Shown: positions 1 through 58,712 of the stretch, piece by piece | How the letters are laid out: every line of letters begins with the position of its first letter | Position numbering within the stretch: position 1 is the first letter of the stretch | IMG/VR virus record: IMGVR_UViG_3300049489_000482 | Span: 1 to 58,712 of that record | DNA length: 58,712 bases | DNA from: a virus | Lineage: Duplodnaviria > Caudoviricetes | Direction: 5' to 3' (one strand) | Program-made: the position numbers and the translations under genes | The notes under the pieces: model-generated | Told to the model about the DNA's origin: nothing | What the model saw: only the letters and a program-made list of their open reading frames with translations | Databases searched by the model: none

Positions 1-36
1 TGACGGTGGTATGGGCCTCGGGGTTGACAAAAAAAC

Positions 37-158
37 ACGACCGGCCTCCAAGCACCGTCTCCAGTTTGTCCTCGAACGCACCCCACAATGCGTTCATCGG
101 AGCCGGTGTGATCGCCTCAAAGCCGGCGAGGTAGTTTACGGAAGCCATACCGGCTTGT
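37..158. repeat. Terminal direct repeat, left copy (assembly circularity overlap)
   Basis: 122 nt identical to 58591-58712; nt 1-36 look like a noisy version of the sequence preceding the right copy. Confidence 0.95.
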
Positions 159-1941
159 CCCCTCCTCCAGTAGGTCCAGATGTCGAGTTAACCTTCGGTG
201 TTCTGCGCCCGATTTCCACTGTGCTGCCGCCGCCGAAGATGCCGGTCGCGGCGGTCGCTCCGGTAGTCCATCGCCAGCGCTCACGCCGGTTCACGCGGTG
301 AAACTCGAGAAAGTCCTGCGGCGCCAGGTATTCCGGTGGCCCGAACTTCACGGCGGTTTCCCCGGTGTGGAACCGCTCGGTGACGCTGACGACCATCGCC
401 TGCATCGTCGCCCATGCGGCCTTGCCGCCCGTCAGGTTGAGGCGCTTCCCGACGTTGATGGTGCCGACGCACTCCTGGCGCGTGTCCTCGATGCTGCCGG
501 AATAGTGCAAGATCGCCGCTGAGTCATACAGAAACCGCGCCAGCCCTGCCGGTTCCGCCTCCCCATATGCATCGTCCGTGGCGTTGGAGTATGTGCCGGT
601 TTCGGCATCTGTGCTCACAATGTCCACTGTAATCACTTGTGGCGGGTTCCCACTGAGCCCGACCTTTTGCTGAAGCTCGCCGCCGGTTTCCGCGCTCCAT
701 TTTTCGTAGCTCAGTTCCGCCTTGATTGTCTCGTCCTCGCTTTGCACTCCCATCCAGTCCGGGATGGTGCCGACCGTCAGTTCGCGCGCCAGGTTCAGTT
801 CCCCGTTCCTTGTGCCCACAGCGACAGAGATGTTCCGGATGTATCCGGTCTTAAGCCACGGGATTTTTTCCTTCCACCACTCCAAACGCACGGCAGCGTC
901 AGCACTGAACGCGTCGATGGTGCCGACTTCGACCTGCGTTTTGATCGTGGTGCGTCTCGCCCCTTCCAGGTCGAACGTTACGACCATCACGCCGACGCCT
1001 GCGGTGTTCACGTCGGCCGGCCACTTCTGCTCGGTGATGTCCATGATTACCTGACCGTCCGCCTCGTTCCGTTTTTCGAAGCGGCAGACGACTCCGTCTC
1101 GCCGCAAGTCGTAGCGAGGCGTGATGTCCGACTTCACATTCGTCCCGTCGCCAAGCGCCCAGGTCACCGTTTCGAGCCGCTTCCAGATGCGGCAGTGGAA
1201 CGTCGGCGCTGGCTCATCGTTCTCGTCAAGCGTCGTGTAATCCCACCAGGTGACCGCGTCCGGCGACCAGCGCAGGATGTTCTTGATGACTTCCGCCACG
1301 GTGATGTCGCGATACTCGTTGAGCGCCACCGTGATCGCGTCAAAACCATCTGCGCCGGCCGTGCGGATGATATCCACGTCGCCGAGTTGAATGGCGACGC
1401 CGGAGCGGTCGATTGCAAACGTGATGGCCTCTTGAATCTGTTCCTCGACGGTGAGGATGGTCGGGATGCCGCCGACTTCCTCGTCTAGCACCACCTTCCA
1501 CGGGATGATGACGTGCGTGGTGTCCTTCGCCTCAAACTCCGCCGTTGGCTTCAGTGTCTCTGGGTTGATTGATCCGTCCCACGAAAACCACTGTTGCTGA
1601 AAGGTGATATTTTCCAGATCCCACCACGGTCCCACCGCGGTGTATAAATGCGTCTCGTCCTGCGGCCCGAGCACAACCGGGTGTTCTACCACCGTCCCCA
1701 CGAAGACAATGGTTCCCCCCGTGAGTGTTCCGTCAACGGCTTGGTTCACGTCGCGCCGCAGGATGATGCGGCTGCCGTTCGGGAAGGAATGCTCGGCGGT
1801 GCCGTCCTGCAGGGTCATGCGAAACGACAGCGTGTCCGGCGCTTGCGACTTGGTGACCTTTGTCACGTCGGGATCAATGGACCAGTCTGCCAGCGTGCGA
1901 TGGTCGCCGCCGTCCAGTTCTAGGGTCATCACGGTTGGCAT
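136..1941 (-). CDS. Putative tail tip/baseplate hub protein
   Basis: 601-aa ORF directly after the tape measure gene; its 3' end overlaps the ATG of 54647-58702 across the circular join; function from position only. Confidence 0.5.
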   Translation of the reverse strand: MPTVMTLELDGGDHRTLADWSIDPDVTKVTKSQAPDTLSFRMTLQDGTAEHSFPNGSRIILRRDVNQAVDGTLTGGTIVFVGTVVEHPVVLGPQDETHLYTAVGPWWDLENITFQQQWFSWDGSINPETLKPTAEFEAKDTTHVIIPWKVVLDEEVGGIPTILTVEEQIQEAITFAIDRSGVAIQLGDVDIIRTAGADGFDAITVALNEYRDITVAEVIKNILRWSPDAVTWWDYTTLDENDEPAPTFHCRIWKRLETVTWALGDGTNVKSDITPRYDLRRDGVVCRFEKRNEADGQVIMDITEQKWPADVNTAGVGVMVVTFDLEGARRTTIKTQVEVGTIDAFSADAAVRLEWWKEKIPWLKTGYIRNISVAVGTRNGELNLARELTVGTIPDWMGVQSEDETIKAELSYEKWSAETGGELQQKVGLSGNPPQVITVDIVSTDAETGTYSNATDDAYGEAEPAGLARFLYDSAAILHYSGSIEDTRQECVGTINVGKRLNLTGGKAAWATMQAMVVSVTERFHTGETAVKFGPPEYLAPQDFLEFHRVNRRERWRWTTGATAATGIFGGGSTVEIGRRTPKVNSTSGPTGGGDKPVWLP

Positions 1942-1945
1942 GGCT

Positions 1946-4414
1946 TTATGATGGTCTGCTGTTCCGAACCTGTTGCTCGACGGTGGCTAGGCGCCCCTCG
2001 ATCTCCGCCATCAGGGCGATGGCTTCTTCTACCGGCGCCAACCCGGAGTTGATGCGCTTCGCTGCGCTGGCCAGCGCCTGAGCGGTGTCCCCAATTTCTG
2101 ACACGCTTGTGTTCAACGATGACACGTCCGGCGTTTCGCCTCGGGTTTGCGGCACATATCTTCGACCTGTGGTCGGGTCGTAGAATCGTCGTTCCTCGGT
2201 CACCTTCTGGATGTCCTCTTGCAGCTTCTTGTAGATGCCGCGGATTTGCTCATCAATCAGCTCGTTTTCCTGACGGTTCTTGGTCGTTCCGGTGCCCATC
2301 CGGAGTAACTCCGCCTGGATGTCCGCCCTGTCCCGCATCAGGTTGATGCGGCCCCTCACCGGCTTGCCATCCCGCCAGAAGTCTTCCGGCGGTAGGTCCT
2401 GCTCCATCGCGTTGTCGATGCGTTGCACGCGCGTTTTCAGCGTCGTCTCCCGCTCGCGGCGTTTGGCCTCCGCGATTTCCGACGCCGTTTTGATGCCCGC
2501 CACCTCCGCCCTGGTTTTTTCCTTGCCTTCCGCAGACGCTATTTGGCGTTCCAACGCAGCCATGCTGCGCTGCAATTGCGCGAAGATGGCAGCATACCCT
2601 TTTTGCAGCGCTTCCAGAGTTTGACTCTCCTCCGCGATTGCCTTGCCTCGGCTTTCCACGAATCCGATCTGCGTCAGCCGCCGGTCCTGACTGACTATTG
2701 TCCCCAACAGCCCCGCGGCGCCGCTGGCTTCACTGTGCGCCTGCTCTCCGGTCATGCCTCCCAGTTGCCGACTCATCAACGGCCCTGCACCTCCCGGCGT
2801 AAGCGCCGCCAGCGTGGTGATGGCGTCAACGTTGCTTCCGGCCAACGGCTGCAGCGTGTGTGCCCTGTTTTGAAAATAGCGCATCAAGGCCGGTGCTCCT
2901 TTGCGCTTGGCCGCGAAATACTCCGGGTCCTCCTGCCCATCCATTCGCGATTCAAAGCGCGCCAGAAGTTGCGCCAACTGCGACCGGGACGATGCTGACT
3001 CGCGCTGCAACCCTACGCGCTCCACCGCCAGGTCCTCCGTCGTCTTGTCGCCAGACGCCTCGCGCACGCGAGCGGCCTCCAACTTCAACGCCGCCACACG
3101 ATCCGCAGTGTCGGTCTGCTCCATTACCATCCGGTCGTGTTGGTCGCGTTGCAGTGCCAACCGCTTCCTCATCGCTTCCGTGGTGATTCCAGCCTTGCTT
3201 GATTCGAACTGGCTTTCTATCGCCGCCCGCCCCGCGATGTTCTGTGCTTCCGACCGCTCTCCTGCACCGGCCTCAAACTTGGCCAGCGCAATGCGTTTCT
3301 CATTTTCCAGTTGCTCCGCCTGTGCGTCTGCGACGGCCTGAATTTCGGACGCCAGCGCCTCCATCGCGCTGACCGCCTTACTCGCCTCCGTGGCGATGCC
3401 TTCCAGATATGCCTTGAACCGCTCCGCTCGCTCGGTGGCAGCACCCATGCTCTCCGCCAGATCGCCAAAGTTGTTTTTGAGCCCCGGCATGGCCGCAATC
3501 GTTCCGCCTGTCGCGTGCCTGATCCATTCAAAGGAGGTTTTCAACATCCCGGCGGTGCCTTGAAGCACGCCCGTCTCAGCGATGAAGTTGCCGACACCCT
3601 TGGAGATGTCATCCAGGTCGTTTTTGAACGACCGCCATTGTCCGGACAGTGTGCGCGCCGTCACCTCCATTTGACCGCCGCCCCGTTGCGCGAGTTGTTG
3701 GAACACTTGATCCAGTTGCTTGGCCTGGCTCGCGGTTTCATCGACCGTGATTCCGTAGCGCCGAAGGAAGCCCATGTTTCCGTTCATTGCTCGGGTCATG
3801 ACGTGTGCGGCTGTTTCGATGTCGCCGCCCATGATTCCCGCAAGATTTTTCACCCCTTGCGCGTAACGCTCCAAGTCGTCGGTCCTGACGCCCTGCTGCA
3901 CCAGTTTCGTCATTACCGCTATCCACGCCTCACCGCTCACAGTGGTTTCGTTTTGGAGCACCTCCGCCAGTGCTTGGAACTGCTCCCGTGCCTCTTCTGT
4001 AAGTTGTCCGGTTTGTGCGAGCGCCGCGTCAAACTTCGCGATCACTTCCTGCGCGCCCATGAATTCATGCACAGCGTGGCGCGCGTACATGATGGCGGAC
4101 CCGACGGCCGTGAACCCGGCCGCGACGGCTCCCAGCGGTCCCGACGCGAGTTCTGTCACCACCGATTTGAACCGCTCAAAGCCTGGGATGGCATCCGTTA
4201 CCCGGTGAACGCTGGCGCTGAGTTTGTCCGTCCAATGCGCGGACCCGTCGAAATTCGCCATAACGACGCGGACGCGTTGCAGCCGCGCTTCAAGCTCGGT
4301 GAAGTCCTTGCCGAGCATCTTGGCCCGGCCAATGTCGCGCTCTAGCTGCGCCTCGACGCTCTTGGCACCGCTCAGTTCCGCCGACGTTGTGATCTTGAAG
4401 TCGATGTCACTCAT
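1946..4414 (-). CDS. Tail tape measure protein
   Basis: 822 aa, Ala/Gln/Arg-rich and helical; TMP-like segment (AMNGNMGFLRRYGI...TLSGQWRSFKNDL). Confidence 0.75.
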   Translation of the reverse strand: MSDIDFKITTSAELSGAKSVEAQLERDIGRAKMLGKDFTELEARLQRVRVVMANFDGSAHWTDKLSASVHRVTDAIPGFERFKSVVTELASGPLGAVAAGFTAVGSAIMYARHAVHEFMGAQEVIAKFDAALAQTGQLTEEAREQFQALAEVLQNETTVSGEAWIAVMTKLVQQGVRTDDLERYAQGVKNLAGIMGGDIETAAHVMTRAMNGNMGFLRRYGITVDETASQAKQLDQVFQQLAQRGGGQMEVTARTLSGQWRSFKNDLDDISKGVGNFIAETGVLQGTAGMLKTSFEWIRHATGGTIAAMPGLKNNFGDLAESMGAATERAERFKAYLEGIATEASKAVSAMEALASEIQAVADAQAEQLENEKRIALAKFEAGAGERSEAQNIAGRAAIESQFESSKAGITTEAMRKRLALQRDQHDRMVMEQTDTADRVAALKLEAARVREASGDKTTEDLAVERVGLQRESASSRSQLAQLLARFESRMDGQEDPEYFAAKRKGAPALMRYFQNRAHTLQPLAGSNVDAITTLAALTPGGAGPLMSRQLGGMTGEQAHSEASGAAGLLGTIVSQDRRLTQIGFVESRGKAIAEESQTLEALQKGYAAIFAQLQRSMAALERQIASAEGKEKTRAEVAGIKTASEIAEAKRRERETTLKTRVQRIDNAMEQDLPPEDFWRDGKPVRGRINLMRDRADIQAELLRMGTGTTKNRQENELIDEQIRGIYKKLQEDIQKVTEERRFYDPTTGRRYVPQTRGETPDVSSLNTSVSEIGDTAQALASAAKRINSGLAPVEEAIALMAEIEGRLATVEQQVRNSRPS

Positions 4415-4455
4415 ACGGTGTCCCCCTTACGCCGGGGCGTGCGGTGCGGCGAGGA

Positions 4456-4908
4456 TTATTGCGGCGCGGAAGGCGGCGCGATCGGGTCGATGTCGAGAAT
4501 CGGCTCGAGCGCGGCGATGTCGGCCGCCGAGATTCGAGCGTCGGCAGGGAGCGTGATCTTGTGGTTCAGGAACAGTTCCACGCTGGTCTGGCAGAGCGCG
4601 GTCATCTCCGCGTGAAAGGTCGCCTCGTTCTCCGGGAGGACGCGGAAGCGCTCGGGCGAATACGGCTTTCCCTTGTTCGGGTTCGGCTTGTCACCAACCG
4701 TCTCACGGTCATCCACGACCAGTGCGCCATGCCGCTTCACCGCAGCGTTCCTGGCCTTCATGTAGTCGTCCGCAGCCGTCTGCATCTCCCGCGCACATCG
4801 GGCGATGGCGTAGGCGTCCTTTGGAGCGAGCTCGATCTTTCGGAGCGCGTTGAATGCTGCGGCGAAACCGCCGTTGATGATGGTGCCGAGAGGAAGTGTG
4901 AGTTTCAT
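4456..4908 (-). CDS. Hypothetical phage protein (DUF1617-like)
   Basis: Start MKLTLPL; pattern 'AYAIAR...RNAAVKRHG...ISAADIAALEP' resembles a common tail-region family. Confidence 0.45.
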   Translation of the reverse strand: MKLTLPLGTIINGGFAAAFNALRKIELAPKDAYAIARCAREMQTAADDYMKARNAAVKRHGALVVDDRETVGDKPNPNKGKPYSPERFRVLPENEATFHAEMTALCQTSVELFLNHKITLPADARISAADIAALEPILDIDPIAPPSAPQ

Positions 4909-4991
4909 GGTGGTCGTTGTTTTCGTTGCGCTGTTTGTAGGTGCTGCCGTTCCGTTCGGCAAACCATTTCTCCACCAGCCTGTGGGCGGCT

Positions 4992-5687
4992 TTAGAAGCT
5001 GGCGTAGAACAGCCCCGAGCCGCTGTTGTAGAGGTCGGCCACTTCGGTGTCGGACAGCGCCCGGCCCCACACGCCGAACTCGTCGAGGACTCCGTTGGAC
5101 TGGTAGCCCCACGACTCGGTTCCAATGTAGAGCACCGGGCTTGAGGAAGCGTTCAGAACACCAATCGAGCCGGAGGTGTTCTCGACGCCGTTCAGGAACA
5201 GGCTGAGTTCGCTGGCGTCCTTGTCGTAGCGGACGACGATGTGATACCAGGTGTCATTGCTGAGTGTAGTCGCGTCAGACGCCGACTGCCAGCCGCCGTC
5301 GTAGTGCCACACCGTCAGCGTGCCGCCGGTCAGGCGCAGCGCCACGCCGCCGAACGCTTCCCACGACCATATAGCCTGATCCACGCTGTTGTCGGGTGTC
5401 TTGAACCACAGGCTGACCGTGTAGCTCGCATCGTTCATCGGGAACGCCGTTGTGCCACTCTCAGTCAGGTAGCCCGGCCCGGTGCCGGCGTCCAGTGCGT
5501 TGCCGTCCTTGCCGGTGACGTAGCCGACCGTCCCGGTTTCTGTCAGGTCAACATTGGTGGTGTGCGCGTCGGTGGCGTCGTCCAGCGAGTAGTAAGCCCA
5601 CAGGGTGTCCAAGAACCCACCGCCGCCACCGCCTCCGCCCGGTTGCCCAGCGGCCAGCAGTGCTGGATTTGAAAGGCCAAATTTCAC
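4992..5687 (-). CDS. LamG/concanavalin A-like lectin-domain virion protein
   Basis: YTVSLWFK, WYHIVVRYD, LFLNG, GVLDEFGVWGRALSDTEVADLYN motifs; GTG start overlaps the upstream stop. Confidence 0.8.
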   Translation of the reverse strand: MKFGLSNPALLAAGQPGGGGGGGGFLDTLWAYYSLDDATDAHTTNVDLTETGTVGYVTGKDGNALDAGTGPGYLTESGTTAFPMNDASYTVSLWFKTPDNSVDQAIWSWEAFGGVALRLTGGTLTVWHYDGGWQSASDATTLSNDTWYHIVVRYDKDASELSLFLNGVENTSGSIGVLNASSSPVLYIGTESWGYQSNGVLDEFGVWGRALSDTEVADLYNSGSGLFYASF

Positions 5688-7465
5688 ACGTTTTCCACGT
5701 AGGTCGCCAGAACGTCGCTGTCCGTTGTCCCCAAGCACTTCAGCGCCAGCAGCGCTGTGGCTGACGCCGTCATCGCGGCCGGCGCTCCCCCGGTGTTGAA
5801 CCACCGCCATCCCGCTGGCCAAGTCAGGCTTCGCGCGGACCCGTCGTCCGTCAACACCACCAGCACGCCGCGCCCAGCGGCCTTGTTGCTGAATGTGAAC
5901 GTGGAAATGTCCTCGTCCACATCAACGGTGATCACTCCCGCCCCGGCAGCGTCGATCACCAATGTTCCGGACGCAATGGCTGCGGCATCCACGGTGTCGC
6001 GCAGTGATTCCACGATCACCTCCCCGGTGAATGTGTCGCCGTCAATGTCGGCCGGCGTGTAGCCGAGCGCGGCCTGCTTCGCGTTGAACGCGATCCAGTC
6101 GTCCTTGTCGAGATACCCGTCGTGCGTCGAGTCCGCGACGTGCATGGAGATGATGCCTGTGGTGCTGCTGTAGTCCACCGGCCCAGCCCCGGACACCGCT
6201 GCCCTGGCTCGTGCATCGGTGTAGTAGAGGTTGCCGCCCTCGGTCACGTCGTCGGTGTCGTAGTCTCCCGACGCGGCGACCACGGCTCCGGTGCGGCCAT
6301 GCACCGAAGTGACCGGGGACCATGTCGCCAAGTCGCCTTTTTTGGCCACCGTGTCGTTGTCCACGGAATACGCATAGGTGTCGTCGCGGTACAACCCGAA
6401 GTTGTAGGTCCGGCCCGGTCCACCTCCCGCTCCCGGATGCTCAACGAGCAACGTCGCCGCAGGTGCATCAAACCCTCCGTTGTCCACCGTCACCGACACC
6501 ACCACCGTTCCACCGCGTTTGCCGTGGAGGATGACGTCGTGGTATGTTGCGGCTCCGGTGACGTCCCCAGTGATTGCTGGGTCGTCGAAACTAAGCCCCG
6601 AAATCGCCGGGTCCGTCAGCGTGCAAGCCGCCAGCGTCCACCCAGTGAGCGTTCCAGCGGTGCCGCCAAACGTCGGCGAGTTGATCGTCGGCGAGTTGAT
6701 CGTCGGCGATGTCAGCGTCTTGTTTGCCAACGTTTCCACTGCACCGATGCGCGAGATCAATCCGGGGTTTGTGGACCCATCAAAGCCTCCGTTTTGCGTG
6801 CCCACGGTTTCGTTGCCGCACTGTCCATCGTCTCCTCCGGTGTCCGAGTCGAAATGCCAAAATTGATCGTCCTCATTCCAGATTTGCCACGCCGCCCGCA
6901 CAAAGCTGGTCTGAAATCCTGTGAGTCGCAGAAACCGCGCGTCACATTCATCCGCCGTGAAGTAGAGTGGATCACCAGGCTCGGGCGCGGTGCCGCCGAC
7001 GACGTGACCGTCCTGCTTCACCGTCAGCGTGGTGCAGCCGAGCGTGATGTTCCGAGCCGGCGTGTCATTGGTGATGGCGCTGATGACAACCCAGAACTGT
7101 TTTGAGTCGTTTGTTCCTAGATCGAGTTCGCTTTCTTCAAAGGTGAACGTGATCTCCACATGCTGCGCGGTTCCGGCCAACCAAGTTTCCTGCGTCGGGT
7201 TGGTGAACGGCCCGGCCACCGTCTTTGCCATCAGCGCTGCGCCGGTTTTGTCTGCCAGCGGCTTCACCTCGCACGTGATGCTGGAATACGCTGCGCCGTC
7301 CACGAGCGCCGTCTTCGCCTTGTCGCTGAACAGCCCGAGTTGAATGGACAGGTCTGTTCCCGCCCACATGTCCGGCGTCGAGCCGGTGACGGCATCCTGC
7401 CACTGGTCGGTGCTCCGCACGTTCAGCGCGGCCCGGATTAAGTCTCTGCGGATGATGTCTGGCAT
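5684..7465 (-). CDS. Tail fibre / receptor-binding-like structural protein
   Basis: NKTLTSPTIN repeats, VTSVHGRTGAV, 'EGGNLYYTDARA' and C-terminal 'RSLTWPAGWRW' are typical of fibre proteins. Confidence 0.7.
   Translation of the reverse strand: MPDIIRRDLIRAALNVRSTDQWQDAVTGSTPDMWAGTDLSIQLGLFSDKAKTALVDGAAYSSITCEVKPLADKTGAALMAKTVAGPFTNPTQETWLAGTAQHVEITFTFEESELDLGTNDSKQFWVVISAITNDTPARNITLGCTTLTVKQDGHVVGGTAPEPGDPLYFTADECDARFLRLTGFQTSFVRAAWQIWNEDDQFWHFDSDTGGDDGQCGNETVGTQNGGFDGSTNPGLISRIGAVETLANKTLTSPTINSPTINSPTFGGTAGTLTGWTLAACTLTDPAISGLSFDDPAITGDVTGAATYHDVILHGKRGGTVVVSVTVDNGGFDAPAATLLVEHPGAGGGPGRTYNFGLYRDDTYAYSVDNDTVAKKGDLATWSPVTSVHGRTGAVVAASGDYDTDDVTEGGNLYYTDARARAAVSGAGPVDYSSTTGIISMHVADSTHDGYLDKDDWIAFNAKQAALGYTPADIDGDTFTGEVIVESLRDTVDAAAIASGTLVIDAAGAGVITVDVDEDISTFTFSNKAAGRGVLVVLTDDGSARSLTWPAGWRWFNTGGAPAAMTASATALLALKCLGTTDSDVLATYVENV
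6671..6709. repeat. 15-bp tandem repeat (about 2.6 copies) encoding SPTIN
   Basis: cgtcggcgagttgat repeated. Confidence 0.85.
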
Positions 7466-7474
7466 GGTGTGTCC

Positions 7475-7897
7475 TTATGCGCTCGTTAGTTTTCCACCAA
7501 CGACAATGTAGGCGTGTGTGACGGAAGCTCCCTTGTGCTCAACAAGCACGACCGACGGAACGCCTCCGGTCATGAACTTGGATGTGGTCCCGGAGCCGGT
7601 GTCGGCGGTGGACAGAAATTCGATCCGCCCAACTCGCGGCACCGCGTCCTCGTGCTCCAGAAGAAACTGCTCCGCCTCGTAGTTGGTAGCAAACGTTCTT
7701 TTTACCTGGAACTCGAATGTGTTCCGCGTGTTCTTGCGGTCGAAAACCTCAACGCTGGCCGCACGGAATTTCTCGACGACTTGAAGAAGCCGCACGCCGT
7801 TCTGGCGCAACCCTGCGGGTGCCTCAGAAGGAACATTCCCGGCGAGCGTGAACGGCGCGCTCGGGGGGACGGTCTGCGGCGTGATCGTGATCTTCAT
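7475..7897 (-). CDS. Putative minor tail protein
   Basis: 140-aa ORF tightly packed in the tail module. Confidence 0.45.
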   Translation of the reverse strand: MKITITPQTVPPSAPFTLAGNVPSEAPAGLRQNGVRLLQVVEKFRAASVEVFDRKNTRNTFEFQVKRTFATNYEAEQFLLEHEDAVPRVGRIEFLSTADTGSGTTSKFMTGGVPSVVLVEHKGASVTHAYIVVGGKLTSA

Positions 7898-7906
7898 TCA
7901 TCGGAC

Positions 7907-8866
7907 TCACGCGAGGGTGAACAGCGGCCCGTTGACGCCGCTCGGGAACGAGCGCGTTGCGAGGAAGCCGAACTCGCCGCCGCGCAGCGTTGTGTTGCCG
8001 AACTTGAACCCGGCCTGCTTCAGCGCCGCGTTCTTCACCACCACCGTCGGTGACGAGCCGCTCACAGGCGCGATGGTGAAGTCGTGTGAGGTTGCGTTGC
8101 GTGACCGGCCGCGTGTGGCACCGCTGCCTTGGATGCCGAGCGCGGAGATCATGTTCGCCTCCGTGACGCCGACCGGGATGCACCGCGCCATGACGCCGAC
8201 GTCCGCCAGCGTCATGCCCTGCGTGCCGGTCCCGTCAACCTCGGTCGGATCAAACCTGGTGTCGAACGCCACAACGACGCCGGTGCTGGTGCTGAACGAG
8301 TCGAGCGGAGACTGCCACGCGCAGGTGTAGGGCTGCGTGATGATGGCTGACGGGTCGAACTCCGTATCCGACGCGGGAGCGCCTGCCGCGGCATTGATTG
8401 TGACGAGCGAGTTGTCCGCGCTCCATGCGGTGTTGTCCTTGCGGACGCAGGTGAACTGCACTTGACCGAGCAGCGTCTTGGTGCTCGCCAGCGTGATGTC
8501 CGGCATCTTGGTGACCGCCGCAGCGTGGAACGTGTACGTGGTGCCAGCCAGCGTGTGGATGACCAGCGGACTGTCTCCGGCGGTTCCGTCTGCGGCGGTG
8601 AAGATCTCCGCGCCGATGGTGAGGATGGCTCCGTCCTGGTTGCTGAAGTATGGATAGAGCACTTCGAGGCTTTCCCACTCGCCGACGGGCGTGAACGAAA
8701 TTTGCGGAAGCACGTCTTTGTCTCGCTCGTCCACCTTGCCCAGCGCCGACGTTTCCACGCTGAACGTCTCAATGTTGAAGTTCAGGTCGATGTCGCCCTG
8801 GCTCCAGAAGGTCGCTCCGCGATACGTGATGAGCGCCGGCCCGCGGATGATAGATGATCTTGTCAT
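7907..8866 (-). CDS. Putative major tail tube protein
   Basis: Start MTRSSIIRGPA; Thr/Ser/Gly-rich beta-type protein after the head-completion genes. Confidence 0.6.
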   Translation of the reverse strand: MTRSSIIRGPALITYRGATFWSQGDIDLNFNIETFSVETSALGKVDERDKDVLPQISFTPVGEWESLEVLYPYFSNQDGAILTIGAEIFTAADGTAGDSPLVIHTLAGTTYTFHAAAVTKMPDITLASTKTLLGQVQFTCVRKDNTAWSADNSLVTINAAAGAPASDTEFDPSAIITQPYTCAWQSPLDSFSTSTGVVVAFDTRFDPTEVDGTGTQGMTLADVGVMARCIPVGVTEANMISALGIQGSGATRGRSRNATSHDFTIAPVSGSSPTVVVKNAALKQAGFKFGNTTLRGGEFGFLATRSFPSGVNGPLFTLA

Positions 8867-8959
8867 GTTTGTGCTTCCTGGTTCCGCCAGTGGTCGCCCA
8901 GTGGCTTGATTCGATTTCCCGCTTACGCCGCGCACCCGTGGTTGTCACGGGAAAAAGTG

Positions 8960-9697
8960 CTACGTGAAGTCCAACCGCCCGCAGTCGCTCGGGATGTATC
9001 CGTCTTTGAAGGCGACGGCACGCAGCGAGCAGGCGCTGGCAATGGCGACCGGCGTCACGCCGTCCCACTGCTCCGCCGCCGCGTTCCCCTCATACGGGAG
9101 CGATCCGTCGATGGTGTACCAGACGACCGCCGAGGACGGGTTGACCGTGAACGTGGCTGTTGCCGGCGATGCCGTTCCGTCCGGCGCCTCGATTCTCTGC
9201 ATGGCCACCTTCCGGAGCGGCGATGGCCTGGCCTCCGTAGTGGCGAATCGCACCTCATACGCCACCGGCGCGATCGGATCCTCGACTGGAACGATGGTCG
9301 GTTCCTCCCCGATCATGGCGGTGAACAGCCCCGCCGACGCGTAGAGGTGGAATAGGGCGACCAGATGCCGCGCGATTTCCAGAGCGGCCTTGCCGGTGCC
9401 GCTGGCACCGCCGTTAAAGAGCGGGTCCTCGAGCACACGAAAGCTGATGCGAATCTTCACCGGCGATCCGGGGACGTTCTGTAACTCGATTGTTGCGAGC
9501 GGCGACTGAACCACGACGGCGGCGCCGATCTTCGAGTTCGTCTTTGTCAGCGTGGAGAGGGCGATCTGGACTTCACTTGAAAGGACGCCTTTGTCCTGCC
9601 GGAACGATGCGATGTTTTGGAAGAACGCGTCAGATAGGATTCGCTGGAAGCATTCGACCTGTGTGTCGGTCAGTGTTTTGTTTGCGTCGTCGCTCAT
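8960..9697 (-). CDS. Tail-completion-like protein with C-terminal chitobiase/Fn3-associated Ig-like domain
   Basis: C-terminal 'VWYTIDGSLP...TPVAI...LRAVAFKDGYIPSD' signature. Confidence 0.6.
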   Translation of the reverse strand: MSDDANKTLTDTQVECFQRILSDAFFQNIASFRQDKGVLSSEVQIALSTLTKTNSKIGAAVVVQSPLATIELQNVPGSPVKIRISFRVLEDPLFNGGASGTGKAALEIARHLVALFHLYASAGLFTAMIGEEPTIVPVEDPIAPVAYEVRFATTEARPSPLRKVAMQRIEAPDGTASPATATFTVNPSSAVVWYTIDGSLPYEGNAAAEQWDGVTPVAIASACSLRAVAFKDGYIPSDCGRLDFT

Positions 9698-10359
9698 GAT
9701 TTACCCCACGCTTTGCGTTGAATGAAGGCATCTGACGCCTTGGCGAGCGCGGCCGCAAACTCTTTCTGAGTCGGCATCAGTTCAGGTGTCCCCTGCTGAT
9801 GCACGCTCGGGACGAGCCAGTAATACACCCGCCCGCCAACGACGGCCTTCTTCTTTTCCTTGGCCACGACTCCCGGCGAGATGCCCACCTTGCGCGACTT
9901 GATCAGCGTTGCGACGGCCTCGACCAGGGCGTACGGCTTGCCACTTTTACCAAAGGCCATTGTGAGGTTGCCGAACTCGCCGGCCCGTTTCCCGTGAGCC
10001 TCGGCGATCGCTGGCAGGGTCAGGTACTTCGTCGGCTTGCCGCTGTAGCGCGCTTCATTGACGCCTGCGGTGATTGTGCCGCCGAGCCACGCCTGCCGAA
10101 TGCCTACTTGGTTGACGCTGATGGTGATGACCGTCGGGTCCACTGTGTAGCTCGTGCCGCGTGCGGCCTGGCCGTAGAAGTGCGTCCGCTTCCCGCCCAG
10201 CTTGTTCGGGTGCATCCGGTCGAACGAGTAGAGGTTGTCCCGGACGAGGTTCTGGCCGGCGCGACCGAGCACCTGCTTTAGGTCGGGGTGATGCAGGTAA
10301 ACCGCGAGATTCCTGATTTTGCTCAGGTCGTTCCCGTAAATGCTGACGGCGTAGGCCAC
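9694..10359 (-). CDS. Putative neck/virion morphogenesis protein
   Basis: Basic protein with 'GGTITAG...KYLTLP'; position; GTG start inferred. Confidence 0.5.
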   Translation of the reverse strand: MAYAVSIYGNDLSKIRNLAVYLHHPDLKQVLGRAGQNLVRDNLYSFDRMHPNKLGGKRTHFYGQAARGTSYTVDPTVITISVNQVGIRQAWLGGTITAGVNEARYSGKPTKYLTLPAIAEAHGKRAGEFGNLTMAFGKSGKPYALVEAVATLIKSRKVGISPGVVAKEKKKAVVGGRVYYWLVPSVHQQGTPELMPTQKEFAAALAKASDAFIQRKAWGKS

Positions 10360-10504
10360 AGACCATTGCTCTACTCCGTTTGCCGCGTTTGGCGAGTGCT
10401 GAGTTGTTTGATGACCGGCGAGTTGCCCGGCGTCCGCTGCGGCTCGCGCTCCGCGTCCGGGCAACTCAGCGTTCCGCGAGTTGCGTCTTGCTTAATGCGT
10501 AAAA

Positions 10505-10993
10505 TCAGCCCTCGTGTGGGATGCCGATGAATGTGTTCACCCAGCGATCGAGGATGGCGTCAATCTCCGGCTGCCACTCGCTCTGCTCCGCGTCCGGGTT
10601 GACGGTTTTGGCGTAGTCCAGAACCTCTTTGAGGTAGAGTGCCGCCGCGTATGCGACGACCTGGAGCGGTTCCGTCTCCGTGATCTCCGGGAACTGCTCC
10701 TTGAGGAACACGTCGATGCCGCCTGGCCGGTTGAACGATTCGACGGGCGGGTAATCGTCCGGGAGCCCGCCGAGGAAGATGTCAGCCACGCTCTCGCAGT
10801 CGCCTTGGAGGTTGTCGGTGACGAACTTGAGCGCCTCCGGTGTCTCTGCCTCCGCCAACTGGATCAGGGTGCCGCCGCTCAGTTCGCGTAGGATTGACGC
10901 CACGGCTGCCTTGTCGCCGAGGTAGCCGGGTGCGCTCGTCGATTGCAAACCTGCCGCCAGTCCGTCTCCGATCATTTCTTTGTCATCTGCCAT
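10505..10993 (-). CDS. Acidic protein, candidate immunity partner of the MuF toxin
   Basis: Strongly acidic ORF directly downstream of the ADP-ribosyltransferase-terminated MuF gene. Confidence 0.45.
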   Translation of the reverse strand: MADDKEMIGDGLAAGLQSTSAPGYLGDKAAVASILRELSGGTLIQLAEAETPEALKFVTDNLQGDCESVADIFLGGLPDDYPPVESFNRPGGIDVFLKEQFPEITETEPLQVVAYAAALYLKEVLDYAKTVNPDAEQSEWQPEIDAILDRWVNTFIGIPHEG

Positions 10994-11032
10994 GCCACAT
11001 GAATGCCACACCGCCAGTTCAGATGGAAGTCT

Positions 11033-14000
11033 TCATTTCAGAGTGCTGCTCACCTGGTCGCTCATCGTCGGAAGAAGGTAGGCATAGACGTGCGTATTTC
11101 CGTCCGCGTCCTTCTTCACGCTCTGAACCAGCATCCGCTGGTTTGGCACCATGATCATCTCCTTCTCGCTCTTGTGGCTTGAGATGTTTCCGCCCACGTA
11201 GAGTCCACGCACTGCCGGCCCCGCCTTCATGTGGACGGTCACGTTGCCGCTCCACGCCGTGGTGATTACGGACGTCGAGATGATGGCCGGGTCCTGAAGC
11301 ACTTTCCCGGTGGAGTTCAGCAACTTTGCGTAGTCGGCCGGGTCGTTAAACGAGAACTTGCGTGCCAGCCATGTGCCCTCCGGTATCGGCTGCGCCGCCT
11401 TCTCCAATGCCAGCGCGGCGGCCACTCCGGAGCTTCCCTTTTTCTTCTGCATCAACTGCGGGTTCTGGCTCAGATAACCGCTTCCAGTGTATGCCTTGAT
11501 CTCGGCGCGTTCCGATTCTGTCAGTGCGGCGTAGGCGGCTTCGTGCTGTTTCTGAAGCTTCGAGGACGAGTTGTTGAAGTCTTTGGTGTTCTCAAATGTG
11601 CCCATGTTTCCGGCGAGCGGTTTGAACTCGCCGAGGACGTGATACCTGCCGATGTCGTTGTAGATGCCCTTCTTTGCCGAGAGCGGGAACTCTTCATGCA
11701 GCGTTTTGAAGTCGCCGACCAGATCCTTGACCGGCTTCACCGGCTCCGGCGGTGGAGGCGGGTTCTTCACCGCGTCGATGACGTCGAGCAGTTTCTGTTT
11801 GTATTCGGCGAGCTTCGGCGACTTCGTGGCGTCGATGGCATTGATGCCGGCCACGTCCCCCTTGAATGCGAGCGCGTAAGCCTTCGCCGCAGCGTCCTCG
11901 TTCAGCTTCTTCACCGCGAGGTTGCTCGTGGTAAACACCGGAGGCTTGATCGGCTCGACGGCCTTTGCGATGACCTGGTCGAGCGGCTTGCTGACGGACG
12001 GAGCGGTCGCCTTTGCCTGGCCCGCCGCCGCCTGGATAATCTTCGACGCCGAGATGGTTACGGCAGGAGCGGCCGGCGCGGCCACCGCACCTTCCGGCTT
12101 CGGGTTCGCGGCCAGATGCGCGAGCAGCGCCTCTTTGTAGGCGTGTTGCTGCTTGGCGTATGTTTGCTTGGCATCGGCCTTCGTGTAGACGGCTGAAATC
12201 TTCGCGGCATCACCGGTCAGTGCCGCCGCGTGAAGCGCGTTTACTTTGGCGTTGTGGACTGGACCATTCGCGACGCTGGCGGTCAGCGGTGGTTTCGGAA
12301 TCGAATCAACCCACTTTGCGTGCGCCTTCTCCGCTGCCTCCTTGGATGCCACGGCTGCGGCGCCGTGCTTCTGCTCCATCTCGGTGAGTATCATAGCGTA
12401 CACCTGAGCAGCGGCCTTCTGGTACGGGTTCGGCGACTTGGTCTTGCTCAGGTCGTAGGCGTGCTTCTTCAGTTCATCGATGTTCCCGGTGTCAGCGGCC
12501 TCTTCCATCTTGGCGATCTTGTTGACCGCCCAGTGCGCCGCGCTGTTGTGCGCCGGCCACTCGGTGACGTCCAGCGATTGGATGTGCTTCAGCGGCTTCT
12601 CCACCTTTCCAAGCGCCTTCTTCTCCGCCGCCGCCGTGGTGGCGATGGATGCGGCCACGGAATCCGGTTCCGTTGCGGTGACCGGCTCGGGCTTCGTGGC
12701 AAGCCCGGCCTTCTCCAGAATCGCGTCGCGCCGCTGCTTCAGCACCGACGCCATCGCCGCAGCCTTGTCGCCGACGAGGAACTGCTGCGTCAGGTTGTCG
12801 ATCTGCGCGTCGGTGACGGTTTGCAGCGCCTGCGCCGACTCCTTCAGCGCTTCTGGCGTCATGTCCTTGAATACGTGCGCGGCCTGCGGGTTCAGTTTCT
12901 GGTCGCGCATCGTGTCCCATTCCTTCGGGTCCGCGCCGAACTCCTTCTTGCCTCCCTGCGCCCGGTATTCGAGAGAACCGCCTGTGTCCACCGTGGTGAT
13001 TTTCTTGGTGTCGTTGTTCCAGACCTGGTTGTCGTAGCTGGCGCCGATGGCGTCCCAGTTCCCAAGCCACGCATGGACCGCGAACGCCTTTTGAGCGGCC
13101 TTGCGCTCACCTTCGCTGTTCTGGTCAAACGGCGCTTTGTTCAGCCACGGCGTCGCGGTCATTACCTGCGATTTCGCCGAGTTGAATGCGACGCGATAAT
13201 CCGGCACGGACTGGCCGGCCGCCTTGTAGAGATTTGCCGCCAGCACTTCCTGGACGGCCTGAGCGCCACCACCCTTCGGCTCCTTCACGTACCACTTCGA
13301 TCCGTCCGGAGCCTGCATCACGCTCGCCGGGTTGCTGCCCTGCTGCCCGCCGATGACCTTCCAGCCAGTGGTGTTTACCGGCACGTCAGGTTCGGAGCCG
13401 CCCGCGGGCGGGTTCGACGCGCTGTCACCGGCGCTGCCCTGCCCGACGTGGCACTCCTTGTCGCCAGCGATCCACGAGTCGCCACATGGTTGACCGCCCT
13501 CGTTGGCGGCGTGTTTGGTGGAGCGAAACTCATGGCCCGGAAGGTCGCCATTCGCCGCCTCACGCTCACTGATCCCGAGCATCTCGTTGACGAGGTTCTC
13601 CGCGCGTCCGCTCTCGCTGAACGGTTGCGTAGTGTCCCCGTGCGCCAGCCACGCCTTGAGCGTGCCCACGTCCGTGCGCGTCTGCGCGCTGATGCGGGTG
13701 TCCGCGCTGCCGTCGCTGAAACTGCGCCGGTATGCTACCAGCGCCTGGGTCGGCGCGCTGAACCCGAGCATGACCTTGTGCTCGTCAAACTCGCCCGTGT
13801 CCGGGTCCGCCTGGTCGATGACGAGGACGTGCGGTGAGTTCTCGTCCGGCCCGACGTAGCAGTCCACATGGTCGCCGTCGGCGCTGCGGGCGGATTCGTT
13901 GGCGACTGGTTTGCTGTGGTCTTTTCCGTGTGCCGCCCTGTCAATGGCCGGCAGCAGATCATGCCGCCCGGTAGCGTCTGCAAGCACCTGCCGGTCGCGG

Positions 14001-15697
14001 CTGCGGTTCAGCATCGTCATTGCCTCCTCGACAGGCACCAGCCTGGTCGCCGCCGTCTCGTCCGGCTTGAACCCGCGCGGGTCGCCGCCTGAGCGTGCCC
14101 CGTGGTAGTAGCGCGTCACCGACGTGTCGCCCCGGTAGTCGCCGATGTGCTTGCCGATGACCGCCGTGAGTCCCGTCTCCTCGTGCAGTTCCTTGTGCGC
14201 GGTCTGTTGCAGCGTCAGCCCGTCCTCGACGGTGCCCTTCGGCAGCGTGAACTTGTAGCCTCCAAACTTCCACTTCGGCTGCACCAGCCAGACTCGACCG
14301 TCCTTCTCCTGCAGCACCATGCCTGCGCTGACGTGCTGCCCCTTCGGCGGTTTCGGCGGTGCCGGTTCCTTGGCGCTGTCCTTGATGGCCGCGAAGTCCG
14401 GCGCCTGGACTGGTGCGGTGCTGATGCCGTGCAGCGTCTTGGGCGCGTCGGCGCCGGGATGAAACAGGCGATGTTTCGGGTTCGCCGGCTTGCTCAGGTC
14501 GTCCGGCTCCGCCTTCTTCGATGTCACCATTCCTGGCAGTGAGTATTGCCCGTGCTCCTTGCCGCCCGTGGGCGGGTTGCCTCCGCCGACGTGGCATTCC
14601 TTGTCCCCGGCGATCCATCCCTCGCCACACGGAATGCCTCCCTCGTTCGCCGCCTCACGTTCGCGCGGGTGCAGTATGTAGCCGTAGTCCACCGGCATTT
14701 TGACGCTCCACTCCGTTCCGTCCGGTGCCGAGCCGCGCCGGATGCCGCCCGCTGGCGTCTCGATGCGGATGTCCAGTCCCTGAAACTTCAGGCGCTCCTT
14801 TCGGTAGTTCCCGGCCGCAGCCTGTGCCGGCGTCGGCTCGGTGATCTCGTTCGCCGCGTGCGTGAGCACGCCGTCTTTGAACGTGTAGCCGTCCCCCAAG
14901 TCTTCGAGCAGCGCCTCGCGGAGTTCCGGTGTCAGCGCCTGGACGCTGCTCTCCACGTCCTCCTCAAAGTTGCGCGACTGCGGTTGGACCTTTTCGTCCT
15001 TCGTGATCACGCCCAGTTCCTCCGCCTCTTCTCGGGTAATGTCCCGGATGTCCATGCCGCTCTGGTAGTCAAACGGCGGATAAGGCAGCCCGAACGCCGA
15101 GATGGCTTCCCAGATCGGGTCGTCCTTGCGCGCGATCATGCGGCCTTCCGCGTAGTCGCCACGGCCAGGCGTCAGTTCGCCGCCCGCGTCCTGCCACCGG
15201 GTTGGCCAGTCGCGCCACTCCTCCCGATCCTCAGCCCTGACGAGTTCCTGGCACGGCCATGCGTCCAGCACCGCCTCGTTCTGCCCCTGCGCCCAGCGCC
15301 CGAAGCCCTGCGCCAGTTCCGTGTTCGTCTTCAGCACAAGGTTAAGCCTCTGGTCGCTCGACAGGTCGGTGATGCTTCCGCGCTGCGCCGCGTCCGGCTG
15401 GTAGCCGATGGAGTTGAGTTCGTCCTTCAACCGAAGGCGGGCGGTGGCGTAGTCGAGACCCTCGGTGACCGGCTTGCCGTCGCGCAGCACGGTGTGCGGG
15501 TGCAGGATTTCGTCGATGGTGTCCTGAATGGTCTGGACGTAGCGCGCGTTCGTGGTGCGTGCGCTGAACCGCGCAACTTCGAGGATTGACGGGTTGATCT
15601 TGGCCAGTTCCGCCGATGACAAATCGGTCGGCAGCAGCGCCTTGACCGCCGTGGACTTCAGGGCTTCGGCGAATGGCAGAGGATTTCCGAACAGCAT
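11033..15697 (-). CDS. MuF (gp30/SPP1 gp7-like) head protein fused to split InPase, NUDIX, kinase-like and VIP2-type ADP-ribosyltransferase domains
   Basis: MuF (RLNLVLKTN...PYPPFDYQSGM); InPase (AGNYRK..IETPAG..YGYI / DGDHVD..FDEHKVMLG); Nudix box PKGTVEDGLTLQQTAHKELHEETGL; kinase-like (GSNP, YVK, WLGNWD, VDTGGSL); ART R..STS..EKE. Confidence 0.85.
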   Translation of the reverse strand: MLFGNPLPFAEALKSTAVKALLPTDLSSAELAKINPSILEVARFSARTTNARYVQTIQDTIDEILHPHTVLRDGKPVTEGLDYATARLRLKDELNSIGYQPDAAQRGSITDLSSDQRLNLVLKTNTELAQGFGRWAQGQNEAVLDAWPCQELVRAEDREEWRDWPTRWQDAGGELTPGRGDYAEGRMIARKDDPIWEAISAFGLPYPPFDYQSGMDIRDITREEAEELGVITKDEKVQPQSRNFEEDVESSVQALTPELREALLEDLGDGYTFKDGVLTHAANEITEPTPAQAAAGNYRKERLKFQGLDIRIETPAGGIRRGSAPDGTEWSVKMPVDYGYILHPREREAANEGGIPCGEGWIAGDKECHVGGGNPPTGGKEHGQYSLPGMVTSKKAEPDDLSKPANPKHRLFHPGADAPKTLHGISTAPVQAPDFAAIKDSAKEPAPPKPPKGQHVSAGMVLQEKDGRVWLVQPKWKFGGYKFTLPKGTVEDGLTLQQTAHKELHEETGLTAVIGKHIGDYRGDTSVTRYYHGARSGGDPRGFKPDETAATRLVPVEEAMTMLNRSRDRQVLADATGRHDLLPAIDRAAHGKDHSKPVANESARSADGDHVDCYVGPDENSPHVLVIDQADPDTGEFDEHKVMLGFSAPTQALVAYRRSFSDGSADTRISAQTRTDVGTLKAWLAHGDTTQPFSESGRAENLVNEMLGISEREAANGDLPGHEFRSTKHAANEGGQPCGDSWIAGDKECHVGQGSAGDSASNPPAGGSEPDVPVNTTGWKVIGGQQGSNPASVMQAPDGSKWYVKEPKGGGAQAVQEVLAANLYKAAGQSVPDYRVAFNSAKSQVMTATPWLNKAPFDQNSEGERKAAQKAFAVHAWLGNWDAIGASYDNQVWNNDTKKITTVDTGGSLEYRAQGGKKEFGADPKEWDTMRDQKLNPQAAHVFKDMTPEALKESAQALQTVTDAQIDNLTQQFLVGDKAAAMASVLKQRRDAILEKAGLATKPEPVTATEPDSVAASIATTAAAEKKALGKVEKPLKHIQSLDVTEWPAHNSAAHWAVNKIAKMEEAADTGNIDELKKHAYDLSKTKSPNPYQKAAAQVYAMILTEMEQKHGAAAVASKEAAEKAHAKWVDSIPKPPLTASVANGPVHNAKVNALHAAALTGDAAKISAVYTKADAKQTYAKQQHAYKEALLAHLAANPKPEGAVAAPAAPAVTISASKIIQAAAGQAKATAPSVSKPLDQVIAKAVEPIKPPVFTTSNLAVKKLNEDAAAKAYALAFKGDVAGINAIDATKSPKLAEYKQKLLDVIDAVKNPPPPPEPVKPVKDLVGDFKTLHEEFPLSAKKGIYNDIGRYHVLGEFKPLAGNMGTFENTKDFNNSSSKLQKQHEAAYAALTESERAEIKAYTGSGYLSQNPQLMQKKKGSSGVAAALALEKAAQPIPEGTWLARKFSFNDPADYAKLLNSTGKVLQDPAIISTSVITTAWSGNVTVHMKAGPAVRGLYVGGNISSHKSEKEMIMVPNQRMLVQSVKKDADGNTHVYAYLLPTMSDQVSSTLK

Positions 15698-15763
15698 TCC
15701 CCTGCGCTACTCTCGCCGGCTGGATTTGTCACGCACGGCGTTGCGCCGCCGCTCTCCGTAGTG

Positions 15764-17038
15764 TCAGAAACTATCCAAATTCCAGCCTGCGTTTCGGCGT
15801 TCGATCTTTGATCCGGGAAGCGCCAGAAACGCAGCCAGAGAAATGGTACGCCGACGGGTTCCTTTGAAGTTCAGAATCGTCAGTGAGTTGCCGTTGATGA
15901 TGTCTCGGGCCGCGATGCCGCGCTCGTCAAGATCGTCGTGCGTCGGAAAGCTGTTCGACACAGCAGCCGTGGCGCTGAATGTCTTCACGCACACCGGAGC
16001 CGGGGCCGGCACGAACTTCGCGATCTGCGCTTCAACCTTAGCGGCGTCGCGCTCAAGCACGACGACGCCGCTGAACTGAGGCACGCGGCCCGAGAAACCC
16101 GTGAGGGCTTCGGCGAACTCGATGCCGTTCTTGGTCATCCATCCGTGCGCCTTCTTTTCGGTCTTACCGCCGAGCGACTTCGCCAATTTTGAAACTTCCG
16201 AATAGTTGAAGTGCCGAAGCCCGGCGCGAACACCGTGAATGATGTCCACATTTCCGTAAGGGTTCTTCGCCTCGCCGACTGTCGCCACCGGCGCGTCGGT
16301 CGCAACTGCGGCAACGCGGGCCGCGTCGCGGGCAATGCGCTGTTCCGCGGCGAGGCGCTGGCCGATCTCGAACGCCTCTTGCTCGGCGGGCAGCCGGCAG
16401 ATTTCCGACGAGCGGCTCAGGCCGTCCGCGATGTTGTCTTCGCCCGCGATTTGATTGAAGGTGACGAGCATCGAATTCTCGGCGGCGATCTTCTTCGCGA
16501 GCCACAAGTACTTCGCGCCGTCGTAACCGAATTTGGTGCTCGCCTCGAAGCTGCCGATCCGGTCGTTCCGAACTTCGATGCGCGACAGTTTCATTTCCTT
16601 GGCCGTCTCGACGGCTTTCAGGACGCCGAAGCACTCGGCAGCGAATTGATCGTAATCACCGTTCGCGGTGTGGCAGTTCCCGTTGACTGCCGTGCAGCGG
16701 GCCACTTCAGTGCCGGCCTCGTCGAGCACTATTACGGCGGCTTTCGCGCCAACGGCATTCGAGCGCCGGGCCGCGTCGCAATAGACAAGGTGCAGCGGCT
16801 GGCCGGCGACGGCGGTTTCAATCGCCGCTTGGGCGGCGAGTTCGTTTTGCTCGCGCCGGGCCTCGCGCACGGCGGCATAGTCGATGCCGCACACTTTTAG
16901 GAGCGCGGCTTTGTAGCGCGGGAAGGCGCTGCGGTTGTCGAACCCGAGTTCGATTCCGATCTGGCGAAGCTCGGCTGATGTTCCAGCGCAGAGGATGCGC
17001 TCTTTGTTGTCGGCTACAATTTCGGCGATGGTCTTCAT
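15764..17038 (-). CDS. RNase H-fold domain protein
   Basis: VYCDAA, AAECFGV, IEVRND and NIADGLSR match the RNase HI D-E-D-D pattern. Confidence 0.65.
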   Translation of the reverse strand: MKTIAEIVADNKERILCAGTSAELRQIGIELGFDNRSAFPRYKAALLKVCGIDYAAVREARREQNELAAQAAIETAVAGQPLHLVYCDAARRSNAVGAKAAVIVLDEAGTEVARCTAVNGNCHTANGDYDQFAAECFGVLKAVETAKEMKLSRIEVRNDRIGSFEASTKFGYDGAKYLWLAKKIAAENSMLVTFNQIAGEDNIADGLSRSSEICRLPAEQEAFEIGQRLAAEQRIARDAARVAAVATDAPVATVGEAKNPYGNVDIIHGVRAGLRHFNYSEVSKLAKSLGGKTEKKAHGWMTKNGIEFAEALTGFSGRVPQFSGVVVLERDAAKVEAQIAKFVPAPAPVCVKTFSATAAVSNSFPTHDDLDERGIAARDIINGNSLTILNFKGTRRRTISLAAFLALPGSKIERRNAGWNLDSF

Positions 17039-17114
17039 TATTTTGTCGTTTTTCGCTCCGGGCACCATGCCCGTTGCTTGGGAGCACATTACCAGGCCGC
17101 CGTTGGTTGGCGAT

Positions 17115-17138
17115 TGGAAAATCAGGGGTCATTTTCCA
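17115..17138. promoter_or_regulatory. Operator-like inverted repeat TGGAAA-N12-TTTCCA
   Basis: Same motif at 48268-48291 and 49261-49284. Confidence 0.55.
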
Positions 17139-17151
17139 CCCGCTCCCCAGC

Positions 17152-17304
17152 CTAGAGGTCTGCGCTATCTAGGCCGGTTTCATCGGCCAATTTCTCACCC
17201 GCCCGCTCGGCTACGGCGATGGCTTCCTTTTCATCCAAGCCGCCCCCGCCGGCCTCGGTTGGCTGCATCAGGTTACGCACGATCATGTCGAAGTTGTTGG
17301 TCAT
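17152..17304 (-). CDS. 50-aa acidic protein (absent from the ORF track)
   Basis: Manual translation MTNNFDMIVRNLMQPTEAGGGGLDEKEAIAVAERAGEKLADETGLDSADL; starts 4 nt after the upstream stop. Confidence 0.55.
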   Translation of the reverse strand: MTNNFDMIVRNLMQPTEAGGGGLDEKEAIAVAERAGEKLADETGLDSADL

Positions 17305-17308
17305 AAAT

Positions 17309-18193
17309 TCACCATGCCAGCCCGCGCTTCACTGCGTTCGGGCCGCCATCGGCCTCGGCATCCTTGGCCGCTGCCAGCCAGCGTGGAATGTTAAACGAAC
17401 CATCGGCGTTCCGTGTCACCTGAGATTTTGGAAGGAACACAGACGTGTCGCCCTGTAACGAGGAATGGGCTGCGTTGTACTCGACCCTGAGGTGCCATGC
17501 TTTATCCGTTTCGCCTGCGAAGGTGTAGCTTCCGGGCTGCGGGGTAAACATGCGTGACTGAAGTTTCTGGTCGGTTAACCACTTCGGCACCGTGATTTTC
17601 TCGCCTTCCATTTTGACCTGAGACTTCGGCATCCACATGTCCTCAAAGTCGGGATGCGAATAGAGGATGGCCTTCTCGGTTTCTCGAATCACCTTACCAC
17701 CGCTGAACGTCGAACTGCCGTCCGCATTACGCTTCCAACCAAGTGTCTCGCCAGCAGCTTCCTTTTGTGCGTCCTGAGCGGCGGCTTGCTTCTGCGATTC
17801 CAAGGTGGACTTACGCTCGGCGATCTTGTCCTCCAGAATTTGGCGGCCACGTTCTGTAACCGTCAGTTTGCCAGCTTCATCCAAAACCTGACCACGCTTC
17901 GGCAGCCAGTGCTCTCCGTGTTCTGGGTGCGCGATCTTCATCGCCTTTTCCGACTCGCCGGTTTTCTTCCAGCCTTCGCTCGACGCCTTGCCGCCTTTGC
18001 CTGCGGACCAGCCAATGCGGCATTCCTTGTTGGCGCTGATGAACGAGTCGCCGCAGGGTTGCCCGCCTTCGTTCGCGAAATCCTTCTCCCATTTCTTTCG
18101 AGCCGCAAGAGTGTGCGTCTGGTTCGCCACCAAAGTCACTCCGTCGTCCTCGACTAGGATGTGGCCTCCGTTGCGTTGAATCCACTTTGGCAT
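17309..18193 (-). CDS. Probable head cargo protein: FANE site, Cys tag and three ETEKA..WxPKSQ repeats
   Basis: WEKDFANEGGQPCGDSFISANKEC, then three copies of a small repeat domain. Confidence 0.7.
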   Translation of the reverse strand: MPKWIQRNGGHILVEDDGVTLVANQTHTLAARKKWEKDFANEGGQPCGDSFISANKECRIGWSAGKGGKASSEGWKKTGESEKAMKIAHPEHGEHWLPKRGQVLDEAGKLTVTERGRQILEDKIAERKSTLESQKQAAAQDAQKEAAGETLGWKRNADGSSTFSGGKVIRETEKAILYSHPDFEDMWMPKSQVKMEGEKITVPKWLTDQKLQSRMFTPQPGSYTFAGETDKAWHLRVEYNAAHSSLQGDTSVFLPKSQVTRNADGSFNIPRWLAAAKDAEADGGPNAVKRGLAW

Positions 18194-18196
18194 ATA

Positions 18197-18673
18197 TCAA
18201 AGCCCGTTCATGGCGTCCCGCGTGTAGACGCGTGTGCTGCTCCGCACGACCTTGATGTTGCCGCCCGACTGGACGTTCACCGCCTCCGGGTCGGTCGGCG
18301 CGCTCACCACGAGGTCGCCCTTGACGATGGCGTCGAGGTCCTTCTCCGCCTTGCGGATCAGTTCCTTCTGGTCCTCCGTCAGTTGGATGCTGCGGCTCAG
18401 TCCGATGCGCGCGTTCATCGCCTCCAGAATCAGCCAGCACGCCGCCGTCTTGAGCTCGGGAGGGATGGTGTTGGCCGTGGCGCTCACCGTGGTGCCCCTG
18501 GCCGACTTGACCTTGTTGCGGATGCGCTCGATGACGTCCACGCTCGCCGCAAGGAATGGGTCCGGCTGGTTGTCCGCCAGCGCCGCCGTCCGCAGCGCGT
18601 CCGTCTTCAGCCCGGTCAAATACGTGTCCAGATCGGTGGCTGCCACCGTCACCCATGCTCGTGTTGCGCTCAT
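18197..18673 (-). CDS. Head-tail adaptor (Mu gp36/DUF1320-like)
   Basis: Follows the capsid gene; 'IPPELKTAAC...AEKDLDAIVKG' pattern. Confidence 0.65.
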   Translation of the reverse strand: MSATRAWVTVAATDLDTYLTGLKTDALRTAALADNQPDPFLAASVDVIERIRNKVKSARGTTVSATANTIPPELKTAACWLILEAMNARIGLSRSIQLTEDQKELIRKAEKDLDAIVKGDLVVSAPTDPEAVNVQSGGNIKVVRSSTRVYTRDAMNGL

Positions 18674-18705
18674 GCCTGTGCCTACTCCCGTCCCGCGCGG
18701 CGAGC

Positions 18706-18740
18706 AAACAAAAAGGCCGGCCACTTTCGCGGCCGGCCTT
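18706..18740 (-). terminator. Intrinsic terminator after the major capsid gene
   Basis: AAGGCCGGCCGC-GAAA-GTGGCCGGCCTT followed by a T tract on the minus strand. Confidence 0.8.
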
Positions 18741-18756
18741 CGTGAATCAGTTCCGA

Positions 18757-19761
18757 TCAGGAGATCGTCGCCTTCTGAATCCCGAGCGTGCTCGTGACGA
18801 TGATGTTCGAGTAGTGCTCGACGGTGATGTCGATCAGCTTCGCGTTGATCTGCTGCTCGTACACCCGGAACGGCGTTCCGCCCGTGGTCGGACTGACGAA
18901 CCGCTTGATGTTCGAGGGGTCCTCCGCCGTGGCGTTCGACTCCGCCATGAAGAGCAGGACGTAATCGCCCAGCACCTTGCTCTTGGTGGCCGCTGCGCTC
19001 TGGTATCGCTCCTTGCTCACGCGCACCTCGTCAAGGCCGAGGTATCCGGCCACTTCCGCCTCGGTCATGCCGGCGCTGGCGAACCCGCCCGCCGTGTTCT
19101 GAGCGCGATGCGAAATGCGGCGCTTGTTCCACGCCACCGTGCCGTAAAGGCCGCGGTTCGGGTTGATGCCGGCCGCGTCCTGAAACGCGATGACCAACGC
19201 GGCAATGTCTTGGTCTGGGTCCTTGCCCGCGTCCGTGTTCCACGTCTTGGCGGTGTTCGCTCCCGCCGCGACCAGCAGGGCGATGGCCCGGCGCAGTTCG
19301 TTGCGGTAGAGCCGGCGCATGAGACGTCCGGTGTAGAGTTCGCGCCAGTTCGGGTTGCCCTCGACGTTGTCCAGGTCTACCCGGATGGTGAGACCTTTGT
19401 TCAGCGTCTTGGCCGACTCCTTTTCGCTGGTAAACTCCACGCGCTTGAAGTCTGCGCCGATGGCGCGGACGTCATCCGTTTCGGAGAGGAACTCCTCCGC
19501 GTTCGACGCCTTGCCGAACTCGAAGCGGCGAGAGGTCTGAACCTTCGGCGCGACGAATTCGAGCGTGGCCTCGATGTTGTTCGGGTCCTTCCAGCCGATG
19601 GCGTAGGTCGTCAGCGGCTCCGAGAAGTTCGCTTCGACAAAGCGGCTCTCGTTCGCGAAGTACATCGAGCCGGGCGCGTTGTTGGCGCCGAGGTCGTTCC
19701 CCGCGATCATGTCGGCAATCGCTCCCGCGACTGCCGCACCTGCGATGAGTTTCGATTTCAT
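18757..19761 (-). CDS. Major capsid protein
   Basis: 334 aa; follows protease and cement genes; followed by a strong terminator; leader ends in FANE. Confidence 0.75.
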   Translation of the reverse strand: MKSKLIAGAAVAGAIADMIAGNDLGANNAPGSMYFANESRFVEANFSEPLTTYAIGWKDPNNIEATLEFVAPKVQTSRRFEFGKASNAEEFLSETDDVRAIGADFKRVEFTSEKESAKTLNKGLTIRVDLDNVEGNPNWRELYTGRLMRRLYRNELRRAIALLVAAGANTAKTWNTDAGKDPDQDIAALVIAFQDAAGINPNRGLYGTVAWNKRRISHRAQNTAGGFASAGMTEAEVAGYLGLDEVRVSKERYQSAAATKSKVLGDYVLLFMAESNATAEDPSNIKRFVSPTTGGTPFRVYEQQINAKLIDITVEHYSNIIVTSTLGIQKATIS

Positions 19762-19800
19762 GTTCTGTTGATGCTTTCTTGGTTACGGAGTTGCGGTTGC

Positions 19801-20556
19801 TTACGCGAGGACCTTGACTTCGGCGGCCGTGGCGAGCGCGGCTCCGATGGCACGCACGTCGTCCCCGATCTTCTCGGCTTCCGTCTTGAGCGCGGCCAGG
19901 TCGGCTGCGCCGGCCGCAGTCCCGTCCGTGCTCGTGAGCGCGGCGATGACCACCACCTTGACCGGCGCGTGAGTTTCGATTTCGATCACGTCCCCGTCGG
20001 CGGCCGAGTCCTGCTTCGCGACGCCGATGCGGTAGAAGGTGCCGGCTGCGGCCGGCTCGTTCTGCACTTTGCCGCTGGCTGCGGTGTAGATCGTCTCCCC
20101 GACATCGATGGCTTCGGACGCCACAACCTTGCGGGTGAGCGACGTGGCGTTGAGGAACTGGACGGCGACCGGGTCTTCGGCTGCCTCCGCCTCGTCAGAT
20201 GCGATGCCGACCGGAAAGTCTGATGCCCCGCAAGCGGCAACGTGATCGTCGTCAGACCCCTCCTTCACCAGCAGGAATCGGGTTGCGATGGCTCCGTCCG
20301 CCCGCTTGGTGATCGCGTCTTCGTGGACTCCCTCGGCCACGTTGGCGAACTGGCGGGTGTCTCGACGGCACCGGATGCCGTCCAGCATGGCCCGAATGCC
20401 GTCCGCCGCGATGGCGATGCGCTCCCGCATCTGGACGCGCTGCCGGTTGGATTGACCGACGTGTTTTTGTGCCCGGACGAATTCACCCAGCCGCGCGCAC
20501 ACTACCGCGGCAAGGAGCATGGCCAGCGCCATGATGAGGAACGTATAAGCGTTCAT
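19801..20556 (-). CDS. Capsid cement/decoration protein (DUF2190-like) with hydrophobic N-terminal extension
   Basis: 'VVASEAIDVGETIYTAASGKV...IGVAKQDSAADGDVIEI' pattern. Confidence 0.7.
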   Translation of the reverse strand: MNAYTFLIMALAMLLAAVVCARLGEFVRAQKHVGQSNRQRVQMRERIAIAADGIRAMLDGIRCRRDTRQFANVAEGVHEDAITKRADGAIATRFLLVKEGSDDDHVAACGASDFPVGIASDEAEAAEDPVAVQFLNATSLTRKVVASEAIDVGETIYTAASGKVQNEPAAAGTFYRIGVAKQDSAADGDVIEIETHAPVKVVVIAALTSTDGTAAGAADLAALKTEAEKIGDDVRAIGAALATAAEVKVLA

Positions 20557-20649
20557 GGTGGTTTTCCTTACGTTTTGGTGCCTCGGCTTCCGCGTCGGCT
20601 TTTGTTTTTCTGTTCTGTCGCCCACACCGCACACGCGGCGTGGAAATCT

Positions 20650-22083
20650 TCAACGGCCAGTTGTCACCTGCGCCTCGGGCTTCTGCATCTCGGCGAACAG
20701 CGCCGGCTTCTCAGCCTTGATCTGCGCGAAGCAGTAGTCGTAGTCGCACTGCTTCCCATCCTTGCGGTTTGCGTCCATGCGCTCGTTGACGGCGTCGATG
20801 ACCTGGCTCATGCGGCTGCGCGTGTCGCTGTTCCGCTTCCCGAGGTCGCCCGCGCTGATGCTGCTCTGCGTCTTGAGCTTCTTCGGCAGCTTGGTGAAGC
20901 GGTCCAGCGTGTCGCTGAACGCGGCCTCGTTGGCGAAGTCCTTCTCCCACACCGGACGCTCCGCCGCCGTGATGCGGCCCGCCTGGATGGCGTCGTTCAG
21001 GACGAGCTCGATCCGCGCCTTGCGCTCGTTGGCAAAGTCCATCTCCAGCTTCGCGGCCTTGGCGGCTCCGGCCTCGGCAGCAGCCAGCTTGGTTTCGAGC
21101 TCGGTCTTCTCGTTGGCGAACTGCTTCTCCCGCTCCGCGAGCTTCGCCTCGGCCTCAGTGCGCGCGGTGCGCGACGCCGTGAACTCGTTGATGAACGCCT
21201 GCGTCGCGTTGCTGTCGGTGACGGTGATGCCTGCCGCGGCAAGCGTCGTGATGAGCAGCGTCTCGTTGGCGATCAGCTTGCCCTTGTCCGCCTCGCACGC
21301 GCATCCAGCCTTCTTGGCGGTTTCGAGTTCGTTGGCCATCTCGGCGTGCTTCTTCTCGCACTCGTTGACCATCGTCTCCTCGTCGAGTTCGTCGGTGTCG
21401 GCCTTGCCGAGAAATTTCTTGATGTAGTCGGTGAGTTTTTTCATGCCGTTGGTTTTGGTTTCTGCCGTTTCGTTGACGAACGTCACAGCGTCCGCCTCTG
21501 TCTGTTCCTCGTTGGCGAAGGTGACGGGTGCCACCGGAATCTGAGGCTCGTTCGTGAAGCCGACGCTCTTGATCGTGAACGGGCGCCACACCGCGCCCTC
21601 TTTCCGCATTCGCCAATTAACCGAGTGACCGTGGAACGCCTTCTTGGCGATCAGCGCTTTTCCGTCGTCGTTCCACTCCACGTTGGCAAACAGCCCGTGC
21701 GCCTTGCAGCCCTTGCCCGCCCGGCACGCCGCGCAGTTCGCGTCCTCGCGCACGTCCAGTTTTCGGATGCGTCCCTTCGCCGCGGTGTCGGTGTAGCGAT
21801 CCTTCATCGCCGGGAAGTCCGGATGCCCGACGTACCATGGCAGCCCGAGTGCGCGCTGCGGCAGCCCGGCCATGCTGCTGAACTCGTTCACGATGGTGTG
21901 CGCGTCCTCTGCGCGGAAGCGCTGCATTCCGCTGGCATTGTCCCAGTCCCCGAACGGAGCCAACTGCGCCCAGCTTTCGTCCGGGACCTTGGCGGAGGTG
22001 TTGACGAATGTCACACCATCGCGCCGGACCATGGCTCGCGCGGTGGTGATCATTCGTTGGAGGATTGGCTTGATGGCCTTCAC
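20650..22083 (-). CDS. Mu gpI-like prohead protease plus scaffold
   Basis: 'YVGHPD', 'AKGRIRKLDVRE..GLFANVEW', 'SVGFTNEP', then a coiled-coil scaffold. Confidence 0.8.
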   Translation of the reverse strand: MKAIKPILQRMITTARAMVRRDGVTFVNTSAKVPDESWAQLAPFGDWDNASGMQRFRAEDAHTIVNEFSSMAGLPQRALGLPWYVGHPDFPAMKDRYTDTAAKGRIRKLDVREDANCAACRAGKGCKAHGLFANVEWNDDGKALIAKKAFHGHSVNWRMRKEGAVWRPFTIKSVGFTNEPQIPVAPVTFANEEQTEADAVTFVNETAETKTNGMKKLTDYIKKFLGKADTDELDEETMVNECEKKHAEMANELETAKKAGCACEADKGKLIANETLLITTLAAAGITVTDSNATQAFINEFTASRTARTEAEAKLAEREKQFANEKTELETKLAAAEAGAAKAAKLEMDFANERKARIELVLNDAIQAGRITAAERPVWEKDFANEAAFSDTLDRFTKLPKKLKTQSSISAGDLGKRNSDTRSRMSQVIDAVNERMDANRKDGKQCDYDYCFAQIKAEKPALFAEMQKPEAQVTTGR

Positions 22084-22144
22084 TGCCTCCGCCGCTTACG
22101 CCTTACGCCGATGGTGTCAAACTAAAATCGCACGGAGGCGTCGG

Positions 22145-23779
22145 TCAGTTCCTGGTGGAAGTCCTGAAATGCTGCGGTGCGGCGTTGCGTTTCGGAGGCT
22201 GCCTCGTGCTTCCGCGCGGCCGCACGGACGCGTGCCGGCGCACGGTGGCCTGCGTCAGCCCGTTGAAAAATCCGGCGCTCATCGCGTCGGCGATCGCCCG
22301 CTCGCCTTCCGGGTTCTCGTTGATCGCGTGCAGGATTGCAGGCAGTTGCTCGCGCAGGTTGTGGAGCGCCACACGAAACGCTTCCTCGTTCGGCATGTCG
22401 ATGACCGCCTGCATCCGCTCGCGCAGCGGCTCCAGCACATGCGCCTGAGCGGAAGCGGCCCGGCGCATCGACGCAGCCAGCAGCCCGTGCTGCTCCCGCG
22501 CTTCGTTGGCAAACGACATGGCCGGCAGACGGTTGCCGTCTTCCATGCCCGGCTGCGGTGGTGCCTGCGCGGCCTCCAGCACCTCGTCTCCGTCCTCTGC
22601 GATCTTGCGACCGTACCGCTCCGCCGTTTCCTTCTTCGCGAGTTTCACGCCGTGCTTCGTGAGGAACTCGTCCACCTGGAGGTCGCTGGCGACGTTGCGC
22701 GGTTCCGGGATGACGATGCGGACATATGCGGCCGGCGCGGTCCCGTCGCCGAAATGGTAGGCGATTACCTTTCGATCCACCTGTTCGTTCAGTGTCTCGG
22801 AGATGAGCCTGGCATCCTGGCTCTTGAGCGAGTGTTCCTCCTTGCCCTGCAACGATGCGCCCTGCCCCTCGCCGGAGCCTGCGCTGATGGTGGACAGGTC
22901 CGCGCCGCGCCACAGCGCCGCAAGCGCACGATCCATGCGCTCGACAAGCGGTTGGAATGGCAGCGTACCCGTGGCCGCAAAGTCGATCTTCGAGATCTCG
23001 TCGTCCATCGACGTCACGCACGAGAAGTCCGCTGCGACCGCCTGGACAGCCGCCTCGACGGCTTTCCATCCGTCGCTGTCCACCGGGTGCTTCGTCTTGC
23101 CGTGAACGCCTGGCATCCCGTGCTTTTCGCAGTACATCACCCAATCCTTGAGCGGCAGGAGCTTGTACATGTAGGCGACCGCGCACGCCTCCATGAGTCC
23201 GTCGCCGCATGTGATCAGCCAGTCGTCGTCGAGCGGTTCGCCTTCAAGCGCGAAGTCGTCCTTCAGGAAGCGGAGGGTTCCGGTCCGGTTCTCAAAAAAC
23301 CAAAGCGGCACGAAGTTGAACGTGGCGGTGAGGTTGTCCTTCGTCGGACGCCAGATGATTTCGTGCGCGGCATACTGCTTCGCCAGCGCGTCCATCATTT
23401 GCTCGACCAGCAGACTAAACCCGCGGTTTTGGTTCCGGTCCACGGCGTGCGTGGCGCGCAGGTTCGAGTAGAAGTATTCGAGTTTGGCCGCGTGTTCCTC
23501 CGCGACGTTCGGCGCCGCCTTCGGGTCCTTTATGATGGACCAGTCGTACGCGGTCAGTGCGGCGGTGCGCTTCGGGATGACGCACTTCAGCACGTCGTCG
23601 CGCCGCTGGATGGCGTCCATCGTCATCGCAAAGCGGCGCAGCATGCCGGCGTTGAACTCCTCGATCTGGCGGCTCAGGTTGTCCGCCGTCAAATCGCGAA
23701 TCGGGTTGAACCGGGTCTGCTTCCAGTAACGGACGCGTTCCGGTGTGATGATGCTTACGAACTTGCCGCTGTCAGCCAT
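22145..23779 (-). CDS. Portal protein (Mu gp29/DUF935-like)
   Basis: 'MDALAKQYAAHEIIW', 'DWVMYCEKHGMP', 'DARLISETLNEQV'. Confidence 0.8.
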   Translation of the reverse strand: MADSGKFVSIITPERVRYWKQTRFNPIRDLTADNLSRQIEEFNAGMLRRFAMTMDAIQRRDDVLKCVIPKRTAALTAYDWSIIKDPKAAPNVAEEHAAKLEYFYSNLRATHAVDRNQNRGFSLLVEQMMDALAKQYAAHEIIWRPTKDNLTATFNFVPLWFFENRTGTLRFLKDDFALEGEPLDDDWLITCGDGLMEACAVAYMYKLLPLKDWVMYCEKHGMPGVHGKTKHPVDSDGWKAVEAAVQAVAADFSCVTSMDDEISKIDFAATGTLPFQPLVERMDRALAALWRGADLSTISAGSGEGQGASLQGKEEHSLKSQDARLISETLNEQVDRKVIAYHFGDGTAPAAYVRIVIPEPRNVASDLQVDEFLTKHGVKLAKKETAERYGRKIAEDGDEVLEAAQAPPQPGMEDGNRLPAMSFANEAREQHGLLAASMRRAASAQAHVLEPLRERMQAVIDMPNEEAFRVALHNLREQLPAILHAINENPEGERAIADAMSAGFFNGLTQATVRRHASVRPRGSTRQPPKRNAAPQHFRTSTRN

Positions 23780-23811
23780 GCACGCGGGCTTAAGCCCGAC
23801 GCGCCCGAATG

Positions 23812-24063
23812 TCAAAGGCGAACAGCAGTGACGTTCACGGAGGCCGGCTTATCGCATTGCTGTGGCGGTGGCGGGTCTGGCAACCGTGTTTGGTTTCTGA
23901 TTCTGGGTATTTCGTGAAGGCGCACGAGCAGGCTCGGGTTCAGGCGGACGAGATCGCCGGGGCAGATGCACCAATCACAACCGTCGCATCCATGCCTGCG
24001 CGCCCACTGCGCGTAAAGTTTTACGCGGAGCTCCTTGGCGGTTTCTCGTGTGAACGGCTTCAT
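23812..24063 (-). CDS. Hypothetical protein
   Basis: Start overlaps the upstream stop; contains CxxCxxC. Confidence 0.4.
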   Translation of the reverse strand: MKPFTRETAKELRVKLYAQWARRHGCDGCDWCICPGDLVRLNPSLLVRLHEIPRIRNQTRLPDPPPPQQCDKPASVNVTAVRL

Positions 24064-24395
24064 ACTCGAACACGCGCCAACACCTCGGGGTCGCCGCGCA
24101 GCGCCAGTTCGATCACGTCTTCAAACGTGAGTTCGCGGTTGTCGTGCGCGATCTGCAGTGCGCGCTCGCGCACGAGCACTTCCGGGACGCGTGTGTGCCT
24201 CGAAATGACGGCGATGCGTTCGGAGGTCCGACGGGCTTGCTCGCGCAGCCGCTCGCCGATGCCTGGCAGCGTCTGCTGCGGAATCGTCGCGACGCGGACG
24301 GTGATCTCGCCGGTCGGTCGGTGCTGTGCGTTGAACTGCTGGCGTGCCCGTTCGAAGTCCATGTGTGCCAGTATCGTTGTGGTGCAGTCGTTCAT
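24060..24395 (-). CDS. Hypothetical protein
   Basis: ORF in gene order. Confidence 0.45.
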   Translation of the reverse strand: MNDCTTTILAHMDFERARQQFNAQHRPTGEITVRVATIPQQTLPGIGERLREQARRTSERIAVISRHTRVPEVLVRERALQIAHDNRELTFEDVIELALRGDPEVLARVRV

Positions 24396-24496
24396 TCGTT
24401 TCCTTCCCCGTCGCACGCAGCGCCACACTGCGTTGTAATTTGAGAGTCCATGTTACGCTCGATTACCGTTCCCGGCGCGGTCGCTGACTTCATCGT

Positions 24497-25270
24497 TCAG
24501 CCGCCCTTTACCGCCGTGATGATTTTATCGACGACGTGTCGAGGTGCCGGCGGCGGCGGCGAGTTCCACGCCCGTCGGTGTTCCTCGTAGCACGCCTCAA
24601 TGCGCGCCACGACGGCCTCGACGCCGGAGTCCGGCGCGGAACTGGTTGTGTCCGGCAGCACCGGGTTTGGCAGCGCGGGTCGCTCGGCGCGCATCGCCTC
24701 CGCGGCTAGTCCACCGCGTGGAATGGGCCGCGCGGCCTCCACGATGGCCGACGCGCCGCGTTTCGCCAGCGTCCGCTGTCTCGCCTTGGGCAGCTTGGCC
24801 ACGGCCTCTGCGGCGCGCAGGCTGACCTTTCCGGCCTTGACGAGCGCCTTCACCGGCTTCGCCGCCTTGGAGGCGACCGAGGCGGCCCGCTGGACGCTCC
24901 GCTCCGAGACGTGCAGTTGCTCGGCGACGCCGGCCTGCGTCAACCCGCCCGCGGGCGGGTTCGTGGCCCGCAGGATTTCCTCCGCCATCATGGAGCGCTG
25001 GCTCTCGGTGAGATGCCGGCGGCGCAGGTTCCGGCTGATGACGTAGGCCAAGGCATCGCTCCCCGTGAACGGCTCGACGCGGGGTTCGACCTTCGCGGCC
25101 TGGCAGGCAAGGTATCGGTTCCGTCCATCGAGGATTTGGCCGTCGAGCAGGACGATGGCTTCGCGCTGGCCGTGCGCCTTGATGTCGTCGGCGAGTTCAA
25201 AGATGCCCGCGGTGTCCATCGGTGGAAACATGGAGCACAGCGGGTGCAGTTCGTAGGTATTGGTTTTCAT
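24497..25270 (-). CDS. ParB-like protein with HTH
   Basis: 'LADDIKAHGQREAI...ILDGRNRY...NLRRRHLT', then HTH 'TQAGVAEQLHVSERSVQRA'. Confidence 0.8.
   Translation of the reverse strand: MKTNTYELHPLCSMFPPMDTAGIFELADDIKAHGQREAIVLLDGQILDGRNRYLACQAAKVEPRVEPFTGSDALAYVISRNLRRRHLTESQRSMMAEEILRATNPPAGGLTQAGVAEQLHVSERSVQRAASVASKAAKPVKALVKAGKVSLRAAEAVAKLPKARQRTLAKRGASAIVEAARPIPRGGLAAEAMRAERPALPNPVLPDTTSSAPDSGVEAVVARIEACYEEHRRAWNSPPPPAPRHVVDKIITAVKGG
24942..24961. promoter_or_regulatory. Perfect 20-bp palindrome AACCCGCCCGCGGGCGGGTT, one of eight dispersed copies
   Basis: Other copies at 13397, 14561, 26961, 46656, 48062, 51254 and 58394. Confidence 0.7.
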
Positions 25271-25767
25271 GGTGTCTCTTGGTTGTTGGTTTCGAGTTTG
25301 GCCAGCGCGCTGACCAGCGTGCCCGCCATGTCTTTGACGACCGCCGCGAGTTCGCGGACGGAAAGCCGATGCGCGCCACGGTCCACCCTGGCCGGCACGA
25401 CGACGCGCAGGTCGTGCAGGCGGACGTACCTCGACGCGGTGTCCGTGGTGAGCAGCCCGGCCCCGCTCGGGAGTTCTCCGATGACATCGGCGACCAAGGT
25501 TGGCGGAACCAAGAAGTAGAATTGCGATGGCTTCCTCGTCCACGGCAGTTGCTCCCGGTATTGCATGACGCGCTTCTTTGCGTTGGCGCGGAAGTCCGCC
25601 TTGGTGACCTTGACCTCAATCTCGATCACGGTCCGTTTCGGCGTCACCCCGACGACGTCCGGGATGCCGATCCACCGAGCCGGTGCCCGCTCGCAGGCCA
25701 CGACGATGCTCTGCCGGGTGTAGCGCAGCCAGTTGCAAGCGCAGGCTTTAAGGTAGTTCGCCGTCAC
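25267..25767 (-). CDS. MmcB-like PD-(D/E)xK nuclease
   Basis: 'PDVVG...EIEVKVTKADF...FYFLVP...LPSGAGLL'. Confidence 0.7.
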   Translation of the reverse strand: MTANYLKACACNWLRYTRQSIVVACERAPARWIGIPDVVGVTPKRTVIEIEVKVTKADFRANAKKRVMQYREQLPWTRKPSQFYFLVPPTLVADVIGELPSGAGLLTTDTASRYVRLHDLRVVVPARVDRGAHRLSVRELAAVVKDMAGTLVSALAKLETNNQETP

Positions 25768-26936
25768 AAAAGTCCCGGTGTTGTGGCGCAACGCTGGCGC
25801 GCGAGATTGGCGTAGTCCGGGTTCAGTTCGACCAGGACCGCGTTGCGTCCAAGTTCGATGGCGACGCGGCCCGTCGTTCCGGATCCGCCGAACGGGTCCA
25901 GGACCGTGCCCATCCTTGGGCAGCCGGCCAGAATGCACGGCTTGACCAGCGCCTCCGGGAATGTCGCGAAGTGCGCCCCGCTGTAGGGTTGCGATGGGAT
26001 CGTCCAGACGCTCCGCTTGTTGCGCTCCGCAACGACATCCTTCACGGCCCCACTGAACGACGCGTTGGCCCGCGTGGTGTCCCGGTCCGCGATCTCCGCC
26101 TTCGGGTTCACACCGGGCCGGTGCATGTGTTCCATCGTCCGGCTCAGTGTTTGGTTTCCGGGCCATCCGCGCGCGTATCTGGCGTGGCTGTCTGGACTGC
26201 CCGGCTCGCGGATGGCGTCGGCGTCGTAGTGGTAGCGGGCCGACTTGCTCAGGATGAACAGGTATTCATGGGCCTTCGTGCAGCGATCCTCGACGCTCTC
26301 CGGCATCGGATTCGGCTTGTGCCAGATGATGTCCTGCCGCAGATACCAGCCATCCGCACGGAGCGCGAAGGCAACCATCCAAGGGATGCCGATCAGGTTT
26401 TTCGGCTTCAGGCCATAGATCAAAGCCCGCCCGCATCGGTTGCTGACTTCCTGGTTGCTTTGCCCGCCGCCGAGAGTGCTACCACCAAGGCCGCCGCTCG
26501 GCCCGCTATTGTAGGTATCCCCCAAGTTAAGCCACAGCGTGCCGTCGTCGCGCAGCACCCGGCGAACCTCGCGGAAGACGGCGACCATCGTGGCCACGAA
26601 TTCCTCGACGCTCGCCTCGAGTCCGATCTGCGCGTCGATTCGCGTGGCCCCGCACTTCTTGCATCGGCTCGCGAACGGCATCCCTCCGGCTCCCTCCTTG
26701 TATTCCGTCCCGCCGCCGTTGTTCCATTCGCCGAGCGTTGACTTGCTGCTCGTCTGGCTCCGGCCTTTGTGGTCGCACTCCGGGTCGCCGCCGACCCACT
26801 GACCCGTGCCGTAGTCGCGCAATCCCCAGTATGGCGGCGATGTCACGCAGCAATGCACCGCTTGGTCTGGAAACGTGGCGAGAACCTTACGGCAGTCGCC
26901 GACGTGGATTGTGACTTTGGGAATCGCTGTTTTCAT
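25764..26936 (-). CDS. N4-cytosine/N6-adenine DNA methyltransferase (beta-type order)
   Basis: TSPPY catalytic motif, HFATFP, DPFGGSGT SAM-binding motif. Confidence 0.9.
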   Translation of the reverse strand: MKTAIPKVTIHVGDCRKVLATFPDQAVHCCVTSPPYWGLRDYGTGQWVGGDPECDHKGRSQTSSKSTLGEWNNGGGTEYKEGAGGMPFASRCKKCGATRIDAQIGLEASVEEFVATMVAVFREVRRVLRDDGTLWLNLGDTYNSGPSGGLGGSTLGGGQSNQEVSNRCGRALIYGLKPKNLIGIPWMVAFALRADGWYLRQDIIWHKPNPMPESVEDRCTKAHEYLFILSKSARYHYDADAIREPGSPDSHARYARGWPGNQTLSRTMEHMHRPGVNPKAEIADRDTTRANASFSGAVKDVVAERNKRSVWTIPSQPYSGAHFATFPEALVKPCILAGCPRMGTVLDPFGGSGTTGRVAIELGRNAVLVELNPDYANLARQRCATTPGLL

Positions 26937-26984
26937 TCGTTTTTCGTTGCCGCCATACAACCCGCCCACGGGCGGGTATGCAAG

Positions 26985-28439
26985 TCACAAAAGCCCGCGG
27001 CCTCGACGCGCCCGCATGTCGATAGGCGTCCGGTTCGGGTCCTTGCTCTTCACAAGCCGCACCGCGCTTGGTGACGTGTCCGCCAGTGCGTTCAGTCCGC
27101 CGCTGAACCCGTCCACCTGGTCGTCGTCCAGCCCATCCGGGAACGCCTCAAGCTCCGCCAAAAACGCCTCGTTCCACGATCCGCGCAGCAGGAACACGTT
27201 GCCCGCCTGCGCCTGTGCGGAAGCCGGCTTCGCGCGCACCAGCTTGCTCTTGGTCGCCGGGAACGCCTTGATGTTGAACTGCGCCAGTTGCCGGATGTGA
27301 TAGTTCGCCTCCGCCTTGCCGGCCTGTCCGGGATCCTGCTCGATGCCGATGGCCACGTCCACGCCGTCTTGGCTCGCCGTGTTCTTGATGCACTGCTCGA
27401 CCGTTCCGCTGGTTCCCTGGATGCGCTCGACGTGTTCAACGAAGAACATTCCACGATCGTCCCTGGTGATCTTCACGCCGACCGTCCAGTCCGGTTTCGG
27501 GTTGTCCGGTGACGGCTCCGTGGCGGCCCGGTCCCAGTAGCGGATGGTGGATGTGCGCTCGCGCGGGACGGCATCGACGATCTTGAACCACGAGCGCCGG
27601 AACACGTTTCCGGTGCTTGCGCGTATCTTCCAGTTGCCGGCCAGCAGCCGCATCCGGTCCACGTAGGAGAGCGCTTCGAGGTTGGCGATGTATCCGGGGT
27701 CCGTCTCGAGCAGGATGCGGTTGTCGTACACGCTCGCCGGGATGAATGTCACCGACTTGGGTTTCGAGCGCGGATGCCTCGCCACCAGTTCGGCCTCGGT
27801 GTCCGCCCAGATCAGTTCGTCGTTGACGCGGATGAACCATCGAAACACGCCGGCACGTTCCTTGATCGGGTATCCGTATCGCGGGTTCGGCTTGCCGTCG
27901 ATCGTCTCGTTTTGGTCGATCCACCACGCGATGAAGTCCGCCACCCAACTGTCCGGGTCCGGGTTCGTCGTCGCCCGGATGTATGGCCGCACGCCGCACA
28001 TGGAGCGGTTGCGGCTCATCATGTAGAAGAACTGCTTCGCGGAGAAGTGCGTGAGTTCGTCGTAGCCCATGTAGCAAACCTGCGCTCCTTGCCACGCGTA
28101 GACTTCCTTTTCGTCCTCGAGGTGCGAGAACCGGATTTGCGTCCCGGACGGGAAGACGTGCGTCAGCCGGTGGCGAATCGGGCGCGCTCCGAGCGGGATG
28201 TAGAGCTTTTCCGCCTCGTCCCACAATCCGCCGGGGTTCGTGATCTGGACGGCGTTGCGCCGGAACAGAGCGGCGTTGAATCCGCGCGTGTCTTTGTGCC
28301 GCAGCGGTTCGAGCAGCAGGCCAAACGACTTTCCGCCTCCGGCGCTCCCACCGTAGATGGCAATGTCCGCCGCCGTAGCAAGGAACCGCTCTTGCGGACC
28401 TGGTTGCGGAGCGATGCGTTGTTCTGGCCGGTTGCTCAC
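26985..28439 (-). CDS. terL: Terminase large subunit
   Basis: Walker A GGSAGGGKS, Walker B YDELTHF, ATTNP, nuclease motifs WDRA and DDQVD. Confidence 0.9.
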   Translation of the reverse strand: MSNRPEQRIAPQPGPQERFLATAADIAIYGGSAGGGKSFGLLLEPLRHKDTRGFNAALFRRNAVQITNPGGLWDEAEKLYIPLGARPIRHRLTHVFPSGTQIRFSHLEDEKEVYAWQGAQVCYMGYDELTHFSAKQFFYMMSRNRSMCGVRPYIRATTNPDPDSWVADFIAWWIDQNETIDGKPNPRYGYPIKERAGVFRWFIRVNDELIWADTEAELVARHPRSKPKSVTFIPASVYDNRILLETDPGYIANLEALSYVDRMRLLAGNWKIRASTGNVFRRSWFKIVDAVPRERTSTIRYWDRAATEPSPDNPKPDWTVGVKITRDDRGMFFVEHVERIQGTSGTVEQCIKNTASQDGVDVAIGIEQDPGQAGKAEANYHIRQLAQFNIKAFPATKSKLVRAKPASAQAQAGNVFLLRGSWNEAFLAELEAFPDGLDDDQVDGFSGGLNALADTSPSAVRLVKSKDPNRTPIDMRARRGRGLL

Positions 28440-29050
28440 TCTTTCCCTCTGCCGTTCTCGGGCAGATACAGCACGGTGCGTGGTGTGTTGTCGACGTCGA
28501 TGGCCGGCGCGGTGACCGTGACACCGTCGCCGGTCAGTTCCATTCTCCTCGCAGCGTCGAGACCGAGCAGCGCACGGATGTGCTCCTGAACGCGTAGGAT
28601 GAGTGCCATGTATGCCGGATCACCATGAGACGTCTCGCTGTTGACCGTGGCCTCCACGCCTCCGTCCGTCGTCCCGCCCTGGCCGAGCGTGGTCTTCTTC
28701 TGCGTCCTGACGATCTGCCCCTTGCTGGCTTCCCAAGCCTGCCAGAGTTCCGTCTCCATCTCGTGGTACTTCAGCAGCATCTTGCCGATCCATTCGTCCC
28801 GGTAGGCGAGGCGCTCCGCACGCCACTCCTCGATGACCGCCTTCAAGTCCGCGGCGACCTGACTACGGCTCAGGGTGTAGCGCCGGTTCGCCGTCACCCA
28901 TTCGGCGATCTGATGCTGCGTGTGCCCTCGAATCCAGAGGCGCGTGAACTCGGTGCGGTCCTTCAGCACCTCCGCGGGCGTGCGTTTGTTCGCCTTGAGC
29001 TTCTCTGACTGCTTCGGCTTGCGCGGCGTGGCGTGCGGGTCGCGTGTCAT
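28436..29050 (-). CDS. terS: Terminase small subunit (HTH)
   Basis: N-terminal HTH; 'ALLGLDAA..ELTG'; overlaps the terL start. Confidence 0.7.
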   Translation of the reverse strand: MTRDPHATPRKPKQSEKLKANKRTPAEVLKDRTEFTRLWIRGHTQHQIAEWVTANRRYTLSRSQVAADLKAVIEEWRAERLAYRDEWIGKMLLKYHEMETELWQAWEASKGQIVRTQKKTTLGQGGTTDGGVEATVNSETSHGDPAYMALILRVQEHIRALLGLDAARRMELTGDGVTVTAPAIDVDNTPRTVLYLPENGRGKE

Positions 29051-29071
29051 GCCTCACGTGGCGATGCTGCC

Positions 29072-29431
29072 TCACTGAGCGGCGGTTTCCGCCCCGTCCG
29101 CTTCGAGCGCGTCCTCGATGGTCACGGCGGTTTTCATCATCTCCGCGAGCGGAGGCGCGTCCTCGATGCAGATGTGCGGGTTGTAGCGGATGCAGTCGTC
29201 GTTCCGGTCGACGATTACCCATTGGAGGATGGCGGGATTCTGGCGGACGTGCGGTTGGGTTTCGGCCTGTGTCAGACGCTGCTTCCGGTATTTCGGGTTT
29301 AGTCCGGTTTTGGCGTTTGAGAGGTGCTCCGGCTTGATGAACATGACCATCTCGTAAGTCCACAGGAACGCGCGACGGCGTTCGGTCATGTGGTTGTTTC
29401 TCCAGGCGTGTTCGAGTTCTCCGATCTTCAT
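29072..29431 (-). CDS. Hypothetical protein
   Basis: ORF in gene order. Confidence 0.5.
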   Translation of the reverse strand: MKIGELEHAWRNNHMTERRRAFLWTYEMVMFIKPEHLSNAKTGLNPKYRKQRLTQAETQPHVRQNPAILQWVIVDRNDDCIRYNPHICIEDAPPLAEMMKTAVTIEDALEADGAETAAQ

Positions 29432-29502
29432 GGTGTCCTTCTGTTGGTGCGTTGCGGTTGTCCGGATTCCGGCGCATGTCACGCCCTTGTCCGGGAGAGC
29501 GG

Positions 29503-30939
29503 TCAGAGGCGTTCCGGTTTGTGGCCGGCCTGCTCCATGCGGTCGAGCGCCACGGCGACGTATCGCGGGTCCAGTTCAATGGCTCGGGCGATGCGTTGGA
29601 GCTTGTCGGCGGCGACCATCGTGGCGCCGGCTCCGTGGAAGTTGTCGAGGACGATCTGGCCTGGCTTGGTGCTGTTCTCGATGGCGCGTGCGGCGAGTTC
29701 GACGGGCTTCTGCGTCGGGTGCAGATACTCCGCGGCGTTGTCGCGTCCGATTTCCCATGCGTCGGTTGGCTGCGGGTTCCCGATGGTGATGCGGTTGCCA
29801 GTCTTGACGCGGATGTGGCGCCACTTGCCCTTCGGCGGCTTGCTGCGGATGAATAGGTGCGCGTTGGCGCCGTTGGAGATGTGGAGTCCGCTGGCGACGG
29901 CGATGTGGATGTCTCCGCCGCTGGCCTCCGCGATCCGCCAGACGGTGGCCTGCGTCCGATCTCCGTGGAATGAGGCGCTTCCGTCGGCGCGCTCGCAGTA
30001 GAAGCATGGCTCCGTCTGCCAGTGATAGTCGGCGTGGCCGAGAACAAATCCCTCCTTTACCCATGTGATGTATTGCTTCTCGCGCAGCCCGACGGCGTCG
30101 AGGGCGTGTTCGAAGTCGCGCCGAGTGGCTGCCGCGTGCCAGATGTAGGCAGCTCCGTTCCTGGCGAGCCGCTCGACGGCCGGACGCATGGCGGGGATCA
30201 GGAAGTTTGCCAGCGCGTTGTGTGTCAGGTCGTCGTTTGCGATCTTCTTCTTCCCTTTGGCCTGGTAGCTCACGCCGTATGGCGGGTCGGTGTAGTAGAG
30301 CTGGACGGTTTCCGCGTCGAGCAGGCGCTCGTACAGCTTCGGGTCGGTGCTGTCTCCGCAGACGATGCGGTGCGGGCCGGCCCGCCACATGTCCCCGACC
30401 TTCACCGCCCACTTGGCGTGCAGTTCCTCGATGCGCTGTTCCGTGGCGGACGGCTGCGGTGTTTCGTTGGTGTCGCCGGTCGCCAGCAGCCGCTTCAGTT
30501 CCGCCTCGTCGAACCCGACGACGGTCATGTCCACATCCTCCTCGAGTAGCGCCTGCAGTTGCGACCGCAGACGTTCGTCGTCCCAGTCGCCTCCGTGCTT
30601 GTTGGCGGCGATCATGGCGGCGGTTTCCGTGGTCTTGTCCCATGTGACTTCGCGGTAGCTGAACCGTTCCCCTTCAAACTCGATGTGCCCAAGCGCCGTC
30701 GTTCCGGTGCGTGTCGGCTTCGTGAAGCGATGAGTGATCTCCGGTACGCTCTCCTTTGGGTTGAAGTTCTTCACGCGCTGATGCCCGCCCACGGCGTGCC
30801 CGGTCTTGGTGTTGAAGATGATGCCGCTCAGGTCGCCGAACCGGCGCATGGATTCCCGCAGCGCCTGCAGCTTTGCGTCGGTGATGACGCGCGGATTGTC
30901 GGGGTGCGGAGGCGGTAGTGCGGACTTCGTTGTTTTCAT
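29503..30939 (-). CDS. ParB-N domain fused to adenine DNA methyltransferase
   Basis: 'PDNPR...GGHQR' ParB domain; TDPPY, HPTQKP, DNFHGAGAT. Confidence 0.85.
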   Translation of the reverse strand: MKTTKSALPPPHPDNPRVITDAKLQALRESMRRFGDLSGIIFNTKTGHAVGGHQRVKNFNPKESVPEITHRFTKPTRTGTTALGHIEFEGERFSYREVTWDKTTETAAMIAANKHGGDWDDERLRSQLQALLEEDVDMTVVGFDEAELKRLLATGDTNETPQPSATEQRIEELHAKWAVKVGDMWRAGPHRIVCGDSTDPKLYERLLDAETVQLYYTDPPYGVSYQAKGKKKIANDDLTHNALANFLIPAMRPAVERLARNGAAYIWHAAATRRDFEHALDAVGLREKQYITWVKEGFVLGHADYHWQTEPCFYCERADGSASFHGDRTQATVWRIAEASGGDIHIAVASGLHISNGANAHLFIRSKPPKGKWRHIRVKTGNRITIGNPQPTDAWEIGRDNAAEYLHPTQKPVELAARAIENSTKPGQIVLDNFHGAGATMVAADKLQRIARAIELDPRYVAVALDRMEQAGHKPERL

Positions 30940-30977
30940 TGCCAGCGTTGTATCGCTGACTTGCGCTCCTCACAAGG

Positions 30978-31387
30978 TCATTTCTCAGGCGCTGTCAATA
31001 TCCTCCTGCCGATCCACTCGATGACGTTCACGGTGACGCCGTTCCCGAGTTGACGTTTTCCCAAAGCAAAATTCCGGGGTTGAGTTCATTGGCGATCCTT
31101 ACGAATTGCAGGCAGAGGTTGCTCCGGTCGTCATCGAGGCTTCCGCGCAGACCGGCGACGCTGAAGCCCTGGCATGGTGTCCCGCCCGCGAGCACGTCCA
31201 CGCGCGGCAGGTTGTGCTTCCCCACGGTGGTCATGTCCCCCAGCAGCAGCGCATTCGGGAAGTGGCGACGCAGAATGTTCCGGCACTGCGGGTCGATCTC
31301 GACAGCGAACTGGCATTCCATCCCGGCCCGTTCAAGGCCGAGGTCGATGCCTCCGATGCCGCTGCAAAGTGTTCCAAACGTCAGCAC
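30978..31387 (-). pseudogene. C5-cytosine methyltransferase with internal deletion and frameshift
   Basis: Motifs I (CSGIGG), IV (PCQ) and VI (ENV) are joined directly to motif X (RQLGNGVTVNVIEWIGRRI) in another frame. Confidence 0.8.
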
Positions 31388-31782
31388 GCGGCCTCCGTCA
31401 GCGCGGCGAACTCCTGCTGCCCAATCGGCTTCGTGGGCGACCAGCCGTTGCGCTTCAGGAACGTGCGCGCCTTGCTCTCGTCCACCAGCCGGTATGAGAA
31501 GATCGTCCGCCCCCGGCTGCCGTCCGCCGTGCTGCGCCGGCTGCACTCGGTGCGCTTGAGGATTCCGACCTTGACCAGCGTGCGCCATGTCAGCCCGATG
31601 GCGTTCCGGTCGCCCGCCACCACGTCCCGCGTGTCGATCTGGTCCGGCCAGATGATGCGGTCGTTCTCGCCGACGATGTGGCCGAGAATGGCCACGGCGA
31701 TGTTTCGCGCGGTGCCCGGCTTCCACGTCAGCACCTTGATGGTGGCATCGTCCAGATGCGCGTCGATCTCCTGTGCGTTCAT
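31381..31782 (-). CDS. Hypothetical protein, possible winged helix
   Basis: Overlapping start/stop with neighbours. Confidence 0.5.
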   Translation of the reverse strand: MNAQEIDAHLDDATIKVLTWKPGTARNIAVAILGHIVGENDRIIWPDQIDTRDVVAGDRNAIGLTWRTLVKVGILKRTECSRRSTADGSRGRTIFSYRLVDESKARTFLKRNGWSPTKPIGQQEFAALTEAAC

Positions 31783-31985
31783 TTCGGTTTGGCCTTCTTC
31801 ATTTTCGCCAGCGTCTGCTCGACGGCGGCTCTCTGGTTTACCGCTTCACAGATCCGGTGCGCGATACCGAACGGATCCGCGACGTTGAAATCCGGGAACA
31901 CGTCGCACATGCGTTCACCGCGTGCGTTCTGGACCCAGACTCCGATGCCGTCGTGGCGGACTTCCCACGGTGTGTCCTTTTCCAT
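31779..31985 (-). CDS. Hypothetical protein
   Basis: Small ORF in gene order. Confidence 0.45.
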   Translation of the reverse strand: MEKDTPWEVRHDGIGVWVQNARGERMCDVFPDFNVADPFGIAHRICEAVNQRAAVEQTLAKMKKAKPK

Positions 31986-32211
31986 TGAGTTCCTTTCCGA
32001 GTTCGATCAGCACCAGCCCGATGCCAAGGTCCGGCTGCTGGCTCCTGGTCGGGTGCATCCACCGGGCGACGGTGTTGCGGTGAAACGTCTTTCAGGTCTT
32101 GGCGAACAGCAGCCCGAGCAGAATTTTCGTGCGGCCCGGCTCCGCCGCCAGCCAAGTGCGGAGCGGTTGCAATGCTGCGTCCGCGACCGTTTGCGTGTAG
32201 TTGTCCTTCAT
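31915..32211 (-). pseudogene. Cro-like HTH gene interrupted by an in-frame TGA
   Basis: MKDNY...FAKT*KTFHRNTVARWMHP..PDLGIGLVL; stop at 32092-32094. Confidence 0.45.
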
Positions 32212-32216
32212 GGCGT

Positions 32217-32630
32217 TTACTTCGTGACCGGCAGCCCTTCCGATTCGAGTTCCTCGTTGCTCAGGCTGTTGAACCAGCGCTCCATTTCCGTGAACGGAGC
32301 GTCGCCGACCACTTCGAGGCAGATGGCGTTCGCGTAGTGGAACGTCGCGGCCGGCCTCCCCTCCTGCCTGTCCCAGATGCCGATCGGCGCGTCCTGCGGA
32401 ACGTCCGGGAATGGCTCCCAGAACGCGCCCACGGTCATCACGAATCGCTCCGTATTCATGCTGCGCTTCTGCCCCGGTTTCGCAAGTGCGTTTCTGGCGA
32501 TTTCCGCCATTGTGTGCGGCACGCCATTCACCGCGTCCATCGCGCGCTCCAGTCCGTCGATCCGGCGCAGTGCCGCCTCCAATGTCCGCACCCGGTTCCG
32601 CAGCTCGTCTGTTGTTTGGTTATTGCTCAT
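32217..32630 (-). CDS. Hypothetical protein
   Basis: ORF in gene order. Confidence 0.5.
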   Translation of the reverse strand: MSNNQTTDELRNRVRTLEAALRRIDGLERAMDAVNGVPHTMAEIARNALAKPGQKRSMNTERFVMTVGAFWEPFPDVPQDAPIGIWDRQEGRPAATFHYANAICLEVVGDAPFTEMERWFNSLSNEELESEGLPVTK

Positions 32631-32631
32631 G

Positions 32632-32922
32632 TTATGTGGTCTTGCCCACTGGAATGAAGTAGCTGTGACAGGCTCGGACGGTTACTTCCTCGCCAACGTC
32701 GCGGACGTTGTAGCGCATCATCGCATTTGCCACGCCTTCCGTGATTGTGCCGGTTATCCACTCCCCGTCTATTTTGGTGACGAGCATCGTGAATGTGCCT
32801 TTGCGTTGATTCCTGACCTCATACTCTTTGCCTTCGGACAGTTCTGCATTTCCAGCGACCACATAACCAGTCGCTGATGCAGAACCGGCTTCCCGCGTTT
32901 CCGTTCGGACGTTCGTTTGCAT
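32632..32922 (-). CDS. Hypothetical protein in a relic gene cassette
   Basis: Bounded by GTTATGTGGTC (32631) and its complement GACCACATAAC (32857). Confidence 0.6.
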   Translation of the reverse strand: MQTNVRTETREAGSASATGYVVAGNAELSEGKEYEVRNQRKGTFTMLVTKIDGEWITGTITEGVANAMMRYNVRDVGEEVTVRACHSYFIPVGKTT

Positions 32923-32927
32923 TTTGT

Positions 32928-33227
32928 CTAGGCCGTGACGAACTCGAAAACGTGCCGGCTCGGAAGCGCGGGGTGAGTGGCGCTCCCGACGTATTTCCAT
33001 TCCGCACCCTGCTCGGTCTGGATTTCCTGACCGGTTCGTAACGTCGCGAACTGGCGCGTCTCCGTCTCCGCCTCGGTGTCCACCAGCGCCCACATGCTCA
33101 GGTGGTTCGCGCTGAACTCGACGCGCACGATCTGCGCGCCCTTCGGCATCTGAACATCGACGCCCACATTGGTGGCGTCCATGAATGCCTGCTTTGGTGT
33201 AATTTTGAACCGTTGAACTGTTTTCAT
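32928..33227 (-). CDS. Conserved small phage protein
   Basis: 'MPKGAQIV..MWALVD..TGQ..YVGS..HVFE' pattern. Confidence 0.6.
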   Translation of the reverse strand: MKTVQRFKITPKQAFMDATNVGVDVQMPKGAQIVRVEFSANHLSMWALVDTEAETETRQFATLRTGQEIQTEQGAEWKYVGSATHPALPSRHVFEFVTA

Positions 33228-33302
33228 TCGTTTTTCTTTCGTTTCGCTCGGGTCATTCCCTTGCTTGCACCACACATGGGGCAACACCCGTTTTGGTGCA
33301 AC

Positions 33303-33713
33303 TCAAATTTCCAGAAACTTTTTCGCGTAAGCGATGGCCTCCGCCACGGTGTGGCAGACGGCAACCTGCATCCCAGCCTGAACGAGCTCGCGTGCGACGT
33401 CGTGCTGCGCCTGGCTCAGTTTGTTCCCTGGCATCTTGAACTCGACGAATGCGACTCGCCCGTTCCATGTCACCGTGAAGTCCGGCCATCCTTCGCGAAT
33501 TGTGCTCTTGCGATCCATGCGCGAGTGGACGTGCGGCACGGGAACCACTGCGGCGTGGTAGCGCAGCCACGTCGCGAACTGGTCGTGCATGTCCGCCTCC
33601 GCCTCGTGCTCGGTGACGGCCCGGCGCTGTTCCTGCGCGGCGATGCTGTGCGGCTCGCTCGCCGGCATCAGCCTGCGGACGGCCGGCGGCAGTGATGCTG
33701 CGTCCCAGCCCAT
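33303..33713 (-). CDS. VRR-NUC-like nuclease
   Basis: 'GWPDF...FVEFKMPGNKLSQAQ'. Confidence 0.75.
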   Translation of the reverse strand: MGWDAASLPPAVRRLMPASEPHSIAAQEQRRAVTEHEAEADMHDQFATWLRYHAAVVPVPHVHSRMDRKSTIREGWPDFTVTWNGRVAFVEFKMPGNKLSQAQHDVARELVQAGMQVAVCHTVAEAIAYAKKFLEI

Positions 33714-33714
33714 G

Positions 33715-34206
33715 TCAGTCGCTCCTCCCCCAGTCGCCCCTCGCGGCGATCATCGGCAGCGTAGTTCCGTCCGGCCTTGTCCACACCGCTCTCCGCGCGT
33801 CGTCCATGTGGTCATGAATCTTCCGGTGGCATTCGTGATCCACCGGCATCCAGAACCGTTCATCGAGCAGCAGTGTCCCCGCCCGTCCCCGCGTGTGATG
33901 CACCTCCGCGCTCGTGCGTTCTCCGCACACGCCGCAGACGGGATGCATCGCGAGGAACGCCCGCGCCTTCAGACGGTATGCGGTGTTGGTCTTGACGCGC
34001 CGCCTGGACACGGCGCGCAGCTTCTTCGGCGGCGTTGATCCCGAGCGCGATGTCGCCGCGGTTAATGGCGTCGTCGGCCGCCTCTTGCCACCATGCACGG
34101 ATGGCTTCGAGTTCGCGCCGGTACGGTTTGCAGATTCGCATTGCTCCGGGAACGCCGAAGTCCACGGCGCCTTTCTGGTCTTGGGTTTGTATCCTCGCAG
34201 GCTCAT
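33715..34206 (-). CDS. HNH-like protein
   Basis: CGVC...EVHH.RGR...ECHRKIH. Confidence 0.65.
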   Translation of the reverse strand: MSLRGYKPKTRKAPWTSAFPEQCESANRTGANSKPSVHGGKRRPTTPLTAATSRSGSTPPKKLRAVSRRRVKTNTAYRLKARAFLAMHPVCGVCGERTSAEVHHTRGRAGTLLLDERFWMPVDHECHRKIHDHMDDARRAVWTRPDGTTLPMIAARGDWGRSD

Positions 34207-34208
34207 CG

Positions 34209-34400
34209 TCAAAGCCTGTTTGTTAGTGTGGATAACAGGTGAACAATCGCTGCCGTGCCGCGCCAGGCCAAGACCACCAGCGTCACGTATCCGGTGACGA
34301 CGGCGATGCGGTGCGTCCACTTCATTGCCCGCGCTGCGCGTTGTTTGAATACGGCGCGGCGGATGTCGCGCTTGAGTTCCTCGGTGTCATTCTTTGGCAT
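34209..34400 (-). CDS. Small membrane protein
   Basis: C-terminal hydrophobic helix. Confidence 0.4.
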   Translation of the reverse strand: MPKNDTEELKRDIRRAVFKQRAARAMKWTHRIAVVTGYVTLVVLAWRGTAAIVHLLSTLTNRL

Positions 34401-34693
34401 TGGGTTCCTTTTGCTCCTGCTGTGTACATTTCGACGATGAATGCGTGGACGAGCCGGATGTGGTGACAGCGCAGGCTGGGCGAACGGTGCCCGGCCAGCA
34501 GCTTGCCCTCGTTGCGCCAGTAGAAATGGTGACACTCGCACGATCCGATTCCGTCGAACGCGCACACGTTGACGGTGTGCGGGTCCGCGTGGCTTCGCGA
34601 TCCCACCCGGAACATTCCGGGTCCGAGGCATTCCACTTCATCCGGCTTGAGGTGCGTAACGTCCATTTGCGTTGGCTGGTTGCGGCGGTTCAT
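34322..34693 (-). CDS. SWIM-type zinc finger protein
   Basis: GSCEC...RCHHI. Confidence 0.55.
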   Translation of the reverse strand: MNRRNQPTQMDVTHLKPDEVECLGPGMFRVGSRSHADPHTVNVCAFDGIGSCECHHFYWRNEGKLLAGHRSPSLRCHHIRLVHAFIVEMYTAGAKGTQCQRMTPRNSSATSAAPYSNNAQRGQ

Positions 34694-35228
34694 CTCCTAT
34701 TTTTAAGCCCACGAACAGCAGGCGTCCGTGCTTCGACTTGCCTGCGGCGTGCATCAGAATGTTCAACGCCTGCGCCACCACCTCCGCCTGTTTTGTATCG
34801 GTGCCTGCCGGCACGGTGATTTGAAACGTGGTGCTGATTTTTCCGGTGACCTTCGGCAGCACGCCGCACGGCGCGTCAAATATTTCCGAAGCCACCGACT
34901 CGACGAGTCGCCGTGTCGGCTCCGCGTTCCACGAGGTGATTGGCACGAACGGCGGCATCGTTTCCTCGCGCCCGGTTCGGGGTTCCTCGAGTAAGAACAG
35001 TGTCTCGATGCCGTCCTGAAGACCCACGCTCTTGATGATGTCCTGAAAGGCGCGCACCGTTGCGCCTCGGGTTCCGACGCAGGCGCTCATGTCCGCCTGG
35101 TTCACCCAGAGGTGGACGGCTGTAACGCTCGAATCCTGGTCGACGTCGATTAAGATGTCGCCCTCGTGTTTGCAGACCGCTCGCGCGAGTTGGTCGGTGA
35201 TCCTTCGGAGTCTGTTCGTTGTGCTCAT
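34638..35228 (-). CDS. KH-domain (KhpA-like) RNA-binding protein
   Basis: 'LWVNQADMSACVGTRGATVRAFQDII' with GxxG loop. Confidence 0.6.
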   Translation of the reverse strand: MSTTNRLRRITDQLARAVCKHEGDILIDVDQDSSVTAVHLWVNQADMSACVGTRGATVRAFQDIIKSVGLQDGIETLFLLEEPRTGREETMPPFVPITSWNAEPTRRLVESVASEIFDAPCGVLPKVTGKISTTFQITVPAGTDTKQAEVVAQALNILMHAAGKSKHGRLLFVGLKIGDEPPQPANANGRYAPQAG

Positions 35229-35242
35229 TCGTTCCGTGTCAA

Positions 35243-36214
35243 TTACGGCTCGCCCTGCCGTGGTGCAAGAGGGAACTCCCGCACCCGCAAATCCTGCGGC
35301 CACTCGGCGGGGTCGCCGCCCTTCTTGTCGCGCAAGACGACTCTGGCCCCGTCAATGCCTGCAACCGATGGCCAGCATTGTGAGTCAGGAAACGTGTCCG
35401 CGCTGTTAACATTGTGGTCGATCACATGTGCCCCCAACTGCTTTACAAACGCGGACACGCCAGCTTCTTTGCACTGGCGCACGCCATCCCGAATCCACTC
35501 CACGTTGCAGGGGCGGGCATTCGGGCCGCTCTCGCCGCCGAAGATGATTTGATGGATTCGATTCTCGCGCCGTCCGTCGCTCCATCCATCCCTCCCGAGC
35601 ACATACCTGAAATTTACCGGCCCCAGCATCGGCTCGCAGGAAATGAAACGCACCGCCGCCGGAATCTTGAGCAGTTCCGGGATGCGCCTGTCCGCCATCT
35701 CCTGATTCTCGCACGTCGTGCCAATCCAGACGTTGTGCGGTGGGCCGTGGAAACCATCGTCGCCGGTCTGCGCTGCATTGCTCCACTTCATCACCAGCAC
35801 CTTCGCGTCCGACAACGGCTCCATAACGTCCCACGCAGCGGCAATCCGTCGCTGCCAATTCTCCGGGCGCTTGGTCAGGAGTTGCCACGTCAAATTCGGC
35901 GTCTGGTGAATCACCGACAGCAAATCCGCCAACCACTCCACCGGCACCTCGTCATCCAGCCAGTCGGAGAGGCTGGCGCAAAACACGCGCTGCGGAGGAT
36001 GCTCAGGGTCGTGTTTCCGATTCCACTTCAACGGCTTCTTCCAGTTCGCTGCGCTGGTGCGGATTCGCGGCACGCCCTTCCGGTATTCTCCAATCCCGAA
36101 CCGATGGGCATGTGCAGCCGCGTAGCAGTTGGTGCAGCCGGGGGATACAGGCGTGCAAATCCGCCACGGATTGAACGTGTAATCGGTCCATTGGATTTTC
36201 GTGTTCTCGCTCAC
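35243..36214 (-). CDS. Gp37/Gp68 (DUF5131) family protein
   Basis: 'TKIQWTDYTFNPW..C..VSPGCTNCYA', 'LLTKRP', 'GGESG'. Confidence 0.9.
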   Translation of the reverse strand: MSENTKIQWTDYTFNPWRICTPVSPGCTNCYAAAHAHRFGIGEYRKGVPRIRTSAANWKKPLKWNRKHDPEHPPQRVFCASLSDWLDDEVPVEWLADLLSVIHQTPNLTWQLLTKRPENWQRRIAAAWDVMEPLSDAKVLVMKWSNAAQTGDDGFHGPPHNVWIGTTCENQEMADRRIPELLKIPAAVRFISCEPMLGPVNFRYVLGRDGWSDGRRENRIHQIIFGGESGPNARPCNVEWIRDGVRQCKEAGVSAFVKQLGAHVIDHNVNSADTFPDSQCWPSVAGIDGARVVLRDKKGGDPAEWPQDLRVREFPLAPRQGEP

Positions 36215-36427
36215 TCAGTATCCTCCGTCGCGTTCAACGTCCCCCGCGATTTCGCCCTTCTCTTCCTCGCACCGGTCGCGATACGTGCGGCCTTCGGCGT
36301 CGGTGTCGTCCGGGCCGCTGATGTCTCGGTCGGTCACTCCTGCGGGTAAGTTCGGATCAGCATTCATTCAGTTTTCATTCGTTGGCGTGCAGCCTGGCTC
36401 GGCTGCACGCCCCTGTTGTAATGCCGG

Positions 36428-36922
36428 CTACGGATGCGCGCCAGCACTTTCCGGTGCCCGGTCGATGGCTGTCTCTCCGGTGACCACGGTGAGCGCCACG
36501 GCTCCGCCTCCGGTGCGGACCGGTATGGTTCCATCCACGGTGTTCAACTTCAGTTGCGCCGGGTCATCGGTGCTTGTTTCCGCGGCGTCCTTGTGCGCCG
36601 GCCTCGGGATGGCCAGCTTGACCTTGACCACCGCCGGCTTGTCGGTGCAGTCCAACACGACGGGCATGTTGAACTTCAGCTTGCCGTCGAAGTGATCCGC
36701 CTGGATTTGCCGCAGCGTCCTCCAGTTCTTCACCAGCAGTTGCTTGGCCTCAATCAGGACGCTGGCGACAATCATCGAGTCCTGTTCGCTCAACTCGCAG
36801 TTTTGGCGCACGCTCGCCGCGACGTTGTCACGGTTCGCGAGGTCGATGTCCACGACGTTGGTGACCGTCTTTGTCCGGACGGTCTTCGGTGTTTTGGCTT
36901 TCGCCGGTTTCTTCTTACTCAT
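36428..36922 (-). CDS. Hypothetical protein
   Basis: ORF in gene order. Confidence 0.5.
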   Translation of the reverse strand: MSKKKPAKAKTPKTVRTKTVTNVVDIDLANRDNVAASVRQNCELSEQDSMIVASVLIEAKQLLVKNWRTLRQIQADHFDGKLKFNMPVVLDCTDKPAVVKVKLAIPRPAHKDAAETSTDDPAQLKLNTVDGTIPVRTGGGAVALTVVTGETAIDRAPESAGAHP

Positions 36923-36969
36923 TGTTTTGTCCTTCGGTTTTCGTGCCAGCACCATGCTGGTTTGAAATC

Positions 36970-37383
36970 TTATTTGTTCGTCCAACAAATCAGCACGCCC
37001 TCAAACGGCAAGCCGTGTGTCGTCTCGAACCACTGTAGCATTTCGAGACGGTTAGCAAAGCCATCGGCGCGAGCGAATGCTTCCTCGTCGTGAAGTGCGA
37101 GGCCGCAGAGGGTGCATCCAAGCGCGCTGATTGTGATCGGCAGCGTTTTGGTGATGACCGCTTCCCGGAGCACTCGCTGTTTCGAGCGATATGGTTTGCC
37201 CGTCCATGAGCGCAGGCTGATACGGTCGCCCGGTTCCGGCATCCGTTTCGGCGTCGGGCGGACTGTTTGCAGCTTCTCGCCGCGCTCGACGAGTTCCGCA
37301 AACTGCGGCTTGAACATCCGCACAAAAGAGGATGAACCAGCCGCTTCAGCGATCGGATGGATTGCGTCTCTAGTGTTTTTCAT
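36970..37383 (-). CDS. ASCH/PUA-like protein in an ectopic gene cassette
   Basis: 'FKPQFAELVERGEKLQTVR...FARADGF'; start codon lies inside an attC. Confidence 0.7.
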   Translation of the reverse strand: MKNTRDAIHPIAEAAGSSSFVRMFKPQFAELVERGEKLQTVRPTPKRMPEPGDRISLRSWTGKPYRSKQRVLREAVITKTLPITISALGCTLCGLALHDEEAFARADGFANRLEMLQWFETTHGLPFEGVLICWTNK

Positions 37384-37422
37384 AGCATTGGCCCAGCCGT
37401 CGCTGAGTTTGGGTCGTTCGAT
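37331..37422 (+). mobile_element. Solitary attC site
   Basis: GATGAAC..CTTCAGCGA...TCGCTGAG.TTGGGTC.GTTCGAT; right arm almost identical to attC5 and attC6. Confidence 0.7.
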
Positions 37423-37424
37423 CT

Positions 37425-38414
37425 TCATTGGAGGTATGCCTTCCGCTTCTCCGCCCGGTGCGACGCGCCCGCCATCCGCAGTATCGCGTATCCACATTCC
37501 GCGAGCCTGTCCTGCATCCGCTCGCCGATGATGGCAAACAGTTCTTCCTTCGAGGCTAGGTTTCCGATCAGCACCGTCTTCATTTCCTGGTTGTAGCGGT
37601 GGCTCAGGATGTCGTGGATCACCGGGAACTCGTCCCGTCCACCCGTGCTCAGTCCCATCTCGTCCAGCACAAGGCACGGCGTCCGCTTGCAAACGGCGAC
37701 GATGTCCTCCGCACGCTCGTCCCGGTAGGTCCGGCGCAGCGCGTTCAGGAGTTCCTGCTGTGTCAGCATCCGACCGCGCTTGCTCGCCCGCAGGATGCTA
37801 ACTCCGAGATGCGACTTGCCGGTGCCCTTGTCTGGCCCGATCAGGCAGATGAACCCGGAACGGCACGCGATGAAGCGCCGGACGGTGGTGAGCGTGTTCT
37901 GCTCGCCGGCATCGCGCGGCACGAAGTTGTCAATCGTTGCGTGCGTCATGTTCCTCGGGACGCCGCTGTCGATCAACTTCTGCGCCGCCGCGTTCGCAGC
38001 GGCGTTGGCGTGGCACTTCCCGCACGGCAGGTAGAACGCGCATGGCTCGTTGCCCTGCGCGATCCACCGGGACATCTCCGGGATGTCGAACGCCAGCGCG
38101 GTGTCGGGATGCTTGTCGCACCGCTTCACCTCGCGTGTGGCAGCCCACGCCGCCGCCCGCTTTTGATTCGCGATGTTCGCCCTCATCGCCCGCTCAAGTC
38201 CGGCGCAAGCGGCGGTGAGCACGGTGTCGATGGAGTCCGTTGCCGGCCCGAGCCGTAGCCTCCACCCGTCCTGCTTCGGCGCGCATTCCTGACATATCCA
38301 CTCGTGCCCATCGACGTTGATCGTCTCTCCGATCTGCGCCTGCTCAGGTCCGGTCGCGAACGCCACGACGGACGTTCCAGAGGTGATCGTCTTGGTTGAG
38401 GTGAATTGCTTCAT
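37425..38414 (-). CDS. DnaC/IstB-like AAA+ helicase loader
   Basis: GPDKGTGKSHL, LVLDEMG, 'HRYN..KTVLIGN', 'GERMQDRL'. Confidence 0.8.
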   Translation of the reverse strand: MKQFTSTKTITSGTSVVAFATGPEQAQIGETINVDGHEWICQECAPKQDGWRLRLGPATDSIDTVLTAACAGLERAMRANIANQKRAAAWAATREVKRCDKHPDTALAFDIPEMSRWIAQGNEPCAFYLPCGKCHANAAANAAAQKLIDSGVPRNMTHATIDNFVPRDAGEQNTLTTVRRFIACRSGFICLIGPDKGTGKSHLGVSILRASKRGRMLTQQELLNALRRTYRDERAEDIVAVCKRTPCLVLDEMGLSTGGRDEFPVIHDILSHRYNQEMKTVLIGNLASKEELFAIIGERMQDRLAECGYAILRMAGASHRAEKRKAYLQ

Positions 38415-39166
38415 GTTGATGTCGGGTCCGTCCACGGTGTTCCGTCAAAGTTCTCGACGCCGGCCACGAACGGAACGGGCGCTTTCGGCTGTGCCTTCGG
38501 CGGTGTGTGCCCGCCCTTCGGTTCAAAGATGCCCTGGTATCCGGACGCCGTGGAGTGACGCAGTGCGGCCAGTGCTCTGGCGGTGCCAATTCCGCAGAGA
38601 AAACCGAGTTGCTTGCCGGCTGCCGTCGGCGTGATCGGCTGGCGCTTTTCCCGTCGGTGCTGCTGCCAGTCCTTCCACGCATCCTGCATCTCGGGAGTGT
38701 CCAGTTCAACGGGGAGCGGATAGTCCGGCGCCAACGGCGCCTTCTTCTTTCCGATCAGTTCTTCTGTTCCATTGTTCTTCTTTGTCGCGGGTTCCCCGTC
38801 GTCCGGGTTTCCCACGGACGGGTTTCCCACAGCACGGGAACCCGTATTGTGGCTCTCCGGCTCCTGCGGTGTGTCGTAGAATTCCCAAACGCACCGGGCG
38901 AACCTGTTCTCCGCGTCACGCTCCTTGTGCAGCGTCACGTACCGCTTCGCCATCAGTTCCTTGAGGGCGGAGTTCATGGCATCCCGGCCCTCTGTGCCCT
39001 GCTCTTCGAGCCACGTCTTGGTCACCTCCCACGATCCGGTGTTGCTCAGAACCATCGCGAGCAAGCCCCGCGCCTTGAAGCTCAGTGTCTTGTCGCGAAG
39101 CATGGCATTCGGAAGCACGGTGAAGTCCTTCGTGCAGTTGGATTTAAAGATGCGTTGAGGTTTCAT
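38411..39166 (-). CDS. Replication initiator (HTH, lambda O-like arrangement)
   Basis: 'FTVLPNAMLRDKTLSFKARGLL'; internal repeats; adjacent to a DnaC-like gene. Confidence 0.75.
   Translation of the reverse strand: MKPQRIFKSNCTKDFTVLPNAMLRDKTLSFKARGLLAMVLSNTGSWEVTKTWLEEQGTEGRDAMNSALKELMAKRYVTLHKERDAENRFARCVWEFYDTPQEPESHNTGSRAVGNPSVGNPDDGEPATKKNNGTEELIGKKKAPLAPDYPLPVELDTPEMQDAWKDWQQHRREKRQPITPTAAGKQLGFLCGIGTARALAALRHSTASGYQGIFEPKGGHTPPKAQPKAPVPFVAGVENFDGTPWTDPTST
38740..38850. other. Candidate replication origin (iterons plus adjacent pyrimidine/T-rich tract)
   Basis: CGGG(T/A)-type repeats at 38788, 38804, 38819 and 38835 inside the initiator gene. Confidence 0.55.
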
Positions 39167-39303
39167 GCGGGGAGGAAAAAACGACCGGACGGCGAGTTGA
39201 AAAACAGCGGTGAAGTTCCGCCCGCGCGTTTCCGCGCCACGCCGATCCGGTCGTCAGAGTTTGTTTCCTTCATACGTTCGGGTTTTTCAAGCCCGCAGTG
39301 GTG

Positions 39304-40416
39304 TCACCTTGCTCCGAGCAGTTCCTGTGAGTCAACGATTTCGTAATCGAGCGCCCGGTATACCTCCACGCGGCGCCTGCTGTGCTTCGCCATCAGCGGG
39401 TGCTGGTGATCGGTGAAGTCGTAGATTGTCCCGTGCTCTTTGCCGGCAAACGCGCGCAGCACGCGGCCCGTCCTCTGCTCCGTCTTGGTGCTGCTTCGCC
39501 CACCGCTGACGAGCACCAGCACGTTCGCCCTGGGAAGGTCCAGCCCCTCGTCGGCGAGTGACGTTGCCACGATGCACCACACGGTGCCCGCCTGGAACGC
39601 CTGGAGCGCCTCACGCCGCGCCTTCGCGCCCATCTTGCTGTGGCACAGCCTAGCGCCCGGCAGGCGCGCACACAGGGCATCCCCGTGCTCGATCTGGTTC
39701 ACGAGAACCAGCACGGCGTCGCCCCGATGCGCGAGCGCAGCGGCCACGGCCGCCTCGTTCCTGGCGCGGTTCTGGACGATGCCCATTTCGATGCACGCCT
39801 GCCACGCCACCTGTCCCCACAGTTGGCCGGGGTCGCCCCTCCAGAACCGTTGCCGCCAGCGCATGTCGGTGGCGATCTTGGCGTCAATCGGCTGTTGCAG
39901 GTCCGGGTCTGTCGCGTCGAGCATGACGACGCGGGCGTGCGCGAGACGCCTGGCCACCGCCTGCCGGTCGATGGTGAATCTGTCGGTGCCAAAGATGACA
40001 GCCATCGCCTCGTTCCGCTCCGGGTCTTCGCTGTACGGCGTCGCGGTGAATCCCCAGCGTGCGCCCGTGCAGGACTCGATCTGCGTGCGCCACGCGGGCG
40101 CTGGCGCGTGATGGCACTCATCCACGATCAGCAGCGCGCAGTCGCTCCAGTCGGTTGCGGCCGCCGCGCAGGCAACGCGCCGCTCGATGCGGCACGGGAA
40201 GTTGTCGAGTGCCTTATGCGCCTGCTGGCACTGCTCCTGTGTGTTCGCCATCCAACCGACGCGCACGGGATGCTCGCGACCTCGGGCGGTGACCACGGAC
40301 TGGATTGCCGCCGCTGCGATGACCGTCTTGCCGCTTCCGGCCGGCGCGATGCAGATGGCCCGACGCCGGGTGCGTATCCACTCGACTGCGCTCTTCTGGT
40401 AGAGTTCGAGGGTCAT
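39304..40416 (-). CDS. SF2 (DExH) helicase
   Basis: APAGSGKT, DECHH, TAT, EGLDLP, QRTGR. Confidence 0.9.
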   Translation of the reverse strand: MTLELYQKSAVEWIRTRRRAICIAPAGSGKTVIAAAAIQSVVTARGREHPVRVGWMANTQEQCQQAHKALDNFPCRIERRVACAAAATDWSDCALLIVDECHHAPAPAWRTQIESCTGARWGFTATPYSEDPERNEAMAVIFGTDRFTIDRQAVARRLAHARVVMLDATDPDLQQPIDAKIATDMRWRQRFWRGDPGQLWGQVAWQACIEMGIVQNRARNEAAVAAALAHRGDAVLVLVNQIEHGDALCARLPGARLCHSKMGAKARREALQAFQAGTVWCIVATSLADEGLDLPRANVLVLVSGGRSSTKTEQRTGRVLRAFAGKEHGTIYDFTDHQHPLMAKHSRRRVEVYRALDYEIVDSQELLGAR

Positions 40417-41363
40417 GCGTCGAGCGGGGATTTAACACTCAACGCATCGGCATGGCAGTAGCGCTCAGTGGTTGTGATCTGAGCGTGGCCCATCGCTTTG
40501 GCAAGTGCCTTGATGTTTGTCCCGCGATTCAGGCAGTGCGTGGCGTAACTGTGCCGCAGTTCGTGCGGAACAGCCATGATGCCAGTCTCTCGGCGAGCGC
40601 GTTTTACGGCGCGCTGAATCGTCGCAGTCAGGAGATGCCATCGAACCATCCGCCTCGGATCATGTGGGTCTGGTGACGGGTATTTCAGTGGAGTGAACCA
40701 TGCCCACTGCCATAAGCATTCAAACTCGGGATACTTGCGTGCCAGTTGATGCGGCAACTGGATTGGGATTTGGTCGCGCACGTCCCGCAACCACGTTTGC
40801 CGCGCCGCTTCCATCTGCTGCTCAATCCGACCAACCAGAGCGCACGGCATTTTGACGACACGGTCATGTCCACACTTCGGCTCGCGAATGGTGATCTGCT
40901 GCTGTCCGATGTCGATGTCCTTAATCCGAAGCGCAACTGCTTCACCCACGCGAAGCCCGCAGCCGTAAAGTAGATGCGTCACTAGGTTTGCAGGGTATCC
41001 TCCAGTGTCGCTCACCGCTGCCAGAAGCGTCCTTACTTCTTCCACCGGAAGCGCACGGCGCATGTGCTCTGGGCGTTGCGCCCGTAACGCGTCAATGTCC
41101 TTAAGTTTCACGCCGAGGCAGTCTCTGTAAAAGAACAAGATAGCATTGAACGCCTGGTTTTGTGTCGCTGCGGAAACGTCGCGAGCAGCAAGTTCTGTCA
41201 GGAACCGCTCCATCTTCTGCTCGCTGGTGAGCACGGACGGCATCTGGAATATGGCAGTGATGTAGCGCTTGATCCATTGTTTGTAATTGTCCTCTGTCGC
41301 CAGTGATTTGTGCTGTCTCCGCATCACATCCACCGCTCTCTGGATTGCCTGCTCCTTATTCAT
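40413..41363 (-). CDS. intI: Integron integrase (tyrosine recombinase)
   Basis: SAATQNQAFNAILFFY, GLR, HELRHSYATH, GH..TT..Y, plus the IntI-specific insert LPHQLARKYP..WQWAWF..PDP..RWH. Confidence 0.9.
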   Translation of the reverse strand: MNKEQAIQRAVDVMRRQHKSLATEDNYKQWIKRYITAIFQMPSVLTSEQKMERFLTELAARDVSAATQNQAFNAILFFYRDCLGVKLKDIDALRAQRPEHMRRALPVEEVRTLLAAVSDTGGYPANLVTHLLYGCGLRVGEAVALRIKDIDIGQQQITIREPKCGHDRVVKMPCALVGRIEQQMEAARQTWLRDVRDQIPIQLPHQLARKYPEFECLWQWAWFTPLKYPSPDPHDPRRMVRWHLLTATIQRAVKRARRETGIMAVPHELRHSYATHCLNRGTNIKALAKAMGHAQITTTERYCHADALSVKSPLDA

Positions 41364-41402
41364 AAGCGAACACTTCCTTTGGCTTAAACACCGTTCCACA
41401 TC
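41364..41402 (+). mobile_element. attI-like site (crossover G|TTCCAC at 41393)
   Basis: Abuts the intI start; GTTCCACATC is the complement of the first cassette end GATGTGGAAC (41853). Confidence 0.65.
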
Positions 41403-41403
41403 T

Positions 41404-41850
41404 TCAATAGTCGCCCTCGTCGTTGTAGTCGTCCCAGTCCAGTTTGGCGTCTTTCCACTGCGCCGCCCCGCCGAGGTCATCGAGCAGCTTGCGCGCTTTT
41501 CGGGCGCGGTCTATCGCGGCTTGGCTCTTGATTGCTTCTTCCTCCAGTGACTTCTGGTAGCGGTCTATGACTTCCGCTGCCGAGCCTTTGCAGTGGCCGT
41601 ATCGCCGTTCCCAATCCACCACGGGCATCGTTTTCATTTCCTCGACTTCGTTGGCGAGGCGTTGGAGTTCGCCAGCGCTTTTGATGCAGGCGTTTTTTAG
41701 CGGCGCGAGTCCGGCGAGGATTTTCTCCATGCCGAGGATTGCGGTTGCGGCGCTTTCGCCGTCCTTCACTTCGACCGTCAGGTCGTAGCGGACGTGCTCG
41801 TAGTTGCCGAGGTTGTAGAGTCTGCCGATTGTGATTTTGGTTACGTTCAT
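41404..41850 (-). CDS. Cassette 1 hypothetical protein
   Basis: 148 aa; fills cassette 1. Confidence 0.75.
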   Translation of the reverse strand: MNVTKITIGRLYNLGNYEHVRYDLTVEVKDGESAATAILGMEKILAGLAPLKNACIKSAGELQRLANEVEEMKTMPVVDWERRYGHCKGSAAEVIDRYQKSLEEEAIKSQAAIDRARKARKLLDDLGGAAQWKDAKLDWDDYNDEGDY

Positions 41851-41855
41851 TCGAT

Positions 41856-41944
41856 GTGGAACAATTCAGTGCAGGCAACGGCGGGTTGCGCTGCGGGTTT
41901 ATTTCGAGTCGTCAGGTCCGCCGTGCCTGACTTCACCGTTGGAG
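41856..41944 (+). mobile_element. attC1
   Basis: GTGGAAC..GTGCAGGCA/TGCCTGAC..GTTGGAG. Confidence 0.85.
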
Positions 41945-42246
41945 GACTCCATGCCGGCGTTCGCGGTGTGCTGTTTCAGAGCCACCGGCACGGAGTCCAG
42001 ATTCAGTTTCTTTTGTGAGGCCGCACCGACCGCCCAGTCGCGGACTTGCAGCCAGATTTCTTGCTTCGATTTTTCCGTTTCGATTTTGGCTTCGATCCAT
42101 GCCCAGTCGCGCAGCTCGGCGAGCATCCACGCGAGTTCTTCCAGTCTCTTTGGGTTCGCCCGTCCTCCAACCATTCCCTGATGCGAATCGCCACCGCGCC
42201 GCGCGCGTGGCAATTCGGGAGTCGGTTGAGCGGTGGCGATTCGCAT
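41899..42246 (-). CDS. Cassette 2 hypothetical protein
   Basis: Starts in attC2, ends in attC1. Confidence 0.55.
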   Translation of the reverse strand: MRIATAQPTPELPRARRGGDSHQGMVGGRANPKRLEELAWMLAELRDWAWIEAKIETEKSKQEIWLQVRDWAVGAASQKKLNLDSVPVALKQHTANAGMESSNGEVRHGGPDDSK

Positions 42247-42262
42247 AGGTCAGTCGTTGTCC
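42165..42262 (+). mobile_element. attC2
   Basis: CTCCAAC..ATGCGAATCGCCACCGC/GCGGTGGCGATTCGCAT..GTTGTCC. Confidence 0.85.
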
Positions 42263-42543
42263 GTCTTTGCCGCCCACCGATCCACCGCGCGATGGTTGCT
42301 CCAGCATGGATGCAGTTCGACCGCGCGACGCATCGCGTCGGGGCTGTTTGCCCATCCCATCTGCATCGGCTTTCCCTCTTCGTCGTCGCACCATATTTCG
42401 TAGCGTTGTCCACGGTCGCCAACCGCCGGCAAAGACGGACAACCAGCCGGTGCAGCGAATGAGCCGCGAGGCTTTTTCCTGCATTTAGACCCGTCATTCC
42501 AACACTCCGCGAACTCCGGGGCGCAATCGTCACAGTGGCTCAT
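42250..42543 (-). CDS. Cassette 3 hypothetical protein
   Basis: Starts in attC3. Confidence 0.55.
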   Translation of the reverse strand: MSHCDDCAPEFAECWNDGSKCRKKPRGSFAAPAGCPSLPAVGDRGQRYEIWCDDEEGKPMQMGWANSPDAMRRAVELHPCWSNHRAVDRWAAKTDND

Positions 42544-42564
42544 CGCTGACCTCCATCGTTAGGC
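42437..42564 (+). mobile_element. attC3
   Basis: GGACAAC..GTGCAGCGAATGAGCC/GGCTCATCGCTGAC..GTTAGGC. Confidence 0.85.
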
Positions 42565-42822
42565 CGCATCGTATTCGGCCAAGATTGTTTCTGTGATCCT
42601 GACTGGCACATACTCGACTCCTGGGTCGGGCTTTGGCTTCCGAGAGATGGCCTCCATGACCTCGGCCCGGTCAAAGTATTGCCCCACGTCGCAGACCCAC
42701 TTTCTGTCCGCGAATTTCCGCAGCATCCAGTATTGGTCGGTTTTGGTTTCCGGCGGCCTAACCACGGCGCTGCTGCCAACAGCCGCCCCGCTTGGCACGC
42801 TCGGAGTCACAGGTTCTTTCAT
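42559..42822 (-). CDS. Cassette 4 hypothetical protein
   Basis: RBS and ATG lie in the attC4 loop; stop lies in the R' box of attC3. Confidence 0.65.
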   Translation of the reverse strand: MKEPVTPSVPSGAAVGSSAVVRPPETKTDQYWMLRKFADRKWVCDVGQYFDRAEVMEAISRKPKPDPGVEYVPVRITETILAEYDAA

Positions 42823-42882
42823 GGTTTCCTTTCCGCTCTACCCATGCCGTCGGGCGGCTGTGGCAGAGCTTGGTCGTTAGGA
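42756..42882 (+). mobile_element. attC4
   Basis: GCCTAAC..CTGCCAACAGCCGCCC/GGGCGGCTGTGGCAG..GTTAGGA. Confidence 0.85.
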
Positions 42883-43092
42883 GACATTTTCTTCGGCCAC
42901 GTAAATGTTGTGTGCATTGTCTTTCCGGGTCACACACACTTGGTCATGCCATCCTTTGTGCGGATAGTTGGCGCACACTATCCCTTCGCCTCTGTATTCG
43001 GCGGTGTCCACCATTACTCGGTCGCCGATCTTGCGTCCCGGCCTGATTGCTTTTGCGAGCGCGTATAGCGCGTTTGATATTAGTGTTCTCAT
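42877..43092 (-). CDS. Cassette 5 small protein (SH3/KOW-like)
   Basis: 'KIGDRVMV...GEGIV'. Confidence 0.6.
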   Translation of the reverse strand: MRTLISNALYALAKAIRPGRKIGDRVMVDTAEYRGEGIVCANYPHKGWHDQVCVTRKDNAHNIYVAEENVS

Positions 43093-43101
43093 TCGTTTGT
43101 T

Positions 43102-43125
43102 GTCGCTGAGCTTGGGTCGTTAGGC
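43102..43125 (+). mobile_element. attC5, right arm only
   Basis: GTCGCTGAGCTTGGGTCGTTAGGC with no left arm. Confidence 0.7.
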
Positions 43126-43338
43126 CACATACGTCGCCCATCGTTTATGCTGACCGCATCCTTCACCGAGCAGCCGCTCCACCGATTCGCGGCAGTCGGC
43201 GGCGTTGTGGATGAGCAGCGGGCCGTTGTCGTAGATTTCGCCGGTGCTGGGATGTTGCCACTCAGCGCGTGGTTCGCACCAGCACTGCGCGGAGTGCTCA
43301 TGTTCTCTTTCATCGTTTAGAGGTATGACGTTGACCAT
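43120..43338 (-). CDS. Cassette 6 His/Cys-rich small protein
   Basis: 'VIPLND..EH...CWCEP...IHNAADCRE'. Confidence 0.65.
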   Translation of the reverse strand: MVNVIPLNDEREHEHSAQCWCEPRAEWQHPSTGEIYDNGPLLIHNAADCRESVERLLGEGCGQHKRWATYVA

Positions 43339-43341
43339 GTG

Positions 43342-43434
43342 GCCTAACCATGCGCTCCAGCGAACCCGGCGGGGGCGTTGCGGTTGCAATCGTTGCCTCC
43401 CGTGCGCCGGGTCGCTGAGCTTGGGTCGTTCGCC
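43342..43434 (+). mobile_element. attC6
   Basis: GCCTAAC..CTCCAGCGAACCCGGCG/CGCCGGGTCGCTGAG..GTTCGCC. Confidence 0.9.
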
Positions 43435-43778
43435 AGATGCAGCAGCGGGAGCGTCTGCCCAGCCAGACCATCGGTCGAGTCGCCGAGGTGTTGGCACATC
43501 CCGTCCGTCAGCCAGATGTGGCTCACATTCCCGTCGGCGTGTGTTGTCTTCACGCTCGGCTTGAGCGTCGGCTTGAGCGTCGAGCCGTTCCACGTCCACG
43601 CATTTGCTGCGTCGCGGCTTCCGTGGGTGATGACTGGCAGCAGAATTGGGAACTCGTAGCCGTGCGGCTGGAAGCGCAGATAGTCGCGACCGTTGCGATG
43701 CTCCAAACACGAAACTGGCGAACAAGGCGCTGCACCCGCAACTGCCGCTTCGCCTGTCCGTTCAGAGTCAGATTTCAT
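43344..43778 (-). CDS. Cassette 7 DUF6527-like protein
   Basis: 'WTWNGSTLKPTLKPSV..HIWLTDG..LGDST..LAGQT'; tail reads through attC6. Confidence 0.7.
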   Translation of the reverse strand: MKSDSERTGEAAVAGAAPCSPVSCLEHRNGRDYLRFQPHGYEFPILLPVITHGSRDAANAWTWNGSTLKPTLKPSVKTTHADGNVSHIWLTDGMCQHLGDSTDGLAGQTLPLLHLANDPSSATRRTGGNDCNRNAPAGFAGAHG

Positions 43779-43844
43779 TTCGATTCGTTTCTTTGCGCTC
43801 GACCCGTCCCGCCAGCGGCAGTGGGGTGAGCTTGGCTGTTCGCC
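43717..43844 (+). mobile_element. attC7
   Basis: GGCGAAC..CTGCACCC..ACTGCCGCT/AGCGGCAGT.GGGTGAG..GTTCGCC. Confidence 0.8.
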
Positions 43845-44404
43845 AAACGAATGACGCGCCCCGGTAGTCCCGAGCGTTCGAGGGCCAGCGTGTTCGTTTC
43901 GTCGTAGGAGATGAGCGCGGACGGTCCGCCAGCGTTTGCCCCTGCCCGCGTCCCGTCCACATGGTAGAAGTAGAGCCGCCCCCACAAGAACAGGATCGCG
44001 TGCGCCTTCTTCCAGACGTGCTCCACCCAATCCGCTGTTTCCGTCCGTGCAAAGATCAGCGCGGTTGCGTTGCCGTGCTCCGCGCACCGTGCCAGCCAGC
44101 GCCCCGTCTCGCGGCCATACGGAGGATTGCACCAGACGCGACCACTCCACGGCAGCCGCAGCCCATTGTCGCGCACCGTGTAGTGCTTCGATGCAGTCGG
44201 CCACGGCCGATTGATCGGGCTGCACGGGTCGAGGTCGAAAGCCCCGAGAGCGGTCAGGATCTCGGGCGGCGTCAGCCACTCGTCTTTGCCCATCCGGTGC
44301 GAGTGATGCCCCCCGATGCCGCGACCAGAATTGGCGAACCAGGCGGTGGACTCAACAGCCATGAGCGGCGGAGTTTCGAGGGTAGCGGAGTCGTTTGCGC
44401 TCAT
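43775..44404 (-). CDS. Cassette 8 phage Dam-like N6-adenine methyltransferase
   Basis: DEWLTP, FDLDPC, WCNPPYG. Confidence 0.85.
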   Translation of the reverse strand: MSANDSATLETPPLMAVESTAWFANSGRGIGGHHSHRMGKDEWLTPPEILTALGAFDLDPCSPINRPWPTASKHYTVRDNGLRLPWSGRVWCNPPYGRETGRWLARCAEHGNATALIFARTETADWVEHVWKKAHAILFLWGRLYFYHVDGTRAGANAGGPSALISYDETNTLALERSGLPGRVIRLANSQAHPTAAGGTGRAQRNESK

Positions 44405-44410
44405 GGTGGT
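44333..44410 (+). mobile_element. attC8 with degenerate right arm
   Basis: TTGGCGAAC complements the cassette start at 43838; inner stem CCATGAGCG/CGCTCATGG. Confidence 0.55.
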
Positions 44411-44418
44411 GCCATCGC

Positions 44419-44583
44419 TTATGCGTTCGAGCGCCGGGCGACGCGCTTGGGTTTGCGTTTCGTTTTTGCCCACCGAGCGGCCACTGCCGCCCGTGCCTGT
44501 TCGGAACTTCGCGCCTTGGCCGCGCCCGTCCCGGCTTTGCCGCCGAGTCTGCCGAGCGCGACCGCCGCTGGATTTTTAGTCAT
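44419..44583 (-). CDS. Small basic 'AVALGRLGG..ARW' protein
   Basis: MTKNPAAVALGRLGGKA...AARW. Confidence 0.7.
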   Translation of the reverse strand: MTKNPAAVALGRLGGKAGTGAAKARSSEQARAAVAARWAKTKRKPKRVARRSNA

Positions 44584-44866
44584 TGCTCGTGTCCTCCACC
44601 TCTCGAACGTAGTCCTTGCGGTCTTGGGCCGTGCCTTTGGCTTGGCCGGGGTCGTTGTCGCCGGGCAGAATGAGCCGGTATTTAGACTCATCGCGCCAAA
44701 GTTGGTAGCGGGCCTTGTCTGCCTCATCGTAGTCCGTCCATGCCCCGCGAAATTGCCAAGAGACCGTCTTTAGCTCCTCGTCGTATTGCCGCACAAACAG
44801 CCGGTAGTGAGTCGCGGTGTCGTAGGTCTGTTGCTCGCCTTTGTGAGTTGTCGCTGTGTTGGTCAT
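44576..44866 (-). CDS. Hypothetical protein
   Basis: First ORF after the promoter. Confidence 0.55.
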   Translation of the reverse strand: MTNTATTHKGEQQTYDTATHYRLFVRQYDEELKTVSWQFRGAWTDYDEADKARYQLWRDESKYRLILPGDNDPGQAKGTAQDRKDYVREVEDTSND

Positions 44867-44907
44867 TTGCTTTTGGTGTCTCGGCTTACTGGGCCTCAAC
44901 TGCAAAC

Positions 44908-44936
44908 ACTCTACGCAAGCGGTTGCGTATATGCAA
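44908..44936 (-). promoter_or_regulatory. Sigma70-like promoter TTGCAT-N17-TAGAGT with an overlapping palindrome
   Basis: Intergenic; TACGCAA-N4-TTGCGTA at 44912-44929. Confidence 0.65.
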
Positions 44937-44965
44937 GAGTTATTTTCACATTGCTTCCGATCTGC

Positions 44966-46627
44966 TTAACTTGGGTCGGTAGGCACCAGTGAGAGAGCCT
45001 TGCGTGCCTCCTCACGTCCGGCTCTGTTAGGACCGCTACCCGCCGATGTGATCGTCAGTCTGTGCTTTGCCCTGGTCATCGCCACGTAAAACAGCCGCCG
45101 ATCTTCCTCGCTCGGCTCTTTGGCTGCGGCGGCGCTCTCGTCGCACTCGGGCAAGACCACGTTGTCGAACTCAAGACCTTTCGCTCCGTGCATCGTCATG
45201 ATGCGGATGCCGTCCATGTCGCCCGCCATCACGCGCTTCGTTTCCTCATTGCAGATGCTGATGAGCAGGTCGCCCATTGTCGCACGCGCCGGCAGTGTGC
45301 CCGCGATTTCCTCCACGATGTCGGCGCTGGCCGCCGTGCATCCGTGTGCCCTCACCACTCGGGCGGCGTAGTGTGGCGTGAACTGGCCACCCTCGACGCA
45401 AATTCCGCTCGCGCCGGCCAGCGTGGTGCCGCCCTGGATTGCAGCCAATCGAGCCTCGTTGATCTGTGCCGGCGTCCTGCCGCACTGGCGCAGGTAGCTG
45501 GCGGTGATCTCCGTGTTGCTCGGGTTCGCCAGAACCGCCAGCAGCGTTTTGGCTTTGCGCCAGTCCTCCGGGAAGACGCGATCCTTGCGGATGGCCAGCG
45601 GATAACCGTGCTCCGCAAGTAGCGCGGCGAACCGTTGCACCTGTGCGTTGGTGCGGACCAGGATGGCGGTTGCTGACGATTCGTCCTCCAGTTCCTGGCT
45701 CAGGTGGCCCATGAGTTCGGTGTCCTCGGCGCCGCGCGTCGCGTAGTAGGAGACCACCACCGCTCCGCCTTCGTGCTCCGCAGTCATGTTCTGCTGCGCC
45801 CGCTCCTTGTTCTGCTCGATCACTTTCCGCGCCGCGTCGCAAATGGCTTTCCGGCAGCGGTAGTTCCGTTCGAGCCTGATGACGTTCCACTCCGGGCTGT
45901 TGAAGTGCTCCATGAACAACTCCACCTTGGCTCCACGGAATCGGTAGATGCTCTGGTCGGGGTCGCCGACCACGAACTTGGTCTTGGTGGTGATGGCGTC
46001 GTAAATCTCCCAGTCCAGCGCGCTCGAATCCTGCGCCTCGTCCACGAGCAGGTGCCTGACCGGAACAAGTCCTACCGGAGCGATCTTGATCAGGTCGCGT
46101 CCCACGTCGAGCAGCGTGTCAAAGTCGAGCATGCCGGTGCGCGCCATCGTCGCCCGGAACTCCGCCGCCACAAGTTCCGCCGCCGTCGGCGGATTGCTAC
46201 GCGCCGGGTAGTGCCGTAGCGCGTCCGTCAGCGCGGTCTTGGTGCCCTTGTATCCGAGGCGCTTCTTGACGCCGTCCAACAGTTCCTCCGCAGCGTCCTC
46301 GTCGATAATTGTCGGCGGGACGAAGATGCCGACCAGACACCGCGCGGCCTCTTTGGTGAGCAGTCGGAAGAGCCAGCCGTGAAGCGTGCCCACGTAGCCG
46401 AGCCGCTGCGCTGCGGCCTCGTTGCGGCCCGCCGCGAGGCGCTGAACCATCTCGCCGGCTGCGGCGTTGGTGAACGTGATCGCCACGATGCCGGCCGGGT
46501 CCTCGCCGCTGTCGAGCAGGTGGTTGATGCGCTCGACGAGCACCATCGTCTTTCCGGAGCCTGGCGTGGCGACGACGAGCGTGTTGCGGTGCGGTGTGGT
46601 AACGGCGAGTTTCTGTTGATCGTTCAT
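44966..46627 (-). CDS. UvrD/PcrA-like SF1 helicase
   Basis: ATPGSGKT, TFTNAAA, VDEAQD, VGDPDQSIYRFRGA, NYR, HGAKGLEF, FYVAMTRAK. Confidence 0.92.
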   Translation of the reverse strand: MNDQQKLAVTTPHRNTLVVATPGSGKTMVLVERINHLLDSGEDPAGIVAITFTNAAAGEMVQRLAAGRNEAAAQRLGYVGTLHGWLFRLLTKEAARCLVGIFVPPTIIDEDAAEELLDGVKKRLGYKGTKTALTDALRHYPARSNPPTAAELVAAEFRATMARTGMLDFDTLLDVGRDLIKIAPVGLVPVRHLLVDEAQDSSALDWEIYDAITTKTKFVVGDPDQSIYRFRGAKVELFMEHFNSPEWNVIRLERNYRCRKAICDAARKVIEQNKERAQQNMTAEHEGGAVVVSYYATRGAEDTELMGHLSQELEDESSATAILVRTNAQVQRFAALLAEHGYPLAIRKDRVFPEDWRKAKTLLAVLANPSNTEITASYLRQCGRTPAQINEARLAAIQGGTTLAGASGICVEGGQFTPHYAARVVRAHGCTAASADIVEEIAGTLPARATMGDLLISICNEETKRVMAGDMDGIRIMTMHGAKGLEFDNVVLPECDESAAAAKEPSEEDRRLFYVAMTRAKHRLTITSAGSGPNRAGREEARKALSLVPTDPS

Positions 46628-46674
46628 TCGTTTTTCGTTTTGTTCTTTGGAGTGTGCCGCCCGTGGGCGGGTTG

Positions 46675-46914
46675 TCAATTTGGAACCGGCTCCACCGTGA
46701 TCATCTTGGTCTGCAACCCGTATTCCTGCGCTTGGACGAGCGCGTCGATTGGCCGCGAGAACTTCGTGGCGTCCTTGTCGCCGACCATTTGCCAGACCTT
46801 GCCTCGGGCGTTCTGCACGAACTGGACGGCGTAGCCTCGGTAGCGGATGACGTATTGCGGTGCCGGCAATGTCGTTTCCGTTGTGTGTTGGTTGATCGGG
46901 TTGTATTTGCTCAC
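46675..46914 (-). CDS. Hypothetical protein
   Basis: GTG overlaps the upstream stop. Confidence 0.45.
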   Translation of the reverse strand: MSKYNPINQHTTETTLPAPQYVIRYRGYAVQFVQNARGKVWQMVGDKDATKFSRPIDALVQAQEYGLQTKMITVEPVPN

Positions 46915-47531
46915 AAGATGTTCCTCCCGGCTTCCAGCATGATGTTGAGGCAGACGCCGCACCGCAGTGATTCACCATCCCTTCTGGTAGTCCACTGGCC
47001 GTGCGGACGGCGGCCGCACTCCGCGGCGCTGGTCTTGCCTTTGTTCGGCACCAGATGCCGCACGGCGTCGTTGGTGTCGGTTTTCCACGTCATCGGCCGC
47101 ACCCGGCGCATCTCCCTCACGGTTGGCGCCGCCAACGCGAGCCACTGCGGTGGCTCCGCCTCGGCTCGGTGCCATGCCTGCCTGCTACGCTGGTTGTAGG
47201 GTCCGCCCGGTTGCAGGGCGGACATGATGCTCCAGACGCGGGCGTACGGCGCGCCCTTGTGTTCCTGGCCTCGGGTCGCGTGAACCGCGGCCTTGAAGTT
47301 CGAGTAGTCGATTCGGGACGCGATTTCGGTGACGAACGCCACCGCCGCCGCGTGGCTGCACACGATCCGGTATCGGTAGTCGCCGGACGGCGTCTCGATC
47401 CATCTCGTTCCGCGCAGCGCCTTGGTGCGCGCGGCGTTCTCGATGTCGGCGCGCTCGCGTGCGCGCACTTGGAACTCGCCGGGGTGCCGCTCGACGATGC
47501 TGAAAAAACCCGCTGTTGATGCCATCCACAT
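46911..47531 (-). CDS. Conserved hypothetical phage protein
   Basis: 'MW....GFFSIV..VRAR..DYRYR..IDYSNFK' pattern. Confidence 0.65.
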   Translation of the reverse strand: MWMASTAGFFSIVERHPGEFQVRARERADIENAARTKALRGTRWIETPSGDYRYRIVCSHAAAVAFVTEIASRIDYSNFKAAVHATRGQEHKGAPYARVWSIMSALQPGGPYNQRSRQAWHRAEAEPPQWLALAAPTVREMRRVRPMTWKTDTNDAVRHLVPNKGKTSAAECGRRPHGQWTTRRDGESLRCGVCLNIMLEAGRNIL

Positions 47532-47621
47532 TTCAGAATGCTCCGATCCGGTGAAGCACCCAGCCCCACACGACAAGGTTGATACCGACAGCGACGGCGC
47601 CGGCTGCCCAGTTGGTTGCGT

Positions 47622-47825
47622 TCATCGCCCCTGCTCCATTTCTGTTTGGTCGATCCACGCCAGCGTCCGGTTCCATCCGGCTGCTGTGACCTTCTCATGC
47701 GGCCCTATGAGACCGGTGCCGTCCTGTCTCGCGCTCATCGTCCTGTTGTCGTCATAGCCAAAGATCACGAAACGACCGATGCGAACCGTGCCTCCGGTGC
47801 GGATTGTGTTGAGTATCGTTCTCAT
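47622..47825 (-). CDS. Hypothetical protein
   Basis: ORF in gene order. Confidence 0.45.
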   Translation of the reverse strand: MRTILNTIRTGGTVRIGRFVIFGYDDNRTMSARQDGTGLIGPHEKVTAAGWNRTLAWIDQTEMEQGR

Positions 47826-47828
47826 GGC

Positions 47829-48206
47829 TCAGAGTCCTTCGTCGGCGTCGCTCGTGACGCGGTTTCCGTCGAATGCGCCAGAGCAGTCGCGCTCGTTGAA
47901 CTCGAACTCCCAGCGGTCGGTTTCCCAAGTATGCCCGGTCGGTGCGTAGATGCCGTTGACGTATGCGAACCGTCCGCAGCCGCGGCGATCCAGTTCCATG
48001 TTGTAGGTGCGCGGCGTGAATCCTAGAGGCTTGAGCGCCTGCGTGATCTCGTCCTCCACCATCCGCCCGTGGGCGGGTCCGCTGAACTCGCCTCCGTCAA
48101 ATCCGGCATCCGCTTCGGCTGCTTCGGCGTGGCTTCGCTCAATGCGACGCACCGCGCTGGCCGCAAGGCTTAGGTTGCTGTTCTTGGTTTCGTAGTGTGC
48201 TTTCAT
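47829..48206 (-). CDS. Hypothetical protein
   Basis: A-rich leader before the ATG. Confidence 0.5.
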   Translation of the reverse strand: MKAHYETKNSNLSLAASAVRRIERSHAEAAEADAGFDGGEFSGPAHGRMVEDEITQALKPLGFTPRTYNMELDRRGCGRFAYVNGIYAPTGHTWETDRWEFEFNERDCSGAFDGNRVTSDADEGL

Positions 48207-48235
48207 TTGTTTGTCGTTTGTTTCGCTCAGGCTTG

Positions 48236-48640
48236 TCACCGTGCCAGAACATCCGGCGCGCATCCACTGGAATTTCTGCGGTGGTTTTCCACCCGCTCTC
48301 GCGCGTTGATCTCGTCGAGGTATTCGCTGTAGCTGGCTCCGTATTCCTTCTCGTCGCTGTCCAGCCACGCCTCGCGCGAGCAGATGCAGCGCCGGTAACC
48401 GCACGTCGTTTCCTCGCCGTCAAACCACGACGTGGCCGGGATCAGCGTCCGCCCGCAATCCTGGCACGTCCGGTTCCGCACCTTGACGCAGATTTCCTCG
48501 ACGACCGCCTCGCGCAGCGCCTGGCGCTCACTCTGTTGCGCCCACAACCAGCGGAGCTTCGCCATGTCGCGCGGGTCCTGCGTGCGCCAGTAGCGCTGCG
48601 CGGCCCGGTCCTGTCGGCGGTTGGATGTTTCGGTGTTCAC
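48236..48640 (-). CDS. Hypothetical protein with Cys pairs
   Basis: GTG overlaps the upstream stop; CQDC. Confidence 0.45.
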   Translation of the reverse strand: MNTETSNRRQDRAAQRYWRTQDPRDMAKLRWLWAQQSERQALREAVVEEICVKVRNRTCQDCGRTLIPATSWFDGEETTCGYRRCICSREAWLDSDEKEYGASYSEYLDEINARERVENHRRNSSGCAPDVLAR

Positions 48641-48972
48641 TTGGCACCACCTTTCAGCGCGTCGAGCGCGGCGCGGGCGGAAGCCTGCACATTTGCGAGC
48701 TTGTCCTGATAGAACCACTGCCCCACCGAACGCTTGCCCATTCCGCCCTGCACTCTGTCCTCCGCAATTGCCTCCAACGCTGCCACCACACCCGCCACCG
48801 CCTCCGGGTTCAGCCCGGCGAGGGCGTTGACGCAGGCGCAAGCCTTCACAAGTTCGTTGTGTGGAACCATCGCATCGCTGTGCTCGGCGGTGAGGATTAC
48901 CTTTCCGCCGCAAAGGATTTCCGTCCCGTTCTGTGTCCACGGTTCCGGCGTGTGCCGCGATGTGCTATTCAT
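48637..48972 (-). CDS. Hypothetical protein (HTPxPW type)
   Basis: 'RHTPEPW...ACACVNALAG'. Confidence 0.55.
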   Translation of the reverse strand: MNSTSRHTPEPWTQNGTEILCGGKVILTAEHSDAMVPHNELVKACACVNALAGLNPEAVAGVVAALEAIAEDRVQGGMGKRSVGQWFYQDKLANVQASARAALDALKGGAK

Positions 48973-49183
48973 TGGACACCTCCACGCCGTTGCCGTCCTG
49001 ATCGACAACGCGCCTGTCAGAGTATCCACCCTGACTCTTGCAGCCGCGCTGGTCGCGGGTCAGGCACATTTCCGCAGCCGCAATGGTGCGGTGATGATGC
49101 CCGCAGCATCCACGTACGCTGCCAATGGTCGTGTAGTATTTCCGCGATGCGCTCGCGGCGGGCGTTTGATTTGTGGTTTTCAT
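48965..49183 (-). CDS. Small conserved phage protein
   Basis: 'YTTIGSVRGCCGHHHRTI..A..C...DQRGC...GGYSDR'. Confidence 0.6.
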   Translation of the reverse strand: MKTTNQTPAASASRKYYTTIGSVRGCCGHHHRTIAAAEMCLTRDQRGCKSQGGYSDRRVVDQDGNGVEVSNE

Positions 49184-49289
49184 TGTTTTGTCTTTCGTTT
49201 CGCTCGGGGTCATTCCCTTTGCTTGAGGCGACTCTGCCATCACTCCGCCCGGCTGCCCATTGGAAAACCAGCGTTTGGTTTCCAAACGC

Positions 49290-49318
49290 AAAAGGCGCCC
49301 CGGTTTCCCGAGGCGCCT
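49290..49318 (-). terminator. Probable intrinsic terminator
   Basis: AGGCGCCTCGG-GAAA-CCGGGGCGCCT then TTT on the minus strand. Confidence 0.6.
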
Positions 49319-49333
49319 CGCGTTGCTGCTGGC

Positions 49334-49627
49334 TCAGGCCAGTTCCGCCTTTGCCTTTTCGTTGATGGCGATCAATTCCGATCGCTTGTTCGCGATGTGC
49401 GCCTGGATGACCGCGATCGCCAGCTCCGGGTGAACGTCGAGCAGGCGCATGGAGTTCTCCCCGTTGGGTATCCCGAGTTGCAGGTTCCTGTGCCTTCCGA
49501 ACTGGTCCCGCAGGTTCATCAGATCTCCGCGCTTACGGAGTTCCGACATCTCGGCGAGCAGCTTCTCGCCCTTCGCGATTTCGTCGTGCGCCATCCAAAC
49601 TGCCAGTGCGGTTTCTTTCGTGATCAT
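49334..49627 (-). CDS. Hypothetical protein
   Basis: ORF in gene order. Confidence 0.6.
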   Translation of the reverse strand: MITKETALAVWMAHDEIAKGEKLLAEMSELRKRGDLMNLRDQFGRHRNLQLGIPNGENSMRLLDVHPELAIAVIQAHIANKRSELIAINEKAKAELA

Positions 49628-49630
49628 GGG

Positions 49631-51565
49631 TCAGAGGTGGATGATTGTGGCGTCCGTGCTCAACATGTCGCCGGGTGCCGTTCCGATGAACTGATCCAGC
49701 AGCCCGGCGTCCGTCATCTCCTTCATCCGGCGCAGCACTTTTCCGAGGTTGTCGGCGTCGAGAATCCCGAGCTCGTCGAACAGCACCAGCTTGAACGCCT
49801 GCTGCTGCGCCAGCGCCGCCGCGAGGCCGATGTAGGCGACCGTCTGGAATGTCTGGCCAAACACCCGGTGCGAAATCCAGACGCGCACCTTGCGGCCTCC
49901 ATCCTGCACTTCGCCCCAGCGCCCAAGCTCTCCGTCCCGGAACGCCAGCGGTGTCGGGAGGATGCCCGCCGTGAACTGGTTCGCCGTGGAAAGCAGCGAC
50001 GTGAACGCCTTGTTGACGCTCGCCTCTTGATGCTCCGCCACGCACTTAAGGATGGCCTTCAGCGCCCGCAGTTCGTCCTCCGCGTTCGCCCGTTCGATGT
50101 CCACCTTCAGCGCCTGTTCAATGCGTGCCTTGTCCGCGACCATCGCGTCGCGATCGCGCGTCAGTGTATTCGCTTTCGCGGTGATCTCGCTGAGTTTCAC
50201 TTCGGTGGCAGTAACCGCCGCCGCCAGCGCCTCGGTGTCCGCGCTGTCGCCGACCACGTTTTTCGCGTGCGCCCTGGACGCCTGCACCTGTTCGAGCCGT
50301 GCGATCTCGCGTTCGATGCGCGTCAGGTCGGTGCGACGGGCTTCGTGCTCCCGGTCCTCCGCCTGCGCGGTCTGGTAGGATTCCTGCGCTGATTCCGCCT
50401 CGCTCAATCGCTGCGTCAGCTTTGCCTGATGCCTGGCCAGAGCACCCTTGGTGTTCGTGATCTCGGTGGCGAAGTGATCCGCAGCCGATTCCTTCCACGC
50501 CTTTGCTCGGCTCTTGCACGTCGGACAGCACTCCGCTTGCAGCAACTGGTCCCGCTCCAGACCGAGTTCGACGATGCGCGATTGGACCGCCTTGATGTCC
50601 TGCTGCACCGACCGAACCGCCAGTGTGGCGTCATCGGCGTACTTCCTCGCCTGAATTGAGCGCGACTTGAACTCTCCGCACGCCTTGTCGAGTGCCGTCT
50701 TGATGTTGCGCGCGTCCGCCAGATCGTCGATGACGGCTTCGTCCGTGGTCGCGTCGAGCAGCGCCTGCGCGGCACTGCTCGCCACCTTGCTCTTGAGCGC
50801 CGTCGCCAGAGCGTTGCCGGCAGCCGCGTGCCGCTGCGCCTCCGCCCGGTATTCAGCGCGCAACTGCTCCAGCGCCGCCTCTGTCGCCGGCAGCTTGTCG
50901 GCGATGGCTGCCGACTGCGCCGTCATCTCCGTGCTCGCCTGAGCAAACCCGGCGTATCGTTTCACCGCCGCCGTTACCTCGTTGGCCCGCTTGCCGACCG
51001 ACTCCGCGAATGCAAGCAGCCACTCGTTGAACGTCTTGGTGCCGCGGTCGTCCGCCGTGATGCGCGCCGTTGCGTGCCAGTCGTCCACCGTGGCGTCCGT
51101 CTTGTCCGTGCGCGGGTCGATGGTTTCCTTGACCGCCAGAATCTTCCCGGCGATCTCGGCCACATCCCCGCCCGGAATGAGGCTGAACACGTATCGCGTC
51201 TGCTCGGGGCGTGTCATGGCGAAGAATTCCGCCGCCGGTTTCATCGGCACCAACCCGCCCACGGGCGGGTTCGCCAGCTTCCACGCTCCGAGCGCCCCGA
51301 GGTATCGGGCCTCGTGAACCGTCCCGTTGTCCATCGTAAGCGCGACTTGCGCCACGCTTCCGCCGAGCCAGTCCGCCGTCTCGCCGATGCCCTTGCCGCT
51401 CTTGCGCGCGTCCGGGTGAACGCCACCGTTCAGCACCGTCCGCACCGCGTCGAGTCGCGTCGTCTTGCCGACGTCGTTCGGCCCGACCAGAACAGTCACG
51501 GGTCCGATGTTGTTGTTGAAGGTTCGGCCCTTGAAGTTGGCCGCACTGATGTTCGTGATTTTCAT
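49631..51565 (-). CDS. SbcC/Rad50-like SMC-family ATPase
   Basis: Walker A GPNDVGKT, coiled coil with CPTC zinc hook, Walker B LVLFDE. Confidence 0.8.
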   Translation of the reverse strand: MKITNISAANFKGRTFNNNIGPVTVLVGPNDVGKTTRLDAVRTVLNGGVHPDARKSGKGIGETADWLGGSVAQVALTMDNGTVHEARYLGALGAWKLANPPVGGLVPMKPAAEFFAMTRPEQTRYVFSLIPGGDVAEIAGKILAVKETIDPRTDKTDATVDDWHATARITADDRGTKTFNEWLLAFAESVGKRANEVTAAVKRYAGFAQASTEMTAQSAAIADKLPATEAALEQLRAEYRAEAQRHAAAGNALATALKSKVASSAAQALLDATTDEAVIDDLADARNIKTALDKACGEFKSRSIQARKYADDATLAVRSVQQDIKAVQSRIVELGLERDQLLQAECCPTCKSRAKAWKESAADHFATEITNTKGALARHQAKLTQRLSEAESAQESYQTAQAEDREHEARRTDLTRIEREIARLEQVQASRAHAKNVVGDSADTEALAAAVTATEVKLSEITAKANTLTRDRDAMVADKARIEQALKVDIERANAEDELRALKAILKCVAEHQEASVNKAFTSLLSTANQFTAGILPTPLAFRDGELGRWGEVQDGGRKVRVWISHRVFGQTFQTVAYIGLAAALAQQQAFKLVLFDELGILDADNLGKVLRRMKEMTDAGLLDQFIGTAPGDMLSTDATIIHL

Positions 51566-51590
51566 TCGTTTGTCGTTGGTGTGTTGCTGG

Positions 51591-52178
51591 TTACTTCTTC
51601 AGAAGGTCGCTGATGTCGCTCGTCGGGAAGTCATCGAGCAGCCCGGCGCGATCCGCGCTGATGTAGAGGCTGGCAGTCGCCGCCTGCACTGCCTCCTCCG
51701 GGACCGGGTGTCCGGTCGCGTCGGCGATCTGCCGTCCCTTGTGCTCCGCGACGATGCGGCACAGCGCCCAGCCGTTGCCGCGCCGGGCGAGGAACTTCCG
51801 CAGGCTGCCCACCGGGTCCGCCGCAGTAGCCTGCGTTGCCGCGCCACCGCTGGCCGCTGGCGTCGTTGGACGCGCGGGAGGTGTGTTCGTGGCGGGCCGG
51901 CTCTTCGGTGCTGGCGCAGCGCCGTCCTCGCTGATGAGTTCGATCATGGCCTCGTCCCGGCTGCCTGTGGCCTGGATGGTGATCAACTGGCCCTTGCGGT
52001 TGTGGAAGACGTCCCCGCAGGACGGGTTCTCGATGTTGTAGGTGCGCTCCGTTCCTCCGAAGTCCAGACCGATGAAGTCTGGTTTGCCCTGGTATTTGGA
52101 CTTGGTGATGTTGCCGGTGACTTTGACCTGCACGGGTCCCATGCCCGTGAGTTCCGAGTGATACAATGTTTTTGCCAT
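51591..52178 (-). CDS. Hypothetical protein, possible ssDNA-binding
   Basis: Beta-rich N-terminus, Pro/Ala linker, next to recombination genes. Confidence 0.45.
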   Translation of the reverse strand: MAKTLYHSELTGMGPVQVKVTGNITKSKYQGKPDFIGLDFGGTERTYNIENPSCGDVFHNRKGQLITIQATGSRDEAMIELISEDGAAPAPKSRPATNTPPARPTTPAASGGAATQATAADPVGSLRKFLARRGNGWALCRIVAEHKGRQIADATGHPVPEEAVQAATASLYISADRAGLLDDFPTSDISDLLKK

Positions 52179-52362
52179 GATGGTTTGCGTTCTTTGTTTT
52201 CTTTGTTTTCTCATTCGCCACCCTGCATCAGTGCCGGGTGACGGTTGCACCATGTCGGTTGCATCGGCGGTATGCAACGAAAATCAAGCGCCGCTCCATG
52301 AGGGAGCGGCGCTCCGCGACTCGACGCGCACGACTTCGGAGCGTGCGCGGTGCAACGCGCAA

Positions 52363-53301
52363 TCAGAATTCCTGCGGCGGGGCGTTTGCAACAAACACCG
52401 CCCTAAAGCGCAACCCATACGGCAGTTTCCGTGTGTTTGTGACAAGGCACTCAATCCCACCATTGCGATGCACGGCGTACGGGAGCGTTGTCCAGTCGTC
52501 CGGCGAATCAGCATCCGTCTGCATTTGCATCCGCCATGTGGTGTTCGTGGGTATGTGCGCGAACACGCGCACGGCTGGATACAACGTCGGCAGCCCGCCG
52601 AGTGTGCGGTTGGTTTCGGCGAACTGCACCGGGATCACCTGTCCCTTGGTCGGCGTCTGCATCGCATCGTTCGTGACCCACACGATGTTTGTCACCGTGG
52701 TAATGGTTTTCGCACGCGCGAGCGGAGGATTCGTAACGGTGCCGAAGCTGTTCTTGTTCGTGCCCAGCAGCACAACCGTCGGGTACGGGGCGGCACACCA
52801 TCCCGGCTCCGTCCATTCCATGTCCTCGTGCTCGCAGACCCGGCCCGGTTCGCCAAAGGCCGACGCCAGCGCAAGCCCACTGCGGATGCCTGCTCTGAAC
52901 GATTCCAAGATCGGTCGCAGGTTCTGCACGCGGTCAACCCGAGCGGCCACCACGTCTCCGAAGTAGATTTGGTAGAGGCTGAACCCAGATGTGATCGCCG
53001 TAGCCACGTCGGCGTCCTCGACACCCAGCCCGAGCGCGGACAACGCGCGCAGGATTTCCTGCGGGTCGGTAGTGCCATTGGCGATCACCGCATCCAGAAT
53101 CGAAAGCGTGGTGCGAAAGTAGATGCTGTTTTCCGGCGCTTTCCTCACCGCGACAGATACACCAGTCTGCGATGCGAGAAAGACGACGTTGGACATTTTC
53201 ACCGTGTCCACGGTGCGCGTCGTGACGACGCCGTCTCGGGTGGTTGTGCAGCCGGTCAGAAGCGCCGCCGCGAGTGCAAGAGCAACGAGAATTGTTTTCA
53301 T
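52363..53301 (-). CDS. Lipoprotein
   Basis: Lipobox MKTILVALALAAALLTGC. Confidence 0.7.
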   Translation of the reverse strand: MKTILVALALAAALLTGCTTTRDGVVTTRTVDTVKMSNVVFLASQTGVSVAVRKAPENSIYFRTTLSILDAVIANGTTDPQEILRALSALGLGVEDADVATAITSGFSLYQIYFGDVVAARVDRVQNLRPILESFRAGIRSGLALASAFGEPGRVCEHEDMEWTEPGWCAAPYPTVVLLGTNKNSFGTVTNPPLARAKTITTVTNIVWVTNDAMQTPTKGQVIPVQFAETNRTLGGLPTLYPAVRVFAHIPTNTTWRMQMQTDADSPDDWTTLPYAVHRNGGIECLVTNTRKLPYGLRFRAVFVANAPPQEF

Positions 53302-53332
53302 TCCTGCCGACTACGCCAGCCGACTGGCGCTG

Positions 53333-53761
53333 TCAATCCCGCCGTCGGTGCTCGTCCCACGCGATGCGACCAAACAGTCGCAGCGCAGCGTAACTCCACC
53401 ACGACTTCCAGCGAGGGAACCCGCGGGCGATCATCAGTTCGCGATACACCGCGTCCGCGGTCGCTTGGTCGATGACGACGCGGTTCTCGTCAATGAAGTA
53501 CCCGCCGACCGTGTAGAGGTGGTCGTGGGGAACCGCTGCCCAGAGGGCGGGACCGACCGGCGGCACCACACCCCAGAGCGGACGCGGCGTGCTTCGCCCG
53601 TCGCATTCAAAGCCGGCCGGGATTGTCACCTCGTGCCGGAGGACGGCGGAGTAATAGCTGAACGGGACGCGCAGCTTGAGCCAGATCGGATGCTTGAAGC
53701 TGGACAGGTCGTCGTAAAGCAGCGGCCCGAGAAACTCCGTTTTGCGCTTCGCTGCCTTCAT
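53333..53761 (-). CDS. DUF1353 family protein
   Basis: 'IPAGFECDGRSTPR..AAVPHDHLY..ADAVY..ALRLFG'. Confidence 0.8.
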   Translation of the reverse strand: MKAAKRKTEFLGPLLYDDLSSFKHPIWLKLRVPFSYYSAVLRHEVTIPAGFECDGRSTPRPLWGVVPPVGPALWAAVPHDHLYTVGGYFIDENRVVIDQATADAVYRELMIARGFPRWKSWWSYAALRLFGRIAWDEHRRRD

Positions 53762-53762
53762 T

Positions 53763-54083
53763 TCAGTGCGCGTTCTTCAGCAGGGTTCCAAGTGCGGCGG
53801 CCGAGCCTTCGGACACTCGCTGCAATGTGGCGTTGTTCTGCTCGATGACGGCGCGCAGCACCTCGATGTTGTTCTTCGACTCGTACTTCTGCACCGTAAT
53901 GTTCACGCTGGCCTCGCCGTTCGTGCCGACCGTCTTTGTGACGGAAACGCCCTCGGCGGTGATGTCCTTCGGCGACTGAATCGTCAGCGAGTTCTTCGAC
54001 GGGTCAAACGACACGGTCGTTTGGGGGACGCTCATGCATCCGATCAATGGGATGATGGTGAGTAGGGCAAGAATGGTTTTCAT
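53763..54083 (-). CDS. Small lipoprotein
   Basis: MKTILALLTIIPLIGC lipobox. Confidence 0.65.
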   Translation of the reverse strand: MKTILALLTIIPLIGCMSVPQTTVSFDPSKNSLTIQSPKDITAEGVSVTKTVGTNGEASVNITVQKYESKNNIEVLRAVIEQNNATLQRVSEGSAAALGTLLKNAH

Positions 54084-54235
54084 GGCTTTCGCTCTTACGC
54101 CCGGTCGGACTCCTTGCAAGCACGAAACCCGCCCGCCCAGTTGCGGTTGCCCCGCTGATGCGCTGCCCGAGGCGATGGCGGACGGGTTGAACAACAGGGG
54201 GGGGATGGAGTGTGCCTCGGGAATGCTCCGGGAGA

Positions 54236-54598
54236 TCATGGTTGCCGCCATTGGCTTGCAACCCAGCCACCAATTGTTGCCGCAGCGCCGCACAGCGTGG
54301 TCGTGATGATGGCGATCACTGTGATGGCCTTCCACCCACCCTTTTGCGCCGTCACGTATTCGTTCAGCTTGTCCACGTCCGCGCGCAGTGTTTCGACGTT
54401 GCTGGCCATTGCCGAGTTGGCGGCGTTGTGGAGTTTGAGTTCTTCAATTCCTGCGGCGATCCTGTCGAGTTTTTCCCAGATCGCCTGACGGCTCCGCACG
54501 GCATCAGCGTGCCCGGCCTCAAGTAGCGACAGCCTGTGCTCCTGGTCGAGTTGCATCGCTGTGGGCTTGTATGCGTTTCCCGTGGTGTCCGCTTGCAT
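54236..54598 (-). CDS. Coiled-coil protein with C-terminal TM helix (holin-region)
   Basis: Heptad region followed by a hydrophobic helix. Confidence 0.55.
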   Translation of the reverse strand: MQADTTGNAYKPTAMQLDQEHRLSLLEAGHADAVRSRQAIWEKLDRIAAGIEELKLHNAANSAMASNVETLRADVDKLNEYVTAQKGGWKAITVIAIITTTLCGAAATIGGWVASQWRQP

Positions 54599-54646
54599 TT
54601 AGATCGCTTTACGCGAACCAGCGCCGCGCACAAGGCGAAACTCCGG

Positions 54647-57600
54647 CTACACCGAAATGCGCGCCATGCGGTCGTCGGTGATCAACGTCAACCGCTGGCC
54701 GCTAGTCGCTGCTATCTCGGTGACGCCCGCCATGCATGAAATCACCTCCGGCGTGCCGCTGGCTTCCAGCCACTCCCGCGCCGCGGTGTGCTCGCCCATC
54801 AGGCTCTGCATGTATGCCCTGTCCCCGGTCCACCAGTCCGTCACCTCCACGCCCCATGTCCCCACCGGCACCGCGTAAAGCGTGACGACGCCATCGCCGA
54901 CCACCTCGCACTCCAATCGCATCTCGGATTGCTCCAAGTAGCGGTAGATCGTCTCCGCGTCCCGGAGCGCCTGCGTGCCTTCGGTTGGCACGTCGTGTTC
55001 CCAAATTCCCCGCGCAATGTTCAGCCCGCCGTGAACGGCCACCTCTACTCCGCCGATCGTTGTGTATCCGGTCAGTTTTCCGTCGTCTGGAAACGGCAGC
55101 GGCTCGGCGTTGACGTCCTTCAGCCCGTATTCGTAGCTGGCTCCGGTGTCCACAGAGAATCCGTAAGGTGACAACACCGTCACTCTGTTGCCGTAGTTGT
55201 ATTCTGCCAAATTGATGACCCTGGCCACCCGCGGCACCGCGCCGTGAATTTCGACGCCGACGTGCATGCTGTAGCGTATCGGTCCGGCTCCTGGTGCTCG
55301 GTTGACCGTGTTCCAGACGTCGTACGCCAGCGGCGCCGCCTTCCAGTTCGCGGTTTCGGAGTCCATCGGCAGAGTGAAGCAGACACGTTTTTTCCAATTC
55401 ATCGCGACGCTTGAGGTGGTCCAATTGCCGCGGCCATCGTCGTAAACCATCGCGATTCTTTGCTGCGCTGTAGCGGTGCTGCCGATGAAGCCCGTGTGAT
55501 CCGTGGCGTCCGCGGTGTTGAAGCACTCGATGCCGGTTGCCCCGGTCAGGTATCCCGAGACCTCCGAGACGTCTGGCAACTCCCGCACGCCCAGTTTCAA
55601 CGGAACGCGGACCTCGTTGTATTCAAAGGTCAACCCGAAATCCTCCACCAGTGTTTGAAAGTCGCCGATTGTCACCCACTTCGCGCTGGTGAACTCCGGC
55701 AGGTTCACGCTTTCCACGCGTCCCGGCACCGCTATCATCGCATTGCCAATGTCGCGATCCGTGGTGTCCCATGTCACCGCTCCGAATGTGACATCCATGT
55801 CCCCCGCGTAGCTGTATCGACCGCCTTCCGGTCCGGTGCGGGACGTCAGTTCGATGGTCGCCGCCGTGGCGACGGTGAACGCTGCGGCCCGGTTGGCTGT
55901 CACTTTATAGGTTGACCACCCCGCCATGTCCGCCGCCTCTTTCAGGATTCCTTTCGCCGTCAGGTAGTGCAGCCATGACGCCGCGCTCCCGGTGGTGCCG
56001 TGAACGATTGCAAACGCATCTCGCGGAGCCACAGCCCATTTCGCGCTCCACAACCACAACCGTTGCTCTCCCGTGAACGCCACCCCTGGCGGGTCGATGT
56101 CGAAATTGAGGACCGTGTTTCCGTACGGCACCCGAATCGCCCGCCACGACAGTGGCCGCGCCGTCTTCACTTGGTTCACGGCTTGTGCCATCGCGTTGTA
56201 ATGTTCGACCACCATCACCATTGCGGTCGTGCCACGTTCCGACGGCCCGCCAGTGGCTCGTGCTTGATTCGGGTCACCTGTGAGCAGAAACACCCACTGA
56301 TTGAACCACGCCGCGCTGGCTGAATTGCGAATGTAAGCCGCCACGCCGTCCAAGCACCGCCAAAGCCCGGTGGTGAAGAACCGAGATCCCGCGCCTACGG
56401 CGTCGGTGTCGTCGATCGCCTGCTGGCGTTTACCCACGATCTGCCGCAACAACTTCACCCCAGTGCTTTCCGCCGCCTGATACGGCACGCCGAAGTCCGA
56501 TCCGTCTGGCCCATAGACCTCGTCTCGGTAGCCGTTGACCGTTGGCCTGGCGACGAGTGGTGAATGGAAGCCAGCATTGGCTCGTCCCCACTGCCCGAAC
56601 CCCCAGCCATGCTTGCGGAAGCGAGCGGCGTGCTTCAGTTGCCATTTTCCTGCCCCAGCGTTGTAGGTGTAGGTGTTGCCGTATCGGTTCTTGTATTGCC
56701 GGCACCAGTGCGGTGCCAGCGGCGTCGCTGCCGCGGTGGTAATTGCCGGCAGTGGTGCCGGCTCGACGCTTTCCACCCACGTCATTACCCACCCCTCTGG
56801 TGTCAGTGTCAGGTCAGGCACCGAATACGAGACGTAGTCGTCGTTCTGACTCAACCTGGCGCTGTCGCCAAAATGCTGCAGCGTCATCAGCTCATCGATG
56901 GTCAGCGTTTGCGGCGCCGTCACATCCAGCGCTGTCGGTGGCGTGCTTTCCACCAAGGTTTCCGGCGCGTCGCCAGTCACCACTTGCAGCGTTCCGTATT
57001 CATCGTAAAAGCTGACCTGCGGGGCCGGGCCGTTGGCGACCGTGCGTTGTGTGATCCTGTATCTCGCCCGGGTTCCCAAGTTGAATTGTTCCAAACCGCG
57101 CACGTCCTGACCGTCCACCCCTGTGTCCTCCATCACGCGATTTTCCAACTCGTAGCGATCCGACGTTGTCCACAGCGCGAACCCTGTCGGTAGCACTTGA
57201 TACGCGGCGTCCCCGCTCCGCACCGGGTTTTTGAGAATGTTCGTGCTGCCGGTCATAACGAACACGTATTTGTCAGCCAGCGCATGTCCGAGTTGCCAGT
57301 TCCCGCCGGCCGCGGTCGTGACCGCGATTCCCGCGGACGCAAAGTCCGACACCACGGTTGTCGTGTCGCCCGGACTGCGCGACACCCCCTTGAAGTTTAA
57401 CGTGTGCAGGGTGTGCGCGGTGTTCGGCCAGGGCGACTTCGCTGTCTTGCGGACGTAGAGCTGGCCTTGATGCCAGAACATATCAGCGACCTTGGCATTC
57501 GCTCTGAATGCCAGTGCGCCTCCGGTTTCCGATTTCGGCCGCAGGCACGCCAGTTTCCCTTGTTCAAACGCCGCGGTGTCTGGCTGGAATGTGGACCCGA

Positions 57601-58702
57601 TGTCGCACAACTCATGCACGTCCACATCAAAGGCCGCGTATCGCTTCGTGCCTTCGCTGTCGGTCATCCACGCGATCCAGTCGTACACCTGCGCCGGGTT
57701 GATGATGTTGCTGGCTTGCATGGCTCCAGCCGCCGTCATCAAGTGTTCCGCTATCGGGTCAACCGCAGTCGCCTGCACCGCCGGGTCTGTGTAGTAGGAG
57801 TTGCCCGTGTTTGATGGATGCGACGGCCAAAACCAGAAGCATCGCGGGTCCGTGGCTTCGACGGTGAAAAAGTATCTTCCGGTGACGTAGTTTTCCCAGT
57901 CACCAAGCCCGCTGTTACCAGATGGATTCCAGTGCCTCCGCACCGTCTTGCATTCGTACGCCGACAGCGTGACCGTGATCTCCGCGGTGTTTGCGCGGTT
58001 TCGGAACCGCACCACCGATTCTGCGGATTGCAGGTTGTGCAGTCGGAAGCATCGGTATTTGTCCCACCCCGACTCGATGGTCACGTCGGTCTGCCCCTCC
58101 AAAATGATCTCCGCGACCGCCCACTCGTAACGCTTTTCCGGCACCGGGCAACCGGCCTCCTTGACGAAGTGCAGCACCCCACTGCTCGGGTGCGCTAGGA
58201 CGTGCGCTTGCAGTGAGTGCTCGCACAGCGGAATGGCTCCGTATTGAAACAGGCCGTTCGTGTATGCGCCCGGCCCAATCCTCGGCACCGTGACGATGCG
58301 GTTGGCGGTGTCCCAGGATGTCGGCACCGCGGCCGCCACGGCGCTGGCAAACACGCTGTGGGAATACGCGCGCACAGTGGTCGCTGTCACAGACCCGCCC
58401 GTGGGCGGGTGTGTTACCGTGGTCGTGGTCACCGCGGCTCCAGGCAGGTATTGGCTGAACGCGGTTGCTCCCGCCGTGAAGAAAAAGCACTTGCCCAGCA
58501 GGTGATACGGTTGCCCCGCGTAGCGCGGGAACCGCACGTCGCCGCCGACGTTGCCGAACGTCGTCTTGTCCTCGCGGTTGACCAACAAAAACGACCGGCC
58601 TCCAAGCACCGTCTCCAGTTTGTCCTCGAACGCACCCCACAATGCGTTCATCGGAGCCGGTGTGATCGCCTCAAAGCCGGCGAGGTAGTTTACGGAAGCC
58701 AT
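54647..58702 (-). CDS. Large virion structural protein (tail tip/adhesin candidate)
   Basis: 1351 aa; follows the hub-like gene across the circular join; no recognised domain. Confidence 0.55.
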   Translation of the reverse strand: MASVNYLAGFEAITPAPMNALWGAFEDKLETVLGGRSFLLVNREDKTTFGNVGGDVRFPRYAGQPYHLLGKCFFFTAGATAFSQYLPGAAVTTTTVTHPPTGGSVTATTVRAYSHSVFASAVAAAVPTSWDTANRIVTVPRIGPGAYTNGLFQYGAIPLCEHSLQAHVLAHPSSGVLHFVKEAGCPVPEKRYEWAVAEIILEGQTDVTIESGWDKYRCFRLHNLQSAESVVRFRNRANTAEITVTLSAYECKTVRRHWNPSGNSGLGDWENYVTGRYFFTVEATDPRCFWFWPSHPSNTGNSYYTDPAVQATAVDPIAEHLMTAAGAMQASNIINPAQVYDWIAWMTDSEGTKRYAAFDVDVHELCDIGSTFQPDTAAFEQGKLACLRPKSETGGALAFRANAKVADMFWHQGQLYVRKTAKSPWPNTAHTLHTLNFKGVSRSPGDTTTVVSDFASAGIAVTTAAGGNWQLGHALADKYVFVMTGSTNILKNPVRSGDAAYQVLPTGFALWTTSDRYELENRVMEDTGVDGQDVRGLEQFNLGTRARYRITQRTVANGPAPQVSFYDEYGTLQVVTGDAPETLVESTPPTALDVTAPQTLTIDELMTLQHFGDSARLSQNDDYVSYSVPDLTLTPEGWVMTWVESVEPAPLPAITTAAATPLAPHWCRQYKNRYGNTYTYNAGAGKWQLKHAARFRKHGWGFGQWGRANAGFHSPLVARPTVNGYRDEVYGPDGSDFGVPYQAAESTGVKLLRQIVGKRQQAIDDTDAVGAGSRFFTTGLWRCLDGVAAYIRNSASAAWFNQWVFLLTGDPNQARATGGPSERGTTAMVMVVEHYNAMAQAVNQVKTARPLSWRAIRVPYGNTVLNFDIDPPGVAFTGEQRLWLWSAKWAVAPRDAFAIVHGTTGSAASWLHYLTAKGILKEAADMAGWSTYKVTANRAAAFTVATAATIELTSRTGPEGGRYSYAGDMDVTFGAVTWDTTDRDIGNAMIAVPGRVESVNLPEFTSAKWVTIGDFQTLVEDFGLTFEYNEVRVPLKLGVRELPDVSEVSGYLTGATGIECFNTADATDHTGFIGSTATAQQRIAMVYDDGRGNWTTSSVAMNWKKRVCFTLPMDSETANWKAAPLAYDVWNTVNRAPGAGPIRYSMHVGVEIHGAVPRVARVINLAEYNYGNRVTVLSPYGFSVDTGASYEYGLKDVNAEPLPFPDDGKLTGYTTIGGVEVAVHGGLNIARGIWEHDVPTEGTQALRDAETIYRYLEQSEMRLECEVVGDGVVTLYAVPVGTWGVEVTDWWTGDRAYMQSLMGEHTAAREWLEASGTPEVISCMAGVTEIAATSGQRLTLITDDRMARISV

Positions 58703-58712
58703 ACCGGCTTGT
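58591..58712. repeat. Terminal direct repeat, right copy
   Basis: Identical to 37-158. Confidence 0.95.

Follow-up and report, generated by a model that had tools for sequence, protein, structure and literature searches.

The inorganic pyrophosphatase (InPase) domain of a 1554-aa virion polyvalent protein was found to be split by a NUDIX hydrolase module in a virus of the Caudoviricetes (IMGVR_UViG_3300049489_000482; the whole stretch of 58,712 nucleotides analyzed is called the window). Both borders of this insert carry the tripeptide ANE, which most likely marks prohead-protease cleavage sites, judging from its distribution among the head proteins. The reading we prefer, with a probability of roughly 0.55, is that the protein is packaged as a precursor, that the prohead protease excises the NUDIX module and leaves a two-chain InPase, and that the nested order derived from a tandem one.

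On the strand that also encodes terminase, portal, protease/scaffold and capsid, the gene is located downstream of these. Its product is a polyvalent protein by architecture, combining unrelated effector domains (InPase, NUDIX, kinase-like and ADP-ribosyltransferase) in one chain encoded with virion genes. The modules are arranged as N-terminal domain, InPase-N, tag, NUDIX, InPase-C, tag, kinase-like domain and ADP-ribosyltransferase (ART). The region 13620-14860 singled out in the preliminary description corresponds to aa 280-693 of this ORF. The features are given below, with a slash at each predicted cut.

11033..15697 (-), whole gene of the virion polyvalent protein, 1554 aa; ORF, translation, Pfam and PHROG matches, segment blastp against relatives
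14846..15697 (-), N-terminal domain, aa 1-284, HAANE at its end; ANE site 1 at 14846-14854
14672..14827 (-), InPase N-half, aa 291-342 (AGNY ... DYGYI); PF18823 positions 2-53, 62.6 bits
14642..14650 (-), ANE site 2, aa 350-352 (REREAANE/GG), predicted cut at the N-terminal border of the insert
14579..14641 (-), tag copy 1, aa 353-373 (GGIPCGEGWIAGDKECHVGGG); direct repeat
13979..14338 (-), NUDIX domain, aa 454-573; PF00293, 62.5 bits
13895..13903 (-), ANE site 3, aa 599-601 (KPVANE/SARS), predicted cut at the C-terminal border of the insert
13646..13888 (-), InPase C-half, aa 604-684 (ADGDHVD ... FDEHK ... W); PF18823 positions 56-134, 80.9 bits
13499..13588 (-), post-InPase boundary: LVNE (aa 703-706), EREAAN, a 16-aa stretch and HAANE, which is ANE site 4 (aa 731-733)
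13436..13498 (-), tag copy 2, aa 734-754 (GGQPCGDSWIAGDKECHVGQG), start of the kinase-ART fragment
12668..13417 (-), kinase-like domain, aa about 761-1010; weak HipA_2 match, E 0.02-0.048, under the cut-off
11093..11548 (-), ART domain, aa 1384-1535; PF03496, 23.7-25.8 bits against a cut-off of 23.4; phrog_3895

The N-terminal domain was homologous in segment blastp to the N-terminal parts of P0131, P0134 and P0140, where it is also found upstream of the InPase. It matched no Pfam family and gave a faint match only to phrog_220 ('minor head protein and DNA pilot', E 0.0012); going by sequence, it is likely the part responsible for head incorporation. The kinase-like domain was 26-51% identical to its counterpart in P0125-P0135, P0141 and P0187 (segment blastp). 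No peptidase domain was found by Pfam in the 1554-aa protein.

That a single InPase domain is truly interrupted, as had been proposed from the sequence, was confirmed with the Pfam profile PF18823. The whole protein matched it with 133.2 bits in two stretches that together cover the full model range, and the two pieces scanned apart gave the two partial matches that had been predicted, aa 291-342 to positions 2-53 of 135 and aa 604-684 to positions 56-134, both above the cut-off of 26.8 bits. The last residue of the YGYI motif is aa 341 and the first of DGDHVD is aa 607, so that 265 residues lie between them; the earlier figure of about 255 was near but short. Normally these motifs are only a few residues apart, as had been stated: the loop is six residues long in 197 of 202 InPase domains from the protein set and in 90 of 91 encoded in the loci, and a seeming loop of 93 residues in P0211 was a regular-expression artefact, the real one having six. 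The domain is thus broken in the short loop that leads from the YGYI strand to the metal-binding DGDxxD motif. The break adjoins the metal-binding aspartates and corresponds to residues 58-64 of the E. coli PPase, in a weak match (E 0.14).

Both InPase halves look functional by sequence and model. Among the 33 columns with at least 85% conservation in 75 homologues, 31 were retained (16/17 in the N-half and 15/16 in the C-half). The exceptions were aa 314 (T in place of N) and aa 605 (S in place of G), and all acidic residues were kept. The active-site positions, namely the E of IExP, DGDxxD, DEHK, R and the Y of YGY, were all present.

The interruption is a 259-residue cassette in which a Cys-x10-Cys-His tag, a linker and a NUDIX hydrolase follow one another between two predicted cleavage motifs. 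Its flanks were as first described, REREAANE/GGIPCGEGWIAGDKECHVGGG on the N side and KPVANE/SARSADGDHVD on the C side, and the NUDIX domain is preceded by a low-complexity linker (aa 374-453). Inteins have Cys, Ser or Thr as first residue, a terminal His-Asn followed by Cys, Ser or Thr, and a Hint domain. An intein was considered and rejected: the insert starts with LHPRE and ends with KPVANESARS before A606, without terminal His-Asn, and no Hint or intein family was listed in the Pfam scan of the protein at E up to 1.

The NUDIX assignment was supported by profile and structure. PF00293 was matched with 62.5 bits (cut-off 21.1), and the model resembled the Nudix diadenosine polyphosphatase 9cxx_B (Z 17.6, rmsd 1.9, 120 aligned) and the Ap6A hydrolase 1vc8_A (Z 17.1) in VIA-align, and 3i7u in Foldseek (E 8.5e-10). 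No NCBIfam subfamily reached its cut-off. The Nudix box consensus is GX5EX7REUXEEXGU; the box here reads G-TVEDG-L-TLQQTAH-K-E-L-H-E-E-T-G-L, with the EE pair and the G kept, the first E replaced by L and the R by K. The same KE..EETGL variant was also found in the relatives P0009, P0014, P0016 and P0051.

The tag is repeated within the protein. The region of tag copy 1 and 13443-13510 form a direct repeat, 78% identical over 68 nt, and a 17-mer coding for EREAAN occurs twice (14646-14662 and 13551-13567, 94% identical). The junction EREAAN-tag-NPPxGG is therefore present after each of the InPase halves, with DNA copies 78-94% identical. The tag motif also follows ANE in P0121 of the head module and is present in six relatives.

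All four ANE motifs and the single LVNE of the 1554-aa protein are located at domain borders, and between them the four ANE sites enclose each of the modules of aa 282-733. Shuffling gave 0.48 ANE on average, and the fraction of 20000 shuffles reaching four was 0.00145; the ANE flanks are therefore not due to chance. The head proteins that share the motif are as follows.

18757..19761 (-), major capsid protein (P0123), YFANE/S at aa 34-38 (ANE aa 36-38); phrog_1005
22145..23815 (-), Mu-type portal protein, SFANE/A at aa 434-438 (ANE aa 436-438, C-terminal part); PF06074, E 9e-56
20650..22083 (-), putative prohead protease fused to scaffold (P0122, 477 aa); phrog_328 'head maturation protease', E 2.8e-12
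17309..18193 (-), 294-aa head-module protein (P0121), KDFANE/GGQPCGDSFISANKECRIG from aa 37, third ANE and tag junction

The five head proteins contained 13 ANE in 3215 aa, compared with two in the 12655 aa of the other 40 called ORFs (Fisher p 6.6e-8). In this head set ANE was the most over-represented tripeptide of all (13 seen, 1.26 expected), and the enrichment held when the polyvalent protein was left out (9 seen, 0.78 expected). The two remaining ANE are encoded in 49631-51565 (aa 194) and 51631-52221 (aa 2-4), and the motif is therefore not exclusive to head proteins. The scaffold half of P0122 carries six ANE sites as well as VNE and INE sites. The positions in capsid, portal and scaffold half are those expected of maturation cleavage.

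The motif was also conserved in three related contigs (L145, L146 and L147). ANE was found at the homologous N-terminal place of their capsid proteins, which are about 50% identical to P0123, and their protease/scaffold proteins contain 3-5 ANE. One portal of the three, that of L146, has FANE at aa 494. Two ANE columns were invariant in 4/4 protease/scaffold homologues, in poorly conserved surroundings. Head enrichment, positions and conservation make ANE most likely the mark of prohead-protease cleavage, as far as sequence can tell, and the pattern is that of substrates of a Glu-specific prohead protease. The prohead protease of SPN3US cuts after AXE, with Val or Ala preferred at P4 and Ser at P1', and its substrates include capsid, portal and ejection proteins (PMC10052503).

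The protease itself is putative. All four aligned homologues of P0122 matched phrog_328; Pfam and NCBIfam gave no match, the protease domain being identified by the PHROG profile only. The AlphaFold model of P0122, built from four sequences, was of low confidence (mean pLDDT 52.7; below 50 in the N-terminal domain). No homologues of P0121 were found among proteins of 161-515 aa. The capsid and protease proteins gave no tblastn match at E 1e-5 in 50,697 phage records, hence no cultured relative with proteomics. A literature search on the cleavage specificity of Mu-type head proteases gave nothing useful.

The order of modules was compared with that of relatives by segment blastp. In 10 relatives the InPase was contiguous, and in eight of them (P0126, P0128, P0131, P0134, P0135, P0141, P0187 and P0222) NUDIX was the next segment downstream. 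P0126, P0128, P0134 and P0187 also carry the kinase-like domain and the ART after NUDIX, as in the window; they share InPase, NUDIX, kinase-like domain, middle region and ART with it, the modules being 28-57% identical, and P0126 shares the Cys tag. They differ from the window protein in the contiguous InPase followed by NUDIX and in the border motifs, which are PLANR, ALANA, VVANV and ENS. With their own boundary motifs between the two domains, InPase and NUDIX are probably separated in these four. Since the relatives carry the two domains in tandem, the nesting looks like a lineage-specific rearrangement. A second nested InPase-NUDIX was found neither among 464 phage records nor in the 120 listed of 167 word-search matches, nor in the best 150 of 11351 exhaustive-search matches, nor in 144 loci.

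In an unrelated viral contig (L008) the InPase is encoded in two ORFs, the same loop being broken by an HNH endonuclease gene with both halves conserved. Provided that this copy is active, a break of the chain can be tolerated at this loop. A search of L008 5500-7500 against Rfam at E up to 0.1 returned no intron or other RNA family.

Structure prediction had been suggested as a check of whether the halves fold together, and it gave indirect evidence. In AlphaFold the insert-containing InPase was modelled with pLDDT above 90 in both halves (91-94 in the N-half, 93-97 in the C-half). Confidence fell to 54 at ANE site 2 and then below 50, was below 50 at ANE site 3 (model residues 308-322), and was low in about 80 linker residues between InPase-N and NUDIX. 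These low values suggest that the segments with the flanking ANE sites are flexible and accessible. The fold was predicted with one alignment only (A1, 24 rows); the deeper alignments A2, A3 and A4 were discarded, as MAFFT had put the DGxxWxVxMPxxYGYI of the homologues onto a NUDIX stretch, KDGRVWLVQPKWKFGGYKF. Searches with the 422-residue model (Foldseek against pdb; VIA-align wide) returned NUDIX chains only among the matches listed, and they bear on that domain alone.

Predicted as two chains, the InPase halves scored 0.57 against 0.02 for the best of three controls, a pass that may reflect likeness only, family I pyrophosphatases having been solved. The mark was reached by 58/80 solved complexes and 2/110 mismatched pairs, and at scores of 0.60 or less by 7/80 solved complexes and both mismatches. 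In the two-chain runs at least 88% of contacts agreed, and partner pLDDT was at least 70 (custom alignments). The confidence values and this prediction hint that the halves may touch and fold together into one OB-fold domain. The PDB sequence search returned the portal chain of Pseudomonas phage Pa193, with an InPase domain at residues 635-762. The model in the portal paper spans residues 94-528 only (PMC11456595), and there is therefore no solved structure of this InPase type for comparison.

We propose the following mechanism. (Hydrophobic or Ala)-Ala-Asn-Glu would be the recognition motif of the prohead protease of this phage, which would cut the polyvalent protein during head maturation after E284, E352, E601, E706 and/or E733. 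This would yield the N-terminal domain, an InPase N-chain of 68 residues, tag-NUDIX, an InPase C-chain of roughly 105 residues and tag-kinase-ADP-ribosyltransferase. The InPase, presumed to be a type-I-like inorganic pyrophosphatase, would fold prior to cleavage, and its two chains would therefore remain joined as a nicked enzyme, with NUDIX released. The nested order would be tolerated because, once the precursor has been processed, it no longer matters how its modules were arranged. This order would have arisen from the tandem InPase-NUDIX-tag-kinase-ART order of the relatives by a rearrangement that included duplication of the 'EREAAN-tag' junction. The polyvalent effectors would finally be delivered into the host.

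The preliminary description had offered two readings, release of NUDIX with a two-chain pyrophosphatase left behind, or coupling of the two activities through nesting. The first is the better one because ANE is concentrated in head proteins, lies at the expected places in capsid, portal and scaffold and is kept in relatives, so that motif statistics argue for the cleavage, although the prediction of two associated chains is weak. The second was not supported: the 10 relatives have a contiguous InPase, eight of them with NUDIX next downstream and four with a boundary motif of their own between the two, and nesting is therefore not needed for any InPase-NUDIX link. The recurrent pairing fits a shared role; an anti-defence role, also raised before, is speculation.

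As a tentative extension, the InPase may be a zymogen. The 259-residue plug beside the metal-binding aspartates would keep it inactive, and the protease, by excising the plug, would activate the two-chain enzyme in the capsid and not before, so that it could then be injected.

A rather unlikely alternative is that NUDIX in the InPase loop is a permanent insertion, giving a stable nested two-domain enzyme that is never cut, with the ANE sites of this protein unused and the active sites side by side, for example with the pyrophosphatase clearing PPi from NUDIX. Both halves and NUDIX are intact and confidently modelled in one chain, InPase and NUDIX recur together in the relatives and in the literature (PMC5512222), and a regulatory insert of like kind is described in family II pyrophosphatases (10.1101/2020.04.07.028951). 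However, every ANE and the LVNE of this protein falls exactly at a module border, and elsewhere ANE is found mainly in proteins for which processing is expected; the boundary motifs of the four relatives probably separate the same two domains, and the long low-confidence linker gives no sign of a fixed geometry.

It is also unlikely that the pyrophosphatase is dead, i.e. that a recent rearrangement broke it and left halves that are remnants, spacers or propeptides, with only the NUDIX, kinase-like and ART domains of importance. As the nested form was a singleton in all collections searched, it could be a recent, even inactivating, rearrangement that has had no time to decay, and the break adjoins the metal-binding aspartates. 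Proheads usually lose small fragments (PMC10052503), and the 68-residue N-chain might be lost like other propeptides. Against this, 31 of the 33 conserved columns were kept without decay in either half, the loop was broken a second time and independently in L008 with conserved halves, and the 78% DNA identity of the bracketing tag copies, if these were born with the event, speaks against a very recent origin.

It is very improbable that the nested order is an assembler chimera at the repeated tag: a repeat is present, the architecture is a singleton and no independent sample bridged the junctions, but repeat copies with 78% identity over 68 nt differ too much to deceive an assembler, no repeat lies at the right-hand junction (VANE-SARS-ADGD), the reading frame is unbroken through both junctions, and a second assembler gave the same order. 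This was a Logan contig of 41,494 nt from run X1 (depth 34.8), which covers 13400-15000 and is identical to it throughout; run X1 is possibly the source sample, in which case the contig represents the same data rather than an independent sample. Runs X2 and X3 of a different study contained 8-9% of the sampled words. They yielded NUDIX-internal pieces at 97-99% identity and fragments of the contiguous InPase of other organisms, bridged neither junction, and thus gave no independent support and nothing on habitat.

The protein resembles the polyvalent proteins of Iyer, Burroughs, Anand, de Souza and Aravind (2017; PMC5512222) in its multiple effectors, its location among head genes, its InPase family (Pfam PF18823) and the association with NUDIX. 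The InPase-NUDIX pairing was already noted there, and the phage family was described as lacking the extra hairpin of cellular enzymes. The same authors predicted that polyvalent proteins are packaged and injected, and proposed processing into units. Two differences are apparent: their InPase is 'fused to or next to' NUDIX, whereas here NUDIX is inside the InPase, and they assigned processing to an embedded metallopeptidase domain, whereas the motif in the window points to the prohead protease. A nested InPase was not found in print; 'inserted' has 0 occurrences in the main text of that paper.

The predicted processing is similar to that of SPN3US, phiKZ and T4 proheads, with cuts after Glu in A-X-E, a hydrophobic residue or Ala at P4, capsid, portal, scaffold-like and internal substrates, and repeated sites within propeptides (PMC10052503). 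The described cuts in those phages remove N-terminal propeptides, whereas in the window a polyprotein would be dissected and one enzyme excised from another. The putative protease of the window matches phrog_328 and is encoded beside a Mu-type portal. CBS-pyrophosphatases (family II) likewise carry a large foreign module, CBS-CBS-DRTGG, in the catalytic region (10.1101/2020.04.07.028951). They belong to another pyrophosphatase family and fold, and their insert is a regulatory module without catalysis that stays in place and is not known to have cleavage sites at its borders.

Chain breaks can also arise at the gene level. The two-ORF InPase of L008 would have to assemble from two polypeptides, with a break made by the HNH endonuclease gene, whereas the window chain is continuous and would be broken by a protease. 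The ribonucleotide reductase of phage Aeh1 is reportedly encoded in pieces in the manner of L008, through insertion of a homing endonuclease. In penicillin G acylase and proinsulin (C-peptide) the precursor folds, an internal segment is excised and the two chains stay together. The parallel is one of analogy, without homology, and here the excised 'spacer' would be a complete tagged enzyme.

Among phage proteins, the polyvalent ones are believed to act first in a newly infected cell, and their cutting into working units is mostly conjecture. The locus offers a readable processing code, with one tetrapeptide common to the capsid, portal, scaffold and effector precursors. It also puts that code to a stringent test by nature, since cuts on both sides of NUDIX are required to free the pyrophosphatase from it. 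If borne out, this would be, to our knowledge, the first case of an enzyme excised from within another during capsid maturation, and it would provide a simple rule by which the mature effectors of uncultured phages could be predicted from sequence. The repeated occurrence of InPase, NUDIX, kinase-like domain and ADP-ribosyltransferase as a set suggests a conserved effector kit, with nucleotide-derived signals or NAD/ADP-ribose metabolism as candidate targets. More generally, if the zymogen reading were right, processing would free polyvalent proteins from domain collinearity, and 'interleaved polyproteins' would be possible.

Pfam recognized four elements in the 1554-aa product: the InPase domain (PF18823) as two stretches, a NUDIX domain (PF00293, aa 454-573), an ADP-ribosyltransferase (ART) domain (aa 1384-1535) and a sub-threshold match to HipA-like kinases. 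With all of these in one chain, it qualifies as a polyvalent protein as Iyer et al. 2017 (PMC5512222) use the term. Scanned alone, the N-terminal InPase piece (aa 291-342) covered profile positions 2-53 with 62.6 bits and the C-terminal piece (aa 604-684) positions 56-134 with 80.9 bits. The two partial matches expected in the preliminary description were thereby obtained; on a single profile of 135 positions they are collinear and complement each other. The domain breaks after YGYI (ending at aa 341) and resumes at DGDHVD (starting at aa 607), with 265 residues between them, where about 255 aa had been estimated. That these motifs normally lie a few residues apart was borne out by a 6-residue loop in 197 of the 202 proteins compared (7 residues in two others, 11 in one) and in 90 of 91 locus-encoded domains (7 in the remaining one). 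An apparent loop of 93 residues in protein P0211 was a pattern artefact, the true reading being 6. The insert reads LHPREREAANE, the tag GGIPCGEGWIAGDKECHVGGG, about 80 low-complexity residues, NUDIX and GKDHSKPVANE, then SARS, in agreement with the AANE-tag-NUDIX-VANE order proposed earlier. The split is genuine and the nested architecture is unusual. A weak profile match (E 0.14) to E. coli pyrophosphatase, spanning the plain motif YGYI...DGDxVD, puts the insertion point at the equivalent of residues 58-64 of that enzyme, immediately ahead of the metal-binding aspartates. An InPase stretch (DGTEWSVKMPVDYGYI, window 14690-14740) and a NUDIX stretch (KDGRVWLVQPKWKFGGYKF, window 14210-14260) resembled each other at the protein level and misled MAFFT in three of the alignments for folding (A2-A4); the likeness is probably a chance resemblance of two beta-hairpins.

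An exhaustive HMMER search with aa 280-700 against 1.84 billion representatives gave 11351 matches. From the best 150, 17 that were chosen for at least 3 stretches or for top NUDIX scores were compared with ten segments of the polyvalent protein, and none had a nested InPase. The InPase halves were adjacent in 10 of the 17, and NUDIX was the next recognized segment downstream in 8 of these 10, separated by 50 to about 1020 aa. In P0126, P0128, P0134 and P0187, the kinase-like domain, middle region and ART followed as in the polyvalent protein. None of 464 phage records covered at least 80% of the query, and among 120 listed of 167 word-search matches only the window's own protein combined the InPase and NUDIX Pfam families. 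Because eight of the compared relatives have adjacent InPase halves followed by NUDIX, and the other searches agree, the ancestral order was most likely InPase, NUDIX, (tag), kinase and ART, with the nested order derived. Within the collections searched (best 150 of 11351 matches, 464 phage records, 120 of 167 matches), the nested order appears unique so far. Other arrangements among the relatives included a kinase-like domain followed by five tandem NUDIX copies (P0125, 1905 aa) or by two (P0132, 941 aa), and alternating kinase-like and NUDIX units (kinase-NUDIX-kinase-NUDIX-kinase; P0127, 3130 aa).

The string EREAAN, tag, NPPxGG follows both InPase halves, and the DNA repeats are 78-94% identical. 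As a conjecture, the simplest route seen would comprise tandem duplication of InPase-C, junction and NUDIX, loss of the first InPase-C, and recombination between the repeated junctions. In four relatives, the border between InPase and NUDIX carried PLANR, ALANA, PLANA and VVANV, and the two domains are probably released separately there too. A hydrophobic-A/V-N-x motif recurred at domain borders of P0128, P0131, P0134 and P0187 (PLANR, ALANA, PLANA, VVANV, KNR, ENS); these may be cleavage motifs of the relatives' own phages, with a lineage-specific residue after Asn.

With a G+C content of about 62%, the window is a phage-like contig that carries almost every gene on the minus strand. The head module is listed from upstream to downstream:

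26985-28439, minus strand, large terminase (phrog_979, E 3.7e-161)
22145-23815, minus strand, Mu-type portal (PF06074, E 9e-56)
20650-22083, minus strand, putative head maturation protease/scaffold protein, 477 aa (phrog_328 'head maturation protease', E 2.8e-12)
between the 477-aa protein and the capsid gene, minus strand, 277-aa protein with a cement/scaffold-like match
18757-19761, minus strand, major capsid protein (phrog_1005)
17309-18193, minus strand, P0121 (294 aa), downstream of the capsid gene and followed by the 441-aa protein
15764-17089, minus strand, 441-aa protein, immediately preceding the polyvalent gene
11033-15697, minus strand, ORF of the 1554-aa polyvalent protein, last of the listed module

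The 441-aa protein matched Rad4 beta-hairpin domain 3 (PF10405, E 6e-9, 36.6 bits, cut-off 27); according to PMC6222260, the lesion-recognition (NER) modules of eukaryotes go back to mobile elements of bacteria. Two DNA methyltransferase genes surround the terminase gene (24497-30939, minus strand), one of them fused to a ParB-like N-terminal domain, and a separate ParB-like gene is also present; these genes may have anti-restriction roles.

ANE tripeptides were counted in 45 minus-strand ORFs, chosen by a longest-ORF rule plus head-region ORFs. Of the 15 found, the polyvalent protein accounts for 4, four further head proteins for 9 and other ORFs for 2; the five head proteins together have 13 in 3215 aa, versus 2 in 12655 aa across the remaining ORFs (Fisher p 6.6e-8). 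No other tripeptide was as over-represented in the head set as ANE (13 seen, 1.26 expected; 9 and 0.78 without the polyvalent protein). It occurred in the capsid protein (YFANE|S, aa 34-38), the portal (SFANE|A, aa 434-438) and P0121 (KDFANE|GGQPCG, aa 37-42). Six more copies lie in the helical C-terminal half of the protease/scaffold protein, and VNE and INE sites occur there as well. The only two outside the head module lie in 49631-51565 (minus strand, aa 194) and 51631-52221 (minus strand, aa 2-4). In three viral contigs with capsid proteins about 50% identical, the N-terminus of the capsid protein carried LANE|G and/or Y(L/M)ANE|(S/A) and the protease/scaffold proteins had 3-5 ANE; one of the three had FANE in the C-terminal part of its portal. 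In the four-way protease/scaffold alignment, two ANE triplets were invariant amid otherwise poorly conserved sequence. All 4 of these homologues matched phrog_328, the sole profile behind the putative protease identity; Pfam and NCBIfam gave no match to the 477-aa protein, and its AlphaFold model was too poor for use. Excerpts of PMC10052503 describe a prohead protease of Salmonella phage SPN3US with the motif (Val/Ala)-Ala-X-Glu, which targets capsid, portal and ejection proteins at sites repeated inside propeptides. From the ANE statistics, position, conservation and this precedent, we infer that (hydrophobic/Ala)-Ala-Asn-Glu is the maturation cleavage motif of this phage.

All four ANE sites of the polyvalent protein (aa 282-284, 350-352, 599-601, 731-733) and one LVNE (aa 703-706) fall on module borders. 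Cutting after each Glu would give an N-terminal domain (aa 1-284), an InPase N-chain (aa 285-352), tag-linker-NUDIX (aa 353-601), an InPase C-chain (aa 602-706) followed by a short peptide, and tag-kinase-ART (aa 734-1554). The tag has about 21 residues, GGxPCG(D/E)x(W/F)Ixxx(K)xC(H/R)xG, and three copies were located in two head proteins, each directly after ANE:

14579-14641, minus strand, tag copy
13436-13498, minus strand, tag copy
17996-18058, minus strand, tag copy

Similar tags in six relatives (P0126, P0129, P0130, P0133, P0140, P0155) follow other short motifs (ENA|G, VEA|G, DHA|G, ENS|G). This distribution is consistent with the tag marking the N-terminus newly exposed on a processed fragment. 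The tag matched no family profile; as a guess, it could be a small N-terminal cap stabilised by metal or disulfide.

The preliminary description had proposed, as one of two readings, that cleavage would free NUDIX and leave a two-chain pyrophosphatase. The ANE statistics and conservation favored the release, and the association of the chains received weak support from structure prediction. As two chains with custom alignments, aa 285-352 and aa 602-706 scored 0.57 (best of 3 controls, 0.02), with contacts agreeing at least 88% across runs and partner pLDDT at least 70. Of 80 solved complexes, 58 reached the mark for such predictions, as did 2 of 110 mismatched pairs, and passes at 0.60 or under included only 7 of the 80 and both mismatches; as family I pyrophosphatases are solved, likeness rather than binding may account for the pass. 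A break at the same loop was found in L008, an unrelated viral contig (5950-10406), with both InPase halves well conserved:

83-aa ORF, InPase profile positions 1-61
6110-7054, HNH endonuclease ORF separating the halves (PF01844, 22.1 bits, cut-off 21.4)
1182-aa ORF, starting with InPase profile positions 55-134

Rfam found no intron in the L008 break region. If the L008 copy is functional, this hints that a chain break is tolerated at the YGYI-DGDxxD loop. The most conserved InPase stretch may be a target of mobile endonucleases. Overall, we favor, at a probability of roughly 0.55, an interleaved polyprotein that a prohead protease would resolve into free NUDIX and a two-chain pyrophosphatase.

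A permanent nested enzyme from which NUDIX is not excised is a rather unlikely alternative. When aa 285-706 were modelled as one chain with AlphaFold (24-row alignment A1; mean pLDDT 76.5, pTM 0.47), both InPase halves exceeded pLDDT 90; ANE site 2 was at 54, with values below 50 from model residue 68 onward, and site 3 lay within model residues 308-322, also below 50. Both fold searches with the whole model returned lists filled by NUDIX matches. A dead InPase domain seems slightly less probable still, as 31 of the 33 columns with at least 85% conservation across 75 contiguous homologues are identical in the polyvalent protein, including E313, R320, Y338, D607, D609, D612, D638, E639 and K641.

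An assembly artefact behind the nested order is very improbable: the reading frame is open across both insert junctions, the right-hand junction adjoins no repeat, the only repeat near the insert is the tag, whose two copies (78% identical over 68 nt) are too diverged for a misjoin, and a Logan contig from run X1 (41,494 nt, depth 34.8) had 0 differences over 13400-15000. As X1 may be the source sample, this contig amounts to the same data put through another assembler. In X2 and X3, two runs from a different study, short contigs matched only NUDIX-internal stretches within window 13917-14284 at 97-99% identity; a NUDIX module closely related to this one therefore exists elsewhere.

The closest structural matches of the NUDIX model were diadenosine/polyphosphate hydrolases (9cxx_B at Z 17.6, with an rmsd of 1.9 over 120 aligned residues, and 1vc8_A at Z 17.1), and diphosphoinositol polyphosphate phosphohydrolases 7aui_A and 7tn4_A gave Z 15.7-16.1. 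NCBIfam assigned no NUDIX subfamily by sequence, and the shared fold in the model leaves the substrate unfixed. In the relevant passage of Iyer et al. (PMC5512222), InPase was proposed to clear PPi or to act on a nucleotide-like substrate. InPase, NUDIX, kinase-like and ART domains recur together, and this combination fits a set of injected enzymes that may act on nucleotide or NAD-derived molecules.

What the first reader, a model, noticed from the sequence alone, without database searches (positions are those of the whole stretch)
40413..44410. A phage carrying a complete integron: IntI, attI-like site and eight cassettes
Seen: a tyrosine recombinase with all catalytic residues and the IntI-specific insert, adjacent to a run of attC-like hairpins. 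Each cassette's first bases are the exact reverse complement of the left end of its own attC, as expected if it once existed as an excised circle. The pairs are 41393/41853 (10 bp), 41938/42162 (10), 42256/42428 (16), 42558/42753 (10), 43119/43337 (12), 43428/43715 (9) and 43838/44331 (9). Known: integrons are described from chromosomes, plasmids and transposons; I do not know of them as a built-in phage module. Inference: the phage uses IntI to collect and shuffle its own accessory genes. The cargo looks phage-like (Dam-like MTase, DUF6527-like and small hypotheticals), and intI is translationally coupled (ATGA) to the replication helicase, so it does not look like a stray host fragment.
Basis: partly seen in the sequence, partly recalled or inferred. 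Interest (0 to 1): 0.95.

Follow-up and report, generated by a model that had tools for sequence, protein, structure and literature searches.

The report
Phage integron with backward-facing gene cassettes
A tailed-phage contig carries a complete integron (integrase, insertion site and about eight gene cassettes) whose genes all point the opposite way from classical integron cassettes, and related phages show cassettes being gained or lost at exactly the expected spot.

Summary
Window 40413-44431 is a complete integron inside a phage contig that also encodes a large terminase and a Mu-type portal. The integrase is IntI-like: integron-integrase is its best NCBIfam model (254 bits, cut-off 265), and it aligns with Vibrio IntI (PDB 2A3V) straight through the IntI-specific insert. 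A covariance model built from 30 attC sites of other integrons finds seven attC sites in the 58.7-kb contig at E of 0.014 or better. All seven are on the + strand: six form the array and one stands alone at 37331-37422. Seven cassettes begin with a 9-17-nt perfect complement of their own attC left end.

Phage-associated integrons are already in print (Qi et al. 2023). All eight cassette ORFs lie on the attC bottom strand, co-directional with intI and every phage gene.

The IntI falls in a 13-tip clade that holds six IMG/VR viral records, two of them complete genomes with terminal repeats. In this clade, 19 of 19 cassettes with a positive coding score are reversed.

Two near-identical relatives differ by a single 197-nt cassette placed exactly at the attI junction. 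Activity in this particular phage is inferred, not shown.

The parts
40413..41363 (-). intI, integron-type tyrosine recombinase (316 aa counted from the ATG at 41363)
   Evidence: NCBIfam TIGR02249 'integron integrase': 254.3 bits, E 1.8e-75, model positions 3-313 of 315, curated cut-off 265. XerC and XerD models score about 105 bits. Pfam PF00589 and PF13495 match. The best PDB match is Vibrio IntI (2A3V), E 3.3e-39, in one stretch (residues 12-305) that runs through the IntI-specific insert. Xer-type chains align in two stretches that skip residues 188-241. Relatives align from residue 1 of this start. The stop overlaps the helicase ATG as ATGA.
41364..41395 (+). attI region; junction with the first cassette at G|TT 41393
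   Evidence: On the intI strand the sequence reads ..GTGGAAC|GGTGTTTAAGCC. In 19 of 21 relatives printed, the same place reads AAC followed, after 2-3 nt, by TGATT- or TAAT-type letters (mostly nnTGATTAnnC); L025 and L059 do not show it. In relatives the homology breaks and the cassette insertions lie exactly at this AAC| point.
41393..41944 (+). cassette 1: ORF 41404-41850 (-), 148 aa, no family; attC 41856-41944
   Evidence: attC: scanner and model R1, 35.0 bits, E 4e-6. Start and R'' are complementary over 10 nt. The best coding frame is on the - strand. The nearest ESM Atlas clusters are viral hypothetical proteins, score 0.89, a lead only.
41938..42262 (+). cassette 2: ORF 41899-42246 (-); attC 42165-42262
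   Evidence: R1 25.1 bits, E 0.0012; scanner; 10-nt complement; - strand coding frame.
42256..42564 (+). cassette 3: ORF 42250-42543 (-), 97 aa, Cys-rich, starts inside the loop of its own attC; attC 42437-42564
   Evidence: R1 39.5 bits, E 3e-7; 17-nt complement; - strand coding frame, by a small margin.
42558..42882 (+). cassette 4: ORF 42559-42822 (-), 87 aa; attC 42756-42882
   Evidence: R1 28.6 bits, E 1.6e-4; 10-nt complement; - strand coding frame. The stop codon TAA is the reverse of the cassette's own first bases TTA.
42876..43125 (+). cassette 5: ORF 42877-43092 (-), 71 aa; only the L'-R' half of an attC remains (43102-43125)
   Evidence: The 20 nt at 43102-43121 are identical to 43411-43430 in the attC of cassette 6 (family D4). 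No R'' partner and no model hit. - strand coding frame.
43119..43434 (+). cassette 6: ORF 43120-43335 (-), PHROG family of unknown function; attC 43342-43434
   Evidence: phrog_2864, E 3e-11, on the - strand frame. R1 35.8 bits, E 2.6e-6. 12-nt complement. In the probable source run, summed contig depth over this attC is 1044 against about 37 elsewhere, with foreign flanks starting at 43342 and 43430.
43428..43844 (+). cassette 7: DUF6527 ORF within 43344-43778 (-); attC 43717-43844
   Evidence: PF20137 DUF6527, E 6e-8, 32.8 bits, above the cut-off of 23.6. R1 20.8 bits, E 0.014. 9-nt complement. Homologous cassette bodies (83% and 72% nt identity) lie in the arrays of L052 and L110, starting at the GTT.
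43838..44431 (+). cassette 8: Dam-like DNA N6-adenine methyltransferase ORF 43775-44473 (-); degenerate attC 44333-44431
   Evidence: PF05869 Dam, E 3e-12. phrog_111 DNA methyltransferase, E 1.4e-42. 9-nt complement. R1 only 15.3 bits, E 0.31.
36976..37422 (+). solitary cassette outside the array: ORF 36970-37428 (-), weak ASCH-like match; attC 37331-37422
   Evidence: R1 24.3 bits, E 0.0018 on the whole window and 3e-5 on 1 kb. Its L'-spacer-R' is of the same type as in the array. The first 8 bases match the complement of its R'' at 7 of 8 positions (by eye). The ORF's ATG overlaps the stop of the dnaC-like gene as ATGA. ASCH PF04266 E 0.015, below the cut-off.
39304..40416 (-). superfamily-2 helicase, the next gene downstream of intI in the same operon
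   Evidence: PF00271, PF04851 and PF16203. Its start overlaps the intI stop.

Best explanation
Window 40413-44431 is a complete integron built into the early/replication operon of a tailed phage. The host is probably a member of the Verrucomicrobiota. The platform itself is classical. intI lies on one strand and attI sits at its 5' end. The attC sites have their top strand (AAC arm first, extrahelical bases on that arm) on the opposite strand and point away from intI. What is not classical is the cargo: every cassette ORF lies on the attC bottom strand. The array is therefore read in the same direction as intI and all other phage genes, presumably by read-through from an upstream phage promoter and not from a Pc promoter.

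Inferred mechanism: IntI, made from that same transcript, folds attC bottom strands (here the sense strand) and recombines them at the conserved AAC. It excises cassettes by attC x attC recombination and inserts circles at attI, next to intI.

Shown: the sequence anatomy, the circle footprint of each cassette, and a clean one-cassette difference at attI in close relatives of the clade.

Inferred: that this phage's IntI is active, how the array is transcribed, and that the cargo (a Dam-type methyltransferase, DUF6527 and small unknown proteins) serves the phage.
For: Phage context:
- Large terminase, phrog_979, E 4e-161.
- Mu-type portal, PF06074, E 9e-56.
- All 60 predicted genes lie on the - strand.
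- The record is an IMG/VR virus record.

IntI:
- TIGR02249 scores 254 bits against about 105 bits for XerC/D.
- One continuous alignment with 2A3V runs through the insert, and Trp219 of 2A3V is matched by a Trp.

attC sites:
- Scanner: 6 of 6 hits on the + strand inside the array, 0 elsewhere, shuffles 0.1.
- The same scanner finds the class 1 aac(6')-Ib-cr attC on its coding strand, which serves as a control.
- Model R1, built only from other loci, gives 7 hits at E of 0.014 or better, all on the + strand.
- Strand assignment follows Nivina et al. 2016 (PMC5027507, passages read). [quoted passage not shown]

Circle footprint:
- 7 of 7 cassettes show a 9-17-nt perfect match between their start and their own R''. 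The match to the adjacent R' is 3-8 nt.

Reversed ORFs:
- Family hits occur only on the - strand: Dam, DUF6527 and phrog_2864. 0 of 7 + strand ORFs tested had a hit.
- The codon log-odds score puts the best frame on the - strand in 8 of 8 cassettes.

attI:
- A conserved motif follows the AAC in relatives and in the window.

Relatives:
- 11 of 11 confirmed IMG/VR loci encode a relative of this IntI.
- G002 (75,285 bp) and G004 (45,898 bp) have terminal repeats of 123 and 100 bp and are rated 100% complete. They carry 4 and 6 attC sites next to intI. G004 has a large terminase and a portal.
- In 46 loci of the clade, 82 of 83 model hits lie on the strand opposite intI.
- The IntI tree has a 13-tip clade (support 0.945) holding the window and the viral records.
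- In that clade, 19 of 19 cassettes with a positive best score are reversed; counting all scored cassettes the figure is 26 of 27.

Activity in the clade:
- L018 and L067 are identical over 1,510 nt and 99.4% identical over 504 nt. They differ by one 197-nt cassette exactly between ..CCTAAC and the attI motif, with AAC at both ends.
- The attC of that cassette is found by R1 in L067 only.
Against: - The TIGR02249 score (254.3) is under NCBI's curated cut-off (265).
- IntegronFinder's own attC model and its intI_Cterm profile could not be run. My scanner and model R1 are substitutes of my own making, and the 30 training sites for R1 were chosen by that scanner.
- There is no direct evidence of recombination in this contig. 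The single run that holds it is probably its own source and is kept only as contigs. The joints listed there have sides shorter than 30 letters.
- No single contig of the second assembly bridges the attC at 43342-43434. The link between cassettes 1-6 and cassettes 7-8 plus the right-hand 15 kb rests on the original assembly and on similar depth, 37.1 against 34.8.
- The contig is only about 69% complete.
- intI and the array have lower GC (0.595-0.60 against 0.61-0.66) and a weaker codon score than the backbone genes. This fits a module acquired from elsewhere.
- No promoter was found on either strand, so the transcription model is an inference.
- Reversed arrays also occur outside the viral clade (L052, L119, L011), so the trait is not proven to be specific to phages.
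Confidence: 0.85

Rival explanations
1. IntI is first of all the phage's lysogeny integrase. The phage would insert itself as a giant cassette into the chromosomal integron of its Verrucomicrobiota host, by phage attI or attC recombining with a host attC. On this view the small array is a by-product of that lifestyle. This does not exclude cassette shuffling.
For: IntI is the only tyrosine recombinase, and no serine recombinase is found, in the window or in 5 of 5 related viral records, among them two complete genomes. The phage's attC type (arm ..GCTGAGCTTGGGTCGTT..) recurs in arrays next to intI on contigs of Verrucomicrobiota genome bins (L099, L104). It is about 28 times more abundant than the phage in the source metagenome. 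Qi et al. 2023 describe a Vibrio prophage whose excision points lie in two attC sites.
Against: I saw no prophage form flanked by attC sites. No repressor or lysogeny module was identified in the ORFs I scanned. The window is incomplete, so another integrase may lie in the missing 31%. The L018/L067 difference is a 197-nt cassette, not a phage genome.
Confidence: 0.15
2. The integron is a recently captured piece of a host chromosomal integron, as in the Vibrio anguillarum phages, carried passively and not adapted to the phage.
For: GC content and codon score are lower in intI and the array than in backbone genes. The attC type is shared with Verrucomicrobiota bins. The closest genomic IntI proteins (49-54% identity) are all from Verrucomicrobiota bins.
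Against: IntI forms a 13-tip clade (support 0.945) with five other viral records whose flanking genes are unrelated to the window's. intI is fused into the operon by an ATGA overlap. In the window 8 of 8 cassettes are turned to match phage transcription. The two nearest clades on the tree, largely contigs from Verrucomicrobiota genome bins and metagenomes, hold mainly classically oriented arrays: L022 5 of 5, L105 3 of 3, L036 3 of 4, L030 3 of 3.
Confidence: 0.08
3. The contig is a chimeric assembly that joins a phage to an unrelated integron through a repeated attC.
For: The second assembly breaks at 43401-43409, inside an attC shared by about 200 other contigs of the run.
Against: One contig of 17,099 nt with 0 differences spans the dnaC-like gene, the helicase, intI and cassettes 1-5 (window 36000-43409 of the stretch laid). 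The next contig (41,494 nt) starts in the same attC and continues through cassettes 7-8 into phage-like genes at nearly the same depth. The other contigs sharing the attC have depths of 3-14. So intI and most of the array are linked to phage genes whichever way that joint is resolved.
Confidence: 0.04
4. It is not an integron at all: a Xer-like recombinase that happens to sit beside intergenic hairpins such as terminators or REP-like repeats.
For: The TIGR02249 score lies just under the curated cut-off.
Against: The hairpins have the exact attC geometry: a 5-6-nt unpaired spacer, 3 bp, one extra base, 6 bp, one extra base. All are on one strand. They score with a model built from other integrons. 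They carry the cassette-circle footprint. The Xer models score 150 bits lower. Rfam has no hit.
Confidence: 0.02

Closest known systems
Classical integrons (class 1 mobile integrons; sedentary chromosomal integrons such as that of Vibrio cholerae)
   Same: IntI with the family-specific insert. attI at the 5' end of intI. attC sites with R''/L''/L'/R' boxes, an unpaired central spacer, extrahelical bases and a variable loop. The attC top strand points away from intI. Each cassette begins with the complement of its own R''. These points rest, with a class 1 attC as control.
   Different: All cassette ORFs lie on the bottom strand and run towards intI, not away from it. No Pc-like promoter was found. 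intI is the gene after the array in a long phage operon and overlaps the next gene. The host replicon is a tailed phage.
Phage-associated integrons and attC clusters of Qi et al. 2023 (PMC9892861): Vibrio anguillarum phages p16 and p42, an Escherichia coli P1 isolate, Shewanella prophage M16-3, and 17 attC clusters without integrase
   Same: Integron parts sit on phage genomes, and DNA methyltransferases are among the cargo.
   Different: By that paper's account, its complete integrons are subsets of the host's chromosomal integron, class 1 integrons on a phage-plasmid, or sit in a cryptic prophage. Its virulent phages had attC clusters without IntI. Here IntI belongs to a clade spread over unrelated viral contigs, including two complete genomes with terminal repeats, and the cassettes are reversed. 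The window's IntI is 29-36% identical to the integrases of those published phages. The paper's supplementary tables could not be opened, so I cannot say whether any relative is listed there.
Inverted integron-integrase group (Treponema and others; Cury et al. 2016, PMC4889954, passages read)
   Same: intI and the cassette genes end up co-directional.
   Different: [quoted passage not shown] In the window the attC sites keep the classical orientation relative to intI (0 - strand hits) and the ORFs inside the cassettes are turned instead.
Virus Rctr41k, GenBank KX853513 (gene annotated xerD, 'integrase-like protein')
   Same: A tailed-virus contig with an IntI-like gene (37% identity to the window's) and 6 attC hits by my scanner, 4 of them by model R1 at E of 0.01 or better.
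   Different: Its attC sites lie downstream of the integrase on the same strand, and the annotated genes lie on the attC top strand. That is the inverted-integrase solution, not the reversed-cassette solution.
Integrons on Verrucomicrobiota genome bins (L095-L105, L109) and related bog metagenome contigs (L030, L033, L036)
   Same: These are the closest IntI proteins outside viral records (49-54% identity). The attC arm sequences are shared.
   Different: Their arrays are mostly classically oriented (L105 3 of 3, L109 2 of 2, L036 3 of 4, L030 3 of 3). One subclade has uniform 99-nt attC repeats, like a sedentary integron.

Membership tests
Integron | Integrase scores above the curated threshold of the integron-integrase model (NCBIfam TIGR02249) | tested here: not met
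   254.3 bits against a cut-off of 265. Even so it is the best family, full length (3-313 of 315), E 1.8e-75, and about 150 bits above XerC/XerD.
Integron | IntI-specific additional domain between the catalytic patches | tested here: met
   One continuous phmmer alignment with VchIntIA (2A3V, residues 11-305) covers query residues 188-241. Xer-type chains (4A8E, 5HXY) align in two pieces that skip this part. Pfam PF00589 also matches in two pieces around it.
Integron | Match to IntegronFinder's intI_Cterm profile and attC_4 covariance model | not testable with these tools
   Neither model is among the libraries offered. Rfam 15 gave no hit in the window.
Integron | Catalytic tyrosine-recombinase residues (R, H-x-x-R, H/W, Y) | tested here: met
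   GLRVGE, HELRHS and GHAQITTTERYCH align with the corresponding motifs of 2A3V. Which residues are catalytic is recalled, not computed.
Integron | attC sites: imperfect hairpins with R and L boxes, an unpaired spacer and extrahelical bases on the R''/L'' arm | tested here: met
   Folds. Scanner: 6 hits on the + strand, 0 on the - strand, shuffles 0.1. Model R1 from 30 foreign attC sites: 7 hits at E of 0.014 or better. Control attC of a class 1 cassette.
Integron | At least two attC sites clustered on one strand within 4 kb of intI (the rule given in Cury et al. 2016) | tested here: met
   Six sites lie at 41856-43844 on the + strand. The nearest is 493 bp from the intI start.
Integron | attI next to the 5' end of intI, joined to the first cassette at G|TT | tested here: met
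   A conserved motif follows the AAC in relatives and in the window. The cassette insertion in L067 and the end of homology between L003 and L018 lie exactly there. Binding by IntI was not tested.
Integron | Cassettes bear the footprint of a circular intermediate (first bases complementary to their own R'') | tested here: met
   7 of 7 cassettes with 9-17-nt perfect runs. The adjacent R' gives only 3-8 nt.
Integron | Promoterless cassette ORFs on the attC top strand, expressed from Pc | tested here: not met
   8 of 8 cassettes code on the bottom strand. 0 sigma-70-like sites on either strand in 36.5-49.5 kb. The scan covers only one promoter type.
Integron | IntI-catalysed attC x attI and attC x attC recombination | not testable with these tools
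   Only indirect evidence exists: a one-cassette polymorphism at attI between L018 and L067. Nothing is available for the window itself.
Inverted integron-integrase group | [quoted passage not shown] | tested here: not met
   intI is on the - strand and all attC top strands are on the + strand.
XerC/XerD chromosome-dimer recombinases | Best match to Xer models and no IntI insert | tested here: not met
   XerC 104.9 and XerD 104.0 bits against cut-offs of about 330. The insert is present.

The most novel reading that the evidence does not exclude
A lineage of integrons has adapted to life on tailed phages. The recombination platform is kept as in bacteria, but the cassette pool is built 'backwards', with each ORF antisense to its attC top strand and the attC upstream of its gene in the mRNA. 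The whole array is then transcribed with the phage operon towards intI, and the recombinogenic bottom strand is the non-template strand. This would give otherwise unrelated phages of Verrucomicrobiota a shared site-specific slot for swapping small accessory genes such as methyltransferases and HTH proteins. The cassette pool would be silent, or read differently, in the classically oriented chromosomal integrons of their hosts. IntI might in addition dock the phage into those host arrays.
Probability: 0.45. Interest if true: 0.88.

Novelty: new variant of a known kind. Interest (0 to 1): 0.78.

Why it matters
Integrons are known mainly as bacterial devices for capturing genes, above all antibiotic-resistance genes. 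The one paper on phages found in my searches describes host-derived fragments or attC clusters without an integrase. This contig and its relatives suggest that some environmental phages own an integron of their own lineage. It is wired into an essential operon, and its cassettes are oriented the opposite way from every textbook example.

This bears on three open questions:
- How cassettes are made and why they are almost always co-oriented with attC.
- Whether transcription exposes the recombinogenic strand.
- How phages exchange small accessory or anti-defence genes without homology.

It also gives a concrete test bed: an IntI, an attI and six well-formed attC sites that can go straight into the standard recombination assay.

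Tried and rejected
1. Coding strand by GC3 or by the longest open frame. Both were uninformative in these short GC-rich cassettes, because both strands are open. I replaced them with a codon log-odds score and family hits.

2. Joints in the laid contigs: 42465>42538, 42790>43815, 42881>43341, 43126>43341, 43128>43341 and 43130>43337. All have sides of 21-29 letters at a likeness threshold of 90. By the tool's own warning they may come from other organisms' attC sites, so I do not use them as evidence of excision.

3. I considered that the two long contigs of the second assembly close a circle of 58.7 kb (41,494 - 15,312 = 26,182, next to 26,311). I rejected this. CheckV rates the record 69% complete, which fits the contig simply running about 26 kb beyond the window. 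Neither reading was tested.

4. The window's large terminase as a probe in G001-G005 found 0 of 5 matches. So the relatives are not the same phage type; the tool notes that an empty answer shows little.

5. Flanking-gene comparison between the window and L001-L011, and then all 173 loci held at the time. Apart from IntI, only a methyltransferase-like ORF, the portal (L005) and the DUF6527 cassette have relatives. No near relative of this phage exists in the collections (best IntI match 66% on a 1.3-kb contig), so cassette order could not be compared for the window itself.

6. ESM Atlas for the cassette 1 protein gave only viral hypothetical clusters at 0.89, a lead only. ASCH for the solitary cassette scored E 0.015, under the cut-off.

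7. The pair 32631/32857 (11 nt) looks like a cassette footprint, but no attC model hit lies there and both arms are inside coding sequence. I treat it as chance or a decayed site.

8. The promoter scan found nothing on either strand. It covers sigma-70-type sites only.

9. Literature searches covered phage integrons, integrons in viral contigs or IMG/VR, Verrucomicrobia integrons and reversed cassettes. Only Qi et al. 2023 deals with integrons in phage genomes. I found no paper describing a phage IntI clade or arrays of reversed cassettes. Subscription journals are not covered, and supplements are closed.

Full report
WHAT THE CONTIG IS. The window is the whole of an IMG/VR virus record: 58,712 bp, linear, CheckV completeness 69%. 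A codon-score gene call places all 60 genes on the - strand. They include a large terminase (phrog_979, E 4e-161), a Mu-type portal (PF06074, E 9e-56), a tail-fibre-like protein and two ParB-type or plain DNA methyltransferases. There is also a replication block with a DnaC-like loader, a superfamily-2 helicase and a UvrD-type helicase. No tRNA and no Rfam family was found.

THE OBSERVATION. Of the 12 GTT../..AAC inverted pairs of at least 9 nt in the contig, seven tile one after another in 41393-44339.

The integrase, read from the ATG at 41363, hits the integron-integrase model TIGR02249 over its full length. The score is 254.3 bits, 11 bits under the curated cut-off and about 150 bits above the XerC/XerD models. 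Against solved structures the best match is Vibrio cholerae IntI (2A3V, E 3e-39). The alignment is one uninterrupted stretch that includes residues 188-241, the insert that sets IntI apart. Xer-type chains align in two stretches that leave this part out.

The intI stop and the helicase start overlap as ATGA.

ARE THE HAIRPINS attC SITES, AND ON WHICH STRAND? Folding shows a common plan on the + strand:
- a 7-nt box ending in AAC;
- 5-6 unpaired bases;
- a 3-bp stem, one unpaired base, a 6-bp stem, usually one more unpaired base, and a longer stem;
- a variable loop;
- the mirror arm without the extra bases;
- 5-7 unpaired bases and then GTT.

A class 1 cassette served as control. The aac(6')-Ib-cr attC in plasmid locus L012 has the same plan on its coding strand.

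I wrote a scanner for this geometry. In the window it finds six sites, all on the + strand and all inside the array, and none on the - strand. Shuffled sequence gives 0.1. It also finds the control site.

Because the scanner is mine, I then built a covariance model (R1) from 30 attC sites of other loci. These are mostly bacterial integrons, plus the class 1 control and one viral contig (L007). With filters off, R1 finds the same six sites at E 3e-7 to 0.014. It also finds a seventh at 37331-37422 (E 0.002) and a weak eighth at 44333-44431 (E 0.31). Nothing on the - strand scores below E = 1.

According to Nivina et al. 2016 (PMC5027507, passages read), the extrahelical bases lie near L''. [quoted passage not shown] So the + strand of the window is the attC top strand. 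intI lies on the bottom strand at the left end, which is the classical platform arrangement.

THE CASSETTE FOOTPRINT. In an integron the crossover lies in the conserved triplet. A cassette therefore carries the right half of its original R' at its own beginning. Accordingly, seven cassettes start with a 9-17-nt perfect complement of their own R''. The R' that now abuts the same attC matches it over only 3-8 nt. Terminators or generic repeats would not give this pattern.

Cassette 5 has lost the left half of its attC; the remaining 20 nt are identical to those of cassette 6. The outermost attC is degenerate and lies inside the methyltransferase reading frame.

THE UNUSUAL PART: THE GENES FACE BACKWARDS. 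Family matches occur only on the - strand:
- Dam-type methyltransferase: PF05869, E 3e-12, and phrog_111, E 1e-42.
- DUF6527: PF20137, E 6e-8.
- phrog_2864: E 3e-11.

None of seven + strand ORFs tested had a match. A codon log-odds score trained on 17 long genes of the phage puts the best frame, free of stops, on the - strand in 8 of 8 cassettes.

So each ORF is antisense to its attC top strand. It starts in or just after its own attC and ends at or shortly beyond the cassette's first bases. In cassettes 4, 5 and 6 the stop codon TAA is the reverse of the cassette's own TTA.

No sigma-70-like promoter was found on either strand between 36.5 and 49.5 kb. The one strong terminator-like hairpin on the - strand lies at 49319-49292. 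This fits, but does not prove, one long transcript that runs through the UvrD-type helicase, the array, intI and the replication genes.

attI. Directly after the AAC of the cassette nearest intI, 19 of the 21 relatives printed show a shared motif on the intI strand, mostly nnTGATTAnnC; L025 and L059 do not. The window reads GGTGTTTAAGCC at the same place. Many relatives also have a palindrome of the type ATACGA..TCGTAT between this motif and intI. The window lacks it, and its intI begins only 41 nt after the stop of cassette 1's ORF.

RELATIVES. IntI relatives occur in 11 IMG/VR loci, in at least 527 metagenome stretches, of which the best 80 were kept, and in 336 genome stretches, 80 kept. 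The closest genomic ones (49-54% identity) are all from Verrucomicrobiota bins (Limisphaerales and Pedosphaerales types), which points to the host phylum.

The flanks of the viral relatives share no genes with the window, so the module sits in different phages. G002 (75,285 bp) and G004 (45,898 bp) have terminal repeats of 123 and 100 bp and are rated 100% complete. G004 has a large terminase and a portal, and G002 a virion protein. They carry 4 and 6 attC sites next to intI and none elsewhere at E of 0.01 or better. IntI is their only tyrosine recombinase and they have no serine recombinase.

In 46 loci of the wider clade, 82 of 83 model hits lie on the strand opposite intI. A FastTree phylogeny of 142 IntI sequences places the window in a 13-tip clade (support 0.945) with L001/L015, L002-L005 and seven other contigs.

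With a pooled codon model, this clade's cassettes that reach a positive score are reversed in 19 of 19 cases (26 of 27 if all are counted). The clade's arrays scored were the window, L176, L180, L001, L003, L005 and L023, plus L016, whose intI is 99.9% identical in nucleotides to that of clade member L017. In the two nearest clades on the tree, arrays are mainly classical: L022 5 of 5, L105 3 of 3, L109 2 of 2, L036 3 of 4 and L030 3 of 3.

The method is noisy where both strands score negative. Reversed arrays also appear in deeper branches (L052, L119, L011). I therefore state the link with phages as a pattern, not a rule.

GenBank virus Rctr41k shows the other way of making everything co-directional: its attC sites and genes follow the integrase on the same strand.

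SIGNS OF MOBILITY. Three observations bear on this.
- The DUF6527 cassette has homologues of 83% and 72% nucleotide identity in the arrays of L052 and of Thalassobacterium maritimum (L110). The similarity begins at the GTT that opens the cassette, and the neighbouring cassettes are unrelated.
- Within the window's clade, L018 and L067 are identical over 1,510 nt and 99.4% identical over the next 504 nt. L067 has one extra 197-nt unit inserted exactly between ..CCTAAC and the attI motif, bounded by AAC on both sides. The unit contains an attC that R1 detects (E 3e-4) and that L018 lacks. By my reading of the printed sequence, it encodes a small HTH-like peptide on the intI strand.
- L018 and the viral contig L003 (intI 91% identical in nucleotides) share both flanks but differ in cassette content. 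Homology stops at the same AAC junction.

This is what attI x attC insertion or excision predicts.

THE SOURCE METAGENOME. Only one public run holds the region, probably its source, and it is kept as contigs. A 17,099-nt contig covers 36000-43409 without a difference. A 41,494-nt contig starts at 43401. Their depths are 37.1 and 34.8.

Between them, over the attC at 43342-43434, summed depth reaches 1044 and about 200 short contigs of 90-99% likeness pile up. Unrelated sequence begins at 43342 on one side and after 43430 on the other. Thus this attC type belongs to a large cassette pool in that community. Its arm sequences recur in arrays on contigs of Verrucomicrobiota genome bins. The same fact means that the join at this attC is not independently verified.

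WHAT IS KNOWN. Qi et al. 2023 screened 10,705 phage genomes. They found three complete integrons and one integrase without cassettes, all in temperate phages and traced to host integrons or class 1 elements. They also found 17 attC clusters without integrase. Five of six tested phage attC sites recombined with IntI1. That paper does not mention Rctr41k, Verrucomicrobia or metagenomic viruses in its main text.

Cury et al. 2016 mention integrons in Verrucomicrobia and the inverted-integrase group. Nivina et al. 2016 state that cassettes inserted facing the promoter have not been observed in mobile or chromosomal integrons. That statement concerns inverted attC sites, which is not the case here, but it shows how unusual genes facing intI are. 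My searches found no description of a phage IntI clade or of fully reversed arrays.

VERDICT. The finding is real and more interesting in its details than in its headline. 'A phage with an integron' is a new member of a published kind. A phage-resident IntI clade whose cassettes are all built in the reverse sense, embedded in an essential operon, with a natural one-cassette polymorphism at attI, is a new variant worth experimental follow-up.

Confidence that this is a true integron on a phage genome is 0.85. That it is active in this phage I put at about 0.6. That the reversed orientation is an adaptation to phage transcription I put at about 0.45.

Noticed in passing
window 36976-37422: A solitary cassette lies about 3 kb beyond the far end of intI, outside the array. 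It has a well-scoring attC (37331-37422, + strand) of the same arm type as the array. Its weakly ASCH-like ORF on the - strand starts inside the attC and overlaps the stop of the dnaC-like gene as ATGA.
   Followed up: partly
window 32631-32867: An 11-nt GTT../..AAC inverted pair brackets a 96-aa ORF. One arm overlaps its stop codon, and the letters after the AAC resemble the start of an attC arm. No attC model hit lies there, so this may be a decayed cassette or chance.
   Followed up: partly
L067 1511-1707 versus L018 1601-1603: Two otherwise identical metagenome contigs differ by one 197-nt cassette inserted exactly at attI. By my reading of the printed sequence it encodes a small HTH-like (sigma-70 region 4-like) peptide.
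   Followed up: yes
L013 (GenBank KX853513, Virus Rctr41k) 4680-10101: The gene annotated xerD is IntI-like (37% identity). It is followed on the same strand by six attC-like sites with methyltransferase-like genes between them. This looks like an unannotated integron of the inverted-integrase type in a deposited virus genome.
   Followed up: partly
L030, L033, L035, L036, L098, L101, L103 upstream of intI: Arrays of near-uniform 99-nt attC sites (scores 32.6-33.1 bits), like the repeats of a sedentary chromosomal integron. They occur on bog and soil metagenome contigs and on contigs of Verrucomicrobiota genome bins.
   Followed up: no
upstream of intI in L007, L016, L022, L095, L103, L104 and others: A palindrome of the type ATACGA-N-TCGTAT lies between attI and the intI start. 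It may be a regulatory (perhaps SOS-type) or IntI-binding box. It is absent from the window, where intI follows cassette 1 directly.
   Followed up: no
window 43342-43434 in run X1: This attC type is about 28 times deeper than the phage in the probable source metagenome and occurs on about 200 other contigs. A large community pool of cassettes shares the phage's attC type.
   Followed up: partly
window 49319-49292 (- strand): The strongest terminator-like hairpin of the region (12 pairs followed by a T-run). It is a possible boundary of the long operon that contains the array and intI.
   Followed up: no
window end (58712), record 8: The contig of the second assembly that starts at 43401 is 41,494 nt long, about 26 kb more than the window offers. 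This fits CheckV's 69% completeness: the phage genome probably continues beyond the window.
   Followed up: no
window 25764-26969 and 29503-30939: Two further DNA methyltransferase genes lie in the backbone, one fused to a ParB-like domain. With the cassette-borne Dam-like enzyme the contig encodes three.
   Followed up: no

What the first reader, a model, noticed from the sequence alone, without database searches (positions are those of the whole stretch)
41393..44936. Cassette ORFs are antisense to attC and read from a distal promoter toward intI
Seen: judged by the extra base in the left L box and the position of attI, the attC top strand is the plus strand, pointing away from intI as in canonical integrons. 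Yet all eight ORFs are on the minus strand. A TTGCAT-N17-TAGAGT promoter at 44908-44936 faces into the array from the far end. Known: canonical cassettes are co-oriented with attC and driven by Pc near attI. Inference: the logic is inverted to fit the single-strand phage transcription. A new cassette at attI would be the most promoter-distal, and intI would be co-transcribed after its cargo.
Basis: partly seen in the sequence, partly recalled or inferred. Interest (0 to 1): 0.85.

Follow-up and report, generated by a model that had tools for sequence, protein, structure and literature searches.

The report
Phage integron with backward-facing gene cassettes
A tailed phage carries a complete integron whose recombination sites point the usual way, away from the integrase gene, but whose captured genes all read the opposite way, which shows that the gene-capture platform has been refitted to a one-directional virus genome.

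Summary
The core observation holds. The window is a whole 58.7-kb tailed-phage genome coding only on the minus strand. It carries intI (40413-41363, minus), a conserved attI core with its crossover at G41393/T41394, and seven attC sites (41856-44431) plus one solitary attC (37331-37422), all with their top strand on the plus strand.

Polarity rests on four lines:
- The extrahelical bases sit at positions 16 and 23 on the AAC arm.
- attI lies next to the intI start in 9 of 9 loci.
- One relative holds a 100% identical duplicated cassette with exact G|TT junctions.
- The same model, run on bacterial arrays of this attC family, finds sense ORFs there.

All eight cassette ORFs are on the minus strand. 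Five have homologs, and all score as coding there. They are packed like an operon, and several start inside the attC loop.

Viral relatives give 0 sense, 23 antisense and 14 unclear cassettes. Bacterial arrays give 20, 2 and 19. Cargo includes DNA methyltransferases and a Lar-like protein.

The proposed distal promoter exists as sequence but is a chance-level match (3/6 and 4/6). Transcription is not shown. I found no prior description of this arrangement. Verdict: a new variant of a known kind.

The parts
40413..41363 (-). intI, integron-type tyrosine recombinase (316 aa)
   Evidence: TIGR02249 integron integrase scores 254.8 bits (cut-off 265), covering residues 8-315 against model positions 3-313 of 315. 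The best Xer-type model scores 135.9 bits. PF00589 spans 202 residues for 167 model positions, which implies an insertion of about 35 residues.
41364..41399 (+). attI; crossover between G41393 and T41394
   Evidence: The first-cassette start matches the reverse complement of the attC1 R'' box at 10 of 12 positions. A core like TTAATCA-NN(N)-G just before the TT recurs in 9 of 9 loci, 30-70 nt from the intI ATG. It also occurs in sense-type relatives.
41856..41944 (+). attC1 (closes cassette 1, 41394-41938)
   Evidence: R1 scores 63.0 bits on the plus strand. Extra bases on the left arm.
42165..42262 (+). attC2 (cassette 2, 41939-42256)
   Evidence: R1 scores 42 bits. 17-bp perfect stem; only the first extra base is present.
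42437..42564 (+). attC3 (cassette 3, 42257-42558)
   Evidence: R1 scores 52.6 bits. The cassette start and R'' form a 17/17 inverted repeat (pair I3).
42756..42882 (+). attC4 (cassette 4, 42559-42876)
   Evidence: R1 scores 54.8 bits. The loop holds an AAGGAA-type ribosome site and the ATG of ORF4 on the minus strand.
43101..43127 (+). right-arm remnant of a lost attC5 between ORF5 and ORF6 (fused cassette 42877-43428)
   Evidence: A 20-nt stretch is identical to the right arm of attC6 (family D10). The model gives 3.8 bits, E 3.7.
43342..43434 (+). attC6
   Evidence: R1 scores 62.6 bits on plus and 4.3 bits on minus. Its right-arm 17-mer is found in at least 120 stretches of bacterial genomes.
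43717..43844 (+). attC7 (cassette 7, 43429-43838)
   Evidence: R1 scores 47.6 bits. The loop holds the ORF7 ATG, which overlaps the ORF8 stop as ATGA at 43775-43778.
44333..44431 (+). attC8, weaker (cassette 8, 43839-44425)
   Evidence: R1 scores 27.7 bits, E 1.6e-4. The ORF8 ATG (44404) lies inside it.
41404..41850 (-). ORF1, 148 aa, conserved protein of unknown function
   Evidence: 244 homologs at E of 1e-5 or better, up to 93% identical. Markov scan positive on minus.
41899..42246 (-). ORF2, up to 115 aa; start uncertain
   Evidence: Pooled Markov on the cassette body: minus-strand call. No family hit.
42250..42543 (-). ORF3, up to 97 aa; only the part encoded by the cassette body is conserved
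   Evidence: 10 homologs, 68-89% identical over 56-62% of the query.
42559..42822 (-). ORF4, 87 aa; its stop codon is the first triplet of its cassette
42877..43092 (-). ORF5, 71 aa; its stop codon is the first triplet of its cassette
43120..43338 (-). ORF6, 72 aa
   Evidence: phrog_2864, E 7e-12.
43344..43778 (-). ORF7, 144 aa, DUF6527
   Evidence: PF20137, E 6.3e-8. phrog_3362, E 6.1e-14. A 68%-identical homolog in L133 keeps an attC at its 5' side.
43775..44404 (-). ORF8, 209 aa, Dam-type DNA N6-adenine methyltransferase
   Evidence: PF05869, E 2.4e-12. phrog_111, E 1.9e-42.
44419..44866 (-). ORF9 (44419-44583) and ORF10 (44576-44866); no attC found, so cassette status is open
   Evidence: no family. 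Markov scan positive on minus for 44544-44900.
   Evidence: Present but matches only 3/6 and 4/6. The scan finds no promoter in 40000-47500.
44964..44984 (+). attC right-arm-like relic overlapping the 3' end of the UvrD-like helicase gene
   Evidence: 86% identical to the right arm at 43105-43125 (family D1). No full attC.
36970..37422 (.). solitary cassette outside the array: attC 37331-37422 (+) and minus-strand ORF 36970-37392 that starts in the attC loop
   Evidence: R1 scores 35.2 bits, E 1.9e-6. The ORF hits phrog_8581, E 1.2e-12. Sequence.

Best explanation
This is a genuine, regular-type integron (intI, attI, then attC sites whose top strand points away from intI) resident in the early/replication module of a tailed phage. 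Its cassettes are built backwards: the gene lies on the attC bottom strand. In many cassettes the ribosome site and ATG sit in the attC loop. The reading frame runs out through the L''/R'' arm and ends at or just beyond the cassette's first bases. Because IntI fixes the polarity of insertion, such reverse cassettes always land co-oriented with intI and with the rest of the one-strand phage genome. They can then be read as one tightly packed, partly translationally coupled operon that ends in intI. Shown here: the site polarity, the coding strand, the packing, the recurrence in relatives, and the contrast with bacterial arrays. Inferred: IntI activity on these sites, co-transcription, where transcription starts, and a counter-restriction role for cargo such as the DNA methyltransferases.
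For: Polarity. Extra bases lie on the AAC arm at positions 16 and 23, separated by a 6-bp stem. That is the published top-strand geometry: the passages I read in PMC5027507 place the EHBs on the AAC arm of the top strand, at positions 16 and 23/24, with a 6-bp stem, and with a conserved T on the bottom strand. Here position 23 is A on the plus strand in 68 of 77 phage-type sites. The attI core lies next to the intI ATG in 9 of 9 loci. In L011, one cassette of 290 bp at 100% identity occurs twice. Both left junctions fall exactly at G|TT, one behind a 38-bp attI copy and one behind another attC, and in both copies the attC travels at the same end. Control: the same model on Verrucomicrobiota and Planctomycetota-type bacterial arrays gives sense ORFs. 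The longest ORF is sense in 34, antisense in 4 and tied in 3 of 41 cassettes. Pfam hits 13 families in 41 sense ORFs and 0 in 40 antisense ORFs. Coding strand in phage arrays. PHROGs hits 14 families in 43 antisense ORFs and 1 in 42 sense ORFs. The longest ORF is antisense in 28, sense in 5 and tied in 10 of 43 cassettes. The pooled Markov model gives sense/antisense/unclear counts of 0/6/0 for the window, 0/23/14 for viral loci, 20/2/19 for bacterial arrays and 2/0/1 for Rctr41k. A bottom-strand ATG inside the attC opens an ORF of at least 50 codons in 48 of 72 phage-type sites, against 11 of 49 and 7 of 28 in the two sense-type sets. The 72 include L137, which duplicates L001. Gaps on the minus strand are 54 nt or less, and one junction is an ATGA overlap. 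The window is a phage: large terminase at E 3.7e-161, plus portal and protease.
Against: The first extrahelical base would be C on the bottom strand, where the published norm is 'usually G'. The bacterial arrays of this family share the trait: position 16 is G on the top strand in 35 of 49 sites. DNA folding energy does not favour the minus strand. Plus is more stable in 4 of 8 sites and minus in 4 of 8, and z-scores are modest. IntI misses the TIGR02249 cut-off by 10 bits. No mobility is shown for the window's own cassettes, and none is shared with any fetched locus. Several ORFs read across cassette borders, one attC is lost and one is weak, which could mean a partly frozen array. One sense ORF in the phage set hits a PHROG, and 14 of 37 viral cassettes are unclear. 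Backbone co-orientation fails in L003, L004, L155 and L165. My model was built from sites picked by my own scanner, so the pairing statistics are partly by construction. No transcription data exist.
Confidence: 0.8

Rival explanations
1. The recombinogenic strand is the opposite one. On this reading the minus strand is the top strand, cassettes are ordinary (ORF followed by attC), the array starts at the far end near 44.9 kb, and intI sits at its distal end.
For: On the minus strand, ORF4, ORF5 and ORF6 end with TAA inside a YCTAAC box, as many ordinary cassette genes do in R'' (that comparison is recalled knowledge). The inverted repeats that flank each ORF body are symmetric, so they fit either reading. 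The extra base at position 16 is G on the plus strand, which is the usual bottom-strand base. Folding energy is neutral.
Against: The extra bases would then sit on the wrong arm. A conserved attI core abuts intI in 9 of 9 loci, and it is homologous to the one in sense-type relatives. The duplicated cassette in L011 carries the attC on the side this reading forbids, and it joins attI at G|TT on the plus-equivalent strand. The same model polarity gives sense ORFs in bacterial arrays. The far end has only a right-arm relic and no attI-like site.
Confidence: 0.06
2. The array is a largely frozen relic. On this reading the cassettes were captured long ago, the attC hairpins now serve mainly as intercistronic RNA or translation elements, and IntI has another job such as dimer resolution or phage integration.
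For: Cassette 5/6 is fused. attC8 is weak at 27.7 bits. Right-arm relics lie at 43101-43127 and 44964-44984. ORF2, ORF3, ORF7 and ORF8 run across cassette borders and are coupled to their neighbours.
Against: Six attC sites score 42-63 bits with intact R boxes and extra bases. Each cassette start is still complementary to its own R''. Cassette content differs completely between phages whose IntI proteins are 54-61% identical. L011 holds a 100% identical cassette copy at an attI junction. The DUF6527 cassette in L133 keeps its attC, with a compensatory change in the start/R'' pair.
Confidence: 0.12
3. The plus-strand ORFs are the real cassette genes and the minus-strand ORFs are high-GC shadows.
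For: Long plus-strand ORFs exist in every cassette, and they cover the body equally well in 2 of 6 window cassettes. One sense ORF in the relatives hits phrog_38519 at E 1.8e-6.
Against: No plus-strand window scores positive in the Markov scan. The pooled model of 6 window cassettes antisense. Five of 8 minus-strand ORFs have homologs. PHROGs hits 14 families for antisense ORFs and 1 for sense ORFs.
Confidence: 0.02

Closest known systems
Regular-type bacterial integrons, here the chromosomal arrays of Verrucomicrobiota and Planctomycetota-type MAGs with the same attC family (L020, L038, L075, L091) and the sense-type intI loci L144, L152 and L158
   Same: IntI of the same family, 49-54% identical. 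A homologous attI core at the same distance from intI. The same attC model, with the same bases at positions 16 and 23. intI and the attC top strand lie on opposite strands.
   Different: In the bacterial arrays the ORFs lie on the attC top strand and fill the cassette body ahead of R''. Here every cassette gene lies on the bottom strand, often starts inside the attC, and is co-oriented with intI.
[quoted passage not shown] The type is named in the PMC13323075 passages I read. The example at hand is Virus Rctr41k, KX853513.
   Same: Everything ends up co-oriented with intI. Rctr41k is a phage whose cargo also includes methyltransferase-like genes.
   Different: Rctr41k inverts intI relative to the array and keeps sense cassettes: the attC sites are on the intI strand and 3' of intI, with 2 sense, 0 antisense and 1 unclear cassette. 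The window keeps the regular intI-attI-attC layout and inverts the genes instead.
Integrons and attC clusters reported in phage genomes (Qi et al. 2023, PMC9892861; I read the abstract, the outline and passages)
   Same: Phage-borne intI, attI and attC. The Shewanella M16-3 and P1 records are also hits for this IntI, at 31-36% identity.
   Different: The passages I saw describe fragments of bacterial integrons, class 1 mosaics and integrase-less clusters. [quoted passage not shown] A search of that text for 'opposite' and 'antisense' found nothing, and for 'Rctr' nothing.
Single reverse-oriented cassettes in bacterial chromosomal integrons, such as toxin-antitoxin cassettes. This is recalled knowledge; a figure legend in PMC13108822 mentions the orientation of TA systems in the array.
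   Same: A gene antisense to its attC.
   Different: In bacteria these are exceptions among sense cassettes. In my control, 2 of 41 cassettes were called antisense, both in L075. Here the whole array is antisense, and so is every typed cassette in 8 viral relatives.

Membership tests
Integron (regular type) | IntI-type tyrosine recombinase that passes the curated integron-integrase model | tested here: inconclusive
   TIGR02249 scores 254.8 bits against a cut-off of 265, aligned over its full length. The best Xer-type model scores 135.9 bits. Sources name homologs 'integron integrase'.
Integron (regular type) | IntI-specific extra domain inserted in the catalytic domain | tested here: met
   PF00589 covers residues 105-306 (202 aa) for model positions 3-169, which implies an insertion of about 35 residues. 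TIGR02249, which contains this region, aligns end to end. Catalytic residues were read by eye only.
Integron (regular type) | attI next to the 5' end of intI, with a G|TT crossover | tested here: met
   The core is conserved in 9 of 9 loci. The window's G is at 41393, and the cassette start is complementary to R'' of attC1 at 10 of 12 positions. An attI-cassette junction is seen in L011.
Integron (regular type) | attC sites with R''/L''/L'/R' boxes, an unpaired spacer, extrahelical bases and a variable loop | tested here: met
   Seven array sites at E of 1.6e-4 or better. Spacers of 5-7 nt and extra bases at positions 16 and 23. All 9 RNAalifold pairs show compensatory changes. 85.8% of cells are paired, against 31-42% when the partner is slid. 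Caveat: the sites were chosen for arm pairing.
Integron (regular type) | intI and the attC top strand on opposite strands, pointing apart | tested here: met
   intI is on minus and all attC sites are on plus. The same holds for 89 of 90 model hits in the 52 metagenome loci searched, out of 80 fetched.
Integron (regular type) | Cassettes move as units by IntI recombination | tested here: inconclusive
   Shown only in relatives: the L011 duplicate and the L133 homologous cassette. Nothing was seen for the window itself. Enzyme activity cannot be tested with these tools.
Integron (regular type) | Promoterless cassette genes co-oriented with the attC top strand and read from Pc at the attI end | tested here: not met
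   All 8 ORFs are on the bottom strand. No promoter-like site was found at the attI end or anywhere in 40000-47500.
Inverted-integrase integron | [quoted passage not shown] | tested here: not met
   They lie on opposite strands in the window. The feature is met in Rctr41k, locus L012.

The most novel reading that the evidence does not exclude
Phages of PVC-type environmental bacteria maintain their own pool of reverse cassettes. In these the attC acts as the gene's 5' leader, with the ribosome site and ATG in the loop. A regular integron can then insert, reorder and drop counter-restriction genes (orphan Dam and C5 methyltransferases, Lar-like proteins) inside a one-strand early operon that also expresses intI. 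Because the recombinogenic bottom strand is then the non-template strand, phage transcription itself would expose it and couple cassette shuffling to infection.
Probability: 0.3. Interest if true: 0.9.

Novelty: new variant of a known kind. Interest (0 to 1): 0.75.

Why it matters
Integron theory holds that bottom-strand selectivity exists to put promoterless genes in the right orientation behind Pc, and that a cassette's rank from attI sets its expression. Here the same platform (IntI, attI and the same attC family as in bacterial neighbours) is used with the genes turned round.

- This separates the recombination polarity from the expression logic.
- It implies a separate route of cassette formation, with the attC at the 5' end of the gene.
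- It reverses the position-expression rule: a newly inserted cassette would sit last in the operon, just before intI.
- It shows phages as long-term owners of integrons rather than occasional carriers, with cargo that points to counter-defence.

Annotation pipelines that assume sense cassettes would mis-call such arrays.

Tried and rejected
Per-locus third-order Markov models were under-trained, with mostly negative scores. I replaced them with a pooled second-order model.

GC by codon position was too weak to decide the strand.

tblastx of the window array against 12 loci found no shared cassette. The test of which attC travels with which ORF therefore had to be done in L011 and L133, not in the window.

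DNA folding of both strands of 8 sites gave no consistent energy difference.

The IntI tree used 29 rows; L008, L178 and L191 were dropped for in-frame stops. The window's clade of 10 rows has 8 typed members, all antisense, but its support of 89/99 is below the tool's star threshold. Label clustering overall is not significant: 66 of 500 shuffles were as low. Single-cassette labels such as L155 and L185 are weak.

Expression: no RNA holder is listed. The only run is one DNA run that may be the source of the window.

Logan contigs were laid on 36500-46000. The six joints listed have sides of 21-29 nt at a likeness threshold of 90, and none fits a G|TT excision. I treat them as cross-matches from other attC-bearing DNA, not as evidence of excision. 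The contigs break at attC6.

Literature: searches found no paper that describes a regular-type integron with uniformly antisense cassettes or phage arrays of this kind. This covers only the held library, and supplements were closed.

IntegronFinder and its attC model were not available.

Full report
WHAT THE WINDOW IS. The window is the whole assembly: one contig of 58,712 bp. It is a tailed phage, with a large terminase (26988-28439, phrog_979, E 3.7e-161), a portal, a head protease and a 1,554-aa virion protein. Coding is strictly one-stranded. In 300-nt windows outside the integron, 283 score as coding on the minus strand and 0 on the plus strand (ORF map). The finding lies in the replication module. 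A UvrD-like helicase (phrog_1967) lies upstream. Downstream lie a second helicase, a replication initiator and a DnaC-like loader.

THE INTEGRASE AND attI. The ORF at 40413-41363 (minus strand) matches the integron-integrase model TIGR02249 end to end, at 254.8 bits. This is 10 bits under the curated cut-off and far above the Xer-type models, which reach at most 135.9 bits. Its catalytic domain carries an insertion of about 35 residues relative to PF00589. The family is large: 2,759 proteins at E of 1e-20 or better among the 8,000 candidates scored. Many sit on contigs of 40-77 kb, and several are named 'integron integrase' by their source.

Between the intI ATG and the first cassette lies a short site whose crossover G is at 41393. 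From T41394 the sequence is complementary to the R'' box of the first attC at 10 of 12 positions. The bases just before the crossover form a core that recurs 30-70 nt from the intI ATG in 9 of 9 loci examined. Relatives whose cassettes are in the ordinary orientation have a clearly homologous site.

THE attC SITES AND THEIR POLARITY. A scanner of my own looks for AAC...GTT sites 45-160 nt long and aligns the two arms with gaps. It finds 6 sites in the genome, all within 41856-43844. Five shuffled genomes gave 0, 0, 1, 0 and 1. All six carry their unpaired bases on the left arm.

I aligned these with 24 sites from viral relatives. The plus-strand bases at positions 16 (G) and 23 (A) are nearly invariant. 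RNAalifold leaves position 16 unpaired inside a stem, and all 9 of its pairs show compensatory changes. In a fuller structure, 85.8% of cells pair, against 31-42% when the partner column is slid. The sites were chosen for arm pairing, so this last figure is partly by construction.

The passages I read in Nivina et al. 2016 (PMC5027507) give the rule. Extrahelical bases lie on the same arm as 5'-AAC on the top strand and on the opposite arm on the bottom strand. They sit at positions 16 and 23/24 with a 6-bp stem between them. The last one is a conserved T on the bottom strand. The window fits this with the plus strand as top strand. The one departure is that the bottom-strand base at position 16 is C, not the usual G.

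A covariance model built from the 30 sites (R1) finds 7 array sites and a solitary one at 37331-37422, all on the plus strand. With filters off, the same places score 5 bits or less on the minus strand. MFE folds show the single-base bulges on the 3' arm of the minus strand and on the 5' arm of the plus strand. Energies do not favour either strand; each is the more stable in 4 of 8 sites.

TWO INDEPENDENT CHECKS OF POLARITY. The inverted repeats that flank each ORF body are symmetric, so by themselves they cannot say which end of a site is the crossover. Two further checks address this.

(a) The viral contig L011 holds one cassette twice, as 290 bp at 100% identity. One copy lies in the array behind another attC. 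The other lies behind a 38-bp copy of the attI region. Both left junctions fall exactly at G|TT on the strand equivalent to the window's plus strand. In both copies the attC is carried at the far end. That is the canonical unit: TT, body, attC, G. The second copy lies between a terminase-like gene and the next gene. An assembly artefact cannot be excluded, but it would not be expected to break at the crossover base.

R1 finds dense arrays there, for example 20 sites in 8 kb of L075. In those arrays the ORFs lie on the model's top strand. The longest ORF is sense in 34, antisense in 4 and tied in 3 of 41 cassettes. Pfam hits 13 families among 41 sense ORFs and none among 40 antisense ORFs. The model's polarity is therefore the ordinary one wherever the ordinary arrangement is present. 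Those sites share the G at position 16 (35 of 49) and the A at position 23 (46 of 49).

THE GENES ARE ON THE OTHER STRAND. In the window, ORF6, ORF7 and ORF8 hit families (phrog_2864; DUF6527 and phrog_3362; Dam and phrog_111). ORF1 has 244 homologs. The body of ORF3 has 10 homologs at 68-89% identity. A Markov model trained on the phage's own long genes gives positive scores only on the minus strand across 41364-45000, with dips at the attC sites. A pooled model of 6 cassettes antisense.

On the minus strand the ORFs are separated by 54 nt or less. ORF8's stop overlaps ORF7's start as ATGA. ORF7 stops 5 nt before ORF6's ATG. ORF1 stops 40 nt before intI.

The ATGs of ORF3, ORF4, ORF7 and ORF8 lie inside their own cassette's attC. 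ORF4 has an AAGGAA-type ribosome site in the loop. The stop codons of ORF4 and ORF5 are the first triplet of their cassette, where the TTA of the R' box reads TAA on the minus strand. Other ORFs run a few codons into the neighbouring attC.

THE ARRANGEMENT IS A FAMILY TRAIT. Eleven viral contigs encode IntI relatives at 36-61% identity. Nothing but intI is shared with the window. In L001-L005, L007, L008 and L011 the attC sites lie on the 5' side of intI with the same polarity.

I took the longest ORF on each strand of every cassette, which gave 43 antisense and 42 sense ORFs of median length 113 and 112 aa.
- PHROGs hits 14 families in the antisense set, seven of them DNA methyltransferase families, plus a Lar-like restriction-alleviation protein. 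It hits 1 family in the sense set.
- Pfam adds C5 methylases, Dam, Lar, HTH regulators and DUF6527 to the antisense set.
- The pooled Markov model gives 0 sense, 23 antisense and 14 unclear of 37 viral cassettes.
- A bottom-strand ATG inside the attC opens an ORF of at least 50 codons in 48 of 72 phage-type sites, against 11 of 49 and 7 of 28 in the two sense-type sets. L137 duplicates L001 in the first set.

A 68%-identical homolog of ORF7 in another viral contig, L133, keeps an attC at its 5' side in antisense orientation. It also has a compensatory change in the cassette-start/R'' pair.

Among 80 metagenome loci with IntI relatives I searched 52. Of 90 attC hits, 89 have the regular polarity. 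After dropping 10 duplicate cassettes, 19 are sense, 10 antisense and 19 unclear, and no locus mixes the two. The two types share the attI core.

In the IntI tree the window's clade has 8 typed members, all antisense, but the label is not significantly clustered overall. Backbone genes are co-oriented with intI in most antisense loci, but not in L003, L004, L155 or L165.

A SECOND SOLUTION IN ANOTHER PHAGE. The best hit in the phage collection is Virus Rctr41k, at 37% identity. It has its attC sites on the intI strand and 3' of intI, sense cassettes, and all annotated genes on one strand. This is the known inverted-integrase type; the PMC13323075 passages I read name the two accepted layouts. 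Two phages thus reach full co-orientation by different inversions.

WHAT IS NOT SHOWN. The TTGCAT-N17-TAGAGT sequence is present at 44908-44936, but it matches at only 3/6 and 4/6. The scan reports no promoter in 40000-47500, against 1.0 expected. The host's promoter type is unknown. All 8 terminator-like hits are on the plus strand and at chance level. The start of transcription, co-transcription of intI and the rank-expression relation therefore remain inferences from packing. IntI activity on these sites, and any movement of the window's own cassettes, are untested. Cassette 5/6 is fused, attC8 is weak, and 44426-44985 has no attC.

COMPARISON AND VERDICT. This works like, and by most defining features is, a regular-type integron. 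The feature it fails is the expression design, in which genes lie sense to attC and are read from Pc at attI. Qi et al. 2023 (abstract, outline and passages read) report integron pieces in phages; in the passages I saw, their arrays are oriented in the way typical of bacterial cassette arrays. My five library searches found no description of uniformly reversed arrays. I rate it a new variant of a known kind and of high interest to integron and phage biologists. The architecture is well supported and the expression model is open.

Noticed in passing
window 36970-37422: A solitary cassette lies outside the array, 3 kb beyond the 3' end of intI. Its attC is at 37331-37422 (+, 35 bits). A minus-strand ORF (phrog_8581) has its ATG in the attC loop. 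A GTTCGTC box at 36976-36982 matches the reverse complement of R'' at 6 of 7 positions.
   Followed up: partly
window 43342-43434: In the one public run that holds the window, contigs at least 90% like attC6 sum to a depth of about 1,312, against about 37 for the phage. Their similarity ends at 43342 and 43430. This attC type is therefore very abundant on other DNA in that sediment sample.
   Followed up: partly
L013-L092 and further stretches (genome contigs): The 17-base right arm of attC6 is exact in at least 120 bacterial genome stretches, mostly Verrucomicrobiota and Planctomycetota MAGs. This hints at the host phylum and at a shared attC family between host arrays and phage arrays.
   Followed up: partly
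L011 13027-13350 (locus coordinates): A 38-bp copy of the attI region plus a complete, 100% identical cassette sits between a terminase-like gene and the next gene, about 5 kb from intI. It may be a secondary attI or an assembly join.
   Followed up: partly
window 44964-44984: The last codons of the UvrD-like helicase are encoded by an attC right-arm-like element in which GGT replaces GTT. This may mark the old outer edge of the array.
   Followed up: no
window 29506-30939: The backbone also encodes a ParB-domain DNA methyltransferase (phrog_498, E 2.9e-105), in addition to the Dam cassette. The phage therefore carries at least two methyltransferases.
   Followed up: no
L009/L010 363-768 and 7364-7454: These near-identical viral contigs have attC hits on both strands relative to intI. 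I did not work out their layout.
   Followed up: no
window 42165-42262: attC2 has a perfect 17-bp stem and lacks the second extrahelical base, unlike the other sites.
   Followed up: no
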